DNA of 64,000 nucleotides from Hamiltosporidium tvaerminnensis FI-OER-3-3. Lineage: Eukaryota > Fungi > Microsporidia. The position numbers and the translations under genes were made by a program. Positions within the stretch are counted from its first letter, which is position 1. Every line of letters starts with the position of its first letter. The notes beneath the pieces are model-generated. The model saw only the letters and a list, made by a program, of their open reading frames with translations, searched no databases and had not been told where the DNA came from. The stretch covers positions 612,573 to 676,572 of the forward strand of contig CM061256.1 in assembly GCA_022605425.2 (NCBI GenBank). Direction: 5' to 3'. Positions 1 to 64,000 of this stretch are shown here, one piece after another.

Positions 1-424
1 AGAAGTAATCGAAGAATTGTTACAAACACTAGAAAAAAATATAAAAGAATTTCATAAAAAAGCCTATGAAATTTATTTGTACGATGAAAAGATAATAAAA
101 GCCCGTAACAATTATTGTAAGATACTTGATACTTTAGAAAGAGAAGAGAGTAGAATATTAGAATTAGAAGAAAATTTAGATTTTTTTGAAAAATGGATTT
201 CTGATTTAGAAAGTAATTTAAATCTTAAAGAAAATACAAAAGATGAGTTGATAAGTAATATTGATGAAATAGAAAAATTGTATGAAGATTTTAATAAAAT
301 TGTAAGTGAATTGAAAGATGAGGATGATGAGGTTATGTGTTTGATAAATGAAAATCATAATTTAGTTAAAATGTTGGATAGAAAAGTTGAAGAGTTTAGT
401 GAATTTGAAATGAGTTTTGAGTAA
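1..424 (+). CDS. C-terminal part of an Nsp1/Nup62-like nucleoporin (coiled-coil), 5' end outside window
   Basis: Frame is open from base 2 (EVIEELLQTLEKNIKEFHKKAYEIYLYDEKII...). It resembles the Nsp1_C pattern 'EEIINKW...LE..VKEF...A..V..WD..L' followed by acidic coiled coil. Confidence 0.55.
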   Translation, partial: EVIEELLQTLEKNIKEFHKKAYEIYLYDEKIIKARNNYCKILDTLEREESRILELEENLDFFEKWISDLESNLNLKENTKDELISNIDEIEKLYEDFNKIVSELKDEDDEVMCLINENHNLVKMLDRKVEEFSEFEMSFE

Positions 425-801
425 TTTTATGGATTTTTTTTAGTAAATTTGTCATTCTTTTAGTTGGATTTGAAGTAAAATTTATTTATTGAACTTTATA
501 ATTTCTTTATAAGAAGAATCTATTATATAATTTTTAATAATTTATTTTAAATTTTATATTTTATTATGGGAATATAAGCTATAATCATTATTTCTAATAA
601 TTTATTTATCGAACTTTATATTTTATTATAAGAATATAAAATAAATAAAAAATAATTTTTTAAACTAATCAATATATTTTTTATAAGAATATAAACTAGA
701 ATTATTATTTCAAATTTTTATTAAACTAATATTAATATTCTCCTATGCCGTAAAATCCTAAAATAAGACATTAAAAATATTTTTTATAAACCAATTATCA
801 G

Positions 802-2055
802 TTATTTTACTTCAATTTCGTTTTCTTTAATATTTTCTTTTTCATAAGAAAATTCGATGGAAAAAATATTTATTTTTTGAAATATTTTAAGAATTTTATT
901 TCTTATTTGATTTAAAAAATGGGTATTTAAAGGATTTATTTCTATTTTATATTCTGAATTTTTTATTTTAAGTTTCAATTTTAAAGAAATATTTTTTAAT
1001 TTTTTGTATGTTTGATGTAAATTTTTTAAAATATTTTTTAAGTAAAAAAAAAATTTTTTGGTTGTTTCTGGTATTTCATAAAAAATTAATTTTTGTATTT
1101 CTTTAGATATATTTTCTAGAAAGATTATTTTGGTGGCAATTTGTTGAGAAATTATATTTTTAATTGTAATTAGTGTTTTAAAAACTAAATCTTCATAATA
1201 AATTCTATTTATATCAATTTTTTGAGAAATTCTGTAATTTAAAGTTTTCAAAAAATATTTAAAATTAAATATTTTTGGTGAAATCTGTTGTTTAAAAATT
1301 CTTAAAGTTTTATTGGAGACAAGAATGTAACTTTTATAAAGAAAAGTGGCTAATTTGATTCTTATATGATATTTCATACGTTCTAAACGTATTTGTATTT
1401 TTTCTGAAGTATTTAATTTGGTATTTGGATCTATTAATTTATAAAATATTTCTATTAAATCTAAAAAAATACCAAAAAATACTTTTTCTGTATTATTTTC
1501 TATTTCTTCATATTTATTATTTAAAATTTGAAATCTTTTATATGATTCGATACTAAAAAAAAATATTTTTTTAATTCCAAAATATAAAAATACGTGTGGT
1601 TTTCTAAAATATTCAGAAAAAAATACAATTTTTAAAAAATCTATGTAAGTTCTTATTTCAAGTAATTTAGGAAATAAATAAATATTTTTGATAAAAAATT
1701 TTTCATTAATTTTCTCTTTTAAAAGATTTATATTTTGTAAAATAAAATTCTGTAAAAAAATCAAATAAAATTTTGAAAAAGTATAAATTTTAAAAATATT
1801 CTTATTTTCAGGTTTCAAAATATTTTCTTGAACTTGCTTAAAATATAAAAAAATCTCTTTTTTTACTATTTTTCTTTCTTCTGTTGATCTATATAGAATA
1901 GAAAATACTTCAGTTCCTTTATTGATCAGATTAAAAAAAATTGATTGATTTTCTTTGGTATTAGATAAAATATAATCACTATGTTTTATACTTTCATTAC
2001 ATCCACTTATAATAGTTGCTAGGAAAAGCAAAGTTCTGTTTATTATCCAATACAT
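802..2055 (-). CDS. Hypothetical protein with N-terminal signal peptide (417 aa)
   Basis: Long ORF with a hydrophobic N-terminus (TLLFLATIISGC). The ATG is immediately preceded by CCC (gatatcccATG), the microsporidian initiation motif. Confidence 0.7.
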   Translation of the reverse strand: MYWIINRTLLFLATIISGCNESIKHSDYILSNTKENQSIFFNLINKGTEVFSILYRSTEERKIVKKEIFLYFKQVQENILKPENKNIFKIYTFSKFYLIFLQNFILQNINLLKEKINEKFFIKNIYLFPKLLEIRTYIDFLKIVFFSEYFRKPHVFLYFGIKKIFFFSIESYKRFQILNNKYEEIENNTEKVFFGIFLDLIEIFYKLIDPNTKLNTSEKIQIRLERMKYHIRIKLATFLYKSYILVSNKTLRIFKQQISPKIFNFKYFLKTLNYRISQKIDINRIYYEDLVFKTLITIKNIISQQIATKIIFLENISKEIQKLIFYEIPETTKKFFFYLKNILKNLHQTYKKLKNISLKLKLKIKNSEYKIEINPLNTHFLNQIRNKILKIFQKINIFSIEFSYEKENIKENEIEVK

Positions 2056-2789
2056 GGGATATCAAGTCTCAATCATTTAAATATATCTTTTTACAAAATT
2101 TGTTTCAAGTTTGTTACAATTCTGTAAAATTTATAAACTAATTTATGAATTAAAGTTCTTCTTAAAGTTTAATTCATGATTTTGGAAACAGATTTGTTTA
2201 AAATAGAAAATAGAGTTAGAAAAGATTTTTAAAAAATGAAAGTAATTTCTTTGATATAAATTCTGATATAGAATCAAATATGAATTCCTTTGATATAAAT
2301 GCTATTATAAGTTCCTTTGATTATAGTTCTGATATAAATTTCTTTGATATAAATGATAATATACATTCTAATATATTTTATTATAAATTCTGATAAAAAT
2401 TCTAATATAAATCAAAACATGTTTTTTTTTTTTTTAAATTTTGTACAATGCTCTTTTACAAACAAATTATACTTTTTTTTAAATTTAATTTTCTATTTAT
2501 AATTAACTTTTTTTTTAGATTATTAAGTATTTTTACGTAGATAGAATTTAATTTTTAAAATCAAATATCTTAATTCATAAAAAACGATAGAAACCTTCCT
2601 ATTAGACAAGCGTATCTAGAAAATACGGTTTTTGAAAGGAAAGCCATGACACACTTTTGATTAATAAAGTTTTTTATGAAAGTTAAAGGCTAATATATAC
2701 AAAATAGATATTCAATGCTATAATAACGAAAAAACCTTATATTCTTGTCTCAAAAGTCTCTTAGATTATTTTAATAGTTTATTTGCTAT

Positions 2790-5700
2790 AAAATCGTATA
2801 TGGAAAAGTGGTGGTCTGAACTCGAAAGCTTCCAAGTGAATTGGTTGAAAGTAAAATTTTGGACCTTATTAATCGAATTATCGGTGAGTATGCTGATTCT
2901 TGTGTGACGATGACAATAACGGCAGTGGCACAGATAATCCAGGAAGCCCAGGTATGCTATGACGAGGCAACACGCAAAGAAAAGCCTAGATCCGCTGGAA
3001 GGAAAACATAGAAAGTAAAATTTCTAAGTTAGTACTTTCCAAAGATCTTCTCGAGAAGGCTCGTAAGCAGGAAAAGCTCTCCACTTCGGAAACGAAGAGC
3101 CTTAAGAAAATCATGCGAGAGTTTAATTTAACCTTGAGCAGCGTAACTGATCTTTCTGAGGCTTTAGTTAAGAAGAATGAGTCTTTGAATGTTTACCAGA
3201 AAAAAATTACGATGCATGAAAGTAGGAAGCAATTCCGAAAAGAGAATCGTATGTTTGAGCTTTTCCGAGGTCGATTTTATCGTGGGTTATCTGAGCGTGT
3301 GGAATCTGAGCATGTGGTAAGCCGTGATGAAATTGTGAGTTTTTGGTCTAAAATGTGGAACAAAAATAATGACACAGTCACGTATGATGATTATTTGATT
3401 CCATTTGTATCAGATAATCATCCGACCACGTTTCCTTCACTTGATAAATTTGTAAATACCATTAATTGGCTCCCTAATTGGAAAGCTGCTGGAATTGATG
3501 GTATTTACAATTTTTTCATTAAGAAACTTACAACTCTTCACAAATATCTTTATGATATTGTGAAAGTTATATGTTTAGAAGGAACACCTCAAGCTGATTG
3601 GTTTTACTGCGGGCTTACGTATTTAGTACCGAAAGGAATTCCACGAAGAGGCTCTGACTACAGGCCAATCACTTGTATTTCCAACCTCTACAAGTTAACG
3701 ACAAAGTGTGTAACGAAAGTCGTTCAACTTGAAGTGGAAAGGCGAGGGTTGCTAGCAGAGAACCAGTTGGGACCAGTTAGAGGTGTGCAGGGAGCGAAAG
3801 AGCAGGCTCTACTGAATATTGCCTTAAATAAAGAGTATGGAAATAATCTTAAGGCAACATGGATTGATGTTAAAAAAGCTTATGATTCAATAGATTATGC
3901 TTATTTAACTCAATGCATTGAAAACCTTAGTTTACCTGATTGGATCCTGAAATTTATTAAGGTAATTATATCAAAATAGAAAATTTCTATATCAGCAGGG
4001 CCTGAAAAAATCATGAGCAAGAATATTGATAAAAGGATTCTGCAAGGAGATAGTTTGTTACCTTTGTTATTTGTTTTGTGTATGGATCCATTAAGCCGAA
4101 AGCTTAATGAAAAATACACAAAAGTGACGGTACAAACAGATGCAAAATCCCATTCTACTAATCATCTCTTGTTTATTCATGATCTGAGCTTTTTGCATAA
4201 GACAGTTCTACATTGAATGCTTTGACAGACAGAGCAAAGGAATTTTTAGAGGTGATTTGCCTAGAGATTAACAAAGAGAAGTCAGCCACAAATAATAAGT
4301 GTTGTGAAGATACTGCTACTCTTCTAGAAGGTGTTAGTGTTTACAAATATTTAGGAATAATAGAAGATAGCAGAGGAATCCCAACACGTAGCTCATTTGA
4401 AGAAGTACAGAGCAAACTTATATCAAGAGTTGAAAGACTTTGTCACACTAGATTAAATGCAAAAAATTTATTTTCTGCAATCAATCAACATGCGATATCG
4501 TTAATCAACTACCACATAGGAGTACTTCGACTTGAACCGGCGTACTTCTCTAAGTTAGATGATGCAGTGCGTGCGGTGTCGGTGAAGATTACGATACATC
4601 TTCGCTCAGGATGTAAAGAGCGATTGTATCTACCTAGAGAAGAACTTGGAAGAGACCTAAATAGTGTTGATTTGCGAAGCGAACATATGCTTCTGCAACT
4701 CTTAGAATGTCTAAAAAAAAGTAAAGAAATATCAACTAGACGAGCAGAAATCCTTAAGGTGGAAAATAATAATAAAACCCATCTTGCACTAATAAAAGGT
4801 CTCTTAAAAGTAAAGTACTGGTTAGTAGAAGAAGTCACTAAGAAAAGTCTAGAAGAAGCTCAACTTGCAAAACTATATAACGAAATAGAAAAACGAAAAC
4901 TCCATTCAAAGTTATATAATGCAAGAAAAAATGAGCTTGTGAGTGTTAGTGACTCTTCAAGATGGCTAAAGAGAGGAAATATTAGGCCACGAAATGAAGC
5001 TGTGTTCTGCTATATCCAGGATAGAAATGTATTCTGGGGAGCAGATGGTGTGTGTCAACATTGCGGGAAGTCTGGTAAGACTGTAGATCATCTAGCAACT
5101 AGATGTGAAAAAATGCTAGGCCATGATTACACTAGACGGCATAATGAAGTGGTTAGATGCCTACACCTTCTTCTTCTAAATAGATATAAGTTTAAGTCTT
5201 CAAAACGAATAAGGAGTCACTCAGTTCAAGAAATTCTTGATAATGAGTATGCACAGATAAGAGTGGACACCAGAATTAAAACTGATGTTAAAATTCGGAA
5301 TAACAGACCGGACATATTTATTTTAGATAAGAAGAAGAATAAGATAACACTCATTGAAGTAGGAATCACTTCCCAAGATTCACTTCAAATAGTTGAAACT
5401 GAAAAACTTAGGAAGTATGACCTGCTAGCCAATGAGTTAGGTCTTATTTATAAGTGTAGTGTTGAGATAATCCCCTATGTGATGACCTGGGACGGTATTG
5501 TGACAAAATACTATAAATATCATCTTAAAAGACTAGAAATACCCATGAATGTAGAGGCATACATTCAGTCTATAGTACTTAAGAAAACAGTCGAAACAAT
5601 TTCCTTTGATCGACGAAGAGAACTTGAGTCAGGACTAAATGCCGAAGAGAGCTGGGAGAGAGCGTCAATGGGTGTTATTATGAGATCAGAGATACATGAG

Positions 5701-5935
5701 GAACCAATACCCCCTTTAAAAGAAGCGAAAAGAGAGGAAGATGGTGTTAAAACTTTAAAACCAAAAAATAAAGCCCCCCTTATTTCACAAGGAGGAACCA
5801 CTTTGGAGGAACCGACCAATAACATAAATATAGAGTCGGATTTGGAAGAAGAGACAGTAGTGGTTAAAGAGGTAGAAGAAAACATATAAAAATAGTAAAA
5901 ATGGTTTAACCCAGAATTATATTAAATAAATATGA
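2790..5935 (+). mobile_element. 5'-truncated, decayed non-LTR retrotransposon with RT and restriction-like endonuclease (R4/Dong-like RLE clade)
   Basis: RT motifs: WKAAGIDG, DYRPITC, WIDVKKAYDS, ILQGDSLLPLLF, YKYLG. Also CxxC..H...C knuckle (CQHCGKSGKTVDHLATRC), RHNEV, RPDI, IEVG, EKLRKY. Lesions: frameshift near 2995, in-frame TAG at 3977-3979, FIDD mutated to FIHD plus a frameshift near 4190. Confidence 0.92.
4213..5889 (+). pseudogene. C-terminal RT thumb, zinc knuckle and RLE endonuclease of the R4-like element
   Basis: ORF track 558 aa containing YKYLG, the CCHC knuckle and RHN/PD-(D/E)xK motifs. Separated from the RT core by a frameshift. Confidence 0.85.
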
Positions 5936-8267
5936 GCTTTAAATAATAGAAACTAACTAAAAATATAAAATTCTATAGAAATAAGCAAATTTACAAGAAA
6001 TTTACTGTTGAATTTTTTATTTTTGAGTAAACACAAGTCATTGATAAAAAAATAGAAAAGGATTTTGTAATATGAGAAGATTTGAATTGTGATGGATTTT
6101 GTTTGAATAATATATTTTATAAGTAAATATCAATTTTTGGTATTGTATGATCATAATGAAATCTCTTTTTTTGCCCAACTGTTTTTAAAGATTGATTTTA
6201 CTTATAATTTACCTGAAATATCTGAACAAAAAAGAAAAACTCTTTTGGAAAGATTAAAATACATCAGTAAAAGTTTAGATTTCTTGATCTATGAAGGTAA
6301 CAAAACATTGTAAAAATTTAGAATATAAGTTATCAATTAAATTAACCAATCATTTTCGATATTAAAAATAATATATACGTATGAGAAATAAGTTTAAAAA
6401 AACATACAATCTTGTTAGAATAAATCAGATCAAAACTGATAAATTAATTTTTCGAAAAACGCTTATGGAAATCGTAAAATATATATAAATGAATTATTAG
6501 ATTAAAAAAAATATTATAATTTAGTTTGAATCATATATAGAGAAATATTAAGATATATATCAAAATATTTTTTTTTCTTTATCATATTACATATCTTGGA
6601 ATATGAAAGCTCTTAGGTTTTTAAAAATTGAAATCTATTATTAATTTATATCTAATTCTATATCTATTTTGCACAACAAAATCCCAGGTTTCTAATTATT
6701 TCTAAAAAGTCTAATTATAATAACTGATGCATCAAAAAAAAGATTCATAAAGAAATTGGGGAAGAAAGAGATAAATAACAGAGTTTAATAAATTACTAAT
6801 TCTGATATTATATTATAGGAAATGACATTGAACTTTTATTAACCAAAATACAAGACAATATAGTGTTTGCTAAATAAATTATAAAAGAATCATCAGAATA
6901 AAATTTTGAGAAATACATTTAGAATAAAAAATAAGGAATTTAAACTTCTTCGTATAGTAAAGTTAAAAAATAATTAATTTGATTTGATTTAAATAATTTC
7001 TTGCAGATAGTGAATACATTTCTGTCTTTTAATTATTTCAGTAGTTTTTTTTTTTAACAACTATAAAAACAGTGAAATAAAAACTAAGTCTTTTGAAAAG
7101 TTAAAAGCAAAAATAATAAGAAATTGTAACAATTATTAAAAAAATAGTTTCGTTATAGAATTTTATCAGAACATATTGTCTTGTTTAGTAGTCTGCCTTC
7201 GAAACATATTATTTTGTTTTTTCACAAATAATTATAGAAATATTTAGTTGATGAAATTGTTGGAATTAATTGTGGTATATAAGATAAAATTAAGATTTAA
7301 ATTGTATTTTAACTTTTTTAAGAAATAAACTTTATATAAATTTTAAATTTATACTTATTTTTAAGATACCACTGGTTGAAATAGTGGAAAGCATTATTTA
7401 AAAGAGAAAAATTTGTTAACTCAGAATTTTATTAAATTAATTTTTAAGCTAGCATTTACTGTTTATTACGAATAAATTTGGCGGTTAAAAATTACTTCGA
7501 CTATTAAGCAATAAAAAGATTTTTTTACCAGAATCTACTTTCTGTTTTTTATCTATATATATATAAAACTTAAACTTTTCAAAATTTATTCCGATTGCGA
7601 GCACAATGACAGAAATAAAATTTATACCAATAATAGAAAACTGTTGATTTTGAAATATTATTAAATACATTGTTTTAGGCTTTGTATTTATAAACTTCTT
7701 AAAAAAAGAACCACATTTGAGTTAAATATTAAGAATTAGAGAAACCAAGAAAATAAATTGAAAATATAAAGTGGTTTTGATATAAGAAAAAACACTTAAA
7801 AAAACATTAAAAAAAATAAAACTTAAAATTTATACAAATATAAGGATCTGTGGTTTATCCAAATGCTTTTAAAAATATCAATTCATTAGATATTGAATCC
7901 GTTGGGATATCATATTTTATTCTAAGAAATAATATATTTAACTTGATAATATTTTAAAAAATTATCAAAGTTAGATTAATTTATAATTTTATTTCAATAT
8001 AAGACCAAACTGAAATATAACATACAATCATAAAATATTTGTGAGGTATTGAAATTTTGAAAACATGGACGTAGCCAAGAAAATATTCTTATATATACGA
8101 TAAGTTATATTAAAATAGATAGGTGAAGATAAATTTTGATGTTACTTTAAGGTTTTTATAAACAAGCTTGAATAGATTCTTTTATTATATTTAGTTTCAA
8201 ATGTTTAATATTTAGATATAAAAAGTTGAAAAATCGTTGTAATAAAAATTTATATGAATTAGATTTA

Positions 8268-8554
8268 CCTTTAAAACTATACTTTATTCAAAAGTATCAC
8301 ATCTTTTTAAAACAGTGGCAAGTGTTATATTTGTTTTCATGACATTAACGAAGTTCTAGGTTTAACATAAATGACTACTACCCCACCACTCTATCGGTAA
8401 TCCCTGCGATACCTACGTCCCAAAGCCTTTCATTTACCAGGTGTGTAGAACCTAATTAATAGGCGAGGCAGTTGCCCGGCGTTAGTTAATGTTCGTTGCA
8501 TAGAGTGTATTCGAAGGCCGAAGCCCCCTAGGCTCCCCCAAGATTATGCAGCAT
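8268..8554 (-). mobile_element. 5'-truncated copy of a ~700-nt non-coding SINE-like element
   Basis: Reverse complement of ~20886-21154. Flanked by a perfect 15-bp direct repeat TATGAATTAGATTTA (8253-8267 and 8555-8569). AATAAA near its 3' end on the minus strand. Confidence 0.85.
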
Positions 8555-10154
8555 TATGAATTAGATTTATATATTAATTGTATTTAAGAATATTGTATTT
8601 GAAATATATACATTCTACTGTATATCTACCAAATATAAGCCAATATTGAATATGGTAATATAAAAAACAGCGATATTAATTTTAATTAAATTTTTAACAG
8701 ATCTATAAAAGAATATTAAGTACTATTGATAGAAGTAGTAATAATTGAGAATAAAATTACTTGGAAATAATGAAGCAAATAATTATTATTTATTACATAA
8801 AAATTACACTTTTTGTAACATAAATATTGAAATATATTATACAAGTAATATATCTAGTGATATAAGTATTAATAAAAGATTAAACTTAAATATAGATTAT
8901 CTTTTATGTTATTTGACTGATCTTTAAAGAGATATCCGGGAGATAGACACAAAGTCTAGTAAAATAATATTTTATTTAGACACGAGATACATATTATTTG
9001 CAGAGAATATATGTGTTGTGGGGAAAAGATAGAGTCGATGAAATATTTTTGAACAATAGTAACAGCTGAATCAAGAAAAACCAGACTTGGCGAGGAATAA
9101 TTTAAAGATATAAGGGGGAATATTTTTCTAGATATATTCTCTCATTGCTACCTTTAGATTTTTCTAGAACATATATTATAGAAATTTAAAAGAATTGAAT
9201 TTCTATTATGTATAGACTCTTAATAAGAGTACAAAAATTTTCGCAAGGTTTAAGGATAAACACAGGCTGGTACAAAAATTATTTGCTCTTAAATGTATCG
9301 AAGTAAAAGCTAATAAGCTTAATTACAAAAATGTAAATATATGGAATCATAAGATGTACTATTGTTATAGATGATCTTGAAACAAATATTATAATTAAAA
9401 AAAAAACGTCCACATATTTAACGAAAGGAAATGAAAGTGGTAAAAAATATATGAATTTTGTTTTAAAATACAAATAAAAGATACTTGGTTCAAAAAAAAA
9501 GATAAATGACTGATCTTTAAAGATAAATCTGATCATATAGTAACCATTGAACACTTAAATGACTAAGTATTTAGAAATAATGCCTATAAGACGAGCAGTC
9601 AGTAAAATTTTCATTCTTCTATCCCAAGGTATGAAAAGATGATTTTGATCATTAAATTGAATACGAATAAACAGAGACAATATAATCATAAATAAAATAT
9701 ATGGAAGTGAAAAAAGCCCGACTAAATATCTAAAGAAAGAGAAAAATTCTTTAGGAAGCCAGTGCTTTAGAGCAGCAGCAGCTCCATCGAGTACAGATTA
9801 TTTTTTTTGAGAAAAATTTATTTGTTGAAAAACAGCAAAAGTAAGTAAGAATCGCAAAAATATAATTAATTTATAGATAACTGACTTTACACTTTACGAA
9901 TACAAATGCATATTTTTTATAAAAGCTTTTGAATTCCTGATAAGATGCTTAGAATAATACGTCTCAAAATGAATATATCCATAAAAAATAACTGTGAAAA
10001 TATTTTAATAATTTTTTAAAACAAACGCATTCTTTATTTGAAATTCAAGGCTTTAAATTATTTTTTAAATTCATTTCCTATGCAGACAAAATCGAAAGAA
10101 GATTGTTTTTCAAATCTTCCGTTTTTTGAGAAAAAAAAACTTTTAATATAATAT

Positions 10155-11447
10155 CTACACACTCATTAATGCGTTAGATATATATTGTTCTATTCTTTTC
10201 CTAAAATCTCGAAATATAACTTGTCCCTCGAATCGATCCTTTTCATTTATTTGTGTAATTTCATAATTTGAATTTCCAAGAACAAATAATAAACGATTGT
10301 TTATATCGTTTATTGAATCAAAAAAATTCATAAAAATTTTTTTTGAATCTGGTTGTACATTTTCATAAATGATTTTTACAGTGAAACCTCGTTGTAAAGA
10401 AGTATACACGTAAAAAAATAAAAGAGTTGAGTTATTTGATAAATTTATCAGTGAAATTTTTGTTAACCATTTCAATTCGTACTTAAATATTATATTTTTA
10501 AAAATTTCATTTCTAGAATTAATTTTTCGAATGCTAATCTCTTTTTTATCCTGATTTGCTTTTAATACATCCTCGTGTATTTTTAATTGATCTAAACCAA
10601 TTATATAAACGTCTCGTTTGACAAAGGCGTCTTCGTTGCTAACAAGAGGACATCTATGGGCACTGAAACTATTTAGTTGGATTGTTTCAAAAGAATAGAA
10701 GGTGTCTAAAAATACTGGTGTTTCGGAAAAAGTTTTAAAGTGATTTTCAACAGATTTTTGTAAACTATCGTTTATAAAAATAAATACTTTTTTGTCGGCA
10801 AAAATTGTTCTTTTTGCCATAAAATTTATGATTTCACGTAATGCAAATATTTCCATCCTTCTTAACATTCCTGCAAATACTATAAAATAGGTGCATTTCC
10901 TCATGTCCATACAGGAAAAATCATCAGATGCATCATGAAAAGTGTCTTTGGATATAAATTTAGATAATGATTCTACTTTTTGCATTTTATGTTCATTTTC
11001 GGATTCGAAGAAGTCAATATTCTCTAGAACATCCAGATTTTGACTTACGGGAATTTGCTTAATAGAATTTCTTTGCCACTCCAAAATCATTTTCGCAATC
11101 TCGTCAGAAATTGAATGTCTTTTTTCAGCAGTCAACCCACTAGATTTTAACCCAACTCTTACAACATTTAATTTATGTTCATTTTCCTCTACAAAAGAAC
11201 TTATCAAGTCATTTACTATATATGAGCCAATTGTATCTGCACATTGTAAAACACAAATTTTTTTTAAAGACTCACATTTCAATTTCCCAATTCTCTGCAT
11301 CAGATCTCCACACAAATTTTTCACCGAATCGTATACGTCATCAAGAGTTTTTGGTTCGATTTCTTCATAAATTCTATCCAAGGACTGTGTACATAAAATT
11401 ATATTCACCGTTACTAAAAGAATATTCATTATTGAGTTCCTTCTCAT
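10155..11447 (-). CDS. Hypothetical secreted protein (430 aa)
   Basis: Intact long ORF with signal-peptide-like N-terminus (IMNILLVTVNIILCT). No recognisable domain. Confidence 0.75.
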   Translation of the reverse strand: MRRNSIMNILLVTVNIILCTQSLDRIYEEIEPKTLDDVYDSVKNLCGDLMQRIGKLKCESLKKICVLQCADTIGSYIVNDLISSFVEENEHKLNVVRVGLKSSGLTAEKRHSISDEIAKMILEWQRNSIKQIPVSQNLDVLENIDFFESENEHKMQKVESLSKFISKDTFHDASDDFSCMDMRKCTYFIVFAGMLRRMEIFALREIINFMAKRTIFADKKVFIFINDSLQKSVENHFKTFSETPVFLDTFYSFETIQLNSFSAHRCPLVSNEDAFVKRDVYIIGLDQLKIHEDVLKANQDKKEISIRKINSRNEIFKNIIFKYELKWLTKISLINLSNNSTLLFFYVYTSLQRGFTVKIIYENVQPDSKKIFMNFFDSINDINNRLLFVLGNSNYEITQINEKDRFEGQVIFRDFRKRIEQYISNALMSV

Positions 11448-12649
11448 TTTTTTATATTTAAATTAATTAAATTAAATATTTTCGAAATTTTTTTTCAAAT
11501 TAAATTTTGTCTTTTAAACTGCTTCTTTTAAATAATTTCTATAAATAGCTATTTAAAAGTCTAGAATTGAAAAAAAAATCAATAAATAATATCGATAATC
11601 GATTATTTTGTGTTTAAACAGTATTTTTAGAATATTAAAGAGAAGAAAACAAATCTACAATTAAAAATATTAATTTATTCCCAATATTTTTATCAACATT
11701 TTTGTTTTTTTTAGAAATATATAATCATAAATTTAGGTTTTTATCAAAATTATTCTATGCTTTTTTTAGATAAAAAATTTATAAAAAAAAAGCATAGAAA
11801 TTCTTAAATATTTTAAAAGCATATAGACTCGAGAATTATTCTTATTTTCATGTAAAAAAAATATTTTATACAAATATAATCTTAATTAAGAAAAAATGCA
11901 AAGAATAGAAAAAAAAATCTAAGAATTTAAATTATATTTAGGGATATTGGCAGTAAAAATGTTTTTTTACTAACCTTCTTTATTCAATTAAATCAAACGC
12001 ACTATTTTTATCCAAAAAAATACTAAAACCAAGGTCGAATTCTTTCAAAGGTTCACAATCAAATGTAATACAAGAATCGAAGAGGCACTATCAATACCCA
12101 TCATACATATTCATTATTAATATATATATTAAAAACAAAAACTAGAAATATTTAGATCCTAAACCCCTATCAATATGTTGAAAATCAAAGATTAGCAAAA
12201 ATATACAAAAAAATATTTAAATATGAAAAAAAAAGACAAAATTGAACAAACAAAGAGATTATATTGAACCAAATTAAAATTTAAGCAAATTAACCCTGTA
12301 TTAATCCGCTTAATTCTATAGAATTTATACATCAGAACTTATAAAAACTTTAAATTATATAAAATTAGAATTAAAACTAATTTAGTTGAGAAATTATTTT
12401 AGATACTTTCATACCTAAATCAATGCTGAAAAACCATATCTTCTATTACAAAACAAAAGAAATCATTATAAGGTTAATAGAGTATTTTGGAAATTTTCCC
12501 AAATTTTTTATAAACTATCAAAACTTAAAATACTAAATTCATAGAAATAAATATATTGCTTATCACCAAGAAATATAAAAATCTTAATTTATAATTTTTT
12601 TAGATGATTGTTAATTCTGATTTTAAAACAAAATTTAAGTAACTTTATT

Positions 12650-13090
12650 TATAAAATTCTTAAAAATGAGTATGCAGAGATAAGAGTGGACACAAGAATA
12701 AAAACCGAAATAGTATTTTTGAATACTCATTCGAATATATATATTTTAGATAAGAGTAAGAATAAGATAACGTTCTTAATGTCGGAATTACTTCAAGAGA
12801 TTCGCTTCGAACAAAATCTATATGAAAGAACAAGTAAGTTCGTGGTGACTAATTTAAGATTTTTTTTTATCAAATGTTAGGTAAATCTGATATGAAATAA
12901 ATTGGTATTGTTACGAAATATTAATAGCTTATTACAGAATATTCGTAATATGAGTAAGAAATAGAAACAAATTCTCCTCCTCAAACAATTCCTTTGATTA
13001 ACAAAGAGTTTTGAAGTTAAGAACTGCTAACCCAAATGAAAGCTGGAACAGACCATTCAGAGATGTAATACTAGAGCCCAGAGACAGACT
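12650..13090 (+). mobile_element. Degenerate 3' relic of the R4-like element
   Basis: ILKNEYAEIRVDTRIKT..YILDKSKNKIT matches ILDNEYAQIRVDTRIKT..FILDKKKNKIT of 4213..5889. DNA similarity to ~5230-5700. Confidence 0.75.
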
Positions 13091-13554
13091 CAATTTACTT
13101 ATATACAGATATAAATTTACGAGGAATAAAATTTTCAACAAATAATTTTAAAAATTAATTATCAAAAAATATTTGCCAAAAAAATGGCCAAAAACAAAAA
13201 TTTATCTCTAAATATAGAACAAGAGTCAAATAGAAAAATTCAAAAAAAAGATAAAAGCGGTTGAGAAAAGCGAAAGCAAAATATGTCAGAAAAAACCCAG
13301 TAATTCCCATAATCTAATAATATTTTTACATCAAATATTTATAAAATTATTTCCTCATTTCTTATAATTTTTTATAATTCAAGTTTTTTTGTCATCGAAA
13401 TCTTAACTCTCAACAATTTTTCTAAAAATCACATTTTTTGTTCTAAAATTACTGTTCAATCAATAAGAGTATTATTTAATCCAACAATGACTCTATTATC
13501 CATCACATCCTTTCAATACATTTCTATCTCTATGTGACTAATATTTAACGGATC

Positions 13555-13745
13555 TCTAGCCCTATCACACTAATCTTAATCACTTACCACTCTATTAACC
13601 ATCACACTAATATTAATAACTTACCACTCTATTAACCATCAAACTAATATTAATAACTTACCACTCTATTTACTATTACAATAATATTTAACGAATCTCT
13701 AACCAATGATATATCACACTAATCTTAAAACCCTTAACACTCTAT
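13555..13745. repeat. Degenerate ~37-bp C-rich minisatellite upstream of the Hsp110-like gene
   Basis: Repeated cacactaatattaataacttaccactctattaaccat-like units. Confidence 0.65.
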
Positions 13746-13775
13746 ATATTTTTATAGAAATTTTTTAAATTCTCT

Positions 13776-13794
13776 AGAAATTTCTAGAAATTCC
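13776..13794 (+). promoter_or_regulatory. Heat shock element (HSF binding site)
   Basis: aGAAatTTCtaGAAatTCC = inverted nGAAn units 35-50 bp upstream of the ATG of an Hsp70-family gene. A CCC motif (aaaaccctcctaacATG) also precedes the ATG. Confidence 0.7.
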
Positions 13795-13827
13795 ATTCTA
13801 TTTATAAGAAAAAAAAACCCTCCTAAC

Positions 13828-16470
13828 ATGGAAAACATCGGTATAGATATCGGAACATTTAAAACTGTAATTTCTTCTTCTCACGAAAAAGGAAGAATAA
13901 TTTACGACGAACTTTCAAAGCGGTCATTTCCCACAGCCATACAACTTACATCTCCAAAACGAAGATTTGGCAATTTAGTTATTCAGTCACGAATAAAAAT
14001 TAACAAATTGTTTACCACCGACCTCACCGACCAACATAACCTAACACACACAAACATGTTTCTTCAATACTGTCGCCGACTCATTGCACACACAACACCC
14101 ACCACAAACATAACACTTTCTATTCCATACACCTTCACAGACATACACAAACGTACAATTCTTTCTCTTTTCTCACATCCCACCTCCACAGTCACTCTTA
14201 TACAAGACACAACAGCCACTGCATTAGCAAGTTTACTTAAAATTGAAAAAAAATCAAAATTTTTAAATATTATAGACCTTGGATACTCTAAAACCACATC
14301 TTCTTCCTTTACACTTACCTCCTCACTAACTCCTATATACCTCTCTGGTATACCAATAGGTTCTAAAGATATAGATAAAGCTACATTATCATACCTCTCT
14401 ATAAAATACCCATCCATTATAAATCATACACATCGTATAGATATTGATTATATGAAAACACTTTTAAATTCCACACCCACAGTACAAATGTGTATTGAAT
14501 TACCAGAAACATCTCAAAATATAGAAATATCACAACAAGAATATGAAGAAGCAAATAAAGAAGTTTTATTAAATTTAGAAGAATTCTTTTTTAATTATCA
14601 ACAACACATCATTAAGACAAGTAATAGTTTAGAAGATGATGAGGATATTGAAGGGGGTGTTAATAATAACGGTAGTAAATTAGAGGGTGTTAATAATAAC
14701 GGTAGTAAACAACAGGGTGTTAATGACACTACAAATGAACAACAGGGTGTTAATAATAGTACTAATGAACAAGACCCTGTTAATAACACTACTAATGAAC
14801 AAGACCCTCTTATCAATAATAACAATCCCTCTATAATTGTTGTTGGTGGTAACAGTAACAACTATTTGATAAGAAAAATTCTTACAAAATATTTCAAAGT
14901 TTCTTTTAATTTAAACGCAGACGAGTCAGTATCTAACGGGTCAGCATTTTCTACCTTTTTTTATTCTCCATTTTCTTTATCAAAAGTAACTTATAAAGAT
15001 ATTTTATATAACACTATATTTATAGATAACCAAGTACTTTTTAAAAGTGGTACTCTTATACCTTCACCACCTCTTAAAGTTACTTATAAAAAGAAAAATA
15101 ATTTTAGTGTTTTTTTAAAAGATAACAATGATAAAATAGGAAGTGTTAGTGTTTTTCTTAAAGAAGATAAAACAGTAGAAGTTAGTTTATTTATAGGATT
15201 GGATAGAAATGGTATTGTAAGAGTAGAGAAAGTAGAAATTAATAATAAAGAGATAGATGAGTCACAGGGTAGTGTATGTGGTGGTGAGAATGTAGAGAAT
15301 GTAGAGGATAATAGTAATATTAAAGATACAACTACTAAAGACAATACAAATGACAAGGATGATGGTTCTATTATAAATTCTTACAAATTCGAGATAAGTG
15401 GATTAAATCAAGATTATATAAAGATAGCTTTAGAAGAAGAATTAAAATGTAGAAAAAAAGAAGAAGAATATGAAATAATAGGAAATATGAGAAATGGATT
15501 GGAAATGGGAATAAAAAAATTATTACAAAGAATAGAGGTATTAGGTGTGGAGGGAGAGGGAAGAGGAATGGTTGGAGTGGTAGAAGAAATAAAGGAAGAT
15601 TTGGGTTTTATGGAGTTGAGTGGAAGTGTGGAGGAAGAAAACAAATTAAATGAAGAAATTCGAATAAAATTAAAAAATGTGGATAATTTGTTGAGAGGAA
15701 TAGAAGAAGAAAAATATAAAAAAATAAATGAAATTTTGATGGAAGCAGAGGGAGTGGTTAGAGAAGCAGAGAGTGTTAAGGGAGATGTAGGGTTAGGGTT
15801 GGTTCTTTATAAATTAAAAGGTGGGTGTTTTAGAATGAGAAAAGTTTTAAGTGAATTTGAAAATATTGATGTTTTGTTTGGAGAGACAGTGGATTGTAGG
15901 ATTGAGAAGGAAGTTAGAGAAATGATAGGCAAAGTAAGAAGTGAAATAATAAGAAGAAAAGAGGAAATAGAAAGGGAAAGGATTGAGAGGGAGAAGGAAG
16001 AGAGAGAGAAGAAGGATAGTGAGAGTGTGAAGAATGCTGAGAGGAAGGAGGAGAAGAGCGACAAACAGAAGATGGAGGAAGAAGGTAGGAAGAGTGGTGA
16101 GAGGAAGGAGGAGAAGAGCGACAAACAGAAGATGGAGGAAGAAGGTAGGAAGAGTGGTGAGAGGAAGGAGGAGAAGGGTGACAAACAGAAGATGGAGGAA
16201 GAAGGTAGGAAGGATGGTGAGAGGAAGGAGGAGAAGGGTGACAAACAGAATATTGAGGAAGAAGAGAAGGATCAACCTACGACAGAGGTAGAGAATATGG
16301 AGGGTGAGGCTGATTGTGTTATTGTAGAGGAAGTGATAGAGGAGGTAACAGTAGAAGAACAGGGTGTTAATGATAATAAGGAAGGTATTGAGAATAAAAC
16401 CTTTAATGATAATAATTTTATAAAAGAAGATCAAAGGAAAGATAAAAAGGTAAAAGAAGGAGAAGAATGA
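13828..16470 (+). CDS. Divergent Hsp70-superfamily chaperone, Hsp110/Sse1-like, with low-complexity repeat insertions
   Basis: IGIDIGTFKT (phosphate 1), IIDLGYSKT (phosphate 2), IVVGGNSN and LNADESVSNG (NADEAVA-like), LDRNGIVRV, acidic insertion and GNMRNGLE (Hsp110-like 'KNALE'). Confidence 0.8.
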   Translation: MENIGIDIGTFKTVISSSHEKGRIIYDELSKRSFPTAIQLTSPKRRFGNLVIQSRIKINKLFTTDLTDQHNLTHTNMFLQYCRRLIAHTTPTTNITLSIPYTFTDIHKRTILSLFSHPTSTVTLIQDTTATALASLLKIEKKSKFLNIIDLGYSKTTSSSFTLTSSLTPIYLSGIPIGSKDIDKATLSYLSIKYPSIINHTHRIDIDYMKTLLNSTPTVQMCIELPETSQNIEISQQEYEEANKEVLLNLEEFFFNYQQHIIKTSNSLEDDEDIEGGVNNNGSKLEGVNNNGSKQQGVNDTTNEQQGVNNSTNEQDPVNNTTNEQDPLINNNNPSIIVVGGNSNNYLIRKILTKYFKVSFNLNADESVSNGSAFSTFFYSPFSLSKVTYKDILYNTIFIDNQVLFKSGTLIPSPPLKVTYKKKNNFSVFLKDNNDKIGSVSVFLKEDKTVEVSLFIGLDRNGIVRVEKVEINNKEIDESQGSVCGGENVENVEDNSNIKDTTTKDNTNDKDDGSIINSYKFEISGLNQDYIKIALEEELKCRKKEEEYEIIGNMRNGLEMGIKKLLQRIEVLGVEGEGRGMVGVVEEIKEDLGFMELSGSVEEENKLNEEIRIKLKNVDNLLRGIEEEKYKKINEILMEAEGVVREAESVKGDVGLGLVLYKLKGGCFRMRKVLSEFENIDVLFGETVDCRIEKEVREMIGKVRSEIIRRKEEIERERIEREKEEREKKDSESVKNAERKEEKSDKQKMEEEGRKSGERKEEKSDKQKMEEEGRKSGERKEEKGDKQKMEEEGRKDGERKEEKGDKQNIEEEEKDQPTTEVENMEGEADCVIVEEVIEEVTVEEQGVNDNKEGIENKTFNDNNFIKEDQRKDKKVKEGEE
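14645..14825 (+). repeat. 30-bp in-frame minisatellite encoding xQGVNNxTNE units inside the Hsp110-like NBD
   Basis: About 6 units of gaacaacagggtgttaataatagtactaat-like sequence. Confidence 0.8.
16038..16262 (+). repeat. 60-bp in-frame tandem repeat (ERKEEKSDKQKMEEEGRKSG, ~3.7 copies)
   Basis: Near-identical 60-nt lines at 16021-16260. Confidence 0.9.
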
Positions 16471-16709
16471 TAAATAACTAAAGGGGTTTTATTTTTATGT
16501 AATTCTATTTTATTATAAAGGGTGTTAATTATTATATGCTAAAAACTTTTAAATAAAGGGGTTATATTCAATAGTAATTCTACTATATTATAAAGGGGTA
16601 TTAATTATCATTTTGTTATAGTGTTATAATAAAGGGGTTTTAATAACCCATATAATAATAGAGAATTAATACCTTTTAGAAACAACAAAAAAAAATATTT
16701 TAATAGAAT

Positions 16710-17240
16710 AAAACTAAACCCTTTAATTACCTTAATGTTAACTAAAACCCTTTAATTACCTATAATGTTAACTAAACCCTTTAATTACCTTAATGTTAAC
16801 TAAAACCCTTTAATTACCTATAATGTTAACTAAACCCTTTAACTACCTATAGTCTTAACTAAAACCCTTTAATTACTAATACTGTTAACTAAACCCCTTT
16901 AATTACTAATGCTGTTAACTGAACCCCTTTAATTACTAATACTGTTAACTAAACCCCTTTAATTACTAATGCTGTTAACTGAACCCCTTTAATTACTAAT
17001 ACTGTTAACTAAACCCCTTTAATTAATTATAGTGTTAACTAAAACCCTTTAATTACCTAACCTATTCTCAACTTCTTTAATTACCTACCACTATTCTTAA
17101 CACCCTTTTAATTACTTATAATGTTAACTAAAACCCTTTATTTAACTACCATCATTAGCAACACCCCTTTATTCATCTTACTTTATACTAAGATCCCTTT
17201 ATACCATCCTCTTTATACTAACACCCCTTTATTCATCTTA
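16710..17240. repeat. ~30-bp minisatellite (taactaaacccctttaattactaatactgt-like) between convergent genes
   Basis: More than 12 tandem degenerate units, related to the reverse complement of the AGGGTGTTAA repeat in the Hsp110-like CDS. Confidence 0.85.
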
Positions 17241-18128
17241 CTTTATTTCTTCACTGTTAATTTTAATGTATCTCTTCTTAACATACTGTTGGTACATTTT
17301 AACAGTCGAAGTAAAAACAAGACCAGCCAAAAGAAAAACAATTCCACCCAACAAAGCTCTCAACCCAAAATCTCTAGAAATTTCTTCTTCTGACTGTATA
17401 ACCTCTTTAGGAACAACATGTTCAGAGACATTAAGATTTACAATTTTTCTTTTACCGTCTTGTAAAATACGTTTTCTTATAACAATGACTTCTTTATATT
17501 TATGAGGATCAAATAGAGGAGAATGCATATTTTGAATTGTATTGGTTATTTTATTGTTTAAATCAACAGAAACATCATCAAACTCGTGGTGGAGAAGGTT
17601 TGTGAGGTTTTTAGGTGAAGTTTTGACTTTTCCTTGTGTAATGGATTTATGAAGAGAATTGTGAGAATTTAAAGATTTTTCGTTTTCTAAATTTGTAGAT
17701 AAAGAATACTCCGGCTTGTCTTGTGACTCAAATGGATCCGAAGAAGGAACAGGCATGTCGTATTTGCCTTGTACTTTTTCCTCGGTAAATTGCTTGCTCA
17801 TCAAATTTTTATTAAAAAATTTCGAAGAAAAATTGTTGGGTTTTGTAAAGGAATTGGTATTTTTGTTGAAAGGTAAATATTTTTGTGATAATTTACTTCC
17901 TTTATTGTATTCTTCGTCATCGGTATCACCAGAATACGGTTTATATCTCGGAATAGAAGAATAGTCAGGTGTAATCTTTTCAATTTCATTATCTTCAAAT
18001 GTATCCTGTGAATATGTGGTATTGTCACTACTGTCTTCCATTGTATGACTTAAATACAGTGGTGGTGGCTGTATTGCAGTGGTAAATAAAATGTAGAAAA
18101 ATGAGTAAAAATTTAGAAATATTTTCAT
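17238..18128 (-). CDS. Hypothetical single-pass membrane protein (signal peptide plus C-terminal TM), 296 aa
   Basis: Hydrophobic N-terminus (FYSFFYILFTTA), TM segment ALLGGIVFLLAGLVFTSTV, then a basic tail. Confidence 0.75.
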   Translation of the reverse strand: MKIFLNFYSFFYILFTTAIQPPPLYLSHTMEDSSDNTTYSQDTFEDNEIEKITPDYSSIPRYKPYSGDTDDEEYNKGSKLSQKYLPFNKNTNSFTKPNNFSSKFFNKNLMSKQFTEEKVQGKYDMPVPSSDPFESQDKPEYSLSTNLENEKSLNSHNSLHKSITQGKVKTSPKNLTNLLHHEFDDVSVDLNNKITNTIQNMHSPLFDPHKYKEVIVIRKRILQDGKRKIVNLNVSEHVVPKEVIQSEEEISRDFGLRALLGGIVFLLAGLVFTSTVKMYQQYVKKRYIKINSEEIK

Positions 18129-18569
18129 TTTTGTTTTTCTTTTTTTCTTAGTTTTTTATATTTCTTTTGAGTTACATAAGTGTTTCACTATGAAACTTTT
18201 GATTGTAATAAATTGGTTTCAAAATTATTTATAAAATATTTTATAATTTAATTTATAGTTTATTTTTCATAATAATATCTTTTAAACTCACTATGGTTTA
18301 TTTTAATTTATCTAAGAGTTTATTTTAAAGTATTATATATTTTATTTGAGTTTATTTTTAAAGTATTATATATTTTATTTTTATGGTATTCTATAATTTA
18401 TTTAAGAGTTTATTTTTAAAGTTATTTTATTTTCTAATTTCCTTAAATATAATATAATAAATTATTAAAATAACCCCTCAAATAGTATTACCTTGAACAT
18501 AAAAAAGGTTTAGAGATTTAAAAAGATTACATGTTTAGAATTATTTTTATAGGAATTTTAAAGAAAATT

Positions 18570-19245
18570 TAGAAACTATTTTTCTAATTTTTATGAAATT
18601 AAAATGTGTTTGACTATTTTTAAGAGATTAACATGGTTATGGATTTTAGTAGATAATTGCTCTCATAACACTGCATTAGAATTCTTTAGATACTTACATT
18701 CAAAAGCTTTTCATCTTTAAAATGTTGAGAAATTCGTTTCATACTGAAGAGGTTGCCTTTGTGCTCGTATATTACTTTTGCCTAAAGTGTGTTACTGTAG
18801 TTTGAAACATATTTTAAGAACTTTCAAAACCAGCGGAATTCCTACTTACTCTACACTTACCGAACCCAATAAAGTCTCCATTAAGATATATATTGGCAAC
18901 TTAGATAAGGCCTATCTAGACAGAGCAATGTCATATTAACAGATATAACCTGCTATTTAGATTTCCCAGTTTTGTAAAGGTTTTTATTTTTATATTTTAT
19001 CCAAGCGCCAAGTCTTCTAACCCGAAGAGCAAAGCCATTTCCATGCTTTTACATAGCAATTACCTACAAATTAGTCCGGATCTCTGATCTAGTTACATAA
19101 AAAACTACAAAATCAATTTGTAAACAAGGTTTCGTAGACCCCCTTCTACATATAAAAATTCCTAGAGGACACCGAAAATTCAAAATTTTAGTTTCACATA
19201 CTCATGATCAAGCATATAATTTGTAATTGTTTATCTCCTTTTCTC
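18570..19245 (-). mobile_element. Older, diverged near-full-length copy of the SINE-like element
   Basis: Colinear with the reverse complement of 20435-21150 (e.g. cttactctacactt, gcaatgtcata, aagtcttctaacccga, agtttcacatactcat). Confidence 0.75.
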
Positions 19246-19819
19246 ATAAATAATTTAGACAAATGGATTTTTAATTGCAAAACTATTACATTTTGCTATA
19301 TTTTCAATGTATTTATAAATATAAGTCCTCAATATTTTTTTTAATTTCATTATAATTTATCGATATAGGCTATAAAATATACGGTAAAATAAAATTTTAT
19401 ACTTTGATTGTAAAAAATTGGTATTCTCTATCAAAAACACTTCTAATAATGTTTTGAACATCTTGGTAGCTTACTTTTAATCATTAAATGCGCTATTATG
19501 TGTATAGATCTATCTTACTATATGCATATTTAAATAGAGCATGTGATTGTTGTATTTCCAAATTTTGATAGTATATGTATGTATAAAAAGATTCATAAAG
19601 AAGTATAACTGATTTGAATTTCTGCAAGAGATGTTCATATTTAATTTTTTTAAAAAATTGTGCTTTTTCCTTAATTTGTTCAATCATAAAATATATTTCT
19701 TACATACCTATTTTAGTACCCTTTTACCTTTTAGTTTCGGCGTTTCACAAATGAAAGTTTTTGATCTTTTTCCTTTTATCTTTTGTAATTTGAAATTATA
19801 GGGTTTGGGCCTATAGATC

Positions 19820-19923
19820 CTGTGTGGTTATTATCTCACCACAATAGCAGAAATAATTTTAATACGAATTGTACACACTCATTGCCAAAAAGTTGGTTTT
19901 TAATATGGTTAACATCTCTTCAC
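19820..19923 (-). mobile_element. 5'-end fragment of the SINE-like element
   Basis: gtgtggtt...cacactcattgccaa...ttcac matches the reverse complement of 20435-20545 and stops at the same 5' boundary. Confidence 0.55.
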
Positions 19924-20434
19924 TTTATATAAAATTTATACAAAACGAAATTAGAACAAAGTTTATTTAAAAATAAATGTAAGTTTGTTTTTTTAAATAT
20001 ATTATTATTTTTCATTTGCCATAGTATGTAAGACTCATATGACTTTTTTGCAGCTAATATATGCTTGAGAACTTTATGTTCTAAACCATCTAATTCTTTT
20101 TGAGAATATTCACCAAGTACATATGACCTAATTTCAGATTCCTGCTTTTTGTATTGATTTGTATATTTCATGCCTTCATTTGAATAATTCAAAGTTTCGG
20201 TCATTCCCTAAGGTCGATTACGATATAGATTGCTAGAAGATTTGAGAAATGAATTGGTATTCCGAACATTTGTGTGAGACATCTTAAAACATACAAGGAA
20301 AAATATGAAAAGAGAAAGAATCATTTGAGATTATATTTTGGTATAATTTATAAATGATTTTACTAAAAGAATTCTAATTCGCCAAAAAGTAAAATTCCAT
20401 TTAATTTTATATAAACGCAATTATGTATTGTTTA

Positions 20435-21157
20435 GTGAAGGAAGGATAACCACATAAAAAACTTTCTGCTTGGCAATGAGTGTGTGAAACTGGTGTGAAG
20501 ATAATTGTTTGGATTTTTGGTGGTAATACAACCACACTACATCTTCGGTTGTTCATGGGAGTTGTTATGAAGGGGAGAGGTCTGAGAAATGGAGAAACTT
20601 TTTCTACAAATTTATTTGGTGTTTTTTACGTAACCAGATTGCAGACTGCAGCTGAACATGTAGATAATTTCCATGTAAAAGCTGGAAAACTAGCCTTGCT
20701 CACTCGGGTTAGAAGACTTAGCGCCTGGGAAATATAAAAATGTAAGTCATTTAAAGCCAGGAAAGCTAAGTAGCAGATTATACCTGTTGGTATGACATTG
20801 CACTGTCTAAAGGGACCCATGTAAGTCTCTGAAATATATCTTAGAATGAAGTTTATTAAGTTCCGAAAGTGTAGAGTAAGTGGGAATGCTGCATAGTCTT
20901 GGGGGAGCGCAGAGGGGGCTTCGATCACACTCCATGAAACGGACATTAACGAACCCTGGGCAACTGCCTCGCCTATTAATTAGGTTCTACACACCTGGTA
21001 GATGAAATACTTTGGAAAGTAGGTATCGCAGGGGTTACCGATGGAGTTTTGGGGTAGCAGTTATTTATGGTAAACCTAGAACTGCGTTAATGTCATAAAA
21101 ACAAATATAACACTTGCCACTGTTTTAAAAATATGTGATATTTTTAAATAAAGTAAA
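20435..21157 (+). mobile_element. Apparently full-length ~720-nt non-coding SINE-like element
   Basis: GC-richer than flanks, three other copies in the window, AATAAA at the 3' end, imperfect flanking direct repeat ATGTATTGTTTAGT (20423-20436) / ATGTATTGGTTAAGT (21158-21172). No conserved ORF between copies. Confidence 0.75.
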
Positions 21158-22353
21158 ATGTATTGGTTAAGTTTGATTACAACCTGAACATATCCTTTAA
21201 TGTTTTAATTTTACGTGTTTAAACTCCAAAATAATAATTTTTTAAGTTATACGCTAGAAAAAAAACCATAATTTGATAGCTTGAAATCACTCGTTTATAA
21301 GCTTAATTTATTTAAAGATAGAAAACAAAAAAAGTAGTAAATTTTGTTCGAATTAAATTATTCAATATAATTTATAATAAAATATTGATTTTTTCAAAGT
21401 ACTTGTTAATATAGTAAATGAAATTAACGAGTAAAAAATTTATTTTTAAAATTTGATTTGAATGAATATTACAATTTACTTTTAGACTTTTGAATCTATT
21501 TTTCTACTTCAATAATGGTTTAAAGCTTTCTTTTTAAAAAAATTATTTAAATTTTATATTTTTATAAGATAATCACAAAACAGAAGTAATTTTATTAAAC
21601 ATTCGAAAATAATTATTTCAGTTGAAATTATATACTTTGTCCCAAATACTTACAAAGAATATAAAAAACATAAATTAAGAATGAATTATAAAAATAGCAA
21701 AAATTGGTTAACTTGGTATCAGAACTAATTAAAAAAGAAGACATTTATGACTTTAGATTTGAAAAAATAGTCCTTTATTATTCAATAAAAACCTTTTCTA
21801 AGGAGCTTTTATCGAAATGAAACATTTAAAAATACAAGACTTGCTATATTTATTTGAAAATAGTCTTTGTTCAATAAATGACAACAAGAAAATATTTGAG
21901 TATTTAAGATGTCTGATTGGGTTTAAAAATAATTAACAATAAATTATGAATAAAATTGTTATAAACTTTAAAAACAAACTTGATAAACTTTATCAAAAAA
22001 TCTACCTGATATATAACAAAAAAGCCTATTCACAGTAATTTTTTTAGTCGAGAATGTTTACAGCGATTCTTTTAATTCTTAACCTCAAATATAAGTTAAA
22101 TTCATCTGGGTTATTTATGGTATCAAAGCTTAATAAATATGTTTATACTTTGTAAATCAGGCTTTTTTGCAGTCAAATAGCTTGTAACTTCTTCTAAGAT
22201 TCGGAACAATTTTTTAAGTTTTAAAAAGAATCTACAATTATTCTTTAATAATTAATGTAAAAAATAGATAAAATAATCGTAAAGATAGAAAAAAAATTCA
22301 TAAAAATATACCTAACGAAGGTCCAAAGAAAAAGAAAATTTATTTTAAATATT

Positions 22354-23652
22354 TTAATAATATTTAATTCTCTTTGGTATCCGCCCTTCATCTCCATATT
22401 CCTTCCTTTTATTCTCTTTTATGATCTTTTCAGGCGTAATTCTAGGCTCTTTATAACAACTTCTCTCACTTAAAAACGTAAAAAAAATATTACGAACAGC
22501 TTGATATTCGCTGTGTGATAATTCGGGTAAAAGTCTGATTACTTTGTTTGTTTTCACAGCAAAGCTTGAAGCTTGACTAAATTTAAATTTTTCAATTTCA
22601 GTATCATCGAACCAATAAGGATTTTGGTGTTGAATTTCAAGCTTTCTTTTTTCAAAAAGTTCTTTAGATATTTCAGAGCATTTACAGTAAATTGAAAATC
22701 TTTTTCCATTCCCTTTCACCGAAAACCTTGATTCTACTTTTTTACACTGAAAACCTTTACTTCCAATATCGAAATCGTTAAATTTACAAAAGCAAAAAAT
22801 AAAATCATAAATTTCATCAAAAAAACTGCTGAATCGCGCACCATAAGCACTCAGCCTTTTTCTAGGTTTCCGAAGAAAATACTTAGCAAAATGTTTATAA
22901 TCAGGATCCAAAAGATTAAATACTTCCGTCTTTCTTCTTTGTTTCGGATCCCTATACATGGACAAAAATAAGTATCCAAAACTCTTCATATCTGTTTTAG
23001 TACCGTGTTTTTGCTTCACTTTAATTCCAGACCAAATTTTGCAATATTTAACTTTTGTTTCTTCCAAAGATGACCTAAAAACATGCATTCTAATCCTATA
23101 TGCAGTATAAGACAATCTAAAATCTGTCAAAACAATTTTTTCGTTTTTGTCTATGAATATGTTATATAGGTCAATAGCATTGTGACAAATATCTTTATGA
23201 TGCAAATACGCCAAAGCATCTAAAATTTGTTTTATAATTTCTTTTTTCTTAACATCGAATACGTCTAAAGTAGGAATATAATTATATAAATTATTTTCAT
23301 AAATTGGCATTACAACACACGGTCTTCTTTTAATTTGTAAAGTAGCTTTTACCTTCCAAAAATTTTCGTGTTCTATAATATTAGAAATATCACTTTTATT
23401 TTGAAATCTAAAGCCGTGTTTTTGTTTTCTTGGAATTACAATACCGACACTTTCTTCGGATAGCACGTATTTAAAACAATAAACATATGAATATTTTCCA
23501 GCGAAAATAAATTTCCCAGAATAATAACCATGGTTCGATAAACCTTTACTAAATTTCTTCAATACATAGTTATGATCTCGCTTAGATTTAGTGCACATTA
23601 CAACATATAAAAACATTAATGAATAAATTACATTCCATCCAAATATTTTCAT
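22354..23652 (-). CDS. Signal-peptide-bearing protein kinase-like protein, probable pseudokinase
   Basis: Kinase-fold landmarks: QILDALAYLHHKDICH, NIFID, LTDF, DMKSFG. The catalytic motifs are altered (HRD to HNA, DFG to DFR, VAIK to VGIV). Hydrophobic N-terminus. Confidence 0.8.
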   Translation of the reverse strand: MKIFGWNVIYSLMFLYVVMCTKSKRDHNYVLKKFSKGLSNHGYYSGKFIFAGKYSYVYCFKYVLSEESVGIVIPRKQKHGFRFQNKSDISNIIEHENFWKVKATLQIKRRPCVVMPIYENNLYNYIPTLDVFDVKKKEIIKQILDALAYLHHKDICHNAIDLYNIFIDKNEKIVLTDFRLSYTAYRIRMHVFRSSLEETKVKYCKIWSGIKVKQKHGTKTDMKSFGYLFLSMYRDPKQRRKTEVFNLLDPDYKHFAKYFLRKPRKRLSAYGARFSSFFDEIYDFIFCFCKFNDFDIGSKGFQCKKVESRFSVKGNGKRFSIYCKCSEISKELFEKRKLEIQHQNPYWFDDTEIEKFKFSQASSFAVKTNKVIRLLPELSHSEYQAVRNIFFTFLSERSCYKEPRITPEKIIKENKRKEYGDEGRIPKRIKYY

Positions 23653-23879
23653 TACCGCATTTTCATTTCTTAATATATAAATATATTTTTAATTTTGTAA
23701 AATTTCTAATTAAAGAATATTAATTTCTTAGATATATTAAGATTTATAAAAAAAATTCGCTTTTTATTGAAAGTTGTTCTAATTAAAAAATATAAATTTT
23801 TTAAATATATTATAATCTATGAATGAACATTGAATTTGCTTTTTATTTAAATTTGTATTATAATAAACTAAATTTTTTT

Positions 23880-23914
23880 AAGATTTAAGATTTAAGATTT
23901 AAGATTTAAGATTT
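23880..23914. repeat. Heptamer microsatellite (AGATTTA)n
   Basis: About 5 tandem copies. Confidence 0.8.
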
Positions 23915-26840
23915 ACGTTTTAAACTGCGAAATTATTTTTTAAAACAGATTTTAGTGTTGTAATTTTTTTAAATATATTAAATTACTATAAAAAGAAATT
24001 TCTAAATTTTTTTTTACAAATAAAAAATTACAAATTATAAGCTAAAACCGATATTAAATTAAATGGAAATAAAATTTATTGCATGAAAATATAAAAAAAT
24101 AAATCATTTGATTTAAAATGTATCTCTGAAATTTTTGTTAAATTCGTCAGAGATATTTACGTTTGCATTTTAAATACTTTTTTACGTCGTCTGACAAATT
24201 TTATTTCGGTTGGTTACCTTCTTTTTTCTTGGTTTGATAAAGAATGTCTGTGAGTAAAATATAAACTATATAAGCAGCCACCTTGGTTTATATTACAAGG
24301 TGTTGAATCTGTTTGAATTATCTTAAAATAAAATAGAAGAATTTCAATTAAATACATTTAAGGAATTATAAACGTCAGAATTTTTTTTTCTAATTTGACA
24401 TTTGAAATCAAATAATTTTTTTTACAAAAATTAAAAAGAAAAGTTTAAAAAACTAAACATTAGAAAATTATATTTTTAAAATGAAAATTTAGTTTGAAAA
24501 TAAAAATGAATTCAAACAGAAAAAAATAAATTAGCAAATTAATTTTGTTGTAAACTCACTTTATCTATTACTTATTATGAAAATAAACGTAAAATAAGCT
24601 ATACAGATCCAACCAGACGGTATAAAAATCTAGAAGCTTTAAAAATTTTTATGTTAAGCATTGGAAAAAAAAATAAACTGACCAAAAAACTCTTTGTAAA
24701 ATTGTTGCTGCTACAACTTATAATTAATAAAAATAAAAACCGTAAAAAATGGCGCAATTAAATCCGACAGAACAATATTTTTTTAAAAAAACTTGTATGA
24801 AAAAGAAAATGCAAGGCTATTCCATATTATTCAAAATATTCTATAGAAGTAAGAAAAAAAGAGAGCCAAGTTAATTTGGGAGAAAGAATTTTTTAAGGCA
24901 CATAGACAAATTTCAACGCCCTTATTTTGGATATAAAAATGGAATGACTGTTACATTTACATAAATTCGGATGACATATATGCGTTTAGTTGTGAAAGGA
25001 TTAATGTTATTAGGCGATTTATAGGTTTCCTAATTCTTGTACTTTTGAAACAATCTGAATCGCTTTGAGAATTGTAAAAAAAAAGACTCGAAAACATATT
25101 TAGAAAGAATTTACTGATCCACAATTTTAAACAAAACAAGAATCTTGGAATTAAATTTGTTTTTGATTTCAAATAAAATATACATTTCAAGTAAAAATTT
25201 AGATAAACTCTGACAAAAATGTCCCGGAATGCCTTTTGCCTCTCTTTTACAAAGAAGTACCCATGGAATGCAGTTTTCAATATTTCGAAATAATCTTCGA
25301 ATAATATTTTACAGAATAGTGCTTATTATCTAATATAAAAAGAATCATGAGTCGATCTTGACACAGACCAAGGTGTAAGTTGACCAAGCAAACTAAAGTC
25401 CTTACCTACTTTGGCAAAAGCATACTCTAACCACCTCTTAAAATATTGGATTCTATACTCAATGAAGTAATATATAACTATGATAACACATGATTCAATG
25501 TTATTCGCTGTTTCTGATGCGCGTTTAAGATTTAAAGATAAATAAAACAAATTAATTCATTTTAAAAATAGAGCAGAATTCTGAAAGTACTAAAATTTAA
25601 ATACTTCTGCAGATGAATTTTTATGGCAAACAAATATTTCAGATGATTATGATTTCTTTGTAAAATATTGATAATTAATAAATTTCTGTACGAGCCTTAA
25701 TTTAATAACAAAGTAATACATAAAAATTTTTGAAAAGTAGAGCCGAACATAATATATTCAATACAGATGTAGAAGTGCACAGAACCAATTATTTTTATAA
25801 AATTAATGAGATGCTGATTTTTATTATTAATAGATTGAGATTTATACGTAGAGATATTTTAATCCTGCTAAATAATTTTTATACAAAAATATTTAGAATA
25901 CTTAATTGAAAATAACTTTCTAGAATTGTGTTTAAAATATTGTTGAGCCCGTGGGGAACTATCTGGCGTGCGTGTCTAAACAATAATTCGTATTATAAAA
26001 ATATATTTCTAGTTTGACTAAACAAACCAATCATTCTTATAGACTTCTGTTATTCTTTTTTATACTTTATCGGCGAGTAATATCGGAGTCAAAAACTATA
26101 TTTTACACACAGCGAGAAAGAAATTAAAATCATGTAAATTTATAATTTTAAATTTCATTATAAAATCATATTTTTATGCCTTAACATTCTCTTTTTAGAT
26201 CCTCTTACAAATATATTTTAATTGCCATTTTTTTAGCACTTCATATTCATTATTTTAGCAGGTCCTTAGCAATTTCAAAATATAAATTTATTATTTTTTC
26301 TTCTCAGCATATTTTTCCTCTTCCATTCCCCTTGTTTTTAATTTTTCAGAACATCAGTCTGAATTTCTGTCTCATTCTGGTAAGTTAATCTTCTTTTTTT
26401 ATTTTATTTTGTCTTTTTTATGATAAAAGTTTTTTTTTTAAAGTTTTATTTACCAGAAAAAAAAGTTCTTCTACATACAAATGCAGTATTTAACAAAATA
26501 ACTGTATAATTCATTTGTTTTTCTCATTATTAATCTTACAATTTAAATAAAAAATTCCATTGAATTGTTAACGAATTTAATTTTTTATTTATATTCCTAT
26601 TAAGGATATAAATAATATAATAAATTAGTTAATAATAACATCATTTCTATTTTTCAATTGGTTATATATTGGTAAAAAAAAGTATTATAGATAATATTTA
26701 AAAGACTGATTCAAATCAAATATTATAATTTAAAATAAAACATAATTTATGAATAATTGCGGTATAATGTCCCAACAAATTACAAAGGCTTTTAAAAATG
26801 TATACTACGAATAATTTATGAATTAAATGTTTTAAAGTTC

Positions 26841-26900
26841 TTCTAATTCTAATTCTAATTCTAATTCTAATTCTAATTCCAATTCTAATTCTAATTCTAA
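26841..26900. repeat. Hexamer microsatellite (TTCTAA)n
   Basis: 10 copies with one variant. Explains the spurious RIRIRI ORF. Confidence 0.9.
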
Positions 26901-27554
26901 ACACTATTATAAGTTGTAATAAATTAATCAAAAAATGAAAAGAGTTATATTATTGTTCAAGAAAATAATTGGTGACTTAAAAATTTCTAACCAATTTAAC
27001 ACTTAGAGTACATAGTATGTAGTCATTACCATATTCGATTATAAAAAGATTTCAAAACTTATATCATTTAACTTTATTTTGAGATTTATTTCACTTTAGT
27101 AAGTTTGAGTAAGCTATGTATAAAAAACAGATTTAATTTCTAAAAATATTTTTTATTTTATTATTTTGATTTTATTATTTTTTATTTTATTATTTTTTAA
27201 AAAAATAAAAGAATTTACAATTTAATTATCAGAAAGAATAGAAATAAGATACATTTAATTACTGTAAATATATATGAATGTTAAATCTTATTACATTAAC
27301 ACAATTTTCAAATTCTTTTGTATTTTTTATGATATTCGCTTTTTTACGAATATAAAAGATAATTTCTAAATATCTTTAATTTTTATGAATTGTGATAATT
27401 TCTTTCCTTTTTTTGTTTAAATAGAAAACCTATATAATAAGTTATAAATACTTAAAGAATCTTAAAGAATACAATAAGAATACAATAAGAATACAGAAAT
27501 AATACTCAACGATTTGAATAAAAAAAATTAAAAAACACATTTTTTTAGTCGATT

Positions 27555-30167
27555 TTATTCCAAATTAATATTTTCCACATTTTTTCTGAAAGTAGATCTT
27601 ATTTCAATACGCTCCATTACTTTCATAAAACTTCTTTCATATCCTTTAAGATCCCTCTTACTAAAGAAATTTCCCAATTCTTTTAATTCACTTTCTTCAC
27701 TTAAAATACCAAATACTCTTTCTACAACATAAGAAACCATAGAAGTATTTCCTTCAAACATTTGAAGAATACCATCGAAATTTTCCATAACAAATTTAAT
27801 TACAGAATCTCTGTATTTTAAATTGGCGATACACGAAAAATAAACATAAATTTTATCTTGTAAATTCACCTTATTTTTCATACTTTCACTTAAAAAAGTT
27901 AGAAAATAATTTATATCGGATGAAGATCCCAAGGAAGATAAAGCCATCAATTTTTCATCAATAACAGTGCTGGTAGTGTAAATATCAAATATTTCTTCGT
28001 AAAAATCCTTTGGTTTCATTTTCATTAAAGAATTAAACATTGAAGTTCTAAACACTGGACTTACAAGTGATCTGTCTTTTTTAAATTTCGGAAAAATTTC
28101 TACAAATTTTTTTAAAATATTGGAATCCTCGTTACCCACAGAAGAAGATATTAAAAGAGCATTTAAACTGATTTCATTTAAAGAAGTCCCAGGTTTTGCC
28201 AAATCAATTTTAATAGCCCGCCTAGAAACCAATTCTAATATTTTATTTCTAAAAAATTCTTTTTTAATTTCATTTTTATAGAAAATTGATTTCAATTCAT
28301 TCAATCCTCCTAAAATAGAAGAAAGCACTTCATAATTCTCCTCATCTTTAAAATACCTTACAAATAATAAAAAATCATTAATTTGAAAATAATTTGCCAT
28401 TGTAAGACTAAAAAAATCATTAATAATGTTTAACCGATCCCTAGGTTCTAACATTTTTTCTTCTAACATTCCTTGTATTTTATAAAGCAGATCTCCTTTA
28501 TATAGAACTCTGTAAAAACCATAAGCACCATAATTTACTTTAAAATATTTTTTAAAATCACTTTCAACTAAAATTTCTTTTTTATTTTTCATTTCCACTA
28601 AAATATTTTCCTCATTTTGAAATCCAATTCTTACTGGAATGAACCAATGACTTTGATTTTTCTCTTTTATATTGACATTATTTAAATAAAATCTTTCTTG
28701 TTTCAAACTCAAATGATTTTCATCTACCATCTCTACAGAAATATAAGGAAATCCTTCTTTAGCTGTCCATTGATCCATCAATTTTTTTACTTCACTGACA
28801 CCTTCTACATTGTTAGAAAGAGATAGCCATAAGTCATCTGTAATTGCATTTCGATATTGAAATTTATTCAAATATTCTTTCAAACCGTTTCTAAAATTTT
28901 CCTGTCCCACATAATTTTCTAACATTCTTATAAGAGAAGCTCCTTTAGAATAAGAAATTCCATCAAATATTTGATTTATATCATTAGGATCGTAAACCGG
29001 AACCTCAACTGCGTGTGTAGATTGTAAAGAATCATAAGACATACCTGCTTCTACATCCTCGGAAATAAAAGAAGTCCAAACATCCCAATCAATCAACTCT
29101 CTACTCAAATTACTTACACCTAAAGCAGCAGCCCAGGTAGCAAATCCTTCATTTAACCACAAATCATTCCACCATTTCATAGTAACAAGATTTCCAAACC
29201 ATTGATGTGCCAATTCATGACAGACAGTTTCAGCGACTCTTTTCTTTGTTTGAATTGCACTGTTATTTTCATCATAAAGTAAAGAACTCATTCGATAAGT
29301 AATTAAACCCCAATTTTCCATCGCACCCATACTAAATTCAGGAACAGCCAACATATCCAATTTATCCATCGGATATTTTATAGAAAAATAAGATTCAAAG
29401 AAAGTCAAACACTCACTACAAACATTTAAAGAAAATCTACCGCTTTCTATATTATAACCCTTTGGTATATAAACTCTTATTTTCACGCCATTTTTACTTT
29501 CTGTTTCAATAAATTCTAAATTTCCAATAGCAAAGGCAACAAGATAAGTCGACATTTTAGGTGTTTGATTGAAAATTACGGTTTTAAAATTTTCATTTAT
29601 TTCTTCTGTTTTAACACTCATATTACTGATGCATGTTAATTCTTTAGAATGTGTAATTTTTATATTAAAAGTTGCTTTCATATCAGGTTGGTCAAAACAA
29701 GGAAAAGCTTGTCTTGCAGCTGTTGGTTCAAAGTGAGTGGAAAGTAAAATGGATTTTTTATCTTTAATGGTGTAATTACTAACGTAGAAACCATTCATAT
29801 TAGTTTTTAGAGTTCCTGTAAAACTTATTTCAAGTTTTATAATGCTTGGTTCAATGGTTTGTGGAAATTTAAGAATTGCTTTTTCTTCCTTCACATCGTA
29901 TTCTATCAATGCATCAATAAAATTATTATTTATAAAGACTTTTGCATAAACAATTTCTATGTCGCATGAATTTATAAAGAGTTGATTGGTTGGTTGAGTA
30001 ATCTGAACGTCTATTGATTCCCATCCAGTGTATGTAAGTGTGTCAGGTTCTGTTGTTATATGTAGGTCGTAATTGATAGGATATACAGTGTCTGGTAATA
30101 CTTTTCTTTCCATAAGGGCTCTTTCTTTTGTTAAAAATATAAAAATTAGAATCAAATAATTTTTCAT
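27555..30167 (-). CDS. M1-family zinc aminopeptidase (puromycin-sensitive/aminopeptidase N-like) with ERAP1-type C-terminal domain
   Basis: THFEPTAARQAFPCFDQP, GAMEN, HELAHQW...WLNEG (HEXXH-x18-E), YSKG. Possible N-terminal signal peptide. Confidence 0.95.
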   Translation of the reverse strand: MKNYLILIFIFLTKERALMERKVLPDTVYPINYDLHITTEPDTLTYTGWESIDVQITQPTNQLFINSCDIEIVYAKVFINNNFIDALIEYDVKEEKAILKFPQTIEPSIIKLEISFTGTLKTNMNGFYVSNYTIKDKKSILLSTHFEPTAARQAFPCFDQPDMKATFNIKITHSKELTCISNMSVKTEEINENFKTVIFNQTPKMSTYLVAFAIGNLEFIETESKNGVKIRVYIPKGYNIESGRFSLNVCSECLTFFESYFSIKYPMDKLDMLAVPEFSMGAMENWGLITYRMSSLLYDENNSAIQTKKRVAETVCHELAHQWFGNLVTMKWWNDLWLNEGFATWAAALGVSNLSRELIDWDVWTSFISEDVEAGMSYDSLQSTHAVEVPVYDPNDINQIFDGISYSKGASLIRMLENYVGQENFRNGLKEYLNKFQYRNAITDDLWLSLSNNVEGVSEVKKLMDQWTAKEGFPYISVEMVDENHLSLKQERFYLNNVNIKEKNQSHWFIPVRIGFQNEENILVEMKNKKEILVESDFKKYFKVNYGAYGFYRVLYKGDLLYKIQGMLEEKMLEPRDRLNIINDFFSLTMANYFQINDFLLFVRYFKDEENYEVLSSILGGLNELKSIFYKNEIKKEFFRNKILELVSRRAIKIDLAKPGTSLNEISLNALLISSSVGNEDSNILKKFVEIFPKFKKDRSLVSPVFRTSMFNSLMKMKPKDFYEEIFDIYTTSTVIDEKLMALSSLGSSSDINYFLTFLSESMKNKVNLQDKIYVYFSCIANLKYRDSVIKFVMENFDGILQMFEGNTSMVSYVVERVFGILSEESELKELGNFFSKRDLKGYERSFMKVMERIEIRSTFRKNVENINLE

Positions 30168-33100
30168 TTGTTTTTATTTTTTGTATTTTTTTAAAAGAAG
30201 AAACTGAAACAGAATTTCAGATTTATTTTGTTATTTCATCAAAAGTAAATAAACTGGTAAACTTAAGTAAGAATAAACTTAAGTTTGTTGTATTTGTAAA
30301 CCTAATAATTTTTTTTTAATTAAATATATCTAAGATTCTATTTTAGATATTTTTATAATTAAAAATAAATGAATTAAGTTTTATAGTTTTGATACTTATT
30401 AAAACATTGATATTATTCTTTAAAATAGCAAATCAGAGTACGGATTGACTTTTTATTGTATATTCTTATTAAATTATTTTATAATTCTCCAATCCATCTA
30501 GTCTGAATAGAAGCAGTTTCACAGAATAAAAGCAAGAAATTGACTTGATATATACTATCAGTTTTGATCCATAATAAAGCATATAAAAATAAATATTATA
30601 TGTATTAAAGAAAATATTGTCTAAAGTTAAAGGTGATGAAAGTAAGAATAATATATCCTATAAAGATAAATTATATTTAATTCGTCTTTTTCGATCTCCA
30701 CAAGCTCAAAAACTGTTCTAAGTTATTAAATATGATTTTGAATTCTATTTTATTAATTTATATTTTTTATTTAAAATATTACTATAGGTATATTTGTCTG
30801 AAATTATATCACTTTATAATCAAATCACCAGTCTTGTTTGAAATGCTTATTCTCAATTTTTTTTGAATTACTATGGTAGAATTATCGTTCCTTAAAACCA
30901 GCTTCTTTCATTTTAAATATGTATTCAAATTAAAATAAATTTATTTAAAACTTAATATATTTATACGAAACTAATAGAATAGATTATCATTTTTAATTAT
31001 CTATCAACTTCATATGTACAGATGAAGATCATATCATGAAATAATAGGAGTAAAAGAAAAGAAACTATTTAGCTTCATGATACTAGTTTATAAAAAATAT
31101 GTCTCTTAATTATTTTTATGACTCGAAATTATATTTAGTAATAGAAAAAATGAATATATAATTCCTTTCTTTAAGTCGAGGTATAGTCATATCGGATCCT
31201 TTTTACATCAAGTTTTCAAGTGTTCTATGAACTATTTAGAGTGTCCAAATGTTTAAATTTCTGATATTCTCAAAATTAAATATTCTTACTTAAAATATTA
31301 TAAAATCAAGATTTTTAGGCTAGCTTGTTACGTATTTAAATAGATTAAAAACAATAAAACATCATTCTTACTATTCATATATTTTATAGTATGTTTCTCA
31401 GTTATATATTTGTTAATTTTATTTTTCTTTTATTCTCACCATTTTTAGTTTTTATTTAATTGGAAGGAAGCTCTTTATCGGGAATATTAGATTTATATTT
31501 ATATTATCAGAATTTAGATCTTCTGGTTGAAACCTATACTAGAAAATATAAAATCAGAAGTATATCTCCATTTCAATTCAACATTTTTAAAGCTTCTAAA
31601 ATTCGAATTTAGCCGGATAAATCGCTTCTAATACACTGGCATAATATGTATCATATTTTGGATCAACATTCAAATTATCAAATGCAGAAAAAAAGAATTA
31701 GTATAAATCTTATTTCACTACAGTAAGTGTATAAAAGATATATAAGATATTTAATTTATTTAATAAAATTTTAGCATTTAATTTAATGCAAAAATCTTTG
31801 AACTCTGTCTTAAAACCTACATTTATCTCTTCGAATGTACATTTTTTTTGGGTTTAGATTCCCAGAAAATATTAGGTTTAAGTATTTCAAAACATTCAAA
31901 CCTTCTTATGCAGCCGTTCTTATGTAGATTTATAATCTACAGGGGATTTTTTTGTAAATGAGTAACCTTATTTTTTTTACAAAAATACTACATTCCATCG
32001 GTCATAGCTGCTAGTATTCTTCCAATTGTACAAGATGGTAGAAATAATCAATAAAAAGAGAGACTTATTGAATGATGGTTGTCTATGCGTGTATTATAAG
32101 GTCATTGTGTTTCCTAAGGTTTTAACTGAATATACCAATATAGAAATTTCTAAAACAAATATTTAATCTGTAATAATTACAATTATAGAAAAAATTATTT
32201 TTAAATATGCTTTACAATTAAAATTCTGTAAAAACATTGACTCTGAATTAAATAATTAGTTTTCAATAAAAATTATGTAAAAAATCCCTATTCAAGATTT
32301 ATAATCTTCAATCTTTAATTATGAATAATTTTATTCGTTTATTAGAAATATATTCCAATAGAAATAAAAAGTACAGAATTATGATTATTTGTTAAACATA
32401 GAGGGATTATCTTAATCAAACAAATGGTAAATGTAATTATGCTACAAACTGTAACATATGCTATCTTTTTAATCAAAATATAAATCTCTATGAATTCATC
32501 TATCATTTCGAAAAACATATTTGCATATTTCCCGAATTTAATAGAAATTTTTTAAGGAAAAAGAAGACGTTTTTGCCACTGTTTTGTTGAAGTTTCATTT
32601 CTAATAATATTTTTTGCTTGCTTTTCAAAGTAATGAACACATACCACTAAAGAAGTAATTGAGAAAAATGTGTTTTTTCTTCAAAGCCAAATATTTAAAT
32701 TTGTATTGCTTTAAATAATAATTCACTCTAAATAAAATAAGTAAAATCATAGTGATTAATAATGTAACAAATATTATTCAGAATAATGTTTAGTTTTAAA
32801 ATTTTCTTTACTGTATTCTTTATGTCCTTGTAATCTTGAGTTTTTACAATTAGAATATTTTATTGAACAGTTTATATATGTTTTTCTCCAACTTAATTAT
32901 AATTTTAAAATTTATTTGAAATATATTATTTGGCAAAATTGCTATTTGCTCATCCTAAAACCTTTCTTACGCGTTATTAAAGATTGTATTTGTCTTTTTT
33001 CTATATCGAAATAGAGGAAATTATCAAGAATGAACGGAATATAACACATTAAGCTTAAATTTTAAATGTATTAAAAAGACAAAAAAATGATTTTTTTTAG

Positions 33101-35399
33101 CGAAACAAAAATTTTAAAATATATCGCGGTTTTTTATGTACAATAACAAGATATCATCAGAGTTCATGATGCCAATATCTTTATAAACTCGAGCAATGAC
33201 ACGAAAAAACAAACCATTTTATATGTTTAATTGATTTGAAAATTAAAGTTACAATAATGGTTTAGTTATGAATGGGACTCTTATACTTTGTTTATAAATT
33301 TTACACAACCAAAATATTGTGCAGAGATAGACCATGAAACATTTTAAATGTTTGCTTGGTTCAAAAAATATACCACTATCTATGTTAAAGGATATTTCTA
33401 TATTTCAGGACATCTCAAAAAAATTATTACAAAATAATTTTTTACTTTTTAAAAGTTTCGATTTTAAAAGCAAGATTATTTGTTAGAATTTCTTTTTAAG
33501 CTTTTTTTTCGGATGTATTAATATATTTATACAATATTTATGTTTTTTCTCTCGACAATTTAATTATACATACGTAAAAAAGCTTAACTACAAATATTTT
33601 ATGAATATTCATATAGATTTTTATACGTTGCTAAATCAAAAGATTTGGAATAGAATAAGTAGAAAGTTATAAATCCAATTATTTGAAAAATAAACATATC
33701 GCTATTAGAACCGTTGTTTAAGACAAAGGAAAAACTCTATATAGATCAAAAACAATCAAAAAGATAGAGGTTTACAGTGAAAATAATAGGTAAACATAAA
33801 ATAAAAATATTAAAATAATCATCTAAAGCTTCTAAACAAATCCAACGAAAATATAAAAAAGTTGCTGCAAAATATGCAGATTAAAAAGAATCCTAAGTTT
33901 TTATCTACAATTGTTTAAAAAAGACTAAAAACTTAGACATAAAAAATCAAAAAAATACAAAATAGAAAAAACCAAAGAATGAATTAAACCTATTTGAAAT
34001 GAACTGGAAATTAATACTCAGATAGTCGAGCTTAAAAAGATAAATCTATATTTCAGATTGTTTTTTTCTAGAGGTAAAATCTAGTCCTTTTTACTGGCTT
34101 AATGACTACTATTGATGATATAGTTTTATAAATGAAGTGAATAAATTTTTATTTAAATTCATTAAAATAATAATTTATGTAGAAAGAGCTTTTCTACTCG
34201 AAAAATGTGAAAAACCATACCATACTATGAATATGATCATATAAGATAAGATAATATATTATGCATTAAGTCTAATATGTTTCGAACCGGTTGATTACAA
34301 CTATAGATGAAGTCTTTAATTAAGATTAGAAAGTAAATATAGACTCAACAGAAATACGTGTTAGAACTCAAAAATATGTTTACGGCTTAATGAAACCATT
34401 TTAATGTCTGAAATTATATTAATACAATAACTTGGTCATTTTTTGATTAAAAAATTAATATTCCTAAATTATACAACTTTCTAGACAGTAAAAATATTTA
34501 AAATGTTGTTTTTACTCGGATTCTAACCAATAAAAAGCCTCAATATAGATTAAGTCAGGTTTCAACAAAAGTTCGTTTGAGATGATATCCAGTTTTAAGT
34601 AAACCATATAAATTCAAATTTGAATCAACCAATATCTACACAATCAATTAAACTTTAATCGTCATAGAACGAATTATTGAGGATGAAAAAATGTAAACGA
34701 TAAAACACCAGAACTCTATTGTAAAGAAGATATTCATTGATAATGTCATGCCAAAGATTTATATTATAAGATTTTATTCTATTTAAAATTCTCTTTGTCA
34801 ATAAATTTAAATATATATCTGATATAATTTTAGGTATATATAAGGTATTAAAAGCAATAATAGCTTTTTAAATGCACTTATGAACTATTTAACGGTATAA
34901 ATTATGAAATAATCAATTTTTAGATTTAAAAAAGTATCGAAAAAAGGATTTAAAAATAATTTATATTTACATTCCTAAAAATTAAAAATATAAACTTATT
35001 CGTTAGCTAATATGTTAAATCTAGATACAATATAAAAAAATATATTCTAATTAAATAATAAAAATATCTCGTATTATTGAAAATGAACAAAACGTGTAAT
35101 TGTTCAATAAAATTTAATATTATTTATCTATGATTTACAGAACATATTAAACATTTAGTAATCGCTAGATTAAAAATAAGTTGGAGTACCAATATATCAT
35201 TCATAAATATGATTACTTAAGAAATAAGACATATATAAAAATTCATATCAAATTAAAACAGAATCAAAAATTTTACAATTTCTATCGAACTAAATTTTAT
35301 AAAACATAAATGCTGAAATATATAATGATAAAAATAATTATGAAAATCGACTAAGTTAAAATTTAAATCTTGAGTATAAAAGATCAAACATCTAATATA

Positions 35400-37160
35400 T
35401 TATAGGTAATCTACAGAGTTTTTTACTATAAAAATAAATGCAAATGCCCACTCTATTCTATTTGTAAATAAAACTAAATGTAATGATTAGACCAGGAAAA
35501 TTTGCCATGAAATTCTATTTCATTGTTTTATGTAGATATAGCAATAGGCAGCGATTAAAATCGGTGTAACAAGAACGACCGGTATCCAAAGTAACCTAAA
35601 AAACTGATTAATGTAGAAGTTGATTGATTTCGTCTTGATTTTAGAACAAGGGCTTGAGGTAAATAAATATAAGATCTTTTTCATTTTTTCTGGGGCGAGT
35701 TTTCAATTTCTACTTAAAATATATAAAAAAATCCAATCCTCATTAGGCGTAAATCCTTCATGAATTTATATTGTTTTTCTTGGAATGCTTTTCTGATTGT
35801 GATTCAAATTTTTCTTAGAGGAGGAATCGCAAAAATATATGCAACAGCCAAAATTTCCAATAAATTAGAAGATCTATGTAAAATATTACAATTTAATGTA
35901 TATCGGGCCAAGTTTTAAAATATTTTATAAGATTTTAATTAAGACATGTTTTTTGTTGCTTTTATAAAAGACATTCTATATGCATTTAAGATTTAAGCAG
36001 TTTTACATTTTCCATATTCTGTTTTTAAAAAATCTGCAAGAAATATTATTTCGAAGATGGATCTGAGTTTTTTTCCTTGCAATTATTTCTTTGCAGCCTT
36101 TTGCCTTTAAAAAGAATACCATGAATATATATATTCATGGTATTCTTTTTGTAAAATCTTCCTGGAAAAACTATAAAGAAATAATATATTTCTTCTCAAT
36201 ACTTTTTAGAACCAATGGATAAATTTCTTTTAAAACCTTTAAATTTTTGGAATGGTATTCGGTTGAACGGCATTTACAACAAATCTTTATATTTTAGAAA
36301 ACTTGTTTTGATCATTCGATATTTTTTCTAAAAATGGATTTGAAATATCCACACGATTTTTTTATAAGAAAAAAAATAGTATTTTTAAAAAAACGATTCT
36401 ATAAATAACGAGGTCGGCATCGTAGAAGATAAATTTTTCATAGGTGTTGCAAAAGATTTTTCAATTTTATTTTCATTGGTATATTCTATATGTTTATTAT
36501 GGGTCAAAAAATGCATTGTATGAATAAGAAAAAATCAAAATAATTTTCTAGCATTGCATCGGCAAAATGAAACCCAAAGTATGCACAATCTATTTAAAGT
36601 TGTTTAATATGTAATCTTATATTCTTTATACAAATCCATCTTTTTGGTTATCTGTATGTAGGAAATTTTTTAAAGTCTTACAAATTTGCAGATAATATTT
36701 TTTTAGTATATCGAAATATTTTTTGGCCCACTCGGAGCATTTAAACCAAAATTCTCTACTATATAAGTTATAATATATTCGCAAATTTTTCTAATTTTCA
36801 AATTAATATTTTATCTTTTTGCTTATTTCAACAAATTTACCAAAAGAAATCAAATTAACAAAACTAATCGCCTAGTTTTTCGTAAAATTAACTGTATTAT
36901 CATGATAAACAAAGAAAACAAATACAAGTCTATGATGTGAATGAATGAAAATTCGTGTTTAAAAATTTTTGAATATTCTAAAATAAATCTTATAGTTAGA
37001 ATATTTTCTTCTTTTCTTTGGCCTTGAATAACAAGATTAAATTGAAAATACATTCTTTTACTTCATTTCTATTCCCTATTTCAAAGAATTTCCATATACA
37101 TGCTTTTTTTTGATAGTGAATTTTCTGTAATACCAGTACATTCAAATTTTGATGAGACAT
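35400..37160 (-). pseudogene. Probable decayed gene of a lineage-specific family
   Basis: Coding-like minus-strand composition with short ORF pieces (e.g. 36850-37053) broken by stops. No identifiable domain. Confidence 0.3.
36109..36150. repeat. Perfect 42-bp palindrome
   Basis: AAAAAGAATACCATGAATATA|TATATTCATGGTATTCTTTTT. Confidence 0.95.
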
Positions 37161-38399
37161 TATTTAAAAATTAAAGTAGGAAAAATTATGGAATAGGACT
37201 ATTTGAACTTTTATAGGCAATCGTTCATAAAAAAATCATCATTTTTTTAAGAACATTTTTGTTTCTTTTCTTTGGTTCATCACTATAAGAGTTTAATTAA
37301 ATGAAGTCATTCAATATATTAACGGTATTATTTCTTTTTAATATATTTGTTCAATAAACCAGATCAAACAATAAATATATTTTTTTATTTTTGCTTGGAC
37401 AGTATCAAACCAGGAAAATAACTTTTACACCATAAATTTTACAAAGACTATTTCCCTAAAAAAACATATTTAATAAACTAAAACTTTTATAAGAAAAAAT
37501 CAATGATTAAATTCATATATTATTTATGATTTAAGAATAACATGTTATTTAATCAATAACACGATTATGAACTTAAAGTTGCATTTGGTATATATATTAA
37601 AATACAAATCTATCCAATTTTTTTGTATTATATCTCCATAAGTTTTTTGTAATTTCATTTTGATACTGAAATAAATTAAAAAGAAAATTAAATTTTAAAA
37701 ACATGATTTTTTTAAAATGGTAAATTAAATTCTTCTATTAGAACATTTAATATTACTTATATTTTGTAAACATAATTTTTTATTATAAAATTTGTTAATA
37801 TATGAATTATTAAGATAATTAATTGTGTTTCTTTACTTGTATTTCTATTTAGAAAGGTATTCTCTTTTTTACCTTGATATATATGCCATATAAAGGCAAG
37901 GATGTATTTTAAGTAAATAGCTTTATTTTCGACTTGTGCAAATAAAAAGAAATCAATATTTCATACAAAAACGAACGATCAAAAAATCATCATCAATAAA
38001 TAATTCCTTGTCATTGCATTTTTGCGCTCTTTCTGGGTACATTTGGCTTAGTGCTTCAGAAATCTAGGTCGACTACTTTAGTGGTTATAAATTCAATCTA
38101 TCGCGAGAAACCTAAACGTCTTGATTTGAAAATACTGTAAATTCTAATAAAAAATGAGTTTCAGCTTAAATGCAGAACAAAGATTACGATTATGTCTCAA
38201 TGATAATTGTATGGTTCCTTTTGAATAAGAAATTAGTCAATCCTGTTTTTGTCGCAGGATCTATAACAGTATAATCAAAAAATTCCAACATATAATAGGC
38301 CGTGTTGAAGATATTTATACTTTTTTAATTAAAATATACACATCTTTAAAAATATGTTTATATATGTTCACTTCCAAATCTACAATAGAAATTAACAAG

Positions 38400-39760
38400 T
38401 AAATTCGTTTTATTCTGAGCTGACTTATCTGATTCAGGGTAAAAAAACTACAAAGAGACTATGACTACAAGATTATAACTTTCATGATAAAAAAATGTGC
38501 AGCAAAAGCAGTAGAGTTCGAATAAAGAAGCGATGGCTATATGCAAATAATCCATTAACCGCTTTAAAAAGAGTGCAGAAAGCAAACAAGCAGGGTTTTC
38601 CAATGTCGTTCTCAATAATCAGTTTGGCAATAACTCGAGGGTCACGTGTAGCAATAAGAATAAGAATACACTTACTATTCAATATATATTGTTTATTCGA
38701 GCGATTCATGCAAACCCCAAATTCTCCAATAGTGATCTCGAAAAATTTTAGAGACAATAAATCAAAATAAAAAGTTGATATTTCAAAAGACCTGCAATTC
38801 AATATAATCAGATTGAAAGACAACATCCCAAAGAAAGCTTGTCATAATTTGTGCAATGTATAAATATTTAAGGTAAAAACCGAACAAGTATTAGACTAGA
38901 GCCAAAATACATAATGATGCAGTATCTCACGCCATTAGAATATCTATTGGTTCTTAATAATTTCGCTCTCTATTGTCAGCATGTAAACGTTAATATTATG
39001 ATTTATAACGTGAAATGGGCTTAAAGTTAATGATTTAGAGAAAACAAAGCTATTATGTCAAATTAGTTACCTTTGCCTGATATAATATGCTCTAAAATAC
39101 TTCGGCATTTATAGATATTAGAAAAACCATAACAATACTAGAGGTAATTAGAAAAGTAGTTCATTCGAAGAGATAAAGCAGATAAATCTATTTGCCAAAA
39201 ATCTTTATCCTATTAGATAAAATGAAAAATTTTCACTCGCCATAAATCAACATTAGAAATTGTTTCACACCTATTCAAAATAGTATTTTGAATAAGACCA
39301 GCTGGCTTCTCAAATTAGATAATGTAGTGCCTGAAGTGTTTTCAAAAAATAAGAACCTCTAGACAATAAATAAAACCCGATTATAAATCCCAAAAAACTA
39401 TGATCTAGTATAAATAAATCTAAGTCCTAAACTAAAATATGCCCCATATCTCTTGAATTTTTGTATAAAAAGAATTATTAGTCTAAGATAAGCGATTTCA
39501 TAAACTTAGAATAACGATAAACCCATTTTTCACAAATTAAAGCTTCTAAAAAGTATAATATAGTTAAGAAGAAAAGTACACTAAGAAAAATCCAGAGAAA
39601 CATAACTTGCAAAATTATATAACGAAATAGAAAAAAAGTCAAGCAATGTTATTAAAGGCAACTAATCCCAAGCTAAAAGTGTTAGTGATCAGCCACAAGG
39701 CTAAAAAGAAGAATATTAGGCAAAATGATACAGGAGTGTTTGCTATATCCAGGATATTTT
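38400..39760 (+). mobile_element. Highly degenerate relic of the R4-like element (RT to pre-knuckle region)
   Basis: Colinear DNA similarity to ~3630-5025 (e.g. tgactaca, gtgcag..agc..agcagg, aacttgcaaaattatataacgaaatagaaaa, gctatatccaggata). Confidence 0.7.
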
Positions 39761-39769
39761 TATCTAATA

Positions 39770-40045
39770 AAATTCGGATTAAAACTTCTTTATGACTGTT
39801 ATAAATTCCCCTCTACCTCTTTAACCACCAAAGTTCCGTATTTTGAATCTGACACGTTTATAATTATCTTCGATTCCTCTAATAAGGTTCTTCCTTCTGA
39901 AATAAATTGTTGAATCTTTTTGTTTTTCATTGTACAACACAATATTGATCGTTAATTCCGGTTTTAGAAGTTTTATTAGTTCCACGTGCATTTAGACTCT
40001 ATCAAAAATACCAATTGACGCACCTTTCAGCTCTCTACGGCATTT
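39770..40045 (-). mobile_element. Inverted 3'-terminal relic of the R4-like element
   Basis: Reverse complement matches 5640-5900 (gccgtagagagctg..gcgtcaattggt..). Confidence 0.6.
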
Positions 40046-43000
40046 TGTTCCATTGAATTTAGGTATAAAATTTTCAAAAAAGATTATTGAAAAGGTGAAA
40101 AAAGCAAAAATTATATCCGCAAAATAATTTATTTATGTTTTTATAATAAGTAATATTAAGTTATTCATTTCCAAAAACTAGATCGTAATAAATATATTAT
40201 ATATGCCTTATATAAGCTTAAATCAGTTGTATCAAAGAAAAATTGCCGAAACTATATATGTATTATGTTTAAAATAACAAAATTGATTTTACATGAAAGA
40301 AACAGAGAAAAAAAACAGAGTATTATAACAAAAAGATTACAAATATCTTAAATAAATGCCAATTAATGTCTATTTTATACATACAAGAACAGATTTCAAT
40401 CATCTTGAAATTAATATATTCCAAATAAAATTTCTTAGCTAATGATTATGTTCTTTTATACTACAGCATTCTTAAGAACTTCAGTAGCAATTAGAAATTA
40501 TATTCAATATACTAAAATTTAATTTAAATTTATTTCTTTCGATTAATTACCCTTTTTTTTTTAATTTGTTTACTATTTTATTAGATTTTGATTCTATATA
40601 TCTTTTAAAATAAATATCAAGCAATTATAATAAAATGAGCTTTTTTTATAACAAATTATAATTTTTACTGTACTTTAAGGCAAAAATTCTCTAATTTCTT
40701 CTGTTTAGCAAAGAGTCCTAAAGAGAAGTTCTTTAAATAAATCTAGACTAATTGCAAGAAAATTGAAATTTAACATAAATTTACAAACACTATAAGCTGC
40801 TAAAGATTACCATTACTAAATATCCGAGTTTTAATGAAGATATTTAAAATCAAAAAAGCCTAAAGTATCTCTAAAGCTTTTTCAGACAACGTATAACAAT
40901 CTTTTTGTTTCCTAAAAAAAATATATTTTTTAAAAAGGTAGAAATGTGCTAATAAATTGTACTAAGATGATTCAAAAATATTTAAACACTGCTTTCTATA
41001 ACCTAACCTCATAATTTTTATTCGAAACTAGCTACAACGTTATTATTGTAAAATATGTAAAAATCGACCATAATTGATTTTAATCAATTCTTTGTCTACA
41101 CAAATAAAAAAGAAATTTATTTCTCAACAAAAATTTAATTTAATATATAATTAATATTTTTATTGAAAAACACACGAAACCCATATTTAAAATATCTTCA
41201 GTATAAAAATATTTCGATCTTAATTTTTTTTCAATTTAGAGCCATTTTTTTCCCTATAATTTAAAACACGATAACATGTCAATTTCTCCTCCCAACATAT
41301 TTCATAAAAATAAAAAAACTAAAAGACCAATAAAAAGCTAGTTCAAATAAATATTTTTATTTGAGAAAAATGTATTTAGATGAGAAACCAAAGTAATATA
41401 CTCTGCTACCACCAACTTGTATAAATATATCACGTAGTCTGAAAAAAAAATATTGTTTAAAAGTTCGTATATGAATGAATCGAACTTGACACCATCATTC
41501 AAAATTTATAGAATATTAAAACAGAATATCAAGCTTTACACATTCAATCACAACTCGAGCACCAGAAAAAACATTCACACACCTTTAAATCACCGTCAAA
41601 GATTAATAAACCACTGTTTGATTCGCTAATCGCAAGCAGCCTTGTTGCGCTATCGTGTTTTATAAAAAAATTCTTCTTATTACCGAAATAAAACTATCGA
41701 TTTGTCGTTTTAGTTTGTACTTTGTATGTTGGTAGTCAGTAAAACCAATATATATTTGACCGATCTTCTCATTGAGATTTCTGTCAATAAGTTATTTGAA
41801 TTATTGTTGTAAAAGACAAATGGTGGTTTGTAACTCATTTTTTTAGATTAGCCCTTTAAATCTTTTAATATGGCTATAATTTCTTTTGATTTAACCTGAT
41901 TGTTTTTAATCCCAAACATAACATTATCTAAATAGAATATAACCCTAGAAAAGCACATGAAACTTATAGTTATTCAAAAAAGCATAAGGCTTTAGCAATA
42001 AACCGAATCGAAAGCTTAAATTATATGATAAGAAGTCAAGATATATATCAAATAAAAAACTTTTAAACCCAATCTACATTATATAATAAATTACATAAAG
42101 ATGTTCTGTGTATAGCTTCTTGTAGTATACATGCTCTAAGTATGAGTTTTATCCAAAAATTATAGTTGCTCCATATTAGAGCCAATTACCGTAAAGCGTT
42201 TGTAAAAAAGTACATTAATCTGGTGAGGTTAACTCAAAATTTTCCAAGAGCATCAATATCTTATTCTGAATGATTCAAAATTATACATGATTCAATGAAT
42301 TTTATCCATTTCGCTTCGAGCCATTTCATAACAAAGCAAATGGTCTTATATGTAATTTTATAAAACAAATCAGTCAAATTAGCTCCAATATAGTAAACAC
42401 AATGCAAATATTTGTGCTAATCTTTTATGAGAAAAAATGGCATTGATTCCATTGTTTTTTCGATCAGGTGGTACCTTTCAACATGAAGAGAGCTATTTTA
42501 AGTGCATTTCAAGACATATCTGATAGTATTTTGTTAACATTTCCGTAGAGTAAAACCACACATATATATACCTTTTTTAATCTTGTCTGGCTTTCTTTTA
42601 AGTACATATAAAATATGTAAATGAGCCTAATATTATTAAAAATTATAATTAATCTACTACTCGTCAACCATAATATTAAATTTCAATTGTATTACGTGAA
42701 TGATCTCTACCATTCCGCCTTTGATTTTGCTAATTCAGTAGTTCATTAAAATATTTCGATATTTAAAGTTTTTAATACACGTTAAGCTATGCATCCCAGT
42801 TGCTTTCTAGCTCTCATTCTTTACAAGCCTACATTCACATTCTATTGCTAAACCTGAATTTATAAATACCTAGTCCTCAAAAAAAATATTAAGTACAAAA
42901 AACAATGCTAATATTTCCTATAATATATTTTAAAGATTTGTCTTATATTATACAAAATAAGCGTGCCTAACCGCATAGAAATATTTTCCAATCAATCTAT

Positions 43001-43320
43001 ACCCAAATTATAGAAAATTTAATTTGAAAAATTGCATATGCGTATAAAATCTATAGTTGCAGAACTTTTAATGGATTTATATTTAGCTAAGCGCTCAGTT
43101 TAAAAACAAATTACAATAAATTGTAAAATCTATGTAGACATAAGTGTATACAATAAGTATTTTAGTGAAAAAGACGATCACATTTATCTAAATAGAAATT
43201 ACCTTATAAGAAACATAAACACCATTTGAGTATTCTGTACAGTTTTGGAAATAGCTATGAAACCAACTGAAAGCCATTTGATTTTAGAGATAAAGACTCA
43301 AGATAAGGTAAAGGGTTAGG

Positions 43321-46300
43321 AAGAAAGAATTTTATTTGTATAGTTCTAAAATTAAATAATCAGTTGAGATTTTTGGTATGAAAACAAAACCTAATTTAAG
43401 CAAATCAGGTAAATTAGTTTAAACAAAAATTTCTCAAATGATTAATAATTTCACATCTACCACTCACTAGAATACGAAACATCACTATTACACCGCCTCT
43501 TACAATATTTTTTGCATTCTTGGTGTTATTAATAGTACAAGCAAATTTAAAATACATTTCTTGTAAAAATAAGCACCCCCTCTCCTAATATTCATTTGCT
43601 CATTCGGGTAAATTAATTTAAAATATTTTTTTTCATCTGTAAAATTATATAAATAAGGCAGTAACGTCCCAGTGGGCTCCCCGCCTCGCCATTAGTGATA
43701 CGTTAGTAAATAGTTAGACCAATTTAATATTTTTGTGTTTTATTGTGTTTGGCCTGTGTTTGATCTTTGAAAGTCTGTTAAAATGATGTCAAGATTATCT
43801 TTTTCATGTATTGGACTGATAATTTCAAGAATGATTGAAAAACTGTTTTGTGTTTGTGCATTAAAATTGTAATTTTTGAGGATTTCATAATCCGAAAATA
43901 AGTTCTAGTTAATTTTTAAGTTTTTCTTTTTAAGTTTTTCATATCTTTTTTTGAAATTATCAGCTGTGAATTTTTGAATATTTTCCTAAGATTGTGTTTT
44001 AAATTCTTGATATTCTTTGTGTTATCTAAGTTCAAAAGTTTCTTGACAATTGTGTGTTTTAAGTTTTTAAACTTTGGGGCAATAGAAAATCTAGGTCTAT
44101 TTGATCGTCGAGTCCAATTTTCTATAGGGAATAGAGCATAGATAATTTTGGACGGTGTTTTAAAGAAGATTCTGAAGAGGTATTTGATAATTCCTTTTTG
44201 AATTCTATCAGCGGCCCCAAGGAAAGTTTTTTACAACCAAAATTCCTGTATGATAATCCAAATGAGGTCTTACATATGATTTAAATGCTCTCAACTTAAA
44301 CTTGTATTTGTTTTCTGAATTGAAATATCTTGTGAGCTTCATATTTTTGTTTATAATAGCAGTTGCTCTTATCGTTTTTTCTCTAATAATTTTAAGAGTT
44401 TTCCTAGTATCCACACATCTGTTATTAAAGTAAAATCCCAAATACTTTAAAGGATTTTGTCTTGTTATTTGTGGTTATATATAGAAATATTTATCTCTTT
44501 GCCAGAATTATAGTAGGATTTGTGTGGATTGAATACATAATTGTTGTGTTTGGCATGTTTACATCACACTTTATCATTTTTCTTACATGATTAATACTCT
44601 CAGAAAATAAAACAATATCATCTGCATATAGAAGAATATTTTTTCTCATAATTTTTTGTATAAAATGTATGATATCGTTAATGAAAATATTGAATAAACT
44701 CGGTGAAAGTATGCTTCCTTGAGGTAAACCAAGGGAAGCTGTTTTAATTTGACTTCTTTCTTTAGAGTTAGAGATCATATATTGGTTGTTTTCTATTGAT
44801 CCGGAATTAGAGTTGTGTCTTTTAGGGATAAGTTTTGATTTGACAACATTTTATGATACAATTCGGATCGATTAACGCTATCATAAGCTTTTATGAAGTC
44901 CAGTGTTACACATATAAGAGATCCATTTCCATGTCTTAATTCTGTTTCCAGAACCATAGCGTTATTGAGAGTAGAATATCCTGGTTTTAAACCAGATTGT
45001 TGTTTGTGAATTTTGAGATTTATTTGTGATAAAATTAATTCTTCAAATAATTTTCTGGTTTTTTCGATTGAAAAATTAGGTCTAAAATCATCAGTATCTT
45101 TAGGAATAGGAATTATTTTGTGAATTTTTCAAGAATCTGGTATCGTTTGTTCAATTATTATAAAATTATAAAGATTGTCAATTCTTGTGTAAAATTTAAA
45201 GGTAAAATTTTAGAAATTCATTTCTGATTCCAGAAATTCCACCAGATTTTCCCGTTTTTAAAGTTGCAATCTTTCCTATTACTTCGTTAGTTGTAAACCC
45301 GTTGATCTTATCTTCCAAATTAAAGTTTCTGTTGTTTTGTCGCTTGTTGTAAAAGTCAGTTATGTTTTCGACAGTTTTATCTGGGTTTATCAAGGGTCCG
45401 TCAAGTATAAATTTATTAATTAATTCATTCAAATTTGGGTTAATTTTTGATATTGGCAAACCATGGAACTTAATTACCTTCATAAACTCAGATGTATTTA
45501 ACCCGATATGATTTGGTTCTGAATTCGGAACATCTTTTTTATCAAATCTTTTCTTTAAAATTTTGATATCTTTTCCTAATTCATTGTGTAAATCTACGTT
45601 AGTGTGTCTAGCTTCTTAACATCATACCCTTAAGCTCTGGATTATAGGGGGAATTGCTTCAGCTCTACATGTTCTTATCTCAATTCTTTTCATAGTATAG
45701 CTTATAATATTGTGTAAAAATTTACAACATTTATTAATGCATATGTAATCTATGATAAAATATTTTTTTTTCTATATGGTTATGTATCTGTTTTGTAAGT
45801 GTATCTACTAAATCTTTATTTTTTAGTAGATTTAATTTGTATTTCGGCTTCTTAGTTTCACACAGTGCAATAGTATCAACAAGAGTTAGTTTATCGTTAA
45901 ATTCTTAGAGAAATTCATTTTAATTAAAATAAAGTAATTTGTAAATACTTTATCAGCTGTTGAAGATTTTGTGTTATGACAAACGTTGTAAAATTTAAGT
46001 TAATTTCATAAAGTCCGTATTACAGGTGATTATCAAGAATTTCTTGTTCAAGCGCCGGTTTTTGTTCTAAGTTGTAGTCTCCCATAATTAGTGTGTTTAG
46101 ATATTTGTAATTTATCAGATTTTGTTGTAGAATTTCAACTTTATTTGAAGAATTATTCCTTAGCTAAAGATAAATAAATTATATATGTGTTTTATTGTTA
46201 TTCCACTTTCCGTTATGTTGTCAATTTTTGTTAGGGTTAGATTTTTCGTAATCAGTATGATGGTTCCTTTTTTACGAGAGAATATGTAATCTACTCTTAT

Positions 46301-47513
46301 AGAAAGTTTAACAGCAGCGATTGCATACTTTTTTGAAATAGGTGTAAAAGTATCTCTCCACGTCTCAACCAAAGCAAGAATATCAAAGGTGTTTTTATCA
46401 AGAATTTCGTTAATCTTTTTAATTTTCAGATCAGATAGGCCGCCCACATGTAATGAAGCCTCTTTTCTTTACCATAATAATAAGAATGTGAGAGGAATCC
46501 CGGTATCTAGTCTTTACTAAACTTGTTGGTCTCAGGTTTAGAATTTCTCAGGATATCGAGCAGTATGGATTCCTTAGTAGTTATGTTTACTGCAGAATTT
46601 TTACATTTTATGTCAATGTTTTGTTCCTCTTTAAATCTTAAATCAGTTTTTGAGGTTGTTTTTTCATTATTTAATTTACCTTTTTGGTGTAATTTTCGTA
46701 AATTTATGAATTGTTTTGTTGAAAATTTTAAGATTAATTTTCTTGTTACATCTTTTATCTTTCTTATTAATATTTCAATAAATGTTTCCGCGTTTATGAA
46801 GTTCAGATTGTTGATGTAATTTTTGTGAGAATTTGATTTGTAAGAAATTGTCAATTTACCTTTTTTTTTATAAATTTGTTAAAATTTTTAAAAAATAGTT
46901 TCTATTAAATAAAGGTGTTTTGTCGGATTCGTAGGTAAAAGTTTTTTCATTTATGATTATGAAATTCCTCAAATATTTGTGTTTATGTTTAGGTCTCGTG
47001 CCTTTTTTGTGATCTAGTTCAGATTTTATGAATCTTTCGTTATTGACGTTCATGGCTGATGTTATGTTATTAACATGTTTGTGTGTTTTCTTCAATTTTT
47101 TGTTTTCAGATTTTGAAAATTTATATTTTCCAAATTTTTTGTGTTGGTTAGACAAAATATCTTCGGTGTCAATCACTGTTTTGTAATTAAAGTAATTAAT
47201 CTAATGTTTATGTGTTCCGAGGTTGTTAATTTTTGTTTTATCTCGGTTGGAGATAAAGTTAAAATTATTTTTTGTAATTTTTTCTGAATTTTCTGTCCAG
47301 GTAAGACATTTATGTTCTGATTTACTTTTTTTTGACTGAAATTATTTTGTCGAACAAATGTTGGTACGCATTCAAGACATTCTATATATCGTTGATTTCT
47401 TATTTTTGAATTATCCAAGAGTAAGTCTGATTGTATGTCTGTTGTTTTTGTTTTGTAATGTGTTCTTGTTCTAATGAAAAGTCAACCAAGTCTGAATAGG
47501 AAGAAATTGCCAT
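43321..47513 (-). mobile_element. Telomere-repeat-associated non-LTR retrotransposon A (full-length, ORF1 + APE-RT ORF2, pseudogenised)
   Basis: APE motifs DILALVETW and GDYN. RT motifs GKSGGISGIRNEFLK, LGLPQGSILSP, LLYADD, YVRPHLDY. 3' end abuts AGGGTTAGG (43312-43320). ORF1 ATG (47513) abuts GGGTTAGG (47514-47521). Many frameshifts and stops. Confidence 0.9.
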
Positions 47514-47521
47514 GGGTTAGG

Positions 47522-49815
47522 AAGAAAGAATTTTATTTATATAGTTTTAAAATTAATTTATCAGTTGGGATTTTAGGTATTAAAACAAAACCTAATTTAG
47601 GCAAATCTTTTTTTTTTTAAAAGGCACAAATTTATTTTAATATTTGAAGCACTAACTCCTCCTACTTTGTAATAATATATTCTTATTAAATTTCTCTTCA
47701 ATCAAATGAATAGTTTCTTCTGGAAACTTTCAATTATTGTATAATATTTCAGTCCAAAGTAACCTTCATTAAAAAACAAAAATTTTATCCAACGGTAGGC
47801 CTTTCCCTGTATATCACATGATATAAATAGGACATCTTCAATCTTCTTATAATTTGCAATAAATATCAAATCTTTTTCTGATATATTTATTTTCTCTAAC
47901 TCATTCTTTTTATTTTATATTCTTGTGAGGCACAAAATAATTCTGAAAAACTAATATTTTGAAAATAAATTCTAAGAATATGAATTTCTTTTAGATTCAA
48001 TAAATTACTAAATGCTTCTACATCTAAATTATCAATAAAAATTGCACACCTGTAAATCCTTTAGACTGCTTAGATCATAGTTTTGAAATAAAAACTTTAT
48101 GGAATCTATAACATATTCAGAATCCGAAATATCTTTATTCGTGGCTTTAAAATATAATTTCTATTATTTTCTGAAAGTTTTACGAAATCAATCATTTGAT
48201 TAATATTCCAAAGACGCAACTCTTTAATATAGAAAATTTGATCTACCGAACGGTTTAATTTTATAGTATTTGCTTTCTCAAAGTATATTTCTTGAAGACC
48301 CATCATAGGAGCAAATAATTATATTTATATATTTTTAAAGGTAATTAATCATCATGATATTTGATTAATGATTTTCCAGAAAAGGCAAATTGGATAAATT
48401 AATACAAACAAAAAATCATGATGATCATTTACTCTCATCCAACACTTTCTTAAAAATAACACTAATAAAAATTCACCCGCCTCTCATATAAATAGTTTCG
48501 CTCATCTGGGTTTTTATAATTGAAAATAACACCACCTCTACTATTTTCTTTTGCTTTTTTGGGATTTTAAGTATTAGAAAATTAGGCATTTTCGTACTCT
48601 GTATTAAAAATATCTAAATAAGGCGGTAATGTCCCATTCGGGCTCCTCGCCTTTGCGTTGGTGATAAGTTTTTGAACAGCTAGGCCAATTAACTGTTTTG
48701 TGTTTCAATGTGGGTTGCAGATATCATATCTTTGAAATTCGACGAGTATTTCGTCAAGATTATCTCTTTCATGATGTGGTCCGATAATTTCCAGGATTGT
48801 TGAAAAACTTTATTTTTATTGTGATTTAAAATTGTAAAATTTAAGTATTTCAAAGTCTGAAAATAGCTTTAAGTTAATTCTTAAATTTTCTTTTTTAAAT
48901 TTTTCACATTTTTTCTCGAGTTTATCGGCTTGAAATTGTCTATTTACTTTGTTGACAATTTTTTTAAAATGTTTGACATTTTTTGTGTTATCATTTTGAT
49001 ATAAGTGTTTGACAATTGAATTTTTGAGATTGCTGATTTTTGTTGCAATAGAGAATCTCAGTCTAGTGGATCTTTTAAACCAGTTTTCAATTGGGAAAAT
49101 GGCATACAATAATTTTGAAGGTGTTTTATAATAAATTCTGAATATATATTTTATAAGGTCTTTTTGAATTCTGTCTGCTGCCTCAATAAAAGTCTTGTTA
49201 CAACCTAAAAGTGAAGTGTGATAATCTAGGTGAGGTCTTAAATAGGCTTTGTAGGCTCTCAGTTTGAATTTATACTTGTTTTCAGAATTAAAATATTTTG
49301 TTAGTTTCATAGCCTTGTTAACTATGGCTGTTGCTTTGATTGTTTTTTCTCTAATTATTTTAAGTGTTTTTCATGTATCTACACATCTGTTATTAAAATG
49401 GAATCCCAAATATTTTAAAGGATTTTGTCTTTCAATTTGTGTGTTGTAGATTGATAGGTTAATTTCTTTGCCAGAATTGCAAAAACATTTTTTGGGATTC
49501 AAAATATAGTTGTTAAATTTCGCGTGTTTTGATACACATTTGATCATTTTTCGAATATAATCATATCTTTCAGAAAATATTACTATGTCATCAGCATATA
49601 GAAGTATGTTTTTTCTTATTTCTTCTGGAATAAAGTGAATGATATCGTTTATAAAGACGTTAAAAAGACTTGGTGAAAGTATGCTTCCCTGAGGAAGTCC
49701 CAAGGCTGCTGTTTTGATTTGGCTACATTCCTTAGAATTTGAAATCATATATTTGTTATTTTGAATTAGATTGGCAATAGGTGTTGTATCTTTGAGATAT
49801 AAGTTTTGATTTAAG
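47522..49815 (-). mobile_element. Element B: 5'-truncated copy of the A family (RT C-half plus 3'UTR), interrupted by a retrocopy
   Basis: GLPQGSILSP, LLYADD, LKYLG, YLRPHLDY. 3' terminus near-identical to A's. Truncated within RT and followed by AGGGTAGGGTTAGGGT (49816-49831). Confidence 0.9.
47607..48382 (-). pseudogene. Retroposed fragment of a host mRNA (LRR-like repeat gene family) inserted in element B's 3'UTR
   Basis: Poly(T)11 at the left end (poly(A) on the minus strand), 8-bp direct repeat AGGCAAAT at 47599-47606 and 48383-48390. B's 3'UTR resumes colinear with A after it. Minus-strand reading has LxEIyf / IKELRL / LKEIHI-type repeats. Confidence 0.7.
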
Positions 49816-49831
49816 AGGGTAGGGTTAGGGT

Positions 49832-51130
49832 GAAAAAGAAATGATTTATTTAAATACTTTTAGTAGATCAAAACAGATCTAAACACGTCACAACACAAAA
49901 ACAATTAACTTCTACGCTGATAATCTTGCCCCGCACATCACTAAAAACACCAACTACCTTCACGACTGATATTTTCGCCAGTTTCATTGATAATATCAAT
50001 GTCTCAAATCAATCACATGCATTTTTAATTGTTGTCTTAGCAATTAATTTGATAATCAAAGCAATTATTGGTTTCAAAAAGGGACCAATAATCGTAAAGT
50101 ATAATTTTGGATGGTTCTATACACTTCAATCTATTTTATAAAAGCATTACAAAGGCTACTACGTCCCCTAATGGGGCTCTGTGCCCAACCGTTTCTGCAA
50201 AATCGTATCTGCTAATGTCGACTGGCCAATGTCAACATACTTTTATGGTGGATTTTATTTTTTTGTCGTTCATAAGTTCTAAAATTTCTTCAAACTTTTT
50301 CTTTTTCTTTTCAAAGTTAACTACCTCTAATAGTTTACTTAATCTTTCTTTAGTTTCTGTATTCCAGTTAAAATTTTTTAGGTTTTTAAAATTGTTAAAT
50401 ATTTCTAAGTTCTGTTGTAAATTTTTCTTCTTAGGTTTAGTAATTGTAGCTGAAAATTTTATTGTTGTTCCTTGGACCATCTCTTCATTTATATGTTCAA
50501 AGTAAAGTTTCTTCATGGTTTTAAAGATTTTAGTATTGTTATTTAGGAAGTTCGTGTATAAATTTGTTCTTTTACCATTCAGAATCTTGTGAGTGTTAAT
50601 TAAGCTTAGTCGTCTACTTCTTTGCTTTTTTTTTCTATAGAGAAGATTCCGTAAATGATTTTACTCGGTGTTTTGTAATATATTCCAAAAAGATTTTTAA
50701 TAATTCCTTTTTGGATTCTGTCGCAATCTTCAGTGAAAGTTTTGTTTAGACCAAGAAGTGTAATAGGGTAATCTATATGTGGTCTTACATATGATATGTA
50801 GCCACGTAGCATGTATCTAAAAATGTCACCCGAGTTATTAAATATATTCTTTCTTACAGCACTTTTTAAAATCGCTGTAGCTTTTAGGGCATTTGTTCTA
50901 GCTATTTTAAGATTTTTCTTTGTATCTGCGCATTTCAAATTGAAATAATAGCCTAGGTATTTGATTGGCGATTGTTTAACTATTTCTATATTATTAACTC
51001 TAATTTCAATCGTAATATTTGTGTTATAAAAACATTTTTTCGCGTTTAACAGATAGCTATTGTATTTGGCGTGTCTTTCTATGTTAGCTATCATTTCATG
51101 GATTTCATCTATTCTGTTCGAAAATATCAA
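49832..51130 (-). mobile_element. Element C: 5'-truncated, diverged lineage of the same retroelement group
   Basis: IKYLGYYFN, YVRPHIDY, DRIQKGII. Truncated just after the YADD position. Bounded by telomeric remnants at 49816-49831 and 51130-51138. Carries the shared 3'UTR hairpin. Confidence 0.88.
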
Positions 51131-52378
51131 GGGTTAGGAAAAGGAAATTTTATTTAAATATTTTTAAGTTCTGAAAAATTTCAGAATTTACATACAGTTA
51201 ACACCCCCCTCCTGGTATGATACATGACACCCGTTACTACAGTTTCATCTAACCCTTATACTTCCACGAAGCCTCATATGGAATTCCTTGAGGTTCCAGA
51301 TTGTCTTGTTTCATGGGTATCTTCTCAACCTGATCTGCTTTATAATATTAACTGGTAAAAGTTTTTTAAATATGGCAGTAACGTCCCTTGCGGGCTCCCT
51401 GCCTTAACCTACCTGCTAAATAGTATCTTGTGGATTAATAAGGTCAATATTAACCCCGCTAAGTTGTGTGATCTTTATTATGCTGAATAAATTTTATTAA
51501 AATTTGAATTATATTTTCTCTTTTATAGTCTGGAGTAAGAATATCTAAAAAAGCTTTAAATCTTGTTGTTGGAATCCTTTTGAAATCTTGCTGCCTTAGA
51601 TTCTCGAAAGAGTTAAAGATTTGGAAGTTAAGACGCAAATTTTCTCTTTGCCACCTATTATATTTTGCTTTAAATTCATTTCCCTGAATCTTATTCTTGA
51701 TATACTTGCAATTTTTCTTTATATCTTTAATATTTTTGGATTTATTCGGTTTGAATATCCATCTTAACAGTGTTTTTCTTGTGTGTATGATCTTATAAGC
51801 AACATTGCTCCTGAGTCTATCTGCTCTTTGCTTTGTATTTTCCAAGGGAAATAATGCGTATAAGATCTTCGTTGGCGTTTTGAATAAATTTTATATAGAT
51901 ATTTTATTATGCCTTTTTGTATCCTATCAGTGCCTTCAACAAACGGTTCATTACAACCGAACAGCTGGGCATAATAATCTATATGGGGGCGTAATAATTT
52001 AGTATACATTCTTAATTTTGATTGATAATATTGCAGGTTATTATTACTATATTGTGTCTTTCTTAATAACTTATTTGTAATCACTGCCGCTCTAACGGCT
52101 TTTTGCCTTATGAATTTAAGGCTTTTCATGGTACCTGCACATTTATTGTTAAAATAATATCCTAAATATTCCAGAGGGACTTGTTTTTCCAACCTGGTAC
52201 GATCTACATAGAAATCGTGATCTGTTGAAGCATTGTAAAAACATTTCCTTGGGTTTAATTTATATCTGTTGGCTTCCGCGTGCGATTGACATTGATCTAT
52301 CATGTATTGCATTGTGCTATGCCGTAAGCTAAATAATGAAATGTCGTCTGCGTAAATAATTATGTATGGTACCAGGTG

Positions 52379-54205
52379 CTATGGCATTCTTATCACGATA
52401 TCATCAATAAACACATTAAATAAAATTGAAGATAAAATGCTTCCTTGGGGTAATCCAAGAGCAGCAGTTTTCCAATTATTATTTTCTATTAATGTGTTGA
52501 TCTTGTACTCGTTATTCTCGATCAGTGCAGCTATTAGAATTGTATCTTCTCTTGAAAACTTCTTCTTTATCATTAGTTTCTCGTACAACCTCTTACGATA
52601 TACACTGTCATAGGCTTTGGAGATATCTAAAGTTACACAGATTCCTTCTACATCGCCATGTCTTAATCTGGTGTCAAGTGTTAAGGCGTGGTTAAGGGTC
52701 GAATGCTTCAGTCTAAAACCAGCTTGTTGTCTTTTCAGCTTTACCTCAAATTTGCTAAAAATTAGTTTTTCGAATAGTTTACGTGTTTTCTCTATCAATG
52801 AAATAGGTCTAAACTCGCTATCATCTTTGTGTATTGGTTGTATCATGTGTTTCTTCCAAATCAAAGGAATCTCTTTATCCGTAATAATCTTGTTAAACAT
52901 GTATGTAAGCTCCACTATAAAGTTGCGCAGACAAATCTTAAGGAATTCATTCTTAATACCGCTAATCCCACCCGCTTTGCCACCTTTTAATATCTTTATA
53001 CATTTCTCTACCTCTTCAACACTTAGCTGGTTTATCTTATTTTTTCTCTGTATGGTGTGTTTGCTAAATAAACTATTGTGGATGTTTTTTATCCACTTAA
53101 TTGTTTCCTCTAAGCTTGTTATCTTCCGATCTAAAACAAAGTTATTAAGTAATTCTTTATTATAATTCTGTCTACTGTTTGGGATTGCGTTACCATGAAA
53201 ATTCATAATGGCTTCTAATTGTGATGCTTCCAAACCAATGTGTTCTACTTTGAGGTCACGAGTATCAGTATCCGGTAGGTTTTTGGTTAATCTCTTTACT
53301 TCTTTACATAACCTTTCAAACAAGATTGGATTATTGTGCCTTGCTCTTTCAAGTGCTCTCCTAATGTGCTGAATGACTGGATTGAAGTTCGTACGACTTT
53401 GTTTGCGTATTATGAGTCTATATACACCAGAAAGTATGATATTATGTAAAGCTGTGCAACAGTCATTGATGTTTAGAGTTCTTATAATATTCGAATTCTT
53501 CTTAATTAAAATCTCTATTTTATTTGTAATATTTGCTACTACTTTTGGTCTAGTCAAGAGTCTTATATTATACTTAGTTTTCTTTTTTTGTATTTCTATC
53601 GGTTTTAATATTAAGAGTTTGTGATTTAATCCCACAATTGGAGAAATCTTAATATCTACTATCGTGTTTGTAAAAATCTTATCAGGTTTTGATTCTTTAT
53701 TATTGTGTTTGTATGTATTTGTTAGAATGTCGATCTCTGACAATCCATACATTGCGTGGTTATCTAAAATTTGTTGTTCAAGTGTCTTGTGTTGTTCTGA
53801 GTTATATTCTCCTAAAATGTATAGTCTTTTGTACAGGTATTGGTTTAATGTAGGTTTTACGATGTTAAATTCTGTACTTTTTGGGGGTCTATATATAAAA
53901 ATAAAAATTTGGTCATTCACTTTTATTGAAATACCTTCATCTGTTATATTGTCAATTGCCTCACTAACAATCGTATCCCTACCCAATACTATTATACCTT
54001 CTTTGTTTGAGTATCGGTCTCTTACTTGGACAGATTTCTTACTGTTTAACACTTTATATCCTCTTAAGAGTGGCGTTATATTATCTCTCCATGTTTCAGC
54101 CACTCCGAGGATGTCCAACATATGTCCTTGAATTAAATTATTTATCTTAAAAATTCTATTATCAGATAATCCCCCAACATTGATATACCCTACTTTAAAA
54201 ATCAT
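52379..54205 (-). pseudogene. APE endonuclease plus RT N-half of element D ORF2
   Basis: 608-aa ORF, frameshifted just before YADD. Continues in 51764-52312 and 51459-51845. Confidence 0.9.
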
Positions 54206-54274
54206 AGAGTTTATTGTTCAAGCTCGAAGTGTAATCTATCTAAATATTATTGTCCTTGATATTGAGAATTTTTA

Positions 54275-55764
54275 TCATCTCGTGAGTTTGATGCCTTTAC
54301 TCTTGAGTATACGAACTGCTAGACTTCTTAGTTTGTCGTTCTTGTTGCCCTGTCTGTCTTTAATCTTCTTCATTCGTGTAAATAACTTGCTTATTTTAAA
54401 AAGACCATTACTATCTACTTCAGGCGAGTTAATCAAGTGTTTGGCTCCAAGCATTCTAAAAATTCTAATCACCTCCTTTTGCACAGACCCTTTGCATATC
54501 ACTTCTAACACAGTATTAGAGAGAAACTCCATGTTTACAACCAACTTACTAGCACCCGGTTGAATGTTCTCCAAAGCGAGCCGAAATAGTGATATTTTAT
54601 TAGAAGTTAAATTACAAAGTAAAGTAAAACGTGTCTAGCATATGTAAAAGGTGATTTACCTTGTGTTAAATGCGCAAGATGCTCAGCAGTTAGTTTAATT
54701 GGGCTGGACTTCTGCTTCATATATTCTTTCTTCTTTAGAATATTGTTTCTTACTGAGATGGCTACCTCAGATTTGTCACTTATAGTCTCCTTGATATCTG
54801 CTTGGTAATTTATTTTCTTTACTTGATCTTCTCCTATTTCACTATTTGTTGTTTCCAAACTTCGTTTCCTATAGGGTTTCTCAATTTTTTGAATGTGAGT
54901 CAAGCTTCAAGGTTTATCTTCAAGCCTTAATGAGATACTTTTCTGTTGCTTTGCCACGTCCGTACCACCTCTGAGCGTGTTCTGTTTCGGGACTGTACGT
55001 ATAAGAACTCTGACTCTGGGTCTTGATAGTATCTTACGTGTGGTTTTATTGCCGTTGCTAGTGAGCGTATTGTTGATGTGTGTAATCTGTGTTGTTTCAT
55101 AGAGTGTTGTGGTATCAGAATTCGTGTTCTTGTTATCAGTAGCATCAGTCATCTCATTTACCACGTTTGCATTATTATCTTTTGTTGAAGATGTATCTTC
55201 TGTTTCTATCCTATCGAAATCCTTACCTTTTTTCAAATGTGCGTTTTCAATAGCAGAGGGTAAAACATTTTTCCCTTCTCTTGATTTTTGAAAAATATTA
55301 TCTTGGGTGTTATTTGTATGACCAGAAAGAAAAGAAGAGGTATCAGCTTTAGGATTGATGATGGTATTTCTTTTTTGACATGTTGTTAAGTTTGTGCTGT
55401 GTAACGAGACTGTCTGTTCATGCGGCGTATCACCAAGGTCTCTACCCCGTACCCTTGGTTTAACAGCTTGAACGATCCGCGATACTTCCGTTGTGTTCAA
55501 TTCATTATTTCGTTTAGTTTGTTTCTTACTAGTACAACGAGTCTTGTTTGTAAATTCCGCACATAGATCTGAAGTTCTTGTAGATGTCTTATCTAGGTGC
55601 AAATTAGAGTTTCTAGCCATGTTCCAAAAGCCATTGCAAAGTAGTTGAACAGTTTCGTTTTCTGTATTTGTTCTGTCTCTTAGTGTATTTCTCTGTGCAA
55701 CTTTATTATGAGTTGGATCTTTTGTATTTTTATCAGAATGAGCTAAGGAATATTTTGTAGCCAT
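54275..55764 (-). pseudogene. ORF1 of element D (disordered Thr/Asn-rich N-terminus, folded alpha/beta C-terminal domain)
   Basis: ORFs 54907-55764 and 54607-54903 share a frame separated by one stop, then a frameshift to 54275-54574 (VLLYF...RLALE...VNMEFLSNTVLEVI). Confidence 0.7.
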
Positions 55765-55772
55765 GAGTTAAG

Positions 55773-55850
55773 ACAAGAAAATTTTATTTAAACATTTTAA
55801 AAATTCTGGAAATTTCTATACTACCTCAATTAAACCCCATCAAACAATTA
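55773..55850 (-). mobile_element. Element E: 3'-terminal relic of a D-like element; right boundary undetermined
   Basis: acaagaaaattttatttaaacattttaaaaattctggaaatttc matches D's terminus aaaaggaaattttatttaaatatttttaagttctgaaaaatttc. Confidence 0.65.
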
Positions 55851-58800
55851 GAAAACTTTAGAATATTAACCAGATCTTTTTGCACTATTGTTAATAACAC
55901 ACGCCTATAACACTGTATAGAGCTTAACATCTTTTGAATAACAACAACAGAATTAATACCCTTAACTACAAGTAGCACGATAACACAGATAGTGCTTGTC
56001 TTGTATATGACACACTCCTTTACTGTATCACTACAGTTAGCAGGACGAACTATTTGATCCGTATGGAAATTAGCGCACTATTTGCATAAGCCTTATTAGA
56101 TTATACAGAAGGGTTTTTAAAGATAGCTTATGAACAGAATTTCAAACTTAATATTTTTCAGTAAGAACTGTGGGATAAGTAAAATAAAGTTCAAATTGTT
56201 CATAAACATTTATACAATTTGCTTTACTGACTGACATAACGTGTTTAGCTTCAATGTTTTAATTCCTTTCGTGTATCGCTCAAATGAAAAGTTTTCATCT
56301 TAAATTACAATTTTTTTTTTCGCAATCAGGCTCATTAAATAAGATTGACATTAACACAGATTATGGCTGAATGGATTATATATTAGACTTTTAAAATTGA
56401 ATATAATCCCTTGTTTGAGCGAATCCGTATTTTTCACGAGATTAAACAATTTATTTATACTACTCTATGAATATTATCTAGAATTTTGCAAATAATCCTA
56501 TATTAGAATTTTCCGAAATCATATCACCTAACAACCTAAAGTTTGAAATAAATATTCAGCGAATATCATAAAAATAGATATATAGGTGGTATTTGATATA
56601 AGGCTTAAATGAAAATATAGGAAAACAGAGTTATAAAAGAGTATACAAAATACTACCCAATGACAGAAGAGCTTTAAGACATAGAAATATGAAATGTTTT
56701 TATAGAGGAGATGTTCGAGATTAAGAACGTACGCTAATTTATAGTTTTTAATATAATAAATATAAATTGGTAAAATCAAAGAAAAAAATAGCCCCTGTCA
56801 TCCTGATAATATAAATAAATATCTTACCCTTTTGAAATCATTGTATCTGGCATATGCTCTAATATAATAGACCACACAGATCTATTTTTAGCTTATAAAC
56901 AAACCTTCTCTATAAAAATACTTGGGAAAACTAAAACTACTCTAATCATTTCTTAATAAACTGACCAAATTTTTCTATATGTCTGTATAAATTTAGGTTG
57001 TATATGAAAATGTATATTATATACATTCCAAAAACAGGTGTAAGTACTGATTTTTAGTAGAAAGTATTTCTAAATCCCCTGTTGAAGATACCTATTTTAA
57101 TTCACAGTTAAACAGTATATACTTGCTTTGATCTGGAAAATACATCTATTCTAATTACAAAAAAAACCCTTGTATGATATTGAGTATAGTAAATAGAAAT
57201 ACGTTAACCAAGTACATACGAAGAACTTCTAATATTCACTGTGTTGAATAGAAAGCATACTTAATTTTATTATATAATTAGAAACGATACCGAAAAGTAT
57301 TAACGATATTTCTTTCAACCCTATCAATTCTAAAATTACTACGTTCTTAAAAAATACATAAGCCTAATTTTATAAAAAAGTGTTTTTGAATTACTAGTAG
57401 GCTCGATCGTCTGAAAAAAAAGTATGAAAAGTGTACAAACCACATAAAATCTTTTTAGATCAGTCTGGCGTTTTCTTTAAGATTAAAATCTATATAAAGT
57501 TAATAGTATTTTCTTAAATTAGAAAATACATACAAATTAAGTCAATTAAAAAATACTTTGTTTCTTTTTCGTTTTTTTAAAAAAAATATTAATCGCTAAA
57601 ACAATTTCTTTAAATTTTTTTCTACAATATTCTAACGATTAGAATTATCGATGTTTTTTTGCTATCTGTCTACACAAAATGCATAATATATTTTTAACCT
57701 CTGAACCTACATATTTATCAAATATAAGTGGCAAAGAAGGGAGAAATTTTACTTACTCAATCTAATGTTTTAAACAAGCTATTCTTAAATAAAAGTTTCA
57801 AACCTAGATCCAAGACAGGTTAAACTTATAATTTACTAGGTTTTCTTAGCATTTTCTTTTTCAAGTAAACTATAGGAGCATATAAAATAATCACCTTTTA
57901 ATATATTTCAAAAAAAAATTAGCCAATGATAAAACGAATTCTCTCAAAACACTTATATCTTTAAAGAAATCATAGAACTGACTGTTTTGATATATTCTCT
58001 AACTGAATAATAGACATAAAAAGTAATATTATATAAAACGAAAAATTTACTTCCTAATTGTGATTAAATAGCTAAAAACATGCACCTCCGAAGTTTAGAA
58101 TTAATCAACCATAATTTTAAGATAAACCCCCTAATCATAAACGTACTTTCAAATTTTTTATTTTTGTAAATTACTAAAAAATAAAAAAAAAATAACCTGA
58201 TGCATATTTCCTAAAAAACTATTAACATGAGTGTTGCTCAAAATTCGGTATTTTCATAACGAAAAAAAACAATTTGTCTTCATTTTAAATGTACTTTTTT
58301 ACGACTAAAAACTCTTCTGAAAATTTTCAATTTCTTAATTTGAATATAATTTGCGAAGGTAACACATAAATTCAGAATGAAATATGCTAAGGTGCTATAT
58401 CACTTTAGTAATTTGTTTGAAAAGTTAAATTTGTACGTTTAATAGATTCTTTCAAACAAATTTGAACTTAATATTTTCGGCTTGGCAATATTTTTTTTAA
58501 TTTAGAAAGTAATTATTATTCAAAGAAAGTCGTATATTTATCAAAAATCTTAATTTTCTCACAAAAAAAGCTAGAATTTTGCACATAGTAGGTAGAAGTA
58601 GAAAGAATAAGACAATTTATAGATATTATAAAGCCCTGGTATATATATTTATCATAAACGGATACATAAAAATAGTAGACAATTTTAAACATTGTAATAA
58701 AATTATAGAGGTAAAAATTTTAATAAATATAAATATACAATTACATTTAAATTTATACAGTACTAAACCAAACCACAGGAAGGTAAAAAATATATAACTG

Positions 58801-61199
58801 ACTAAAAAATTTGCAATGAATTGTAAAAAGTTATAGAATACTAAAACGGAACAAAATATTTTGAATTTGTCCAAAGAATTCCAGGGAATCTAACCCTAAC
58901 TTTATACGGTTTTTGAAAACGCAATTTTTCAAAAAAAGTATGTAGAAAAATTCACTTTTTAGTAAAATGTAGACAAAAATAAAACAATATAAACAATCGG
59001 AACTTTCATAGTTACAAATTTTCAAAAAAGTCATTATCAAATTTAAATTGTTTTTAATATTTAAATATTTTCAGATAGAATAAAGGTATTTTTATTCTCA
59101 AATATGTAATTGATCCAAACCCCTTCAGGGGTGGGTGATCACTCTAAGAGATAATCCGAATAAAATCAAATTTCAAGACCAGAACTAAAAACTGAAAGAA
59201 AAAGAAAAGTGATGCCCGTTTTTATTCTGACTAATACACCAATAAACTTTTTACTATTCGTTTTTTTACCCCAACCTACTTACTTCCCTCTATCACTATT
59301 TCTGAAAAATGTACCTTGAAAATGTATCTCTCATACCATAATACTATTCCAATTCATCACATTCTTTTCCCTGTATTATTTCAGACCAACTATTTTATAA
59401 ACATTACCTAGACTTCAGAATCTCTTTATCATGATTCATCTTTAAAGAAGGATTACCAAACATACTAAAAATAATTAACTAAACCAATTAAGTTAGAGTT
59501 TAAATTATTTTTTTGGTTTTGGCTAGCATGGAATGGCAAGTTTAATTAATTCCGTGACAATCCAATTCAAATTTACATATTAAATTTTTCTTCGTAACAA
59601 TTTTCTTTATTTTTTTCTTATTTTATATATTACTTTTCTTCCCAATTTAGAAGAGATTCTTATAAAACATTTTTTTGTTTATTTTATCTACTATATGTCA
59701 ATTCACGTTTTTAGAACATTTTTGGGGCTTACATTCCCTAACTTCACAAAAGGTAAATTATTACAAAAAGAAATTTAAATATATTATTAGATTAATATGA
59801 TTCTAAGAAGCCTTTTCAAATCTAAATTTGTGTATTTTCATAGTTATAGAATCTAAGAAAAAATATATTTTTGAAGAAGTAAATTTACTAGCAATATAAA
59901 TTTTGATATATAAAAACTTTAAGTGGAAAAATATTGGTTAGCAAAGATTAAAATACGGTTATTACTTGGATAAAAATTACAGGAAACTACTTTTTATAAA
60001 AAAACAAACATGGTTTCATACCGGTGGATAAGGAAAAATAGAAACTTAACTTTTGGATAAGAGAATCATTTTTTTTAAATAATTTCTATTTTTTTACCCC
60101 AATTTATTTTTCAATAAGAATAAAAAAGTTTGGGAGAAGAAAATAATGCAAGAAAAAAAAGATTGTAGTTAAAAACAAAAAAAATTATTGGAGAAAAAAA
60201 GTTAAGAATAAATCGTGAGAGTAAAATTAGAGTAGAGATGAGCATTGGGTTTTACATCTATTAAGAAAGTTTTAGTTAGGGAAAGAAAAATTGTAGCTAC
60301 GGAAAAAAGATTTTAGCTAGGGAACAGGTATACGAAGGAAGAAAATTAGGTATGTGAAAAGAGAATTAGTTGGTAATAGGGTTTAGGGAAAGTGAAATCA
60401 GGCCGGGGGAAAGGATTTCTAAGGAAAAAGTATTGTTTTTTAAAATTTAAAAAATACTAAGGAAAGTTAAAATTGGTAGAATAAGAATCTGTTAATTAGA
60501 AAAAAATTGTCAGAATGATAATATTTAGTTGAAATTAATAGAGTCGGGCATGTTATTAAAATTTGTTTTAAAGATACAAGTTTTAAAAAAAGAAAATAAT
60601 TTGAACAGAATAAATAAAAATTACTTTTGTAAAGAAGAATTGTCCTGAAGGGAAACAAGTTTATGGAAAAAAGAAAGTTAGGGCAAAAGAAATTAATTGC
60701 GGAAAAAATAAATTTAAAGATAAAATGATTTGGCCAGAAAAATGATGAAGTTATTTAAAATATATTTAAATATAAAGAAATTAGGGGGTGAGATTCTGTT
60801 ATGTAAAAAGAAATCAGGGTAAAAACAATTGGGATAGGGAAATAATAATAGGGTCGAAGAAAAACGTTTGGTTTTGGGGGATTAAAAAAAGGGAGGGAAA
60901 GCTTGTTAGGAGTGGTATGAAATTAATTAGTTGAGTGAAAAAAGTTTTTGCTATTTTTTAAAAAGAGTTTGGTTTTTAGAAGTATTTGATTCTGCATATG
61001 CTCAATAAAATATTGTTGAGCAACAGTTTAAAAATTCTGATTGCGGTTAATTGAAAAAGGTATGTCTAATTACAAATAAATTTCTTCTTTCATTAATATT
61101 CAGCTGCTTTTAATTTTTTTTTAATTTTTGTTTGAGGAATTCTTTTTTAAAACATAAATATATTTGGTTCCAAGGTATTAAGAGTAGTTTTCACTGGCA

Positions 61200-62900
61200 A
61201 TAGTTATGGAATCTGCTAAATTCAAATTATTACATGTAAAAAATCATTTGCTATTAGGACAAAGTTTTTTTTAAATTTCAGATGAATAAATTCAATACTT
61301 ACTTTTTATAGTTGAAAATTTATTTTAATTAAAAATATTAAAAGCAATACATTTACAAGCGTTTTATTTTTATATTCAAAAGAAATGTCGCTATTTCATG
61401 CATAAGGGTTTTCAATGTTAAATCAATGTATGAATTTTTACTTACTTTTATAAAAGCAAAAAAATCATGAAAAACTTTTAAAAAAAGCGATTTCAATGGG
61501 CATTAAGGTATATCTTTATTCTATTTCTATTTATTGTAGATTCGTACTAAATGAAAAACTAAAATTTTCTAAAATCGACCAAAAAATAAAGACTTTTAAT
61601 TTACTTGGAGAAAAATGAAAGGCTTAATGCAAATCACTCAAATGCAAGTTAAAATTAAAAATAAAAAAGTTAATATATTTGGAAAATGTAATAGCACTTA
61701 ATACCATTCCAATTAAAATATTTTGCTTTCACTAACCTAAGTCAGGGAAATACTTGGGAAATATAGTAGAGAAAATATTATTTACCTAACCTGTAGCAGT
61801 GAAATACTTGAGAAAGTAAGTTTTTTAAAACATTAAAGAAATATGAGGTTTGATTAACATTACAATGTCCTTACTTAAGTTCTGTAACATAGCTAGCAAC
61901 AAAGTATGTAAAACCTTTAGAAAAATAAAACGAACACATTTATTTAAATAGAAATGTAAATACACAAGAACCTACACATATGCAAAATATTATAAAAGAC
62001 ATATTATTTTTGATTGTGACCGAATTAAAGCACTTAAAAGCATACAATCAAAATTGTAAGATATTGTAAATAATAAATTAAGGTTGTTCGTAAGATGATT
62101 TAAAATTTTTTTGAACAGTATTTTGATATAATTTTATTATATAGGGTATATTTCTTCAAACAACTTTTCTATCTAAATAGGCAGTGTTATCCTAGTATTT
62201 GGCTCATTACCTTAAAGTTCCTGTAAATACAATTGATGTTGCAGTTAAGATTATCTAAACGCATTACAAGATTGTTAAAATCACTAATTTCAAATTTTTC
62301 GATTTTTCAACAAGAACGAATGTGATTTGAGATAGCTATACAATTAATCATGTTTAGACCCATGGGGATAAACATTAATAAATCTTTCTATAATCCACCA
62401 ATTAGGATATATACAGATGCAGCAAATATAGCTGCAAATATTACAGAGAATTCATATCCGTGAACGGTGGCATTTGTTATATTTGGCTTCCACTTCATTG
62501 CAGTCATAGCTCTTGTAGTTTTAAAGATGAAGAGCTTTTCCTATAGAGCATCAGATGTTTCAAACATATTCTTGAACCTAATCGTAGAAGATGCTACAAA
62601 ATGAAAAACCCTTGCCTTTTATACTTGTGAATTTTTTTACAATCAATGTCACTTGAATCAAATTTCATTTAATTCGTTCAGTATCTTGATAGATATTTTT
62701 CCAAAGCAATCAATCCAGTTACAATATGAATTAGCTCAAGCCACAATTGTTAATTATAAAATCCACTGTTTACCCTTCTATTCCATTTTAAAGTATAACA
62801 ATACACATTTAAATTATGTTCTTGGCTTCTTTTAAATCATACTAAAATATTCTATAAGTATATCCCTACATATATAATTTTCTTCATATTCTATTTCATA
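61200..62900 (-). pseudogene. Possible decayed polytopic membrane transporter gene (ABCG/ABC-2-like TM region)
   Basis: Minus-strand fragments such as EFSVIFAAIFAASVYILIGG and YFVASYVTEL (ABCG 'YFLAK..EL'-like), broken by stops. Confidence 0.3.
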
Positions 62901-63224
62901 TCTGAATTTATTACTTGCATAAATTTAAATAAAAAAAAATTATAAAAATAGCTGTAAAATAAATTAATTTCAAACCATGTATTATCTAAAAAATCTATTG
63001 TTTAATACGTATAGAGATATATTTAAAATAATTGCTACATGAGTTCTGCTAAATTATTATTAATAATATAAAAAAACATAAAAATCTTTATTTGTTAAGC
63101 TGCATATCATTTGACCAAAGTTTTATTTTTAACAAATTCACTTAAACCAGAAAAGCTTTGTATAAGCGAATATGTATCCACGTAAATTTTTTATTCTTTA
63201 TTGTAAATTGTGTACATGAGAAAA

Positions 63225-64000: not shown

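What the first reader, a model, noticed from the sequence alone, without database searches (positions are those of the whole stretch)
43312..55850. Head-to-tail array of telomere-repeat-targeting APE-RT retrotransposons, each junction sealed by a GGGTTAGG remnant
Seen: five elements (A-E) are stacked in one orientation, 3' ends toward the centromere. Junctions read AGGGTTAGG|aagaaagaattttattt (43312), GGGTTAGG|aagaaagaattttattt (47514), AGGGTAGGGTTAGGGT|gaaaaagaaatgatttattt (49816), AGGGTTAGG|aaaaggaaattttattt (51130) and degenerate GAGTTAAG|acaagaaaattttattt (55765). The remnants have the same polarity as the real telomere 7.4 kb away. B and C are 5'-truncated inside RT and run straight into the repeat. 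At least three diverged lineages (A/B, C, D/E) share this behaviour. Known analogues are TRAS/SART (APE, insect TTAGG), HeT-A/TART, Giardia Gil elements, Magnaporthe MoTeR and bdelloid Athena. I know of no described equivalent in microsporidia, but cannot search. Inference: either repeated endonuclease-directed insertion into TTAGGG with target duplication, or cycles of end attachment, erosion and telomerase healing.
Basis: partly seen in the sequence, partly recalled or inferred. Interest (0 to 1): 0.92.

Follow-up and report, generated by a model that had tools for sequence, protein, structure and literature searches.

The report
Telomere-repeat-joined LINE arrays in a microsporidian
Near a chromosome end of the Daphnia parasite Hamiltosporidium tvaerminnensis, a family of jumping genes is stacked head to tail, nearly every copy joined at its tail to a few bases of telomere repeat, a telomere-directed lifestyle known from silkworm, fruit fly and rotifer elements that I did not find described for microsporidia.

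Summary
The window is a chromosome end of Hamiltosporidium tvaerminnensis, with (TTAGGG)n at 63225-64000. Between about 43.17 and 56.0 kb at least seven non-LTR retrotransposon units lie on the minus strand, 5' ends toward the telomere.

The same array is present in an independent assembly.

Across 13 further loci from H. tvaerminnensis and H. magnivora, about 14 element 3' ends abut 6-18 nt of C-strand telomere repeat, almost always in one register. None has a poly(A) tail. Five old ends keep 0-4 nt.

Full-length copies start with the ORF1 ATG directly after the remnant. ORF2 has an RT domain and a divergent endonuclease that Pfam misses; a structure model and conserved catalytic motifs support it.

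All copies form one clade with at least six deep lineages. A sister element ends in (TTC)n instead.

Best reading: a telomere-repeat-primed LINE clade. Whether the primer is an endonuclease nick or an eroded chromosome end is unresolved. It is a new variant of a known kind.

The parts
43168..43311 (-). Z: ~140-nt 5'-truncated 3' fragment of an F-type element. It forms the proximal flank of A.
   Evidence: Aligns with the F-type termini of window ~61945-62060 and L001 590-720.
43312..43320 (+). Telomere remnant AGGGTTAGG at the 3' end of A.
43321..47513 (-). Element A: full length but heavily decayed. 3'UTR with hairpin motif at 43657-43685; ORF2 remains at 43752-46465 (endonuclease plus RT); ORF1 remains up to the ATG at 47511-47513.
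   Evidence: tblastn map; frame scan; hairpin model.
47514..47521 (+). Remnant GGGTTAGG between the ATG of A and the 3' end of B1.
47522..48305 (-). B1: 5'-truncated, 3'UTR-only fragment. Its last 86 nt are 91% identical to the A terminus.
48306..48309 (+). Short remnant TAGG at the 3' end of B2.
   Evidence: sequence.
48310..49815 (-). B2: element 5'-truncated inside RT, with hairpin at 48622-48651. 93% amino-acid identity to the H. magnivora protein P0036.
49816..49831 (+). 16-nt imperfect remnant AGGGTAGGGTTAGGGT.
49832..51129 (-). Element C: 5'-truncated inside RT, with hairpin at 50154-50185. A separate lineage, 93% to P0037.
51131..51138 (+). Remnant GGGTTAGG at the 3' end of D.
51139..55764 (-). 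Element D: full length and nearly intact. 3'UTR at 51139-51461 with hairpin at 51374-51403. ORF2 at 51462-54205 (endonuclease about 53530-54205, RT about 51767-52830), with one in-frame stop and one frameshift. ORF1 at 54278-55764, with one in-frame stop and one frameshift; its ATG is at 55762-55764.
55765..55772 (+). Degenerate remnant GAGTTAAG. The same junction reads CTTAACCC (element sense) in L013.
55773..56020 (-). E: 3'-terminal fragment of a D-related element; its upper limit is uncertain. It travels with D in three loci.
56374..56526 (-). Decayed piece similar to an F-type 3' region.
   Evidence: blastn to L001 248-404, 71% identity.
61945..62250 (-). F: decayed 3' fragment with hairpin motif at 62180-62211 and no clear remnant.
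63225..64000 (+). Terminal (TTAGGG)n tract, with two irregular units at 63447 and 63868-63875.

Best explanation
These are members of one Hamiltosporidium clade of non-LTR (LINE) retrotransposons that specialise on telomere repeats. Each encodes ORF1 and an ORF2 with an N-terminal APE-type endonuclease and an RT.

Shown:
- New copies are joined by their 3' end to the G-rich telomere strand in a fixed register. The primer ends in ...TTAGG, and the cDNA starts with the complement of the pyrimidine-rich terminus that follows an AATAAA.
- There is no poly(A).
- Copies always point with the 5' end toward the chromosome end.
- Both 5'-truncated and full-length copies are followed directly by the next remnant and the next element.

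Inferred mechanism: target-primed reverse transcription from a G-strand 3'-OH inside a short telomeric tract. The transcript probably reads a few bases into the downstream remnant (the AATAAA lies 10-12 nt before the element end), so it could pair with that strand.

I lean slightly towards a nick made by the element's own endonuclease at TTAGG^G (about 0.45) over priming from the natural 3' end of an eroded telomere (about 0.40).

Further inference: the element has no 5' leader. The preceding element's A/T-rich terminus plus the CCC of the remnant may therefore act as the promoter of the next copy.
For: - RT and endonuclease.
- Junctions with 6-18 nt of C-strand repeat: window A, B1, C, D, E; L003 and L013 (CCTAACC); L007/L004/L005 (CCTAAC[C/T]C); L006 (CCTAACTC); L008 (17 nt); L009 (CCTAACCC then ATG); L011 (CCTAAC then ATG, and CCTAAC x3); L012 (CCTAGCC, CCTAACCC); L001 (CCCTAA).
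- No copy has a poly(A) tail.
- Upstream neighbour: wherever the sequence 5' of an element is identifiable (window A, B1, B2, C, D; L001, L003/L013, L008, L009, L011, L012), it is another clade member in the same orientation. The 5' limits of E and F are undefined.
- Host genes lie on the 3' side of the arrays in the window, L001/L013, L004, L011 and L012.
- All Hamiltosporidium copies form one clade (support 100) with at least six deep lineages.
- A sister metagenome element ends in (TTC)n with no telomere repeat, so the trait is specific to this clade.
- Endonuclease motifs are conserved across lineages.
- The array is reproduced in another assembly.
- For the promoter idea: microsporidian genes have 5'UTRs under 7 nt, with an A/T-rich signal and a CCC motif just before the ATG (PMC2803860). 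In A, D, L009, L011 and L013 the ATG directly follows the remnant.
Against: - Only one real chromosome end was seen. There the array is 7.4 kb from the tract, and no element is embedded in or directly capped by the terminal repeats.
- Remnants are very short (3-18 nt). SART1 needs at least three repeats (PMC7265360).
- Five old junctions have 0-4 nt of remnant: B2, L008 upstream, L012 8331, F and Z.
- The D-type copies are partly not independent. The E+D block, and in L007 12 kb of subtelomere, is shared between loci, so some of the different flanks arose by recombination at the remnant rather than by new insertions.
- Every window copy is a pseudogene. No empty site, transcript or polymorphic insertion was available.
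- The last catalytic Asp of the endonuclease (SDH motif) is Asn in most copies.
Confidence: 0.8

Rival explanations
1. End attachment without a nick. The element RNA pairs with the G-overhang of a critically short or broken chromosome end and is copied onto it. Telomerase then adds a few repeats to the new end, and the cycle repeats, as proposed for HeT-A/TART and Athena.
For: - Uniform polarity of the arrays.
- 5'-truncated copies are capped by a remnant and then by the next element.
- Remnants are very short, variable and sometimes imperfect (16-nt AGGGTAGGGTTAGGGT; 3-18 nt overall).
- The E-D-subtelomere block is attached to three different proximal sequences exactly at the remnant, as expected if short ends are rescued by copying from an interstitial repeat.
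- The window's own tract begins where the H. magnivora paralogue continues for 1.6 kb, i.e. a healed truncation.
Against: - The endonuclease is conserved with its catalytic motifs over at least six deep lineages.
- The array is not ordered by apparent age. The distal units E and F are the most decayed, and 7.4 kb of other DNA lies between the array and the tract.
- No element touches the terminal tract in this window.
Confidence: 0.4
2. The telomere-like bases are part of the element itself: a (CCCTAA)-like 3' tail made by the RT in place of poly(A). The elements have no telomere specificity, and arrays arise because copies insert into one another's tails.
For: - The length varies like a microsatellite tail (3-18 nt).
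- The sister element ends in (TTC)n.
- The variant CCTAACTC recurs in several D-type copies.
- Several copies abut sequence that is not recognisably element-derived, after only 8 nt of repeat.
Against: - Every array seen has the polarity expected for the nearest chromosome end or for the gene-poor contig edge.
- Wherever the 5' side is identifiable it is another clade member. No isolated copy inside ordinary sequence was found.
- The C/T variant is polymorphic at one and the same locus (L007 against L004/L005), so it is decay, not inheritance.
Confidence: 0.12
3. The array owes nothing to retrotransposition. It is the product of tandem or segmental duplication and recombination of subtelomeric DNA, or of mis-assembly, and the short telomere-like strings are chance.
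For: Subtelomeric blocks are clearly copied between ends. The window and L007 share 12 kb at 92%. L007 and L004/L005 share 6 kb at 93%.
Against: - Neighbouring units belong to different lineages (65-74% nucleotide identity) and are truncated at different points, so they are not tandem duplicates.
- GGGTTAGG is tenfold over chance and sits exactly at element termini.
- The same structure is found in a second assembly and a second species.
Confidence: 0.03

Closest known systems
TRAS1 / SART1 of Bombyx mori (APE-type LINEs, R1 clade, specific for TTAGG repeats)
   Same: ORF1 plus ORF2 with an N-terminal APE endonuclease and an RT. Insertion is at a fixed position and orientation in the telomere repeat, and several lineages share the target. 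The endonuclease model matches the TRAS1 endonuclease 1WDU among the top structural hits.
   Different: TRAS and SART carry poly(A) tails, and SART1 needs a long one and at least three repeats (PMC7265360). From my own knowledge they sit inside long repeat tracts. Here there is no poly(A), only 3-18 nt of repeat and direct head-to-tail stacking. R1-clade membership was not tested.
HeT-A / TART / TAHRE of Drosophila
   Same: Head-to-tail arrays with the 3' end toward the centromere and frequent 5' truncation. The leaderless 5' end here suggests a promoter in the upstream neighbour, as in HeT-A (an inference).
   Different: Drosophila has no telomerase repeats, and its junctions are oligo(A). 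Here telomerase-type repeats cap the chromosome and mark the junctions.
Athena / Coprina Penelope-like elements (bdelloid rotifers, fungi and others)
   Same: From my own knowledge, they form head-to-tail stacks in which truncated copies are capped by a few telomere repeats, followed by the next element's 3' end. Athena is listed as telomere-associated in PMC10088271.
   Different: They are Penelope-like RTs without an endonuclease. The elements here are LINEs with a conserved APE domain.
MoTeR / FoTeR / Cnl1 (fungal telomere-associated non-LTR elements, CRE clade)
   Same: Telomere-associated non-LTR elements in the fungal lineage.
   Different: They carry a restriction-enzyme-like endonuclease and cluster with CRE/SLACS (PMC12857005). 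The elements here have an APE domain, and no such domain was found after the RT.
Tx1-1_ACar (anole), Zepp (Chlorella), GilM/GilT (Giardia)
   Same: Other telomere-associated LINE-like elements listed in PMC10088271. According to that paper Tx1-1_ACar also inserts into telomeric repeats.
   Different: Unrelated hosts.

Membership tests
APE-type non-LTR (LINE) retrotransposon | Reverse transcriptase domain of the LINE type | tested here: met
   RVT_1 at E 3e-15 in D and E 1e-32 to 4e-36 in intact relatives.
APE-type non-LTR (LINE) retrotransposon | N-terminal apurinic/apyrimidinic-like endonuclease | tested here: met
   Pfam and single-sequence PDB searches are blind to it. The AlphaFold model (pLDDT 84) matches L1, R1 and TRAS1 endonucleases at E about 1e-9. 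The motifs N, E, Y, GDxN and PDK are conserved; SDH reads xNH. Caveat: the alignment used for the model included true APE domains.
APE-type non-LTR (LINE) retrotransposon | No long terminal repeats; variable 5' truncation | tested here: met
   No terminal direct repeats in A or D. B1, B2, C and Z are truncated at different points.
APE-type non-LTR (LINE) retrotransposon | Poly(A) or simple-repeat 3' tail | tested here: not met
   No A-run at any 3' end. The ends are pyrimidine-rich and are followed by telomere repeat.
TRAS/SART (R1 clade) | Fixed insertion register and orientation in telomere repeats | tested here: met
   About 11 junctions begin CCTAAC directly after the element's last T. All have telomere polarity.
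TRAS/SART (R1 clade) | RT phylogeny inside the R1 clade | not testable with these tools
   No named reference sequences could be fetched. The tree has only unnamed outgroups plus Rhizopus, Orpinomyces and some animals.
TRAS/SART (R1 clade) | ORF1 with CCHC zinc knuckles; poly(A) tail | tested here: not met
   No CCHC pattern and no Pfam hit in five ORF1 translations. No poly(A).
HeT-A/TART type terminal elements | Added to chromosome ends in place of telomerase repeats | tested here: not met
   The chromosome ends in 776 nt of (TTAGGG)n, and the junctions carry telomerase-type repeats.
HeT-A/TART type terminal elements | Promoter in the 3' end of the upstream element | tested here: inconclusive
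   The ATG abuts the remnant in five copies, and the junction resembles the microsporidian A/T-rich plus CCC start signal. No transcript data were available.
Penelope-like Athena/Coprina | Penelope-type RT without an endonuclease | tested here: not met
   An APE domain is present and conserved.
MoTeR/FoTeR/Cnl1 (CRE clade) | Restriction-enzyme-like endonuclease C-terminal to the RT | tested here: not met
   No Pfam domain in the region after the RT. The endonuclease is N-terminal and of APE type.

The most novel reading that the evidence does not exclude
Hamiltosporidium keeps, alongside telomerase, a retrotransposon-based system at its chromosome ends. A whole clade of LINEs is added only at short telomere tracts. 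Each junction (the upstream element's A/T-rich terminus plus the CCC of the telomere remnant) is the promoter of the next, leaderless element. The interstitial remnants serve as the points where whole chromosome-end blocks are copied from one end to another. This would be a HeT-A-like arrangement evolved independently in a telomerase-positive parasite.
Probability: 0.25. Interest if true: 0.8.

Novelty: new variant of a known kind. Interest (0 to 1): 0.62.

Why it matters
Telomere-specialised retrotransposons are known from a handful of unrelated hosts. They are the main evidence for the idea that retroelements and telomere maintenance repeatedly co-opt one another.

A microsporidian example would add an independent origin with several useful properties:
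- It uses an APE endonuclease, whereas the known fungal cases use a restriction-like one.
- It sits in a tiny, sequenced, telomerase-positive genome.
- Its sister lineage ends in (TTC)n instead, so the change of target can be dated and dissected.

It also matters for annotation. GenBank gene models in these contigs fuse ORF1 with ORF2 or span two elements. The genome papers searched here describe the chromosome ends without these elements.

Finally, the short remnants mark where subtelomeric blocks are exchanged between ends. This bears on how large microsporidian genomes expand.

Tried and rejected
- Pfam and single-sequence PDB searches do not see the endonuclease. It needed a profile and a fold model.
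- Rfam has nothing in 43-64 kb.
- The conserved 30-nt 3'UTR motif folds as a hairpin, but its covariation is not significant: 2 compensatory pairs, and the shuffles are not exceeded. I call it a conserved motif, not a proven structure.
- A CCTAACCC at L003 6242 looked like a junction, but it is internal to a long 3'UTR. L001 has CCCGCCC at the same position.
- TTAGGGTTAG inside A (about 46231) lies in a continuous endonuclease-coding match and is chance.
- The telomere-like string at 15790 is coding and chance.
- A possible terminus at about 37.47 kb is only an AT-rich match.
- A fixed 8-bp target-site duplication is rejected as a general rule, because remnants are 3-18 nt long.
- The metagenome scan gave only distant LINEs (at most 34% identity), none with the 3'UTR motif.
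- tblastn finds no LINE coding remains in 55.8-63.2 kb or 30-43.3 kb.
- An RT phylogeny against named clades (R1/TRAS, Jockey, Tad, L1/Tx1) could not be built, because no reference sequences were obtainable by reference.
- The 3' end of the P0007-type element was not found. Its 3'UTR exceeds 1.5 kb and contains internal repeats.
Full report
**What the window is.** The best protein hit of the longest ORF in the region is 99% identical to a Hamiltosporidium tvaerminnensis protein, and all close relatives are from H. tvaerminnensis or H. magnivora. The window is AT-rich. It ends in 776 nt of (TTAGGG)n from 63225, the repeat reported for this species (PMC10542269). Large host-type ORFs stop at about 30 kb. 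The window is therefore a chromosome end with about 33 kb of gene-poor subtelomere.

**The observation.**
- Outside the terminal tract GGGTTAGG occurs five times, all on the + strand, against 0.5 expected. Four are the junctions. The fifth (15790) lies in a GA-rich coding region.
- A pattern joining the remnant to the element terminus matches only at 43314, 47515, 51132 and, degenerate, 55766.
- In this window the terminus never occurs without the remnant.
- tblastn with family proteins puts all coding remains on the minus strand. A and D run from endonuclease to RT. B starts at about residue 515 of the 913-aa relative P0007, and C at about residue 593.
- The same D-C-B-A array, at 99.8-100% identity, is in contig PITJ01000028 of an earlier assembly. 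It is not an artefact of this assembly.

**Refinements to the anatomy.**
A second A-type 3' terminus at 48310 aligns over about 100 nt with the A and B1 termini. It lies at the right distance from its 3'UTR motif. Only TAGG remains as remnant.
- The supposedly unique flank of A is a ~140-nt 3' fragment (Z) of another lineage.
- E is only a 3' fragment.
- Further decayed pieces in the same orientation lie at 56374-56526 and about 61945-62250 (F).
- At least seven stacked units, and nine pieces in all, are on the minus strand.

**What the elements are.**
- D has ORF1 (no Pfam hit and no CCHC knuckle) and ORF2. ORF2 has RVT_1. Each ORF is broken by one in-frame stop and one frameshift.
- There are no terminal repeats.
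- Pfam does not detect an endonuclease, and a single-sequence PDB search finds nothing.
- Alignment with distant APE-bearing LINEs shows the catalytic N, E, Y, GDxN and D motifs.
- An AlphaFold model (pLDDT 84, pTM 0.82) matches L1, R1 and TRAS1 endonucleases at E about 1e-9. The alignment behind that model contained true APE domains, which is a caveat.
- Across six Hamiltosporidium lineages and the sister clade the motifs are conserved. GEYN in the window's D is a private change. The SDH motif reads INH in most copies, IDH in one lineage and TEH in the sister clade. The endonuclease is thus under selection.
- A 30-nt motif, GGCAG..GAGCCC-loop-GGGAC..CTGCC, lies in every 3'UTR about 200-330 nt before the end. 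A covariance model finds it in all family members. It finds no hit in 400 kb of distant LINE loci. Rfam has no match anywhere in 43-64 kb. Covariation is weak.

**How general the telomere junction is.** I fetched thirteen contigs of four draft assemblies of the two species plus one metagenome relative. The 3' junctions, in element sense, are:

| Locus | Remnant | What follows |
|---|---|---|
| L003 and L013 | CCTAACC | 5' end of a P0007-type element |
| L007 / L004 / L005 | CCTAAC[C/T]C | one shared flank |
| L006 | CCTAACTC | another flank |
| L008 | 17 nt of repeat | a flank |
| L009 | CCTAACCC | ATG of a full-length element |
| L011 | CCTAAC | ATG of a full-length element |
| L011 | CCTAAC x3 | a flank |
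| L012 | CCTAGCC | a truncated element |
| L012 | CCTAACCC | a flank |
| L001 | CCCTAA | a truncated element |
| L013 | CTTAACCC | at the E-D junction |

Sources for the table.

- No end has poly(A).
- Every end has AATAAA 10-12 nt before the terminus.
- Five old junctions keep 0-4 nt: B2, L008 upstream, L012 8331, F and Z.
- Wherever the sequence 5' of an element is identifiable, it is another clade member in the same orientation. The 5' limits of E and F are undefined.
- Host genes, where present, lie on the 3' side.
- An RT tree puts all Hamiltosporidium copies in one clade (support 100) with at least six deep lineages. The window's B2, C and D fall in three of them.
- The nearest outgroup is a set of metagenome elements. 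One of these (L010) carries the 3'UTR motif but ends in (TTC)6 with no telomere repeat.

**Not all junctions are independent.**
- The window from 63224 down to D's remnant is collinear at 92% with H. magnivora contig L007.
- L007 shares D plus its different 3' flank at 93% with L004/L005.
- The E-D pair also heads L013.
- So a block (subtelomere, E, D) has been copied between ends. The homology breaks exactly at D's 3' remnant.
- Either short telomeric ends were extended by copying from an interstitial remnant, or recombination occurred there.
- L007 also continues 1.6 kb beyond the point where the window's telomere begins. The window's end therefore looks truncated and healed.

**Mechanism.** Shown: attachment of the element's 3' end to the G-strand in a fixed register, uniform polarity, 5' truncation and absence of poly(A). 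Inferred: target-primed reverse transcription from a G-strand 3'-OH, with the transcript reading a few bases into the downstream remnant.
- For an endonuclease nick: the conserved endonuclease, and the lack of age order in the array.
- For priming from eroded natural ends: the very short, variable, sometimes imperfect remnants; the block copying at remnants; and the fact that SART1 needs three repeats.
- I cannot separate the two variants with one chromosome end and draft contigs.
- A fixed 8-bp target duplication is not supported.

**Promoter idea.** Full-length copies start at the ATG directly after the remnant (A, D, L009, L011, L013). Microsporidian genes have 5'UTRs under 7 nt, with an A/T-rich signal and a CCC motif just before the ATG (PMC2803860). 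Two of seven host ORFs in the window show CCC near the ATG. The conserved TTTAAATAAA of the upstream terminus plus the CCC of the remnant may therefore drive the next element. This is an inference only.

**Literature.** The two Hamiltosporidium genome papers report the repeat unit and rDNA-associated LINEs but no telomeric elements. A T2T paper on Microsporidia sp. MB notes LINEs next to the telomeres without junction analysis. A 2023 survey of telomere-associated retrotransposons lists insects, Giardia, Chlorella, Pyricularia, anole and rotifers, and no microsporidia. The fungal cases belong to the CRE clade with a restriction-like endonuclease. Searches for microsporidian telomere-specific elements found nothing relevant.

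**Verdict.** This is a new, independently evolved variant of the known class of telomere-specific non-LTR retrotransposons. It is of solid interest to specialists in transposons and telomeres. The nick-versus-end question and the promoter idea remain open.

Noticed in passing
window 43657-43685, 48622-48651, 50154-50185, 51374-51403, 62180-62211 (minus strand): A conserved 30-nt 3'UTR motif that can form a 5-bp stem, an internal loop and a 4-bp stem with a tetraloop. It is present in every lineage and in the sister clade, absent from 400 kb of distant LINE loci, and has no Rfam match in 43-64 kb. It may be the RT recognition site.
   Followed up: partly
window 51130-63224 versus L007 1610-13732; L004, L005, L013: The block subtelomere-E-D is shared at about 92% between chromosome-end loci, but the sequence after D's 3' remnant differs in each. 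Homology breaks exactly at the 8-nt telomere remnant.
   Followed up: partly
window 63224/63225 versus L007 1-1609: The H. magnivora paralogue continues for 1.6 kb of non-telomeric sequence where the window's telomere tract starts. This chromosome end therefore looks truncated and healed.
   Followed up: no
window 58888-58898: An 11-nt telomere-like string (CTAACCCTAAC) with the opposite polarity to the terminal tract. It is not next to any recognisable element terminus.
   Followed up: no
window 63447 and 63868-63875: Two irregular units in the terminal tract: an extra G, and TTAGAGGG.
   Followed up: no
window 3113-5889 (+): A different RT-bearing element (RVT_1, 25-30% identity to this family). 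Part of it recurs at 97.6% in L007 15819-16148, so it is a dispersed repeat.
   Followed up: partly
L010 (metagenome contig ERZ25039592 contig_21960): The sister-clade element has intact ORF1 (486 aa) and ORF2 (923 aa) and a 3' end of AATAAA followed by (TTC)6. It is flanked by 44-bp tandem repeats. The host organism is unknown.
   Followed up: no
L001 4600-6176, L003 6020-7437: The P0007-type element has a 3'UTR longer than 1.5 kb with ~160-nt internal repeats. Its 3' end was not found.
   Followed up: partly
L009, L011, L012, L013: The GenBank gene models P0006, P0035, P0047 and P0050 join ORF1 to ORF2 with invented introns or span two neighbouring elements.
   Followed up: partly
L011 ORF1 (from 489) and L010 ORF1 (4669-6129): These ORF1 proteins have a Cys-rich C-x2-C ... 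C-x2-C stretch that is missing from the D-type and L009-type ORF1.
   Followed up: no

Follow-up and report, generated by a model that had tools for sequence, protein, structure and literature searches.

A subtelomeric LINE family of Hamiltosporidium in which the element 3' end may double as a promoter

The Bombyx element TRAS1 of the R1 clade is an APE-type LINE that resides at telomeric repeats with its sense strand on the C-rich strand; TRAS elements have a 5'UTR, a poly(A) tail, CCHC knuckles and an RNase H, and sit inside long repeat tracts. The elements described here share with TRAS1 the APE-type organization, the association with telomeric repeats and the C-rich sense strand, but none of the TRAS/SART marks (C-terminal CCHC, RNase H, poly(A) tail, long-tract insertion) was seen in them, and no copy was seen within a long telomeric tract.

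HeT-A and TAHRE form head-to-tail arrays near chromosome ends with distal 5' ends, the 3' end of one copy being placed as the promoter of the next in a promoter-to-promoter, LTR-like unit (PMC5537684; PMC1636488); the present elements share the array form and, putatively, the promoter placement. HeT-A, however, possesses a genuine 5'UTR, carries poly(A) at its junction, is without an RT and takes the place of telomerase, whereas in the elements here nothing separates the motif from the ATG, the junctions are free of poly(A) and the APE-RT is autonomous. Unlike in HeT-A, TART and TAHRE, a normal TTAGGG telomere forms the chromosome end, 7.4 kb distal to element D (listed below). TART is similar in its two ORFs, APE-RT, repeats common to the 5' and 3' regions, start site near ORF1 and a 5' repeat whose rebuilding has been ascribed to a template jump (PMC1636488), but its repeats are long and do not lie at the end of the 3'UTR, while those reported here are terminal, 50-94 bp long and end in a telomeric octamer. 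In Penelope-like elements a 5'-truncated upstream copy or a short direct repeat with a TATA-like motif precedes the ORF (PMC3846280), a pseudo-LTR arising from a partial tandem. Cognate stubs before A and D give the present family a resemblance to these that is structural only, since Penelope-like elements have a single ORF, a telomerase-like RT and a GIY-YIG or no endonuclease, in contrast to two ORFs, APE and a LINE RT. MoTeR, FoTeR and Cnl1 likewise form tandem arrays at TTAGGG-type telomeres with short telomeric junction runs, leave relics that have become internal and carry 1.5 repeats 3' of the element, and spread by recombination among chromosome ends (10.1101/845669; PMC12857005), but have a single ORF with a C-terminal restriction-like endonuclease where the elements here have an N-terminal APE. 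By analogy, the latter would work like HeT-A or Penelope pseudo-LTRs while belonging to neither family. A literature search, outside which most subscription papers lay, turned up no account of microsporidian LINE arrays associated with telomeres.

The array and the identity of its elements

In the window, by which we mean the whole 64,000-nucleotide stretch of H. tvaerminnensis DNA analysed, the elements D, C, B and A form a head-to-tail array on the minus strand with their 5' ends facing the telomere. Its features are:

43313-47513, minus strand: element A, full-length but decayed, with ORF1, APE-RT ORF2 and a 3'UTR of about 430 bp
43313-43406, minus strand: 3' terminus of A, the 3' copy of the repeat, ending in CCTAACCC(T)
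43656-43687, minus strand: 3'UTR hairpin of A, of the type GGCAG..CCC-loop-GGG..CUGCC, outside the 94-bp stub
47511-47513, minus strand: start codon of A ORF1, adjoining CCTAACCC without spacer
47514-47607, minus strand: A stub, 94 bp of element 3' end before A; presumptive promoter and 5' copy of the terminal direct repeat
47608-48306, minus strand: host-gene fragment, ~220 C-terminal codons, 5'-truncated and broken, of a ~775-aa multicopy host gene family
48306-49817, minus strand: element B, 5'-truncated in the RT, 94% identical to the intact L011
49820-51130, minus strand: element C, 5'-truncated in the RT
51131-55764, minus strand: element D, full-length with frameshifts; ATG at 55764, ORF2 from 54205
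55765-55838, minus strand: D stub, 50-74 bp of 3' end before D, with CTTAACTC at the junction
63225-64000, plus strand: canonical (TTAGGG)n telomere, 129 TTAGGG units terminating the chromosome

The telomere motif is of the TTAGGG type known from H. tvaerminnensis (PMC10542269). An earlier interpretation made from the letters of this DNA alone (the sequence-only reading) had likened the elements to HeT-A; the analogy is apt, and their subtelomeric position, telomere-directed 5' ends and 3' ends in telomeric sequence were all borne out.

The array elements apparently represent an APE-RT LINE family not previously described. ORF2 begins with an APE endonuclease whose N, E, Y, GDxN, D and H motifs are conserved (alignment A2) and whose domain profile retrieves L1 endonuclease structures (E about 1e-6); a non-LTR RT domain follows (RVT_1, E=4e-36), with residues 5-772 of L1 ORF2p as the best PDB match (E=1e-41). 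Truncation points differ among B, C, G and the E copy of locus L003, while the 3' motif is common to all. In endonuclease, RT and 5' truncation with a fixed 3' end the elements are APE-type non-LTR retrotransposons. The protease, RNase H and integrase of LTR retrotransposons were not found, RVT_1 and EEP-type domains being the only meaningful domain matches, and no C-terminal CCHC/RHD/PD-(D/E)XK tail was seen in alignment A2. ORF1 is a separate reading frame of 354-389 aa, whose conserved C-terminal domain has a ferredoxin/RRM-like topology in the predicted model (pLDDT 81); Foldseek gave no match for it at E<=0.001, nor did any Pfam family fit convincingly, and a search for ORF1 homologues among targets of 0.55-1.75 times the query length found none. 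A quick tree, built without labelled LINE clades, shows only that the elements fall in a separate group with Dictyocoela P0134 and other proteins (SH-aLRT 95). Scans of metagenomes and prokaryote genomes gave distant LINEs only, the best segments being mostly 21-33% identical. An Rfam search gave no match, and a sigma-70 scan, irrelevant to a eukaryote, remained at chance level. Loci L013-L125 were left out of the analysis.

Element A, found by tblastn with the ORF2 of D and with P0007, is 71% identical in nucleotides to the intact B-family copy L011. Its ORF1 is broken by a stop after 37 codons, over which it is 49% identical to the N-terminus of the intact B-family ORF1. In D, ORF1 and ORF2 are each split. 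A, B, C, D, E, F and G all fold the 3'UTR hairpin alike, and compensatory changes are seen in 2 of its 9 pairs.

In almost every 3' end CCTA(A) lies at a fixed 15-16 nt after AATAA. The 3' junctions consist of a T-rich tract and CCTA(ACCC), and telomeric runs of 4-17 nt are present at most ends: D ends in CCTAACCC (51138-51131), C in an 11-nt run (49830-49820), and E in L003 is followed by a 17-nt run; among the junctions with such runs, one in L003 resembles a telomere base. Such a run is lacking at G and at the window's B, which reads CTCCTA and then no telomeric bases; A ends without poly(A) and has non-telomeric DNA beyond. The 11-nt run between C and the truncated B, together with the 17-nt run, points to telomerase capping followed by insertion, so that target-derived repeats do occur.

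The ORF1 junction and the sequences upstream of it

On the minus strand, the ORF1 start codons of A and D are indeed flush against a telomere-like remnant. In A, CCTAACCC (47521-47514) is followed without spacer by ATG GCA (47513), and D reads CTTAACTC-ATG GCT (55764), giving the common order AATAAA, T-rich tract, C(C/T)TAAC(CC), ATG. Two lineages with intact ORFs from H. magnivora have the same arrangement, CCTAACCC-ATG GCT in family E (L002) and CCTAAC-ATG GCT in the B family (L011), while a D paralogue, L126, carries CTTAACCC-ATG in place of the CTTAACTC of the window's D. The flush junction is therefore seen in four lineages (A, D, E and the B family), among which ORF2 identity is about 50% where compared directly; in all of them ATG-GC(A/T) follows the motif with no intervening base. 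Since the background yields a single CCTAACCC in 101,240 positions, and C[CT]TAAC at a frequency of 3.9e-4, the junction is not due to chance. In A, D and E the motif's TAA falls in frame, one codon ahead of the ATG, and in the B family the nearest in-frame stop lies 7 codons upstream; these stops exclude a longer ORF1, which the sequence-only reading had named as evidence against itself. The sequence before the ATG, which that reading had proposed to compare among full-length copies, is not the same in all of them: A and E have CCTAACCC, the window's D has CTTAACTC and the B family CCTAAC. A distant relative, L012 (31% aa identity), reads AT-rich/CCC-AAAA-ATG and has no 3'-end copy upstream. 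The start of F in L001 was rejected as a fifth junction, as subtelomeric DNA lies upstream and ORF1 lacks its start.

The AT-rich tract before the ATG had been attributed to the 3' end of a neighbouring copy. It is an element 3' end, but the stubs of A and D match their own 3' ends best, and neither has a neighbour body attached. The A stub (AATAAA at 47537-47532, a T-rich tract, then CCTAACCC at 47521-47514) is identical to A's own 3' end (43313-43406) at 86/94 positions (91%), against only 38/46 for the 3' end of neighbour B, and is unchanged in the H. magnivora orthologue L010. The D stub best matches D-type 3' ends (42/50 and 59/74); it is 84% identical to D's end and scores 53-58 against 40-47 for other families, a modest margin. 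Upstream of D there is unique DNA and no element body. On this flank, a profile built from six 3'UTRs matched no more than the terminal ~45-55 bp, and a long 3'UTR remnant of a neighbour was rejected on that account. The three D copies with 5' ends were counted once and not as independent insertions, because they have a common flank of 255 bp to 7.4 kb; their flanks are 93-95% identical, about as much as the element itself, and the copies diverge nearly neutrally (dN/dS about 1.1 in ORF1 and about 0.6 in ORF2, by a method without transition correction).

A's tract is not contiguous with B, for 700 bp of host-gene sequence lies between them. This host-gene fragment has its native stop at 47654-47652, AATAAA at 47636-47631 and an A11 at 47618-47608 that directly abuts the A stub (A/T runs of at least 11 occur twice in 50.6 kb of background), and it joins the 3' end of B without telomeric repeats. 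It is a probable retrocopy of a host mRNA. CCTAACCC lies on both sides of A and of D and may be element-borne rather than a target-site duplication. One arrangement that would have established the former, A with its stub interrupting a single host gene with a 7-bp target duplication, was rejected: the intact paralogues P0266-P0280 match this region alone, terminate at the end of the fragment and thus before the stub, with no match beyond A, and the candidate duplication differs in H. magnivora.

Across the families, the upstream piece is cognate in all four ATG-bearing copies, while all four copies without ATG stand behind the end of another family (D>C, C>B, D>F, G>E). This contrast gives a Fisher p of 0.029, or 0.067 without the two short-read tandems, and only the stubs of A and D are informative as stubs. 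The short-read contigs L002 and L011, the two lineages with intact ORFs at the flush junction, each hold one permuted unit with an overlap of 839 bp and 269 bp, respectively; they appear as self-tandems and could be collapsed tandems, terminal-repeat artefacts or circles, for which Zorro3 offers a comparison (PMC3510499).

How the promoter might be regained

In Encephalitozoon cuniculi, 5'UTRs are shorter than 7 nt, with a CCC-like motif and an AAATTT/A-rich signal upstream (PMC2803860), and, with these data as model, the junction mimics a microsporidian core promoter. A C-rich motif before host ATGs was found at 2055 (CCC-ATG) and 13828 (CCCTCCTAAC-ATG), but not at 11447, 18128, 23652 and 30167. 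The claim that the telomere supplies the CCC is not supported in the form given: the intact B family has no CCC and the window's D a decayed one, the host gene at 13828 reads CCTAAC-ATG without any element, and the CCTA(A) part looks element-encoded. The final CCC may come from the telomere or from the RNA 5' end.

Of the explanations considered, the most probable, at roughly 0.45, is that a short LTR-like terminal redundancy is restored during integration, the 3' end being both poly(A) signal and probable promoter. The last 50-95 bp of the LINE would then serve two roles. At a copy's 3' end, AATAAA would act as polyadenylation signal and the RNA would terminate in or near CCUA(A), which might pair with a telomeric G-strand end, or with similar sequence at a nick or break, and prime reverse transcription. 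For H. tvaerminnensis a long-read genome and Iso-Seq data are published, and A[A/U]UAAA precedes mRNA 3' ends by 20 nt on average (PMC10542269); with AATAA 15-16 nt before CCTA, the RNA end is expected within the motif. Before ORF1, the same terminal sequence would form the core promoter, with its AT-rich tract, C-rich motif and a start few bases before the ATG. Since an RNA from this flush start would lack its own promoter, the latter would have to be restored at integration. On reaching the RNA 5' end, the RT would switch to the 3' end of an element RNA, usually of its own kind, aided by the short CCUAAC overlap, and would copy a variable length, leaving a stub, as in A (94 bp) and D (50-74 bp), or else an entire copy in tandem, as in E and the B family. 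Stub-ORF1-ORF2-3' end would be the functional unit, a miniature pseudo-LTR element. Template jumping by the R2 RT is documented in vitro but possibly dispensable in vivo (PMC8857657), and a template jump has been proposed for the TART 5' repeats (PMC1636488). The A stub is without the 3'UTR hairpin and stands behind a poly(A)-ended host-gene fragment, and the succession B end, host-gene fragment, A stub resembles chimeras of template switching or serial end-capture. The modest margin of the D stub, F behind D, L012 without a 3'-end copy, the target-derived telomeric runs and the ambiguous nature of the L002 and L011 units argue against restoration at integration. A narrower, retrovirus-like version, in which the CCTAACCC octamer would be at once start region, RNA 3' end, telomere primer-pairing site and RT transfer overlap, and the promoter would be rebuilt with each full-length insertion, a solution imposed by a host without 5'UTRs, seems doubtful to us.

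Of the other explanations, a HeT-A-type redundancy is the likeliest, if tentative. Transcription would start 50-94 nt upstream in the previous copy's 3'UTR, with the stub as an RNA 5' tag; the elements would then have a 5'UTR at the RNA level, the true promoter would have to be sought beyond the stub, in the complete 3'UTR of a neighbour, leaving solitary copies such as A and D silent. No template switch would be needed to account for cognate stubs and exact ATG junctions, transcription of HeT-A begins at -93, -62 and -31 in its upstream copy (PMC1636488), near the 94 and 50-74 bp found here, both intact-ORF lineages at the junction look like self-tandems, and 3'-end duplicates of 160-190 bp are stacked in L001. 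Yet microsporidian 5'UTRs are typically of few nt (PMC2803860, E. cuniculi only), the RNA would bear a poly(A) signal within its first 100 nt, and the zero spacer between motif and ATG in three to four lineages is left unexplained.

The model of the sequence-only reading, in which the target supplies the promoter upon insertion at a telomeric repeat behind an existing copy, is rather unlikely. Under it, the RNA would start at the ATG, CCTAACCC would be duplicated target sequence or a cap added by telomerase, and the stubs would have to be neighbours, ultra-short or eroded, from insertions of their own. The 4-17-nt telomeric runs, including the L003 junction, the conserved endonuclease catalytic residues, mixed-family stacking (window, L003, L006, L126), a 3'UTR-only copy (G in L003) and F, whose ORF1 looks nearly complete, without ATG, behind the non-cognate D, would all agree with it. 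It predicts, however, that any family's end may precede a full-length copy, whereas ATG-bearing copies are cognate in 4/4 cases, and it requires an independent 94-bp cognate insertion exactly at the ATG of A; the intact B family without CCC and the lack of copies inside long telomeric tracts also oppose it.

Least of all do we expect the junction to be a by-product of microhomology between RNA ends and telomeric repeats, with transcription by read-through or an internal promoter and the promoter likeness a coincidence in an AT-rich genome: a mere poly(A) signal would fully account for the AT-rich tract (PMC10542269), 4/6 host ORFs in the window lack CCC and transcription overrun is common in microsporidia (PMC2803860), but the invariant zero-distance motif-ATG-GC(A/T) in lineages so diverged in ORF2 opposes it, and the missing 5'UTR leaves no space for a downstream internal promoter outside ORF1.

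Meaning for the element family

LINEs normally retain their promoter within the 5'UTR. As microsporidian transcripts start almost at the ATG, this route is closed, and the LINE family described here appears to have put its 3' end to this use instead, in convergence with HeT-A and Penelope. The sequence-only reading had supposed that an element would be expressed only when it stands behind another copy, and had seen in this a selective reason for tandem stacking; that reason loses force should the stub move together with the element. These LINEs seem, besides, to make retrocopies of host mRNA, and their copies appear to mark sites where chromosome ends exchange sequence. If restoration of the promoter at integration is true, these elements would constitute a natural test case for the origin of LTR-like terminal redundancy in non-LTR elements.

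Elements of the array at the chromosome end

A Hamiltosporidium tvaerminnensis protein shares 99% identity with ORF2 of element D, and an H. tvaerminnensis contig (L005) matches the window over 11.6 kb at 99.9%, so the window represents a chromosome end of this Daphnia parasite. Its telomere motif is TTAGGG (PMC10542269).

Features of the window and of a distant relative
63225-64000: telomere, 129 TTAGGG units closing the window
7.4 kb between telomere and element D: subtelomeric DNA
55764-51131, minus: element D, full length, frameshifted
51130-49820, minus: element C, 5'-truncated in the reverse transcriptase (RT)
49817-48306, minus: element B, 5'-truncated in the RT
47608-48306 (700 bp), minus: host-gene fragment between element B and the stub of A
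94 bp, minus: stub (short element 3'-end piece) directly before element A
47513-43313, minus: element A, full length, decayed
43656-43687, ~51360-51405, 48610-48655, 50150-50195, minus: 3'UTR hairpin (also at loci L001, L002, L003, L011)
13828-16470, plus: host ORF, 880 aa, repetitive (30- and 60-bp repeats)
13564-13688 and 16712-17246: tandem arrays (37-bp and 30-bp units) beside this ORF
22354-23652, minus: host gene, protein kinase
27555-30167, minus: host gene, M1 aminopeptidase
L012 (Logan SRR14329764), 1190-1226 and 5200-5230: relative at 31% identity

ORF2 encodes an APE endonuclease whose catalytic motifs are conserved and, behind it, an RT of the LINE type; a cysteine knuckle and RNase H were looked for at its C-terminus and none was seen. 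ORF1 measures 354-389 aa in intact copies, and its conserved C-terminal domain, for which a ferredoxin/RRM-like fold is predicted, gave no significant match in database comparison. At least seven lineages (A-G) occur in two Hamiltosporidium species, with ORF2 identity of ~50% among D, E, F and the B family, where compared, and a quick tree places them together with a Dictyocoela protein and other relatives. The elements are APE-type LINEs, and we place them no finer than that level. P0133, a protein of the same clade, is deposited as belonging to a bacterial genome (Cetobacterium sp.); its probable source is a mis-binned eukaryotic contig.

All Hamiltosporidium lineages share a 3' terminus of AATAAA, a T-rich tract and CCTA(ACCC), and poly(A) was found at none of their element 3' ends. 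The 3'UTR hairpin, kept in 7/7 lineages with two compensatory changes, is likely an RT recognition signal; an Rfam search with it gave no match. The family F 3'UTR at L001 5098-5580 contains repeats of 81 bp, and its 3' end is duplicated there as a stacked copy of 160-190 bp that L006 lacks. A ~245-bp family G copy consisting of 3'UTR only, with hairpin and terminal motif (L003 200-445), may be a SINE-like remnant or a very short truncation.

D and its distal subtelomeric block are common to several chromosome ends (window 51131-63224; L009 1610-13732; L126; L006; L008); homology ends exactly at D's 3' CCTAACCC, with four different sequences beyond, and exchange between chromosome ends may take place where elements end. 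Elsewhere in the window lies a different, broken non-LTR element with an RT (3113-5889, plus; fragments 12482-12811 and 39510-40048), with an apparent C-terminal zinc knuckle and restriction-like nuclease motif, as judged by eye; comparison of its C-terminal ORF with the APE family gave nothing significant. Dispersed inverted repeats of ~280-300 bp (8280-8555/20885-21155, 87%; 18838-19133/20594-20887, 76%) are possibly MITE-like.

The ORF1 start and the sequence before it

ORF1 starts directly after CCTAACCC in A and CTTAACTC in D, in agreement with the sequence-only reading, which had placed its ATG flush against a telomeric remnant, and the flush junction extends to family E (L002), the B family (L011) and a D paralogue (L126). 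Family E, with intact ORFs, reads CCTAACCC-ATG; the B family, also with intact ORFs, reads CCTAAC-ATG, and the D paralogue CTTAACCC-ATG. In background sequence the octamer occurs at a frequency of 1e-5. In-frame stops lie just before the ATG, so that a longer ORF1, the first observation named as counting against that reading, is excluded. Family F behind D (L006 2803-3040; L126 4874-5110) begins CCTAACC, then G ACA CAC; it is possibly a copy short of just the first two ATG bases, and a candidate non-cognate full-length junction.

The AT-rich tract upstream, previously taken for the tail of the neighbouring copy, is indeed the 3' end of an element, though in the window not that of the neighbour. 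A's stub is identical to A's own 3' end at 86/94 positions, versus 38/46 to B's end, and between the stub and B lies a C-terminal piece of a multicopy host gene (family of ~775 aa, one member named leucine-rich repeat protein). This fragment is broken, has the same orientation as the elements and shows, in order, the native stop, AATAAA, 12 nt and an A11 run that directly abuts the stub; because native stop, AATAAA and A11 form a retrocopy signature, it probably entered the array as the retrocopy of a host mRNA. Intact paralogues were retrieved with residues 1-127 of the deposited protein P0148, a stretch spanning two depositor-joined pieces of the broken gene, and were afterwards located in the window one piece at a time. 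P0007 (885/913 residues in one continuous frame), P0008, P0121 and the ORF1 pieces of alignment A5, which served as queries or alignment members, are likewise deposited models and not direct translations of their loci. Flanks were translated separately, stops included, and none of the contigs used, a set that excludes the distant loci L013-L125, was regarded as human.

Upstream of D, similarity to a 3' end spans just 50-74 bp, with a D-type end as the best match; farther upstream of this stub no body of an element was found. Family E and the B family are preceded by their own family, on short-read contigs where tandem, terminal repeat and circle are indistinguishable. ATG-less copies sit behind other families' ends (C behind D, B behind C, F behind D, E behind G). 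The contrast between ATG-bearing copies behind cognate ends and ATG-less ones behind foreign ends (p=0.029; 0.067 without the two short-read tandems) is weakened by family F, with its nearly complete-looking ORF1 behind D, and is suggestive, not strong.

Origin of the stub and of the C-rich motif

The best-supported reading, to which we assign a probability of roughly 45%, is a short terminal redundancy travelling with the element. For its transcription and reverse transcription we infer that the 3' end would act as poly(A) signal and probable promoter, that the RNA would start next to the ATG, at most a few bases away, as in E. cuniculi (PMC2803860), and that the RT would pass from the RNA 5' end onto the 3' end of an element RNA, rebuilding the promoter. 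An upstream start of the HeT-A type, giving the RNA a 5' tag, appears doubtful; the HeT-A starts at -93, -62 and -31 (PMC1636488) speak in its favour. That the target supplies the promoter, as originally proposed, is unlikely, and a by-product without promoter function is improbable. Not every member of the clade has the stub, as judged from L012: this relative has a similar 3' terminal motif, but its ORF1 is preceded by a typical AT-rich/CCC context and by no stub.

CCTA begins 15-16 nt past AATAA at nearly every 3' end, and the telomeric run there measures 4 to 17 nt. Because host poly(A) sites lie ~20 nt past A[A/U]UAAA (PMC10542269), the element RNA probably ends in CCUA(A), and the bases beyond would come from the primer, be it telomere, telomerase cap or the first nucleotides of the next copy. 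A 17-nt run behind E (L003) has an ending like that of the telomere base in the window, and 11 nt lie between C and the truncated B, so short telomeric caps likely served as primers at some junctions; the B 3' end is joined to the host fragment without any repeat. An intact lineage (L011) does not require CCC, and the host ORF at 13828, for which Pfam gave no match, starts in the CCTAAC-ATG context of the B-family junction with no element present. The C-rich motif would therefore fit a promoter and need not come from the telomere.

The elements resemble HeT-A, TART and Penelope pseudo-LTRs in their way of working, and MoTeR in their position at chromosome ends, but each of these families has defining features that they lack. 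An earlier description of these elements was not found in the literature searched. Informative junctions are few in number and the promoter is putative; Iso-Seq and long-read data that already exist allow a direct test of the promoter idea.
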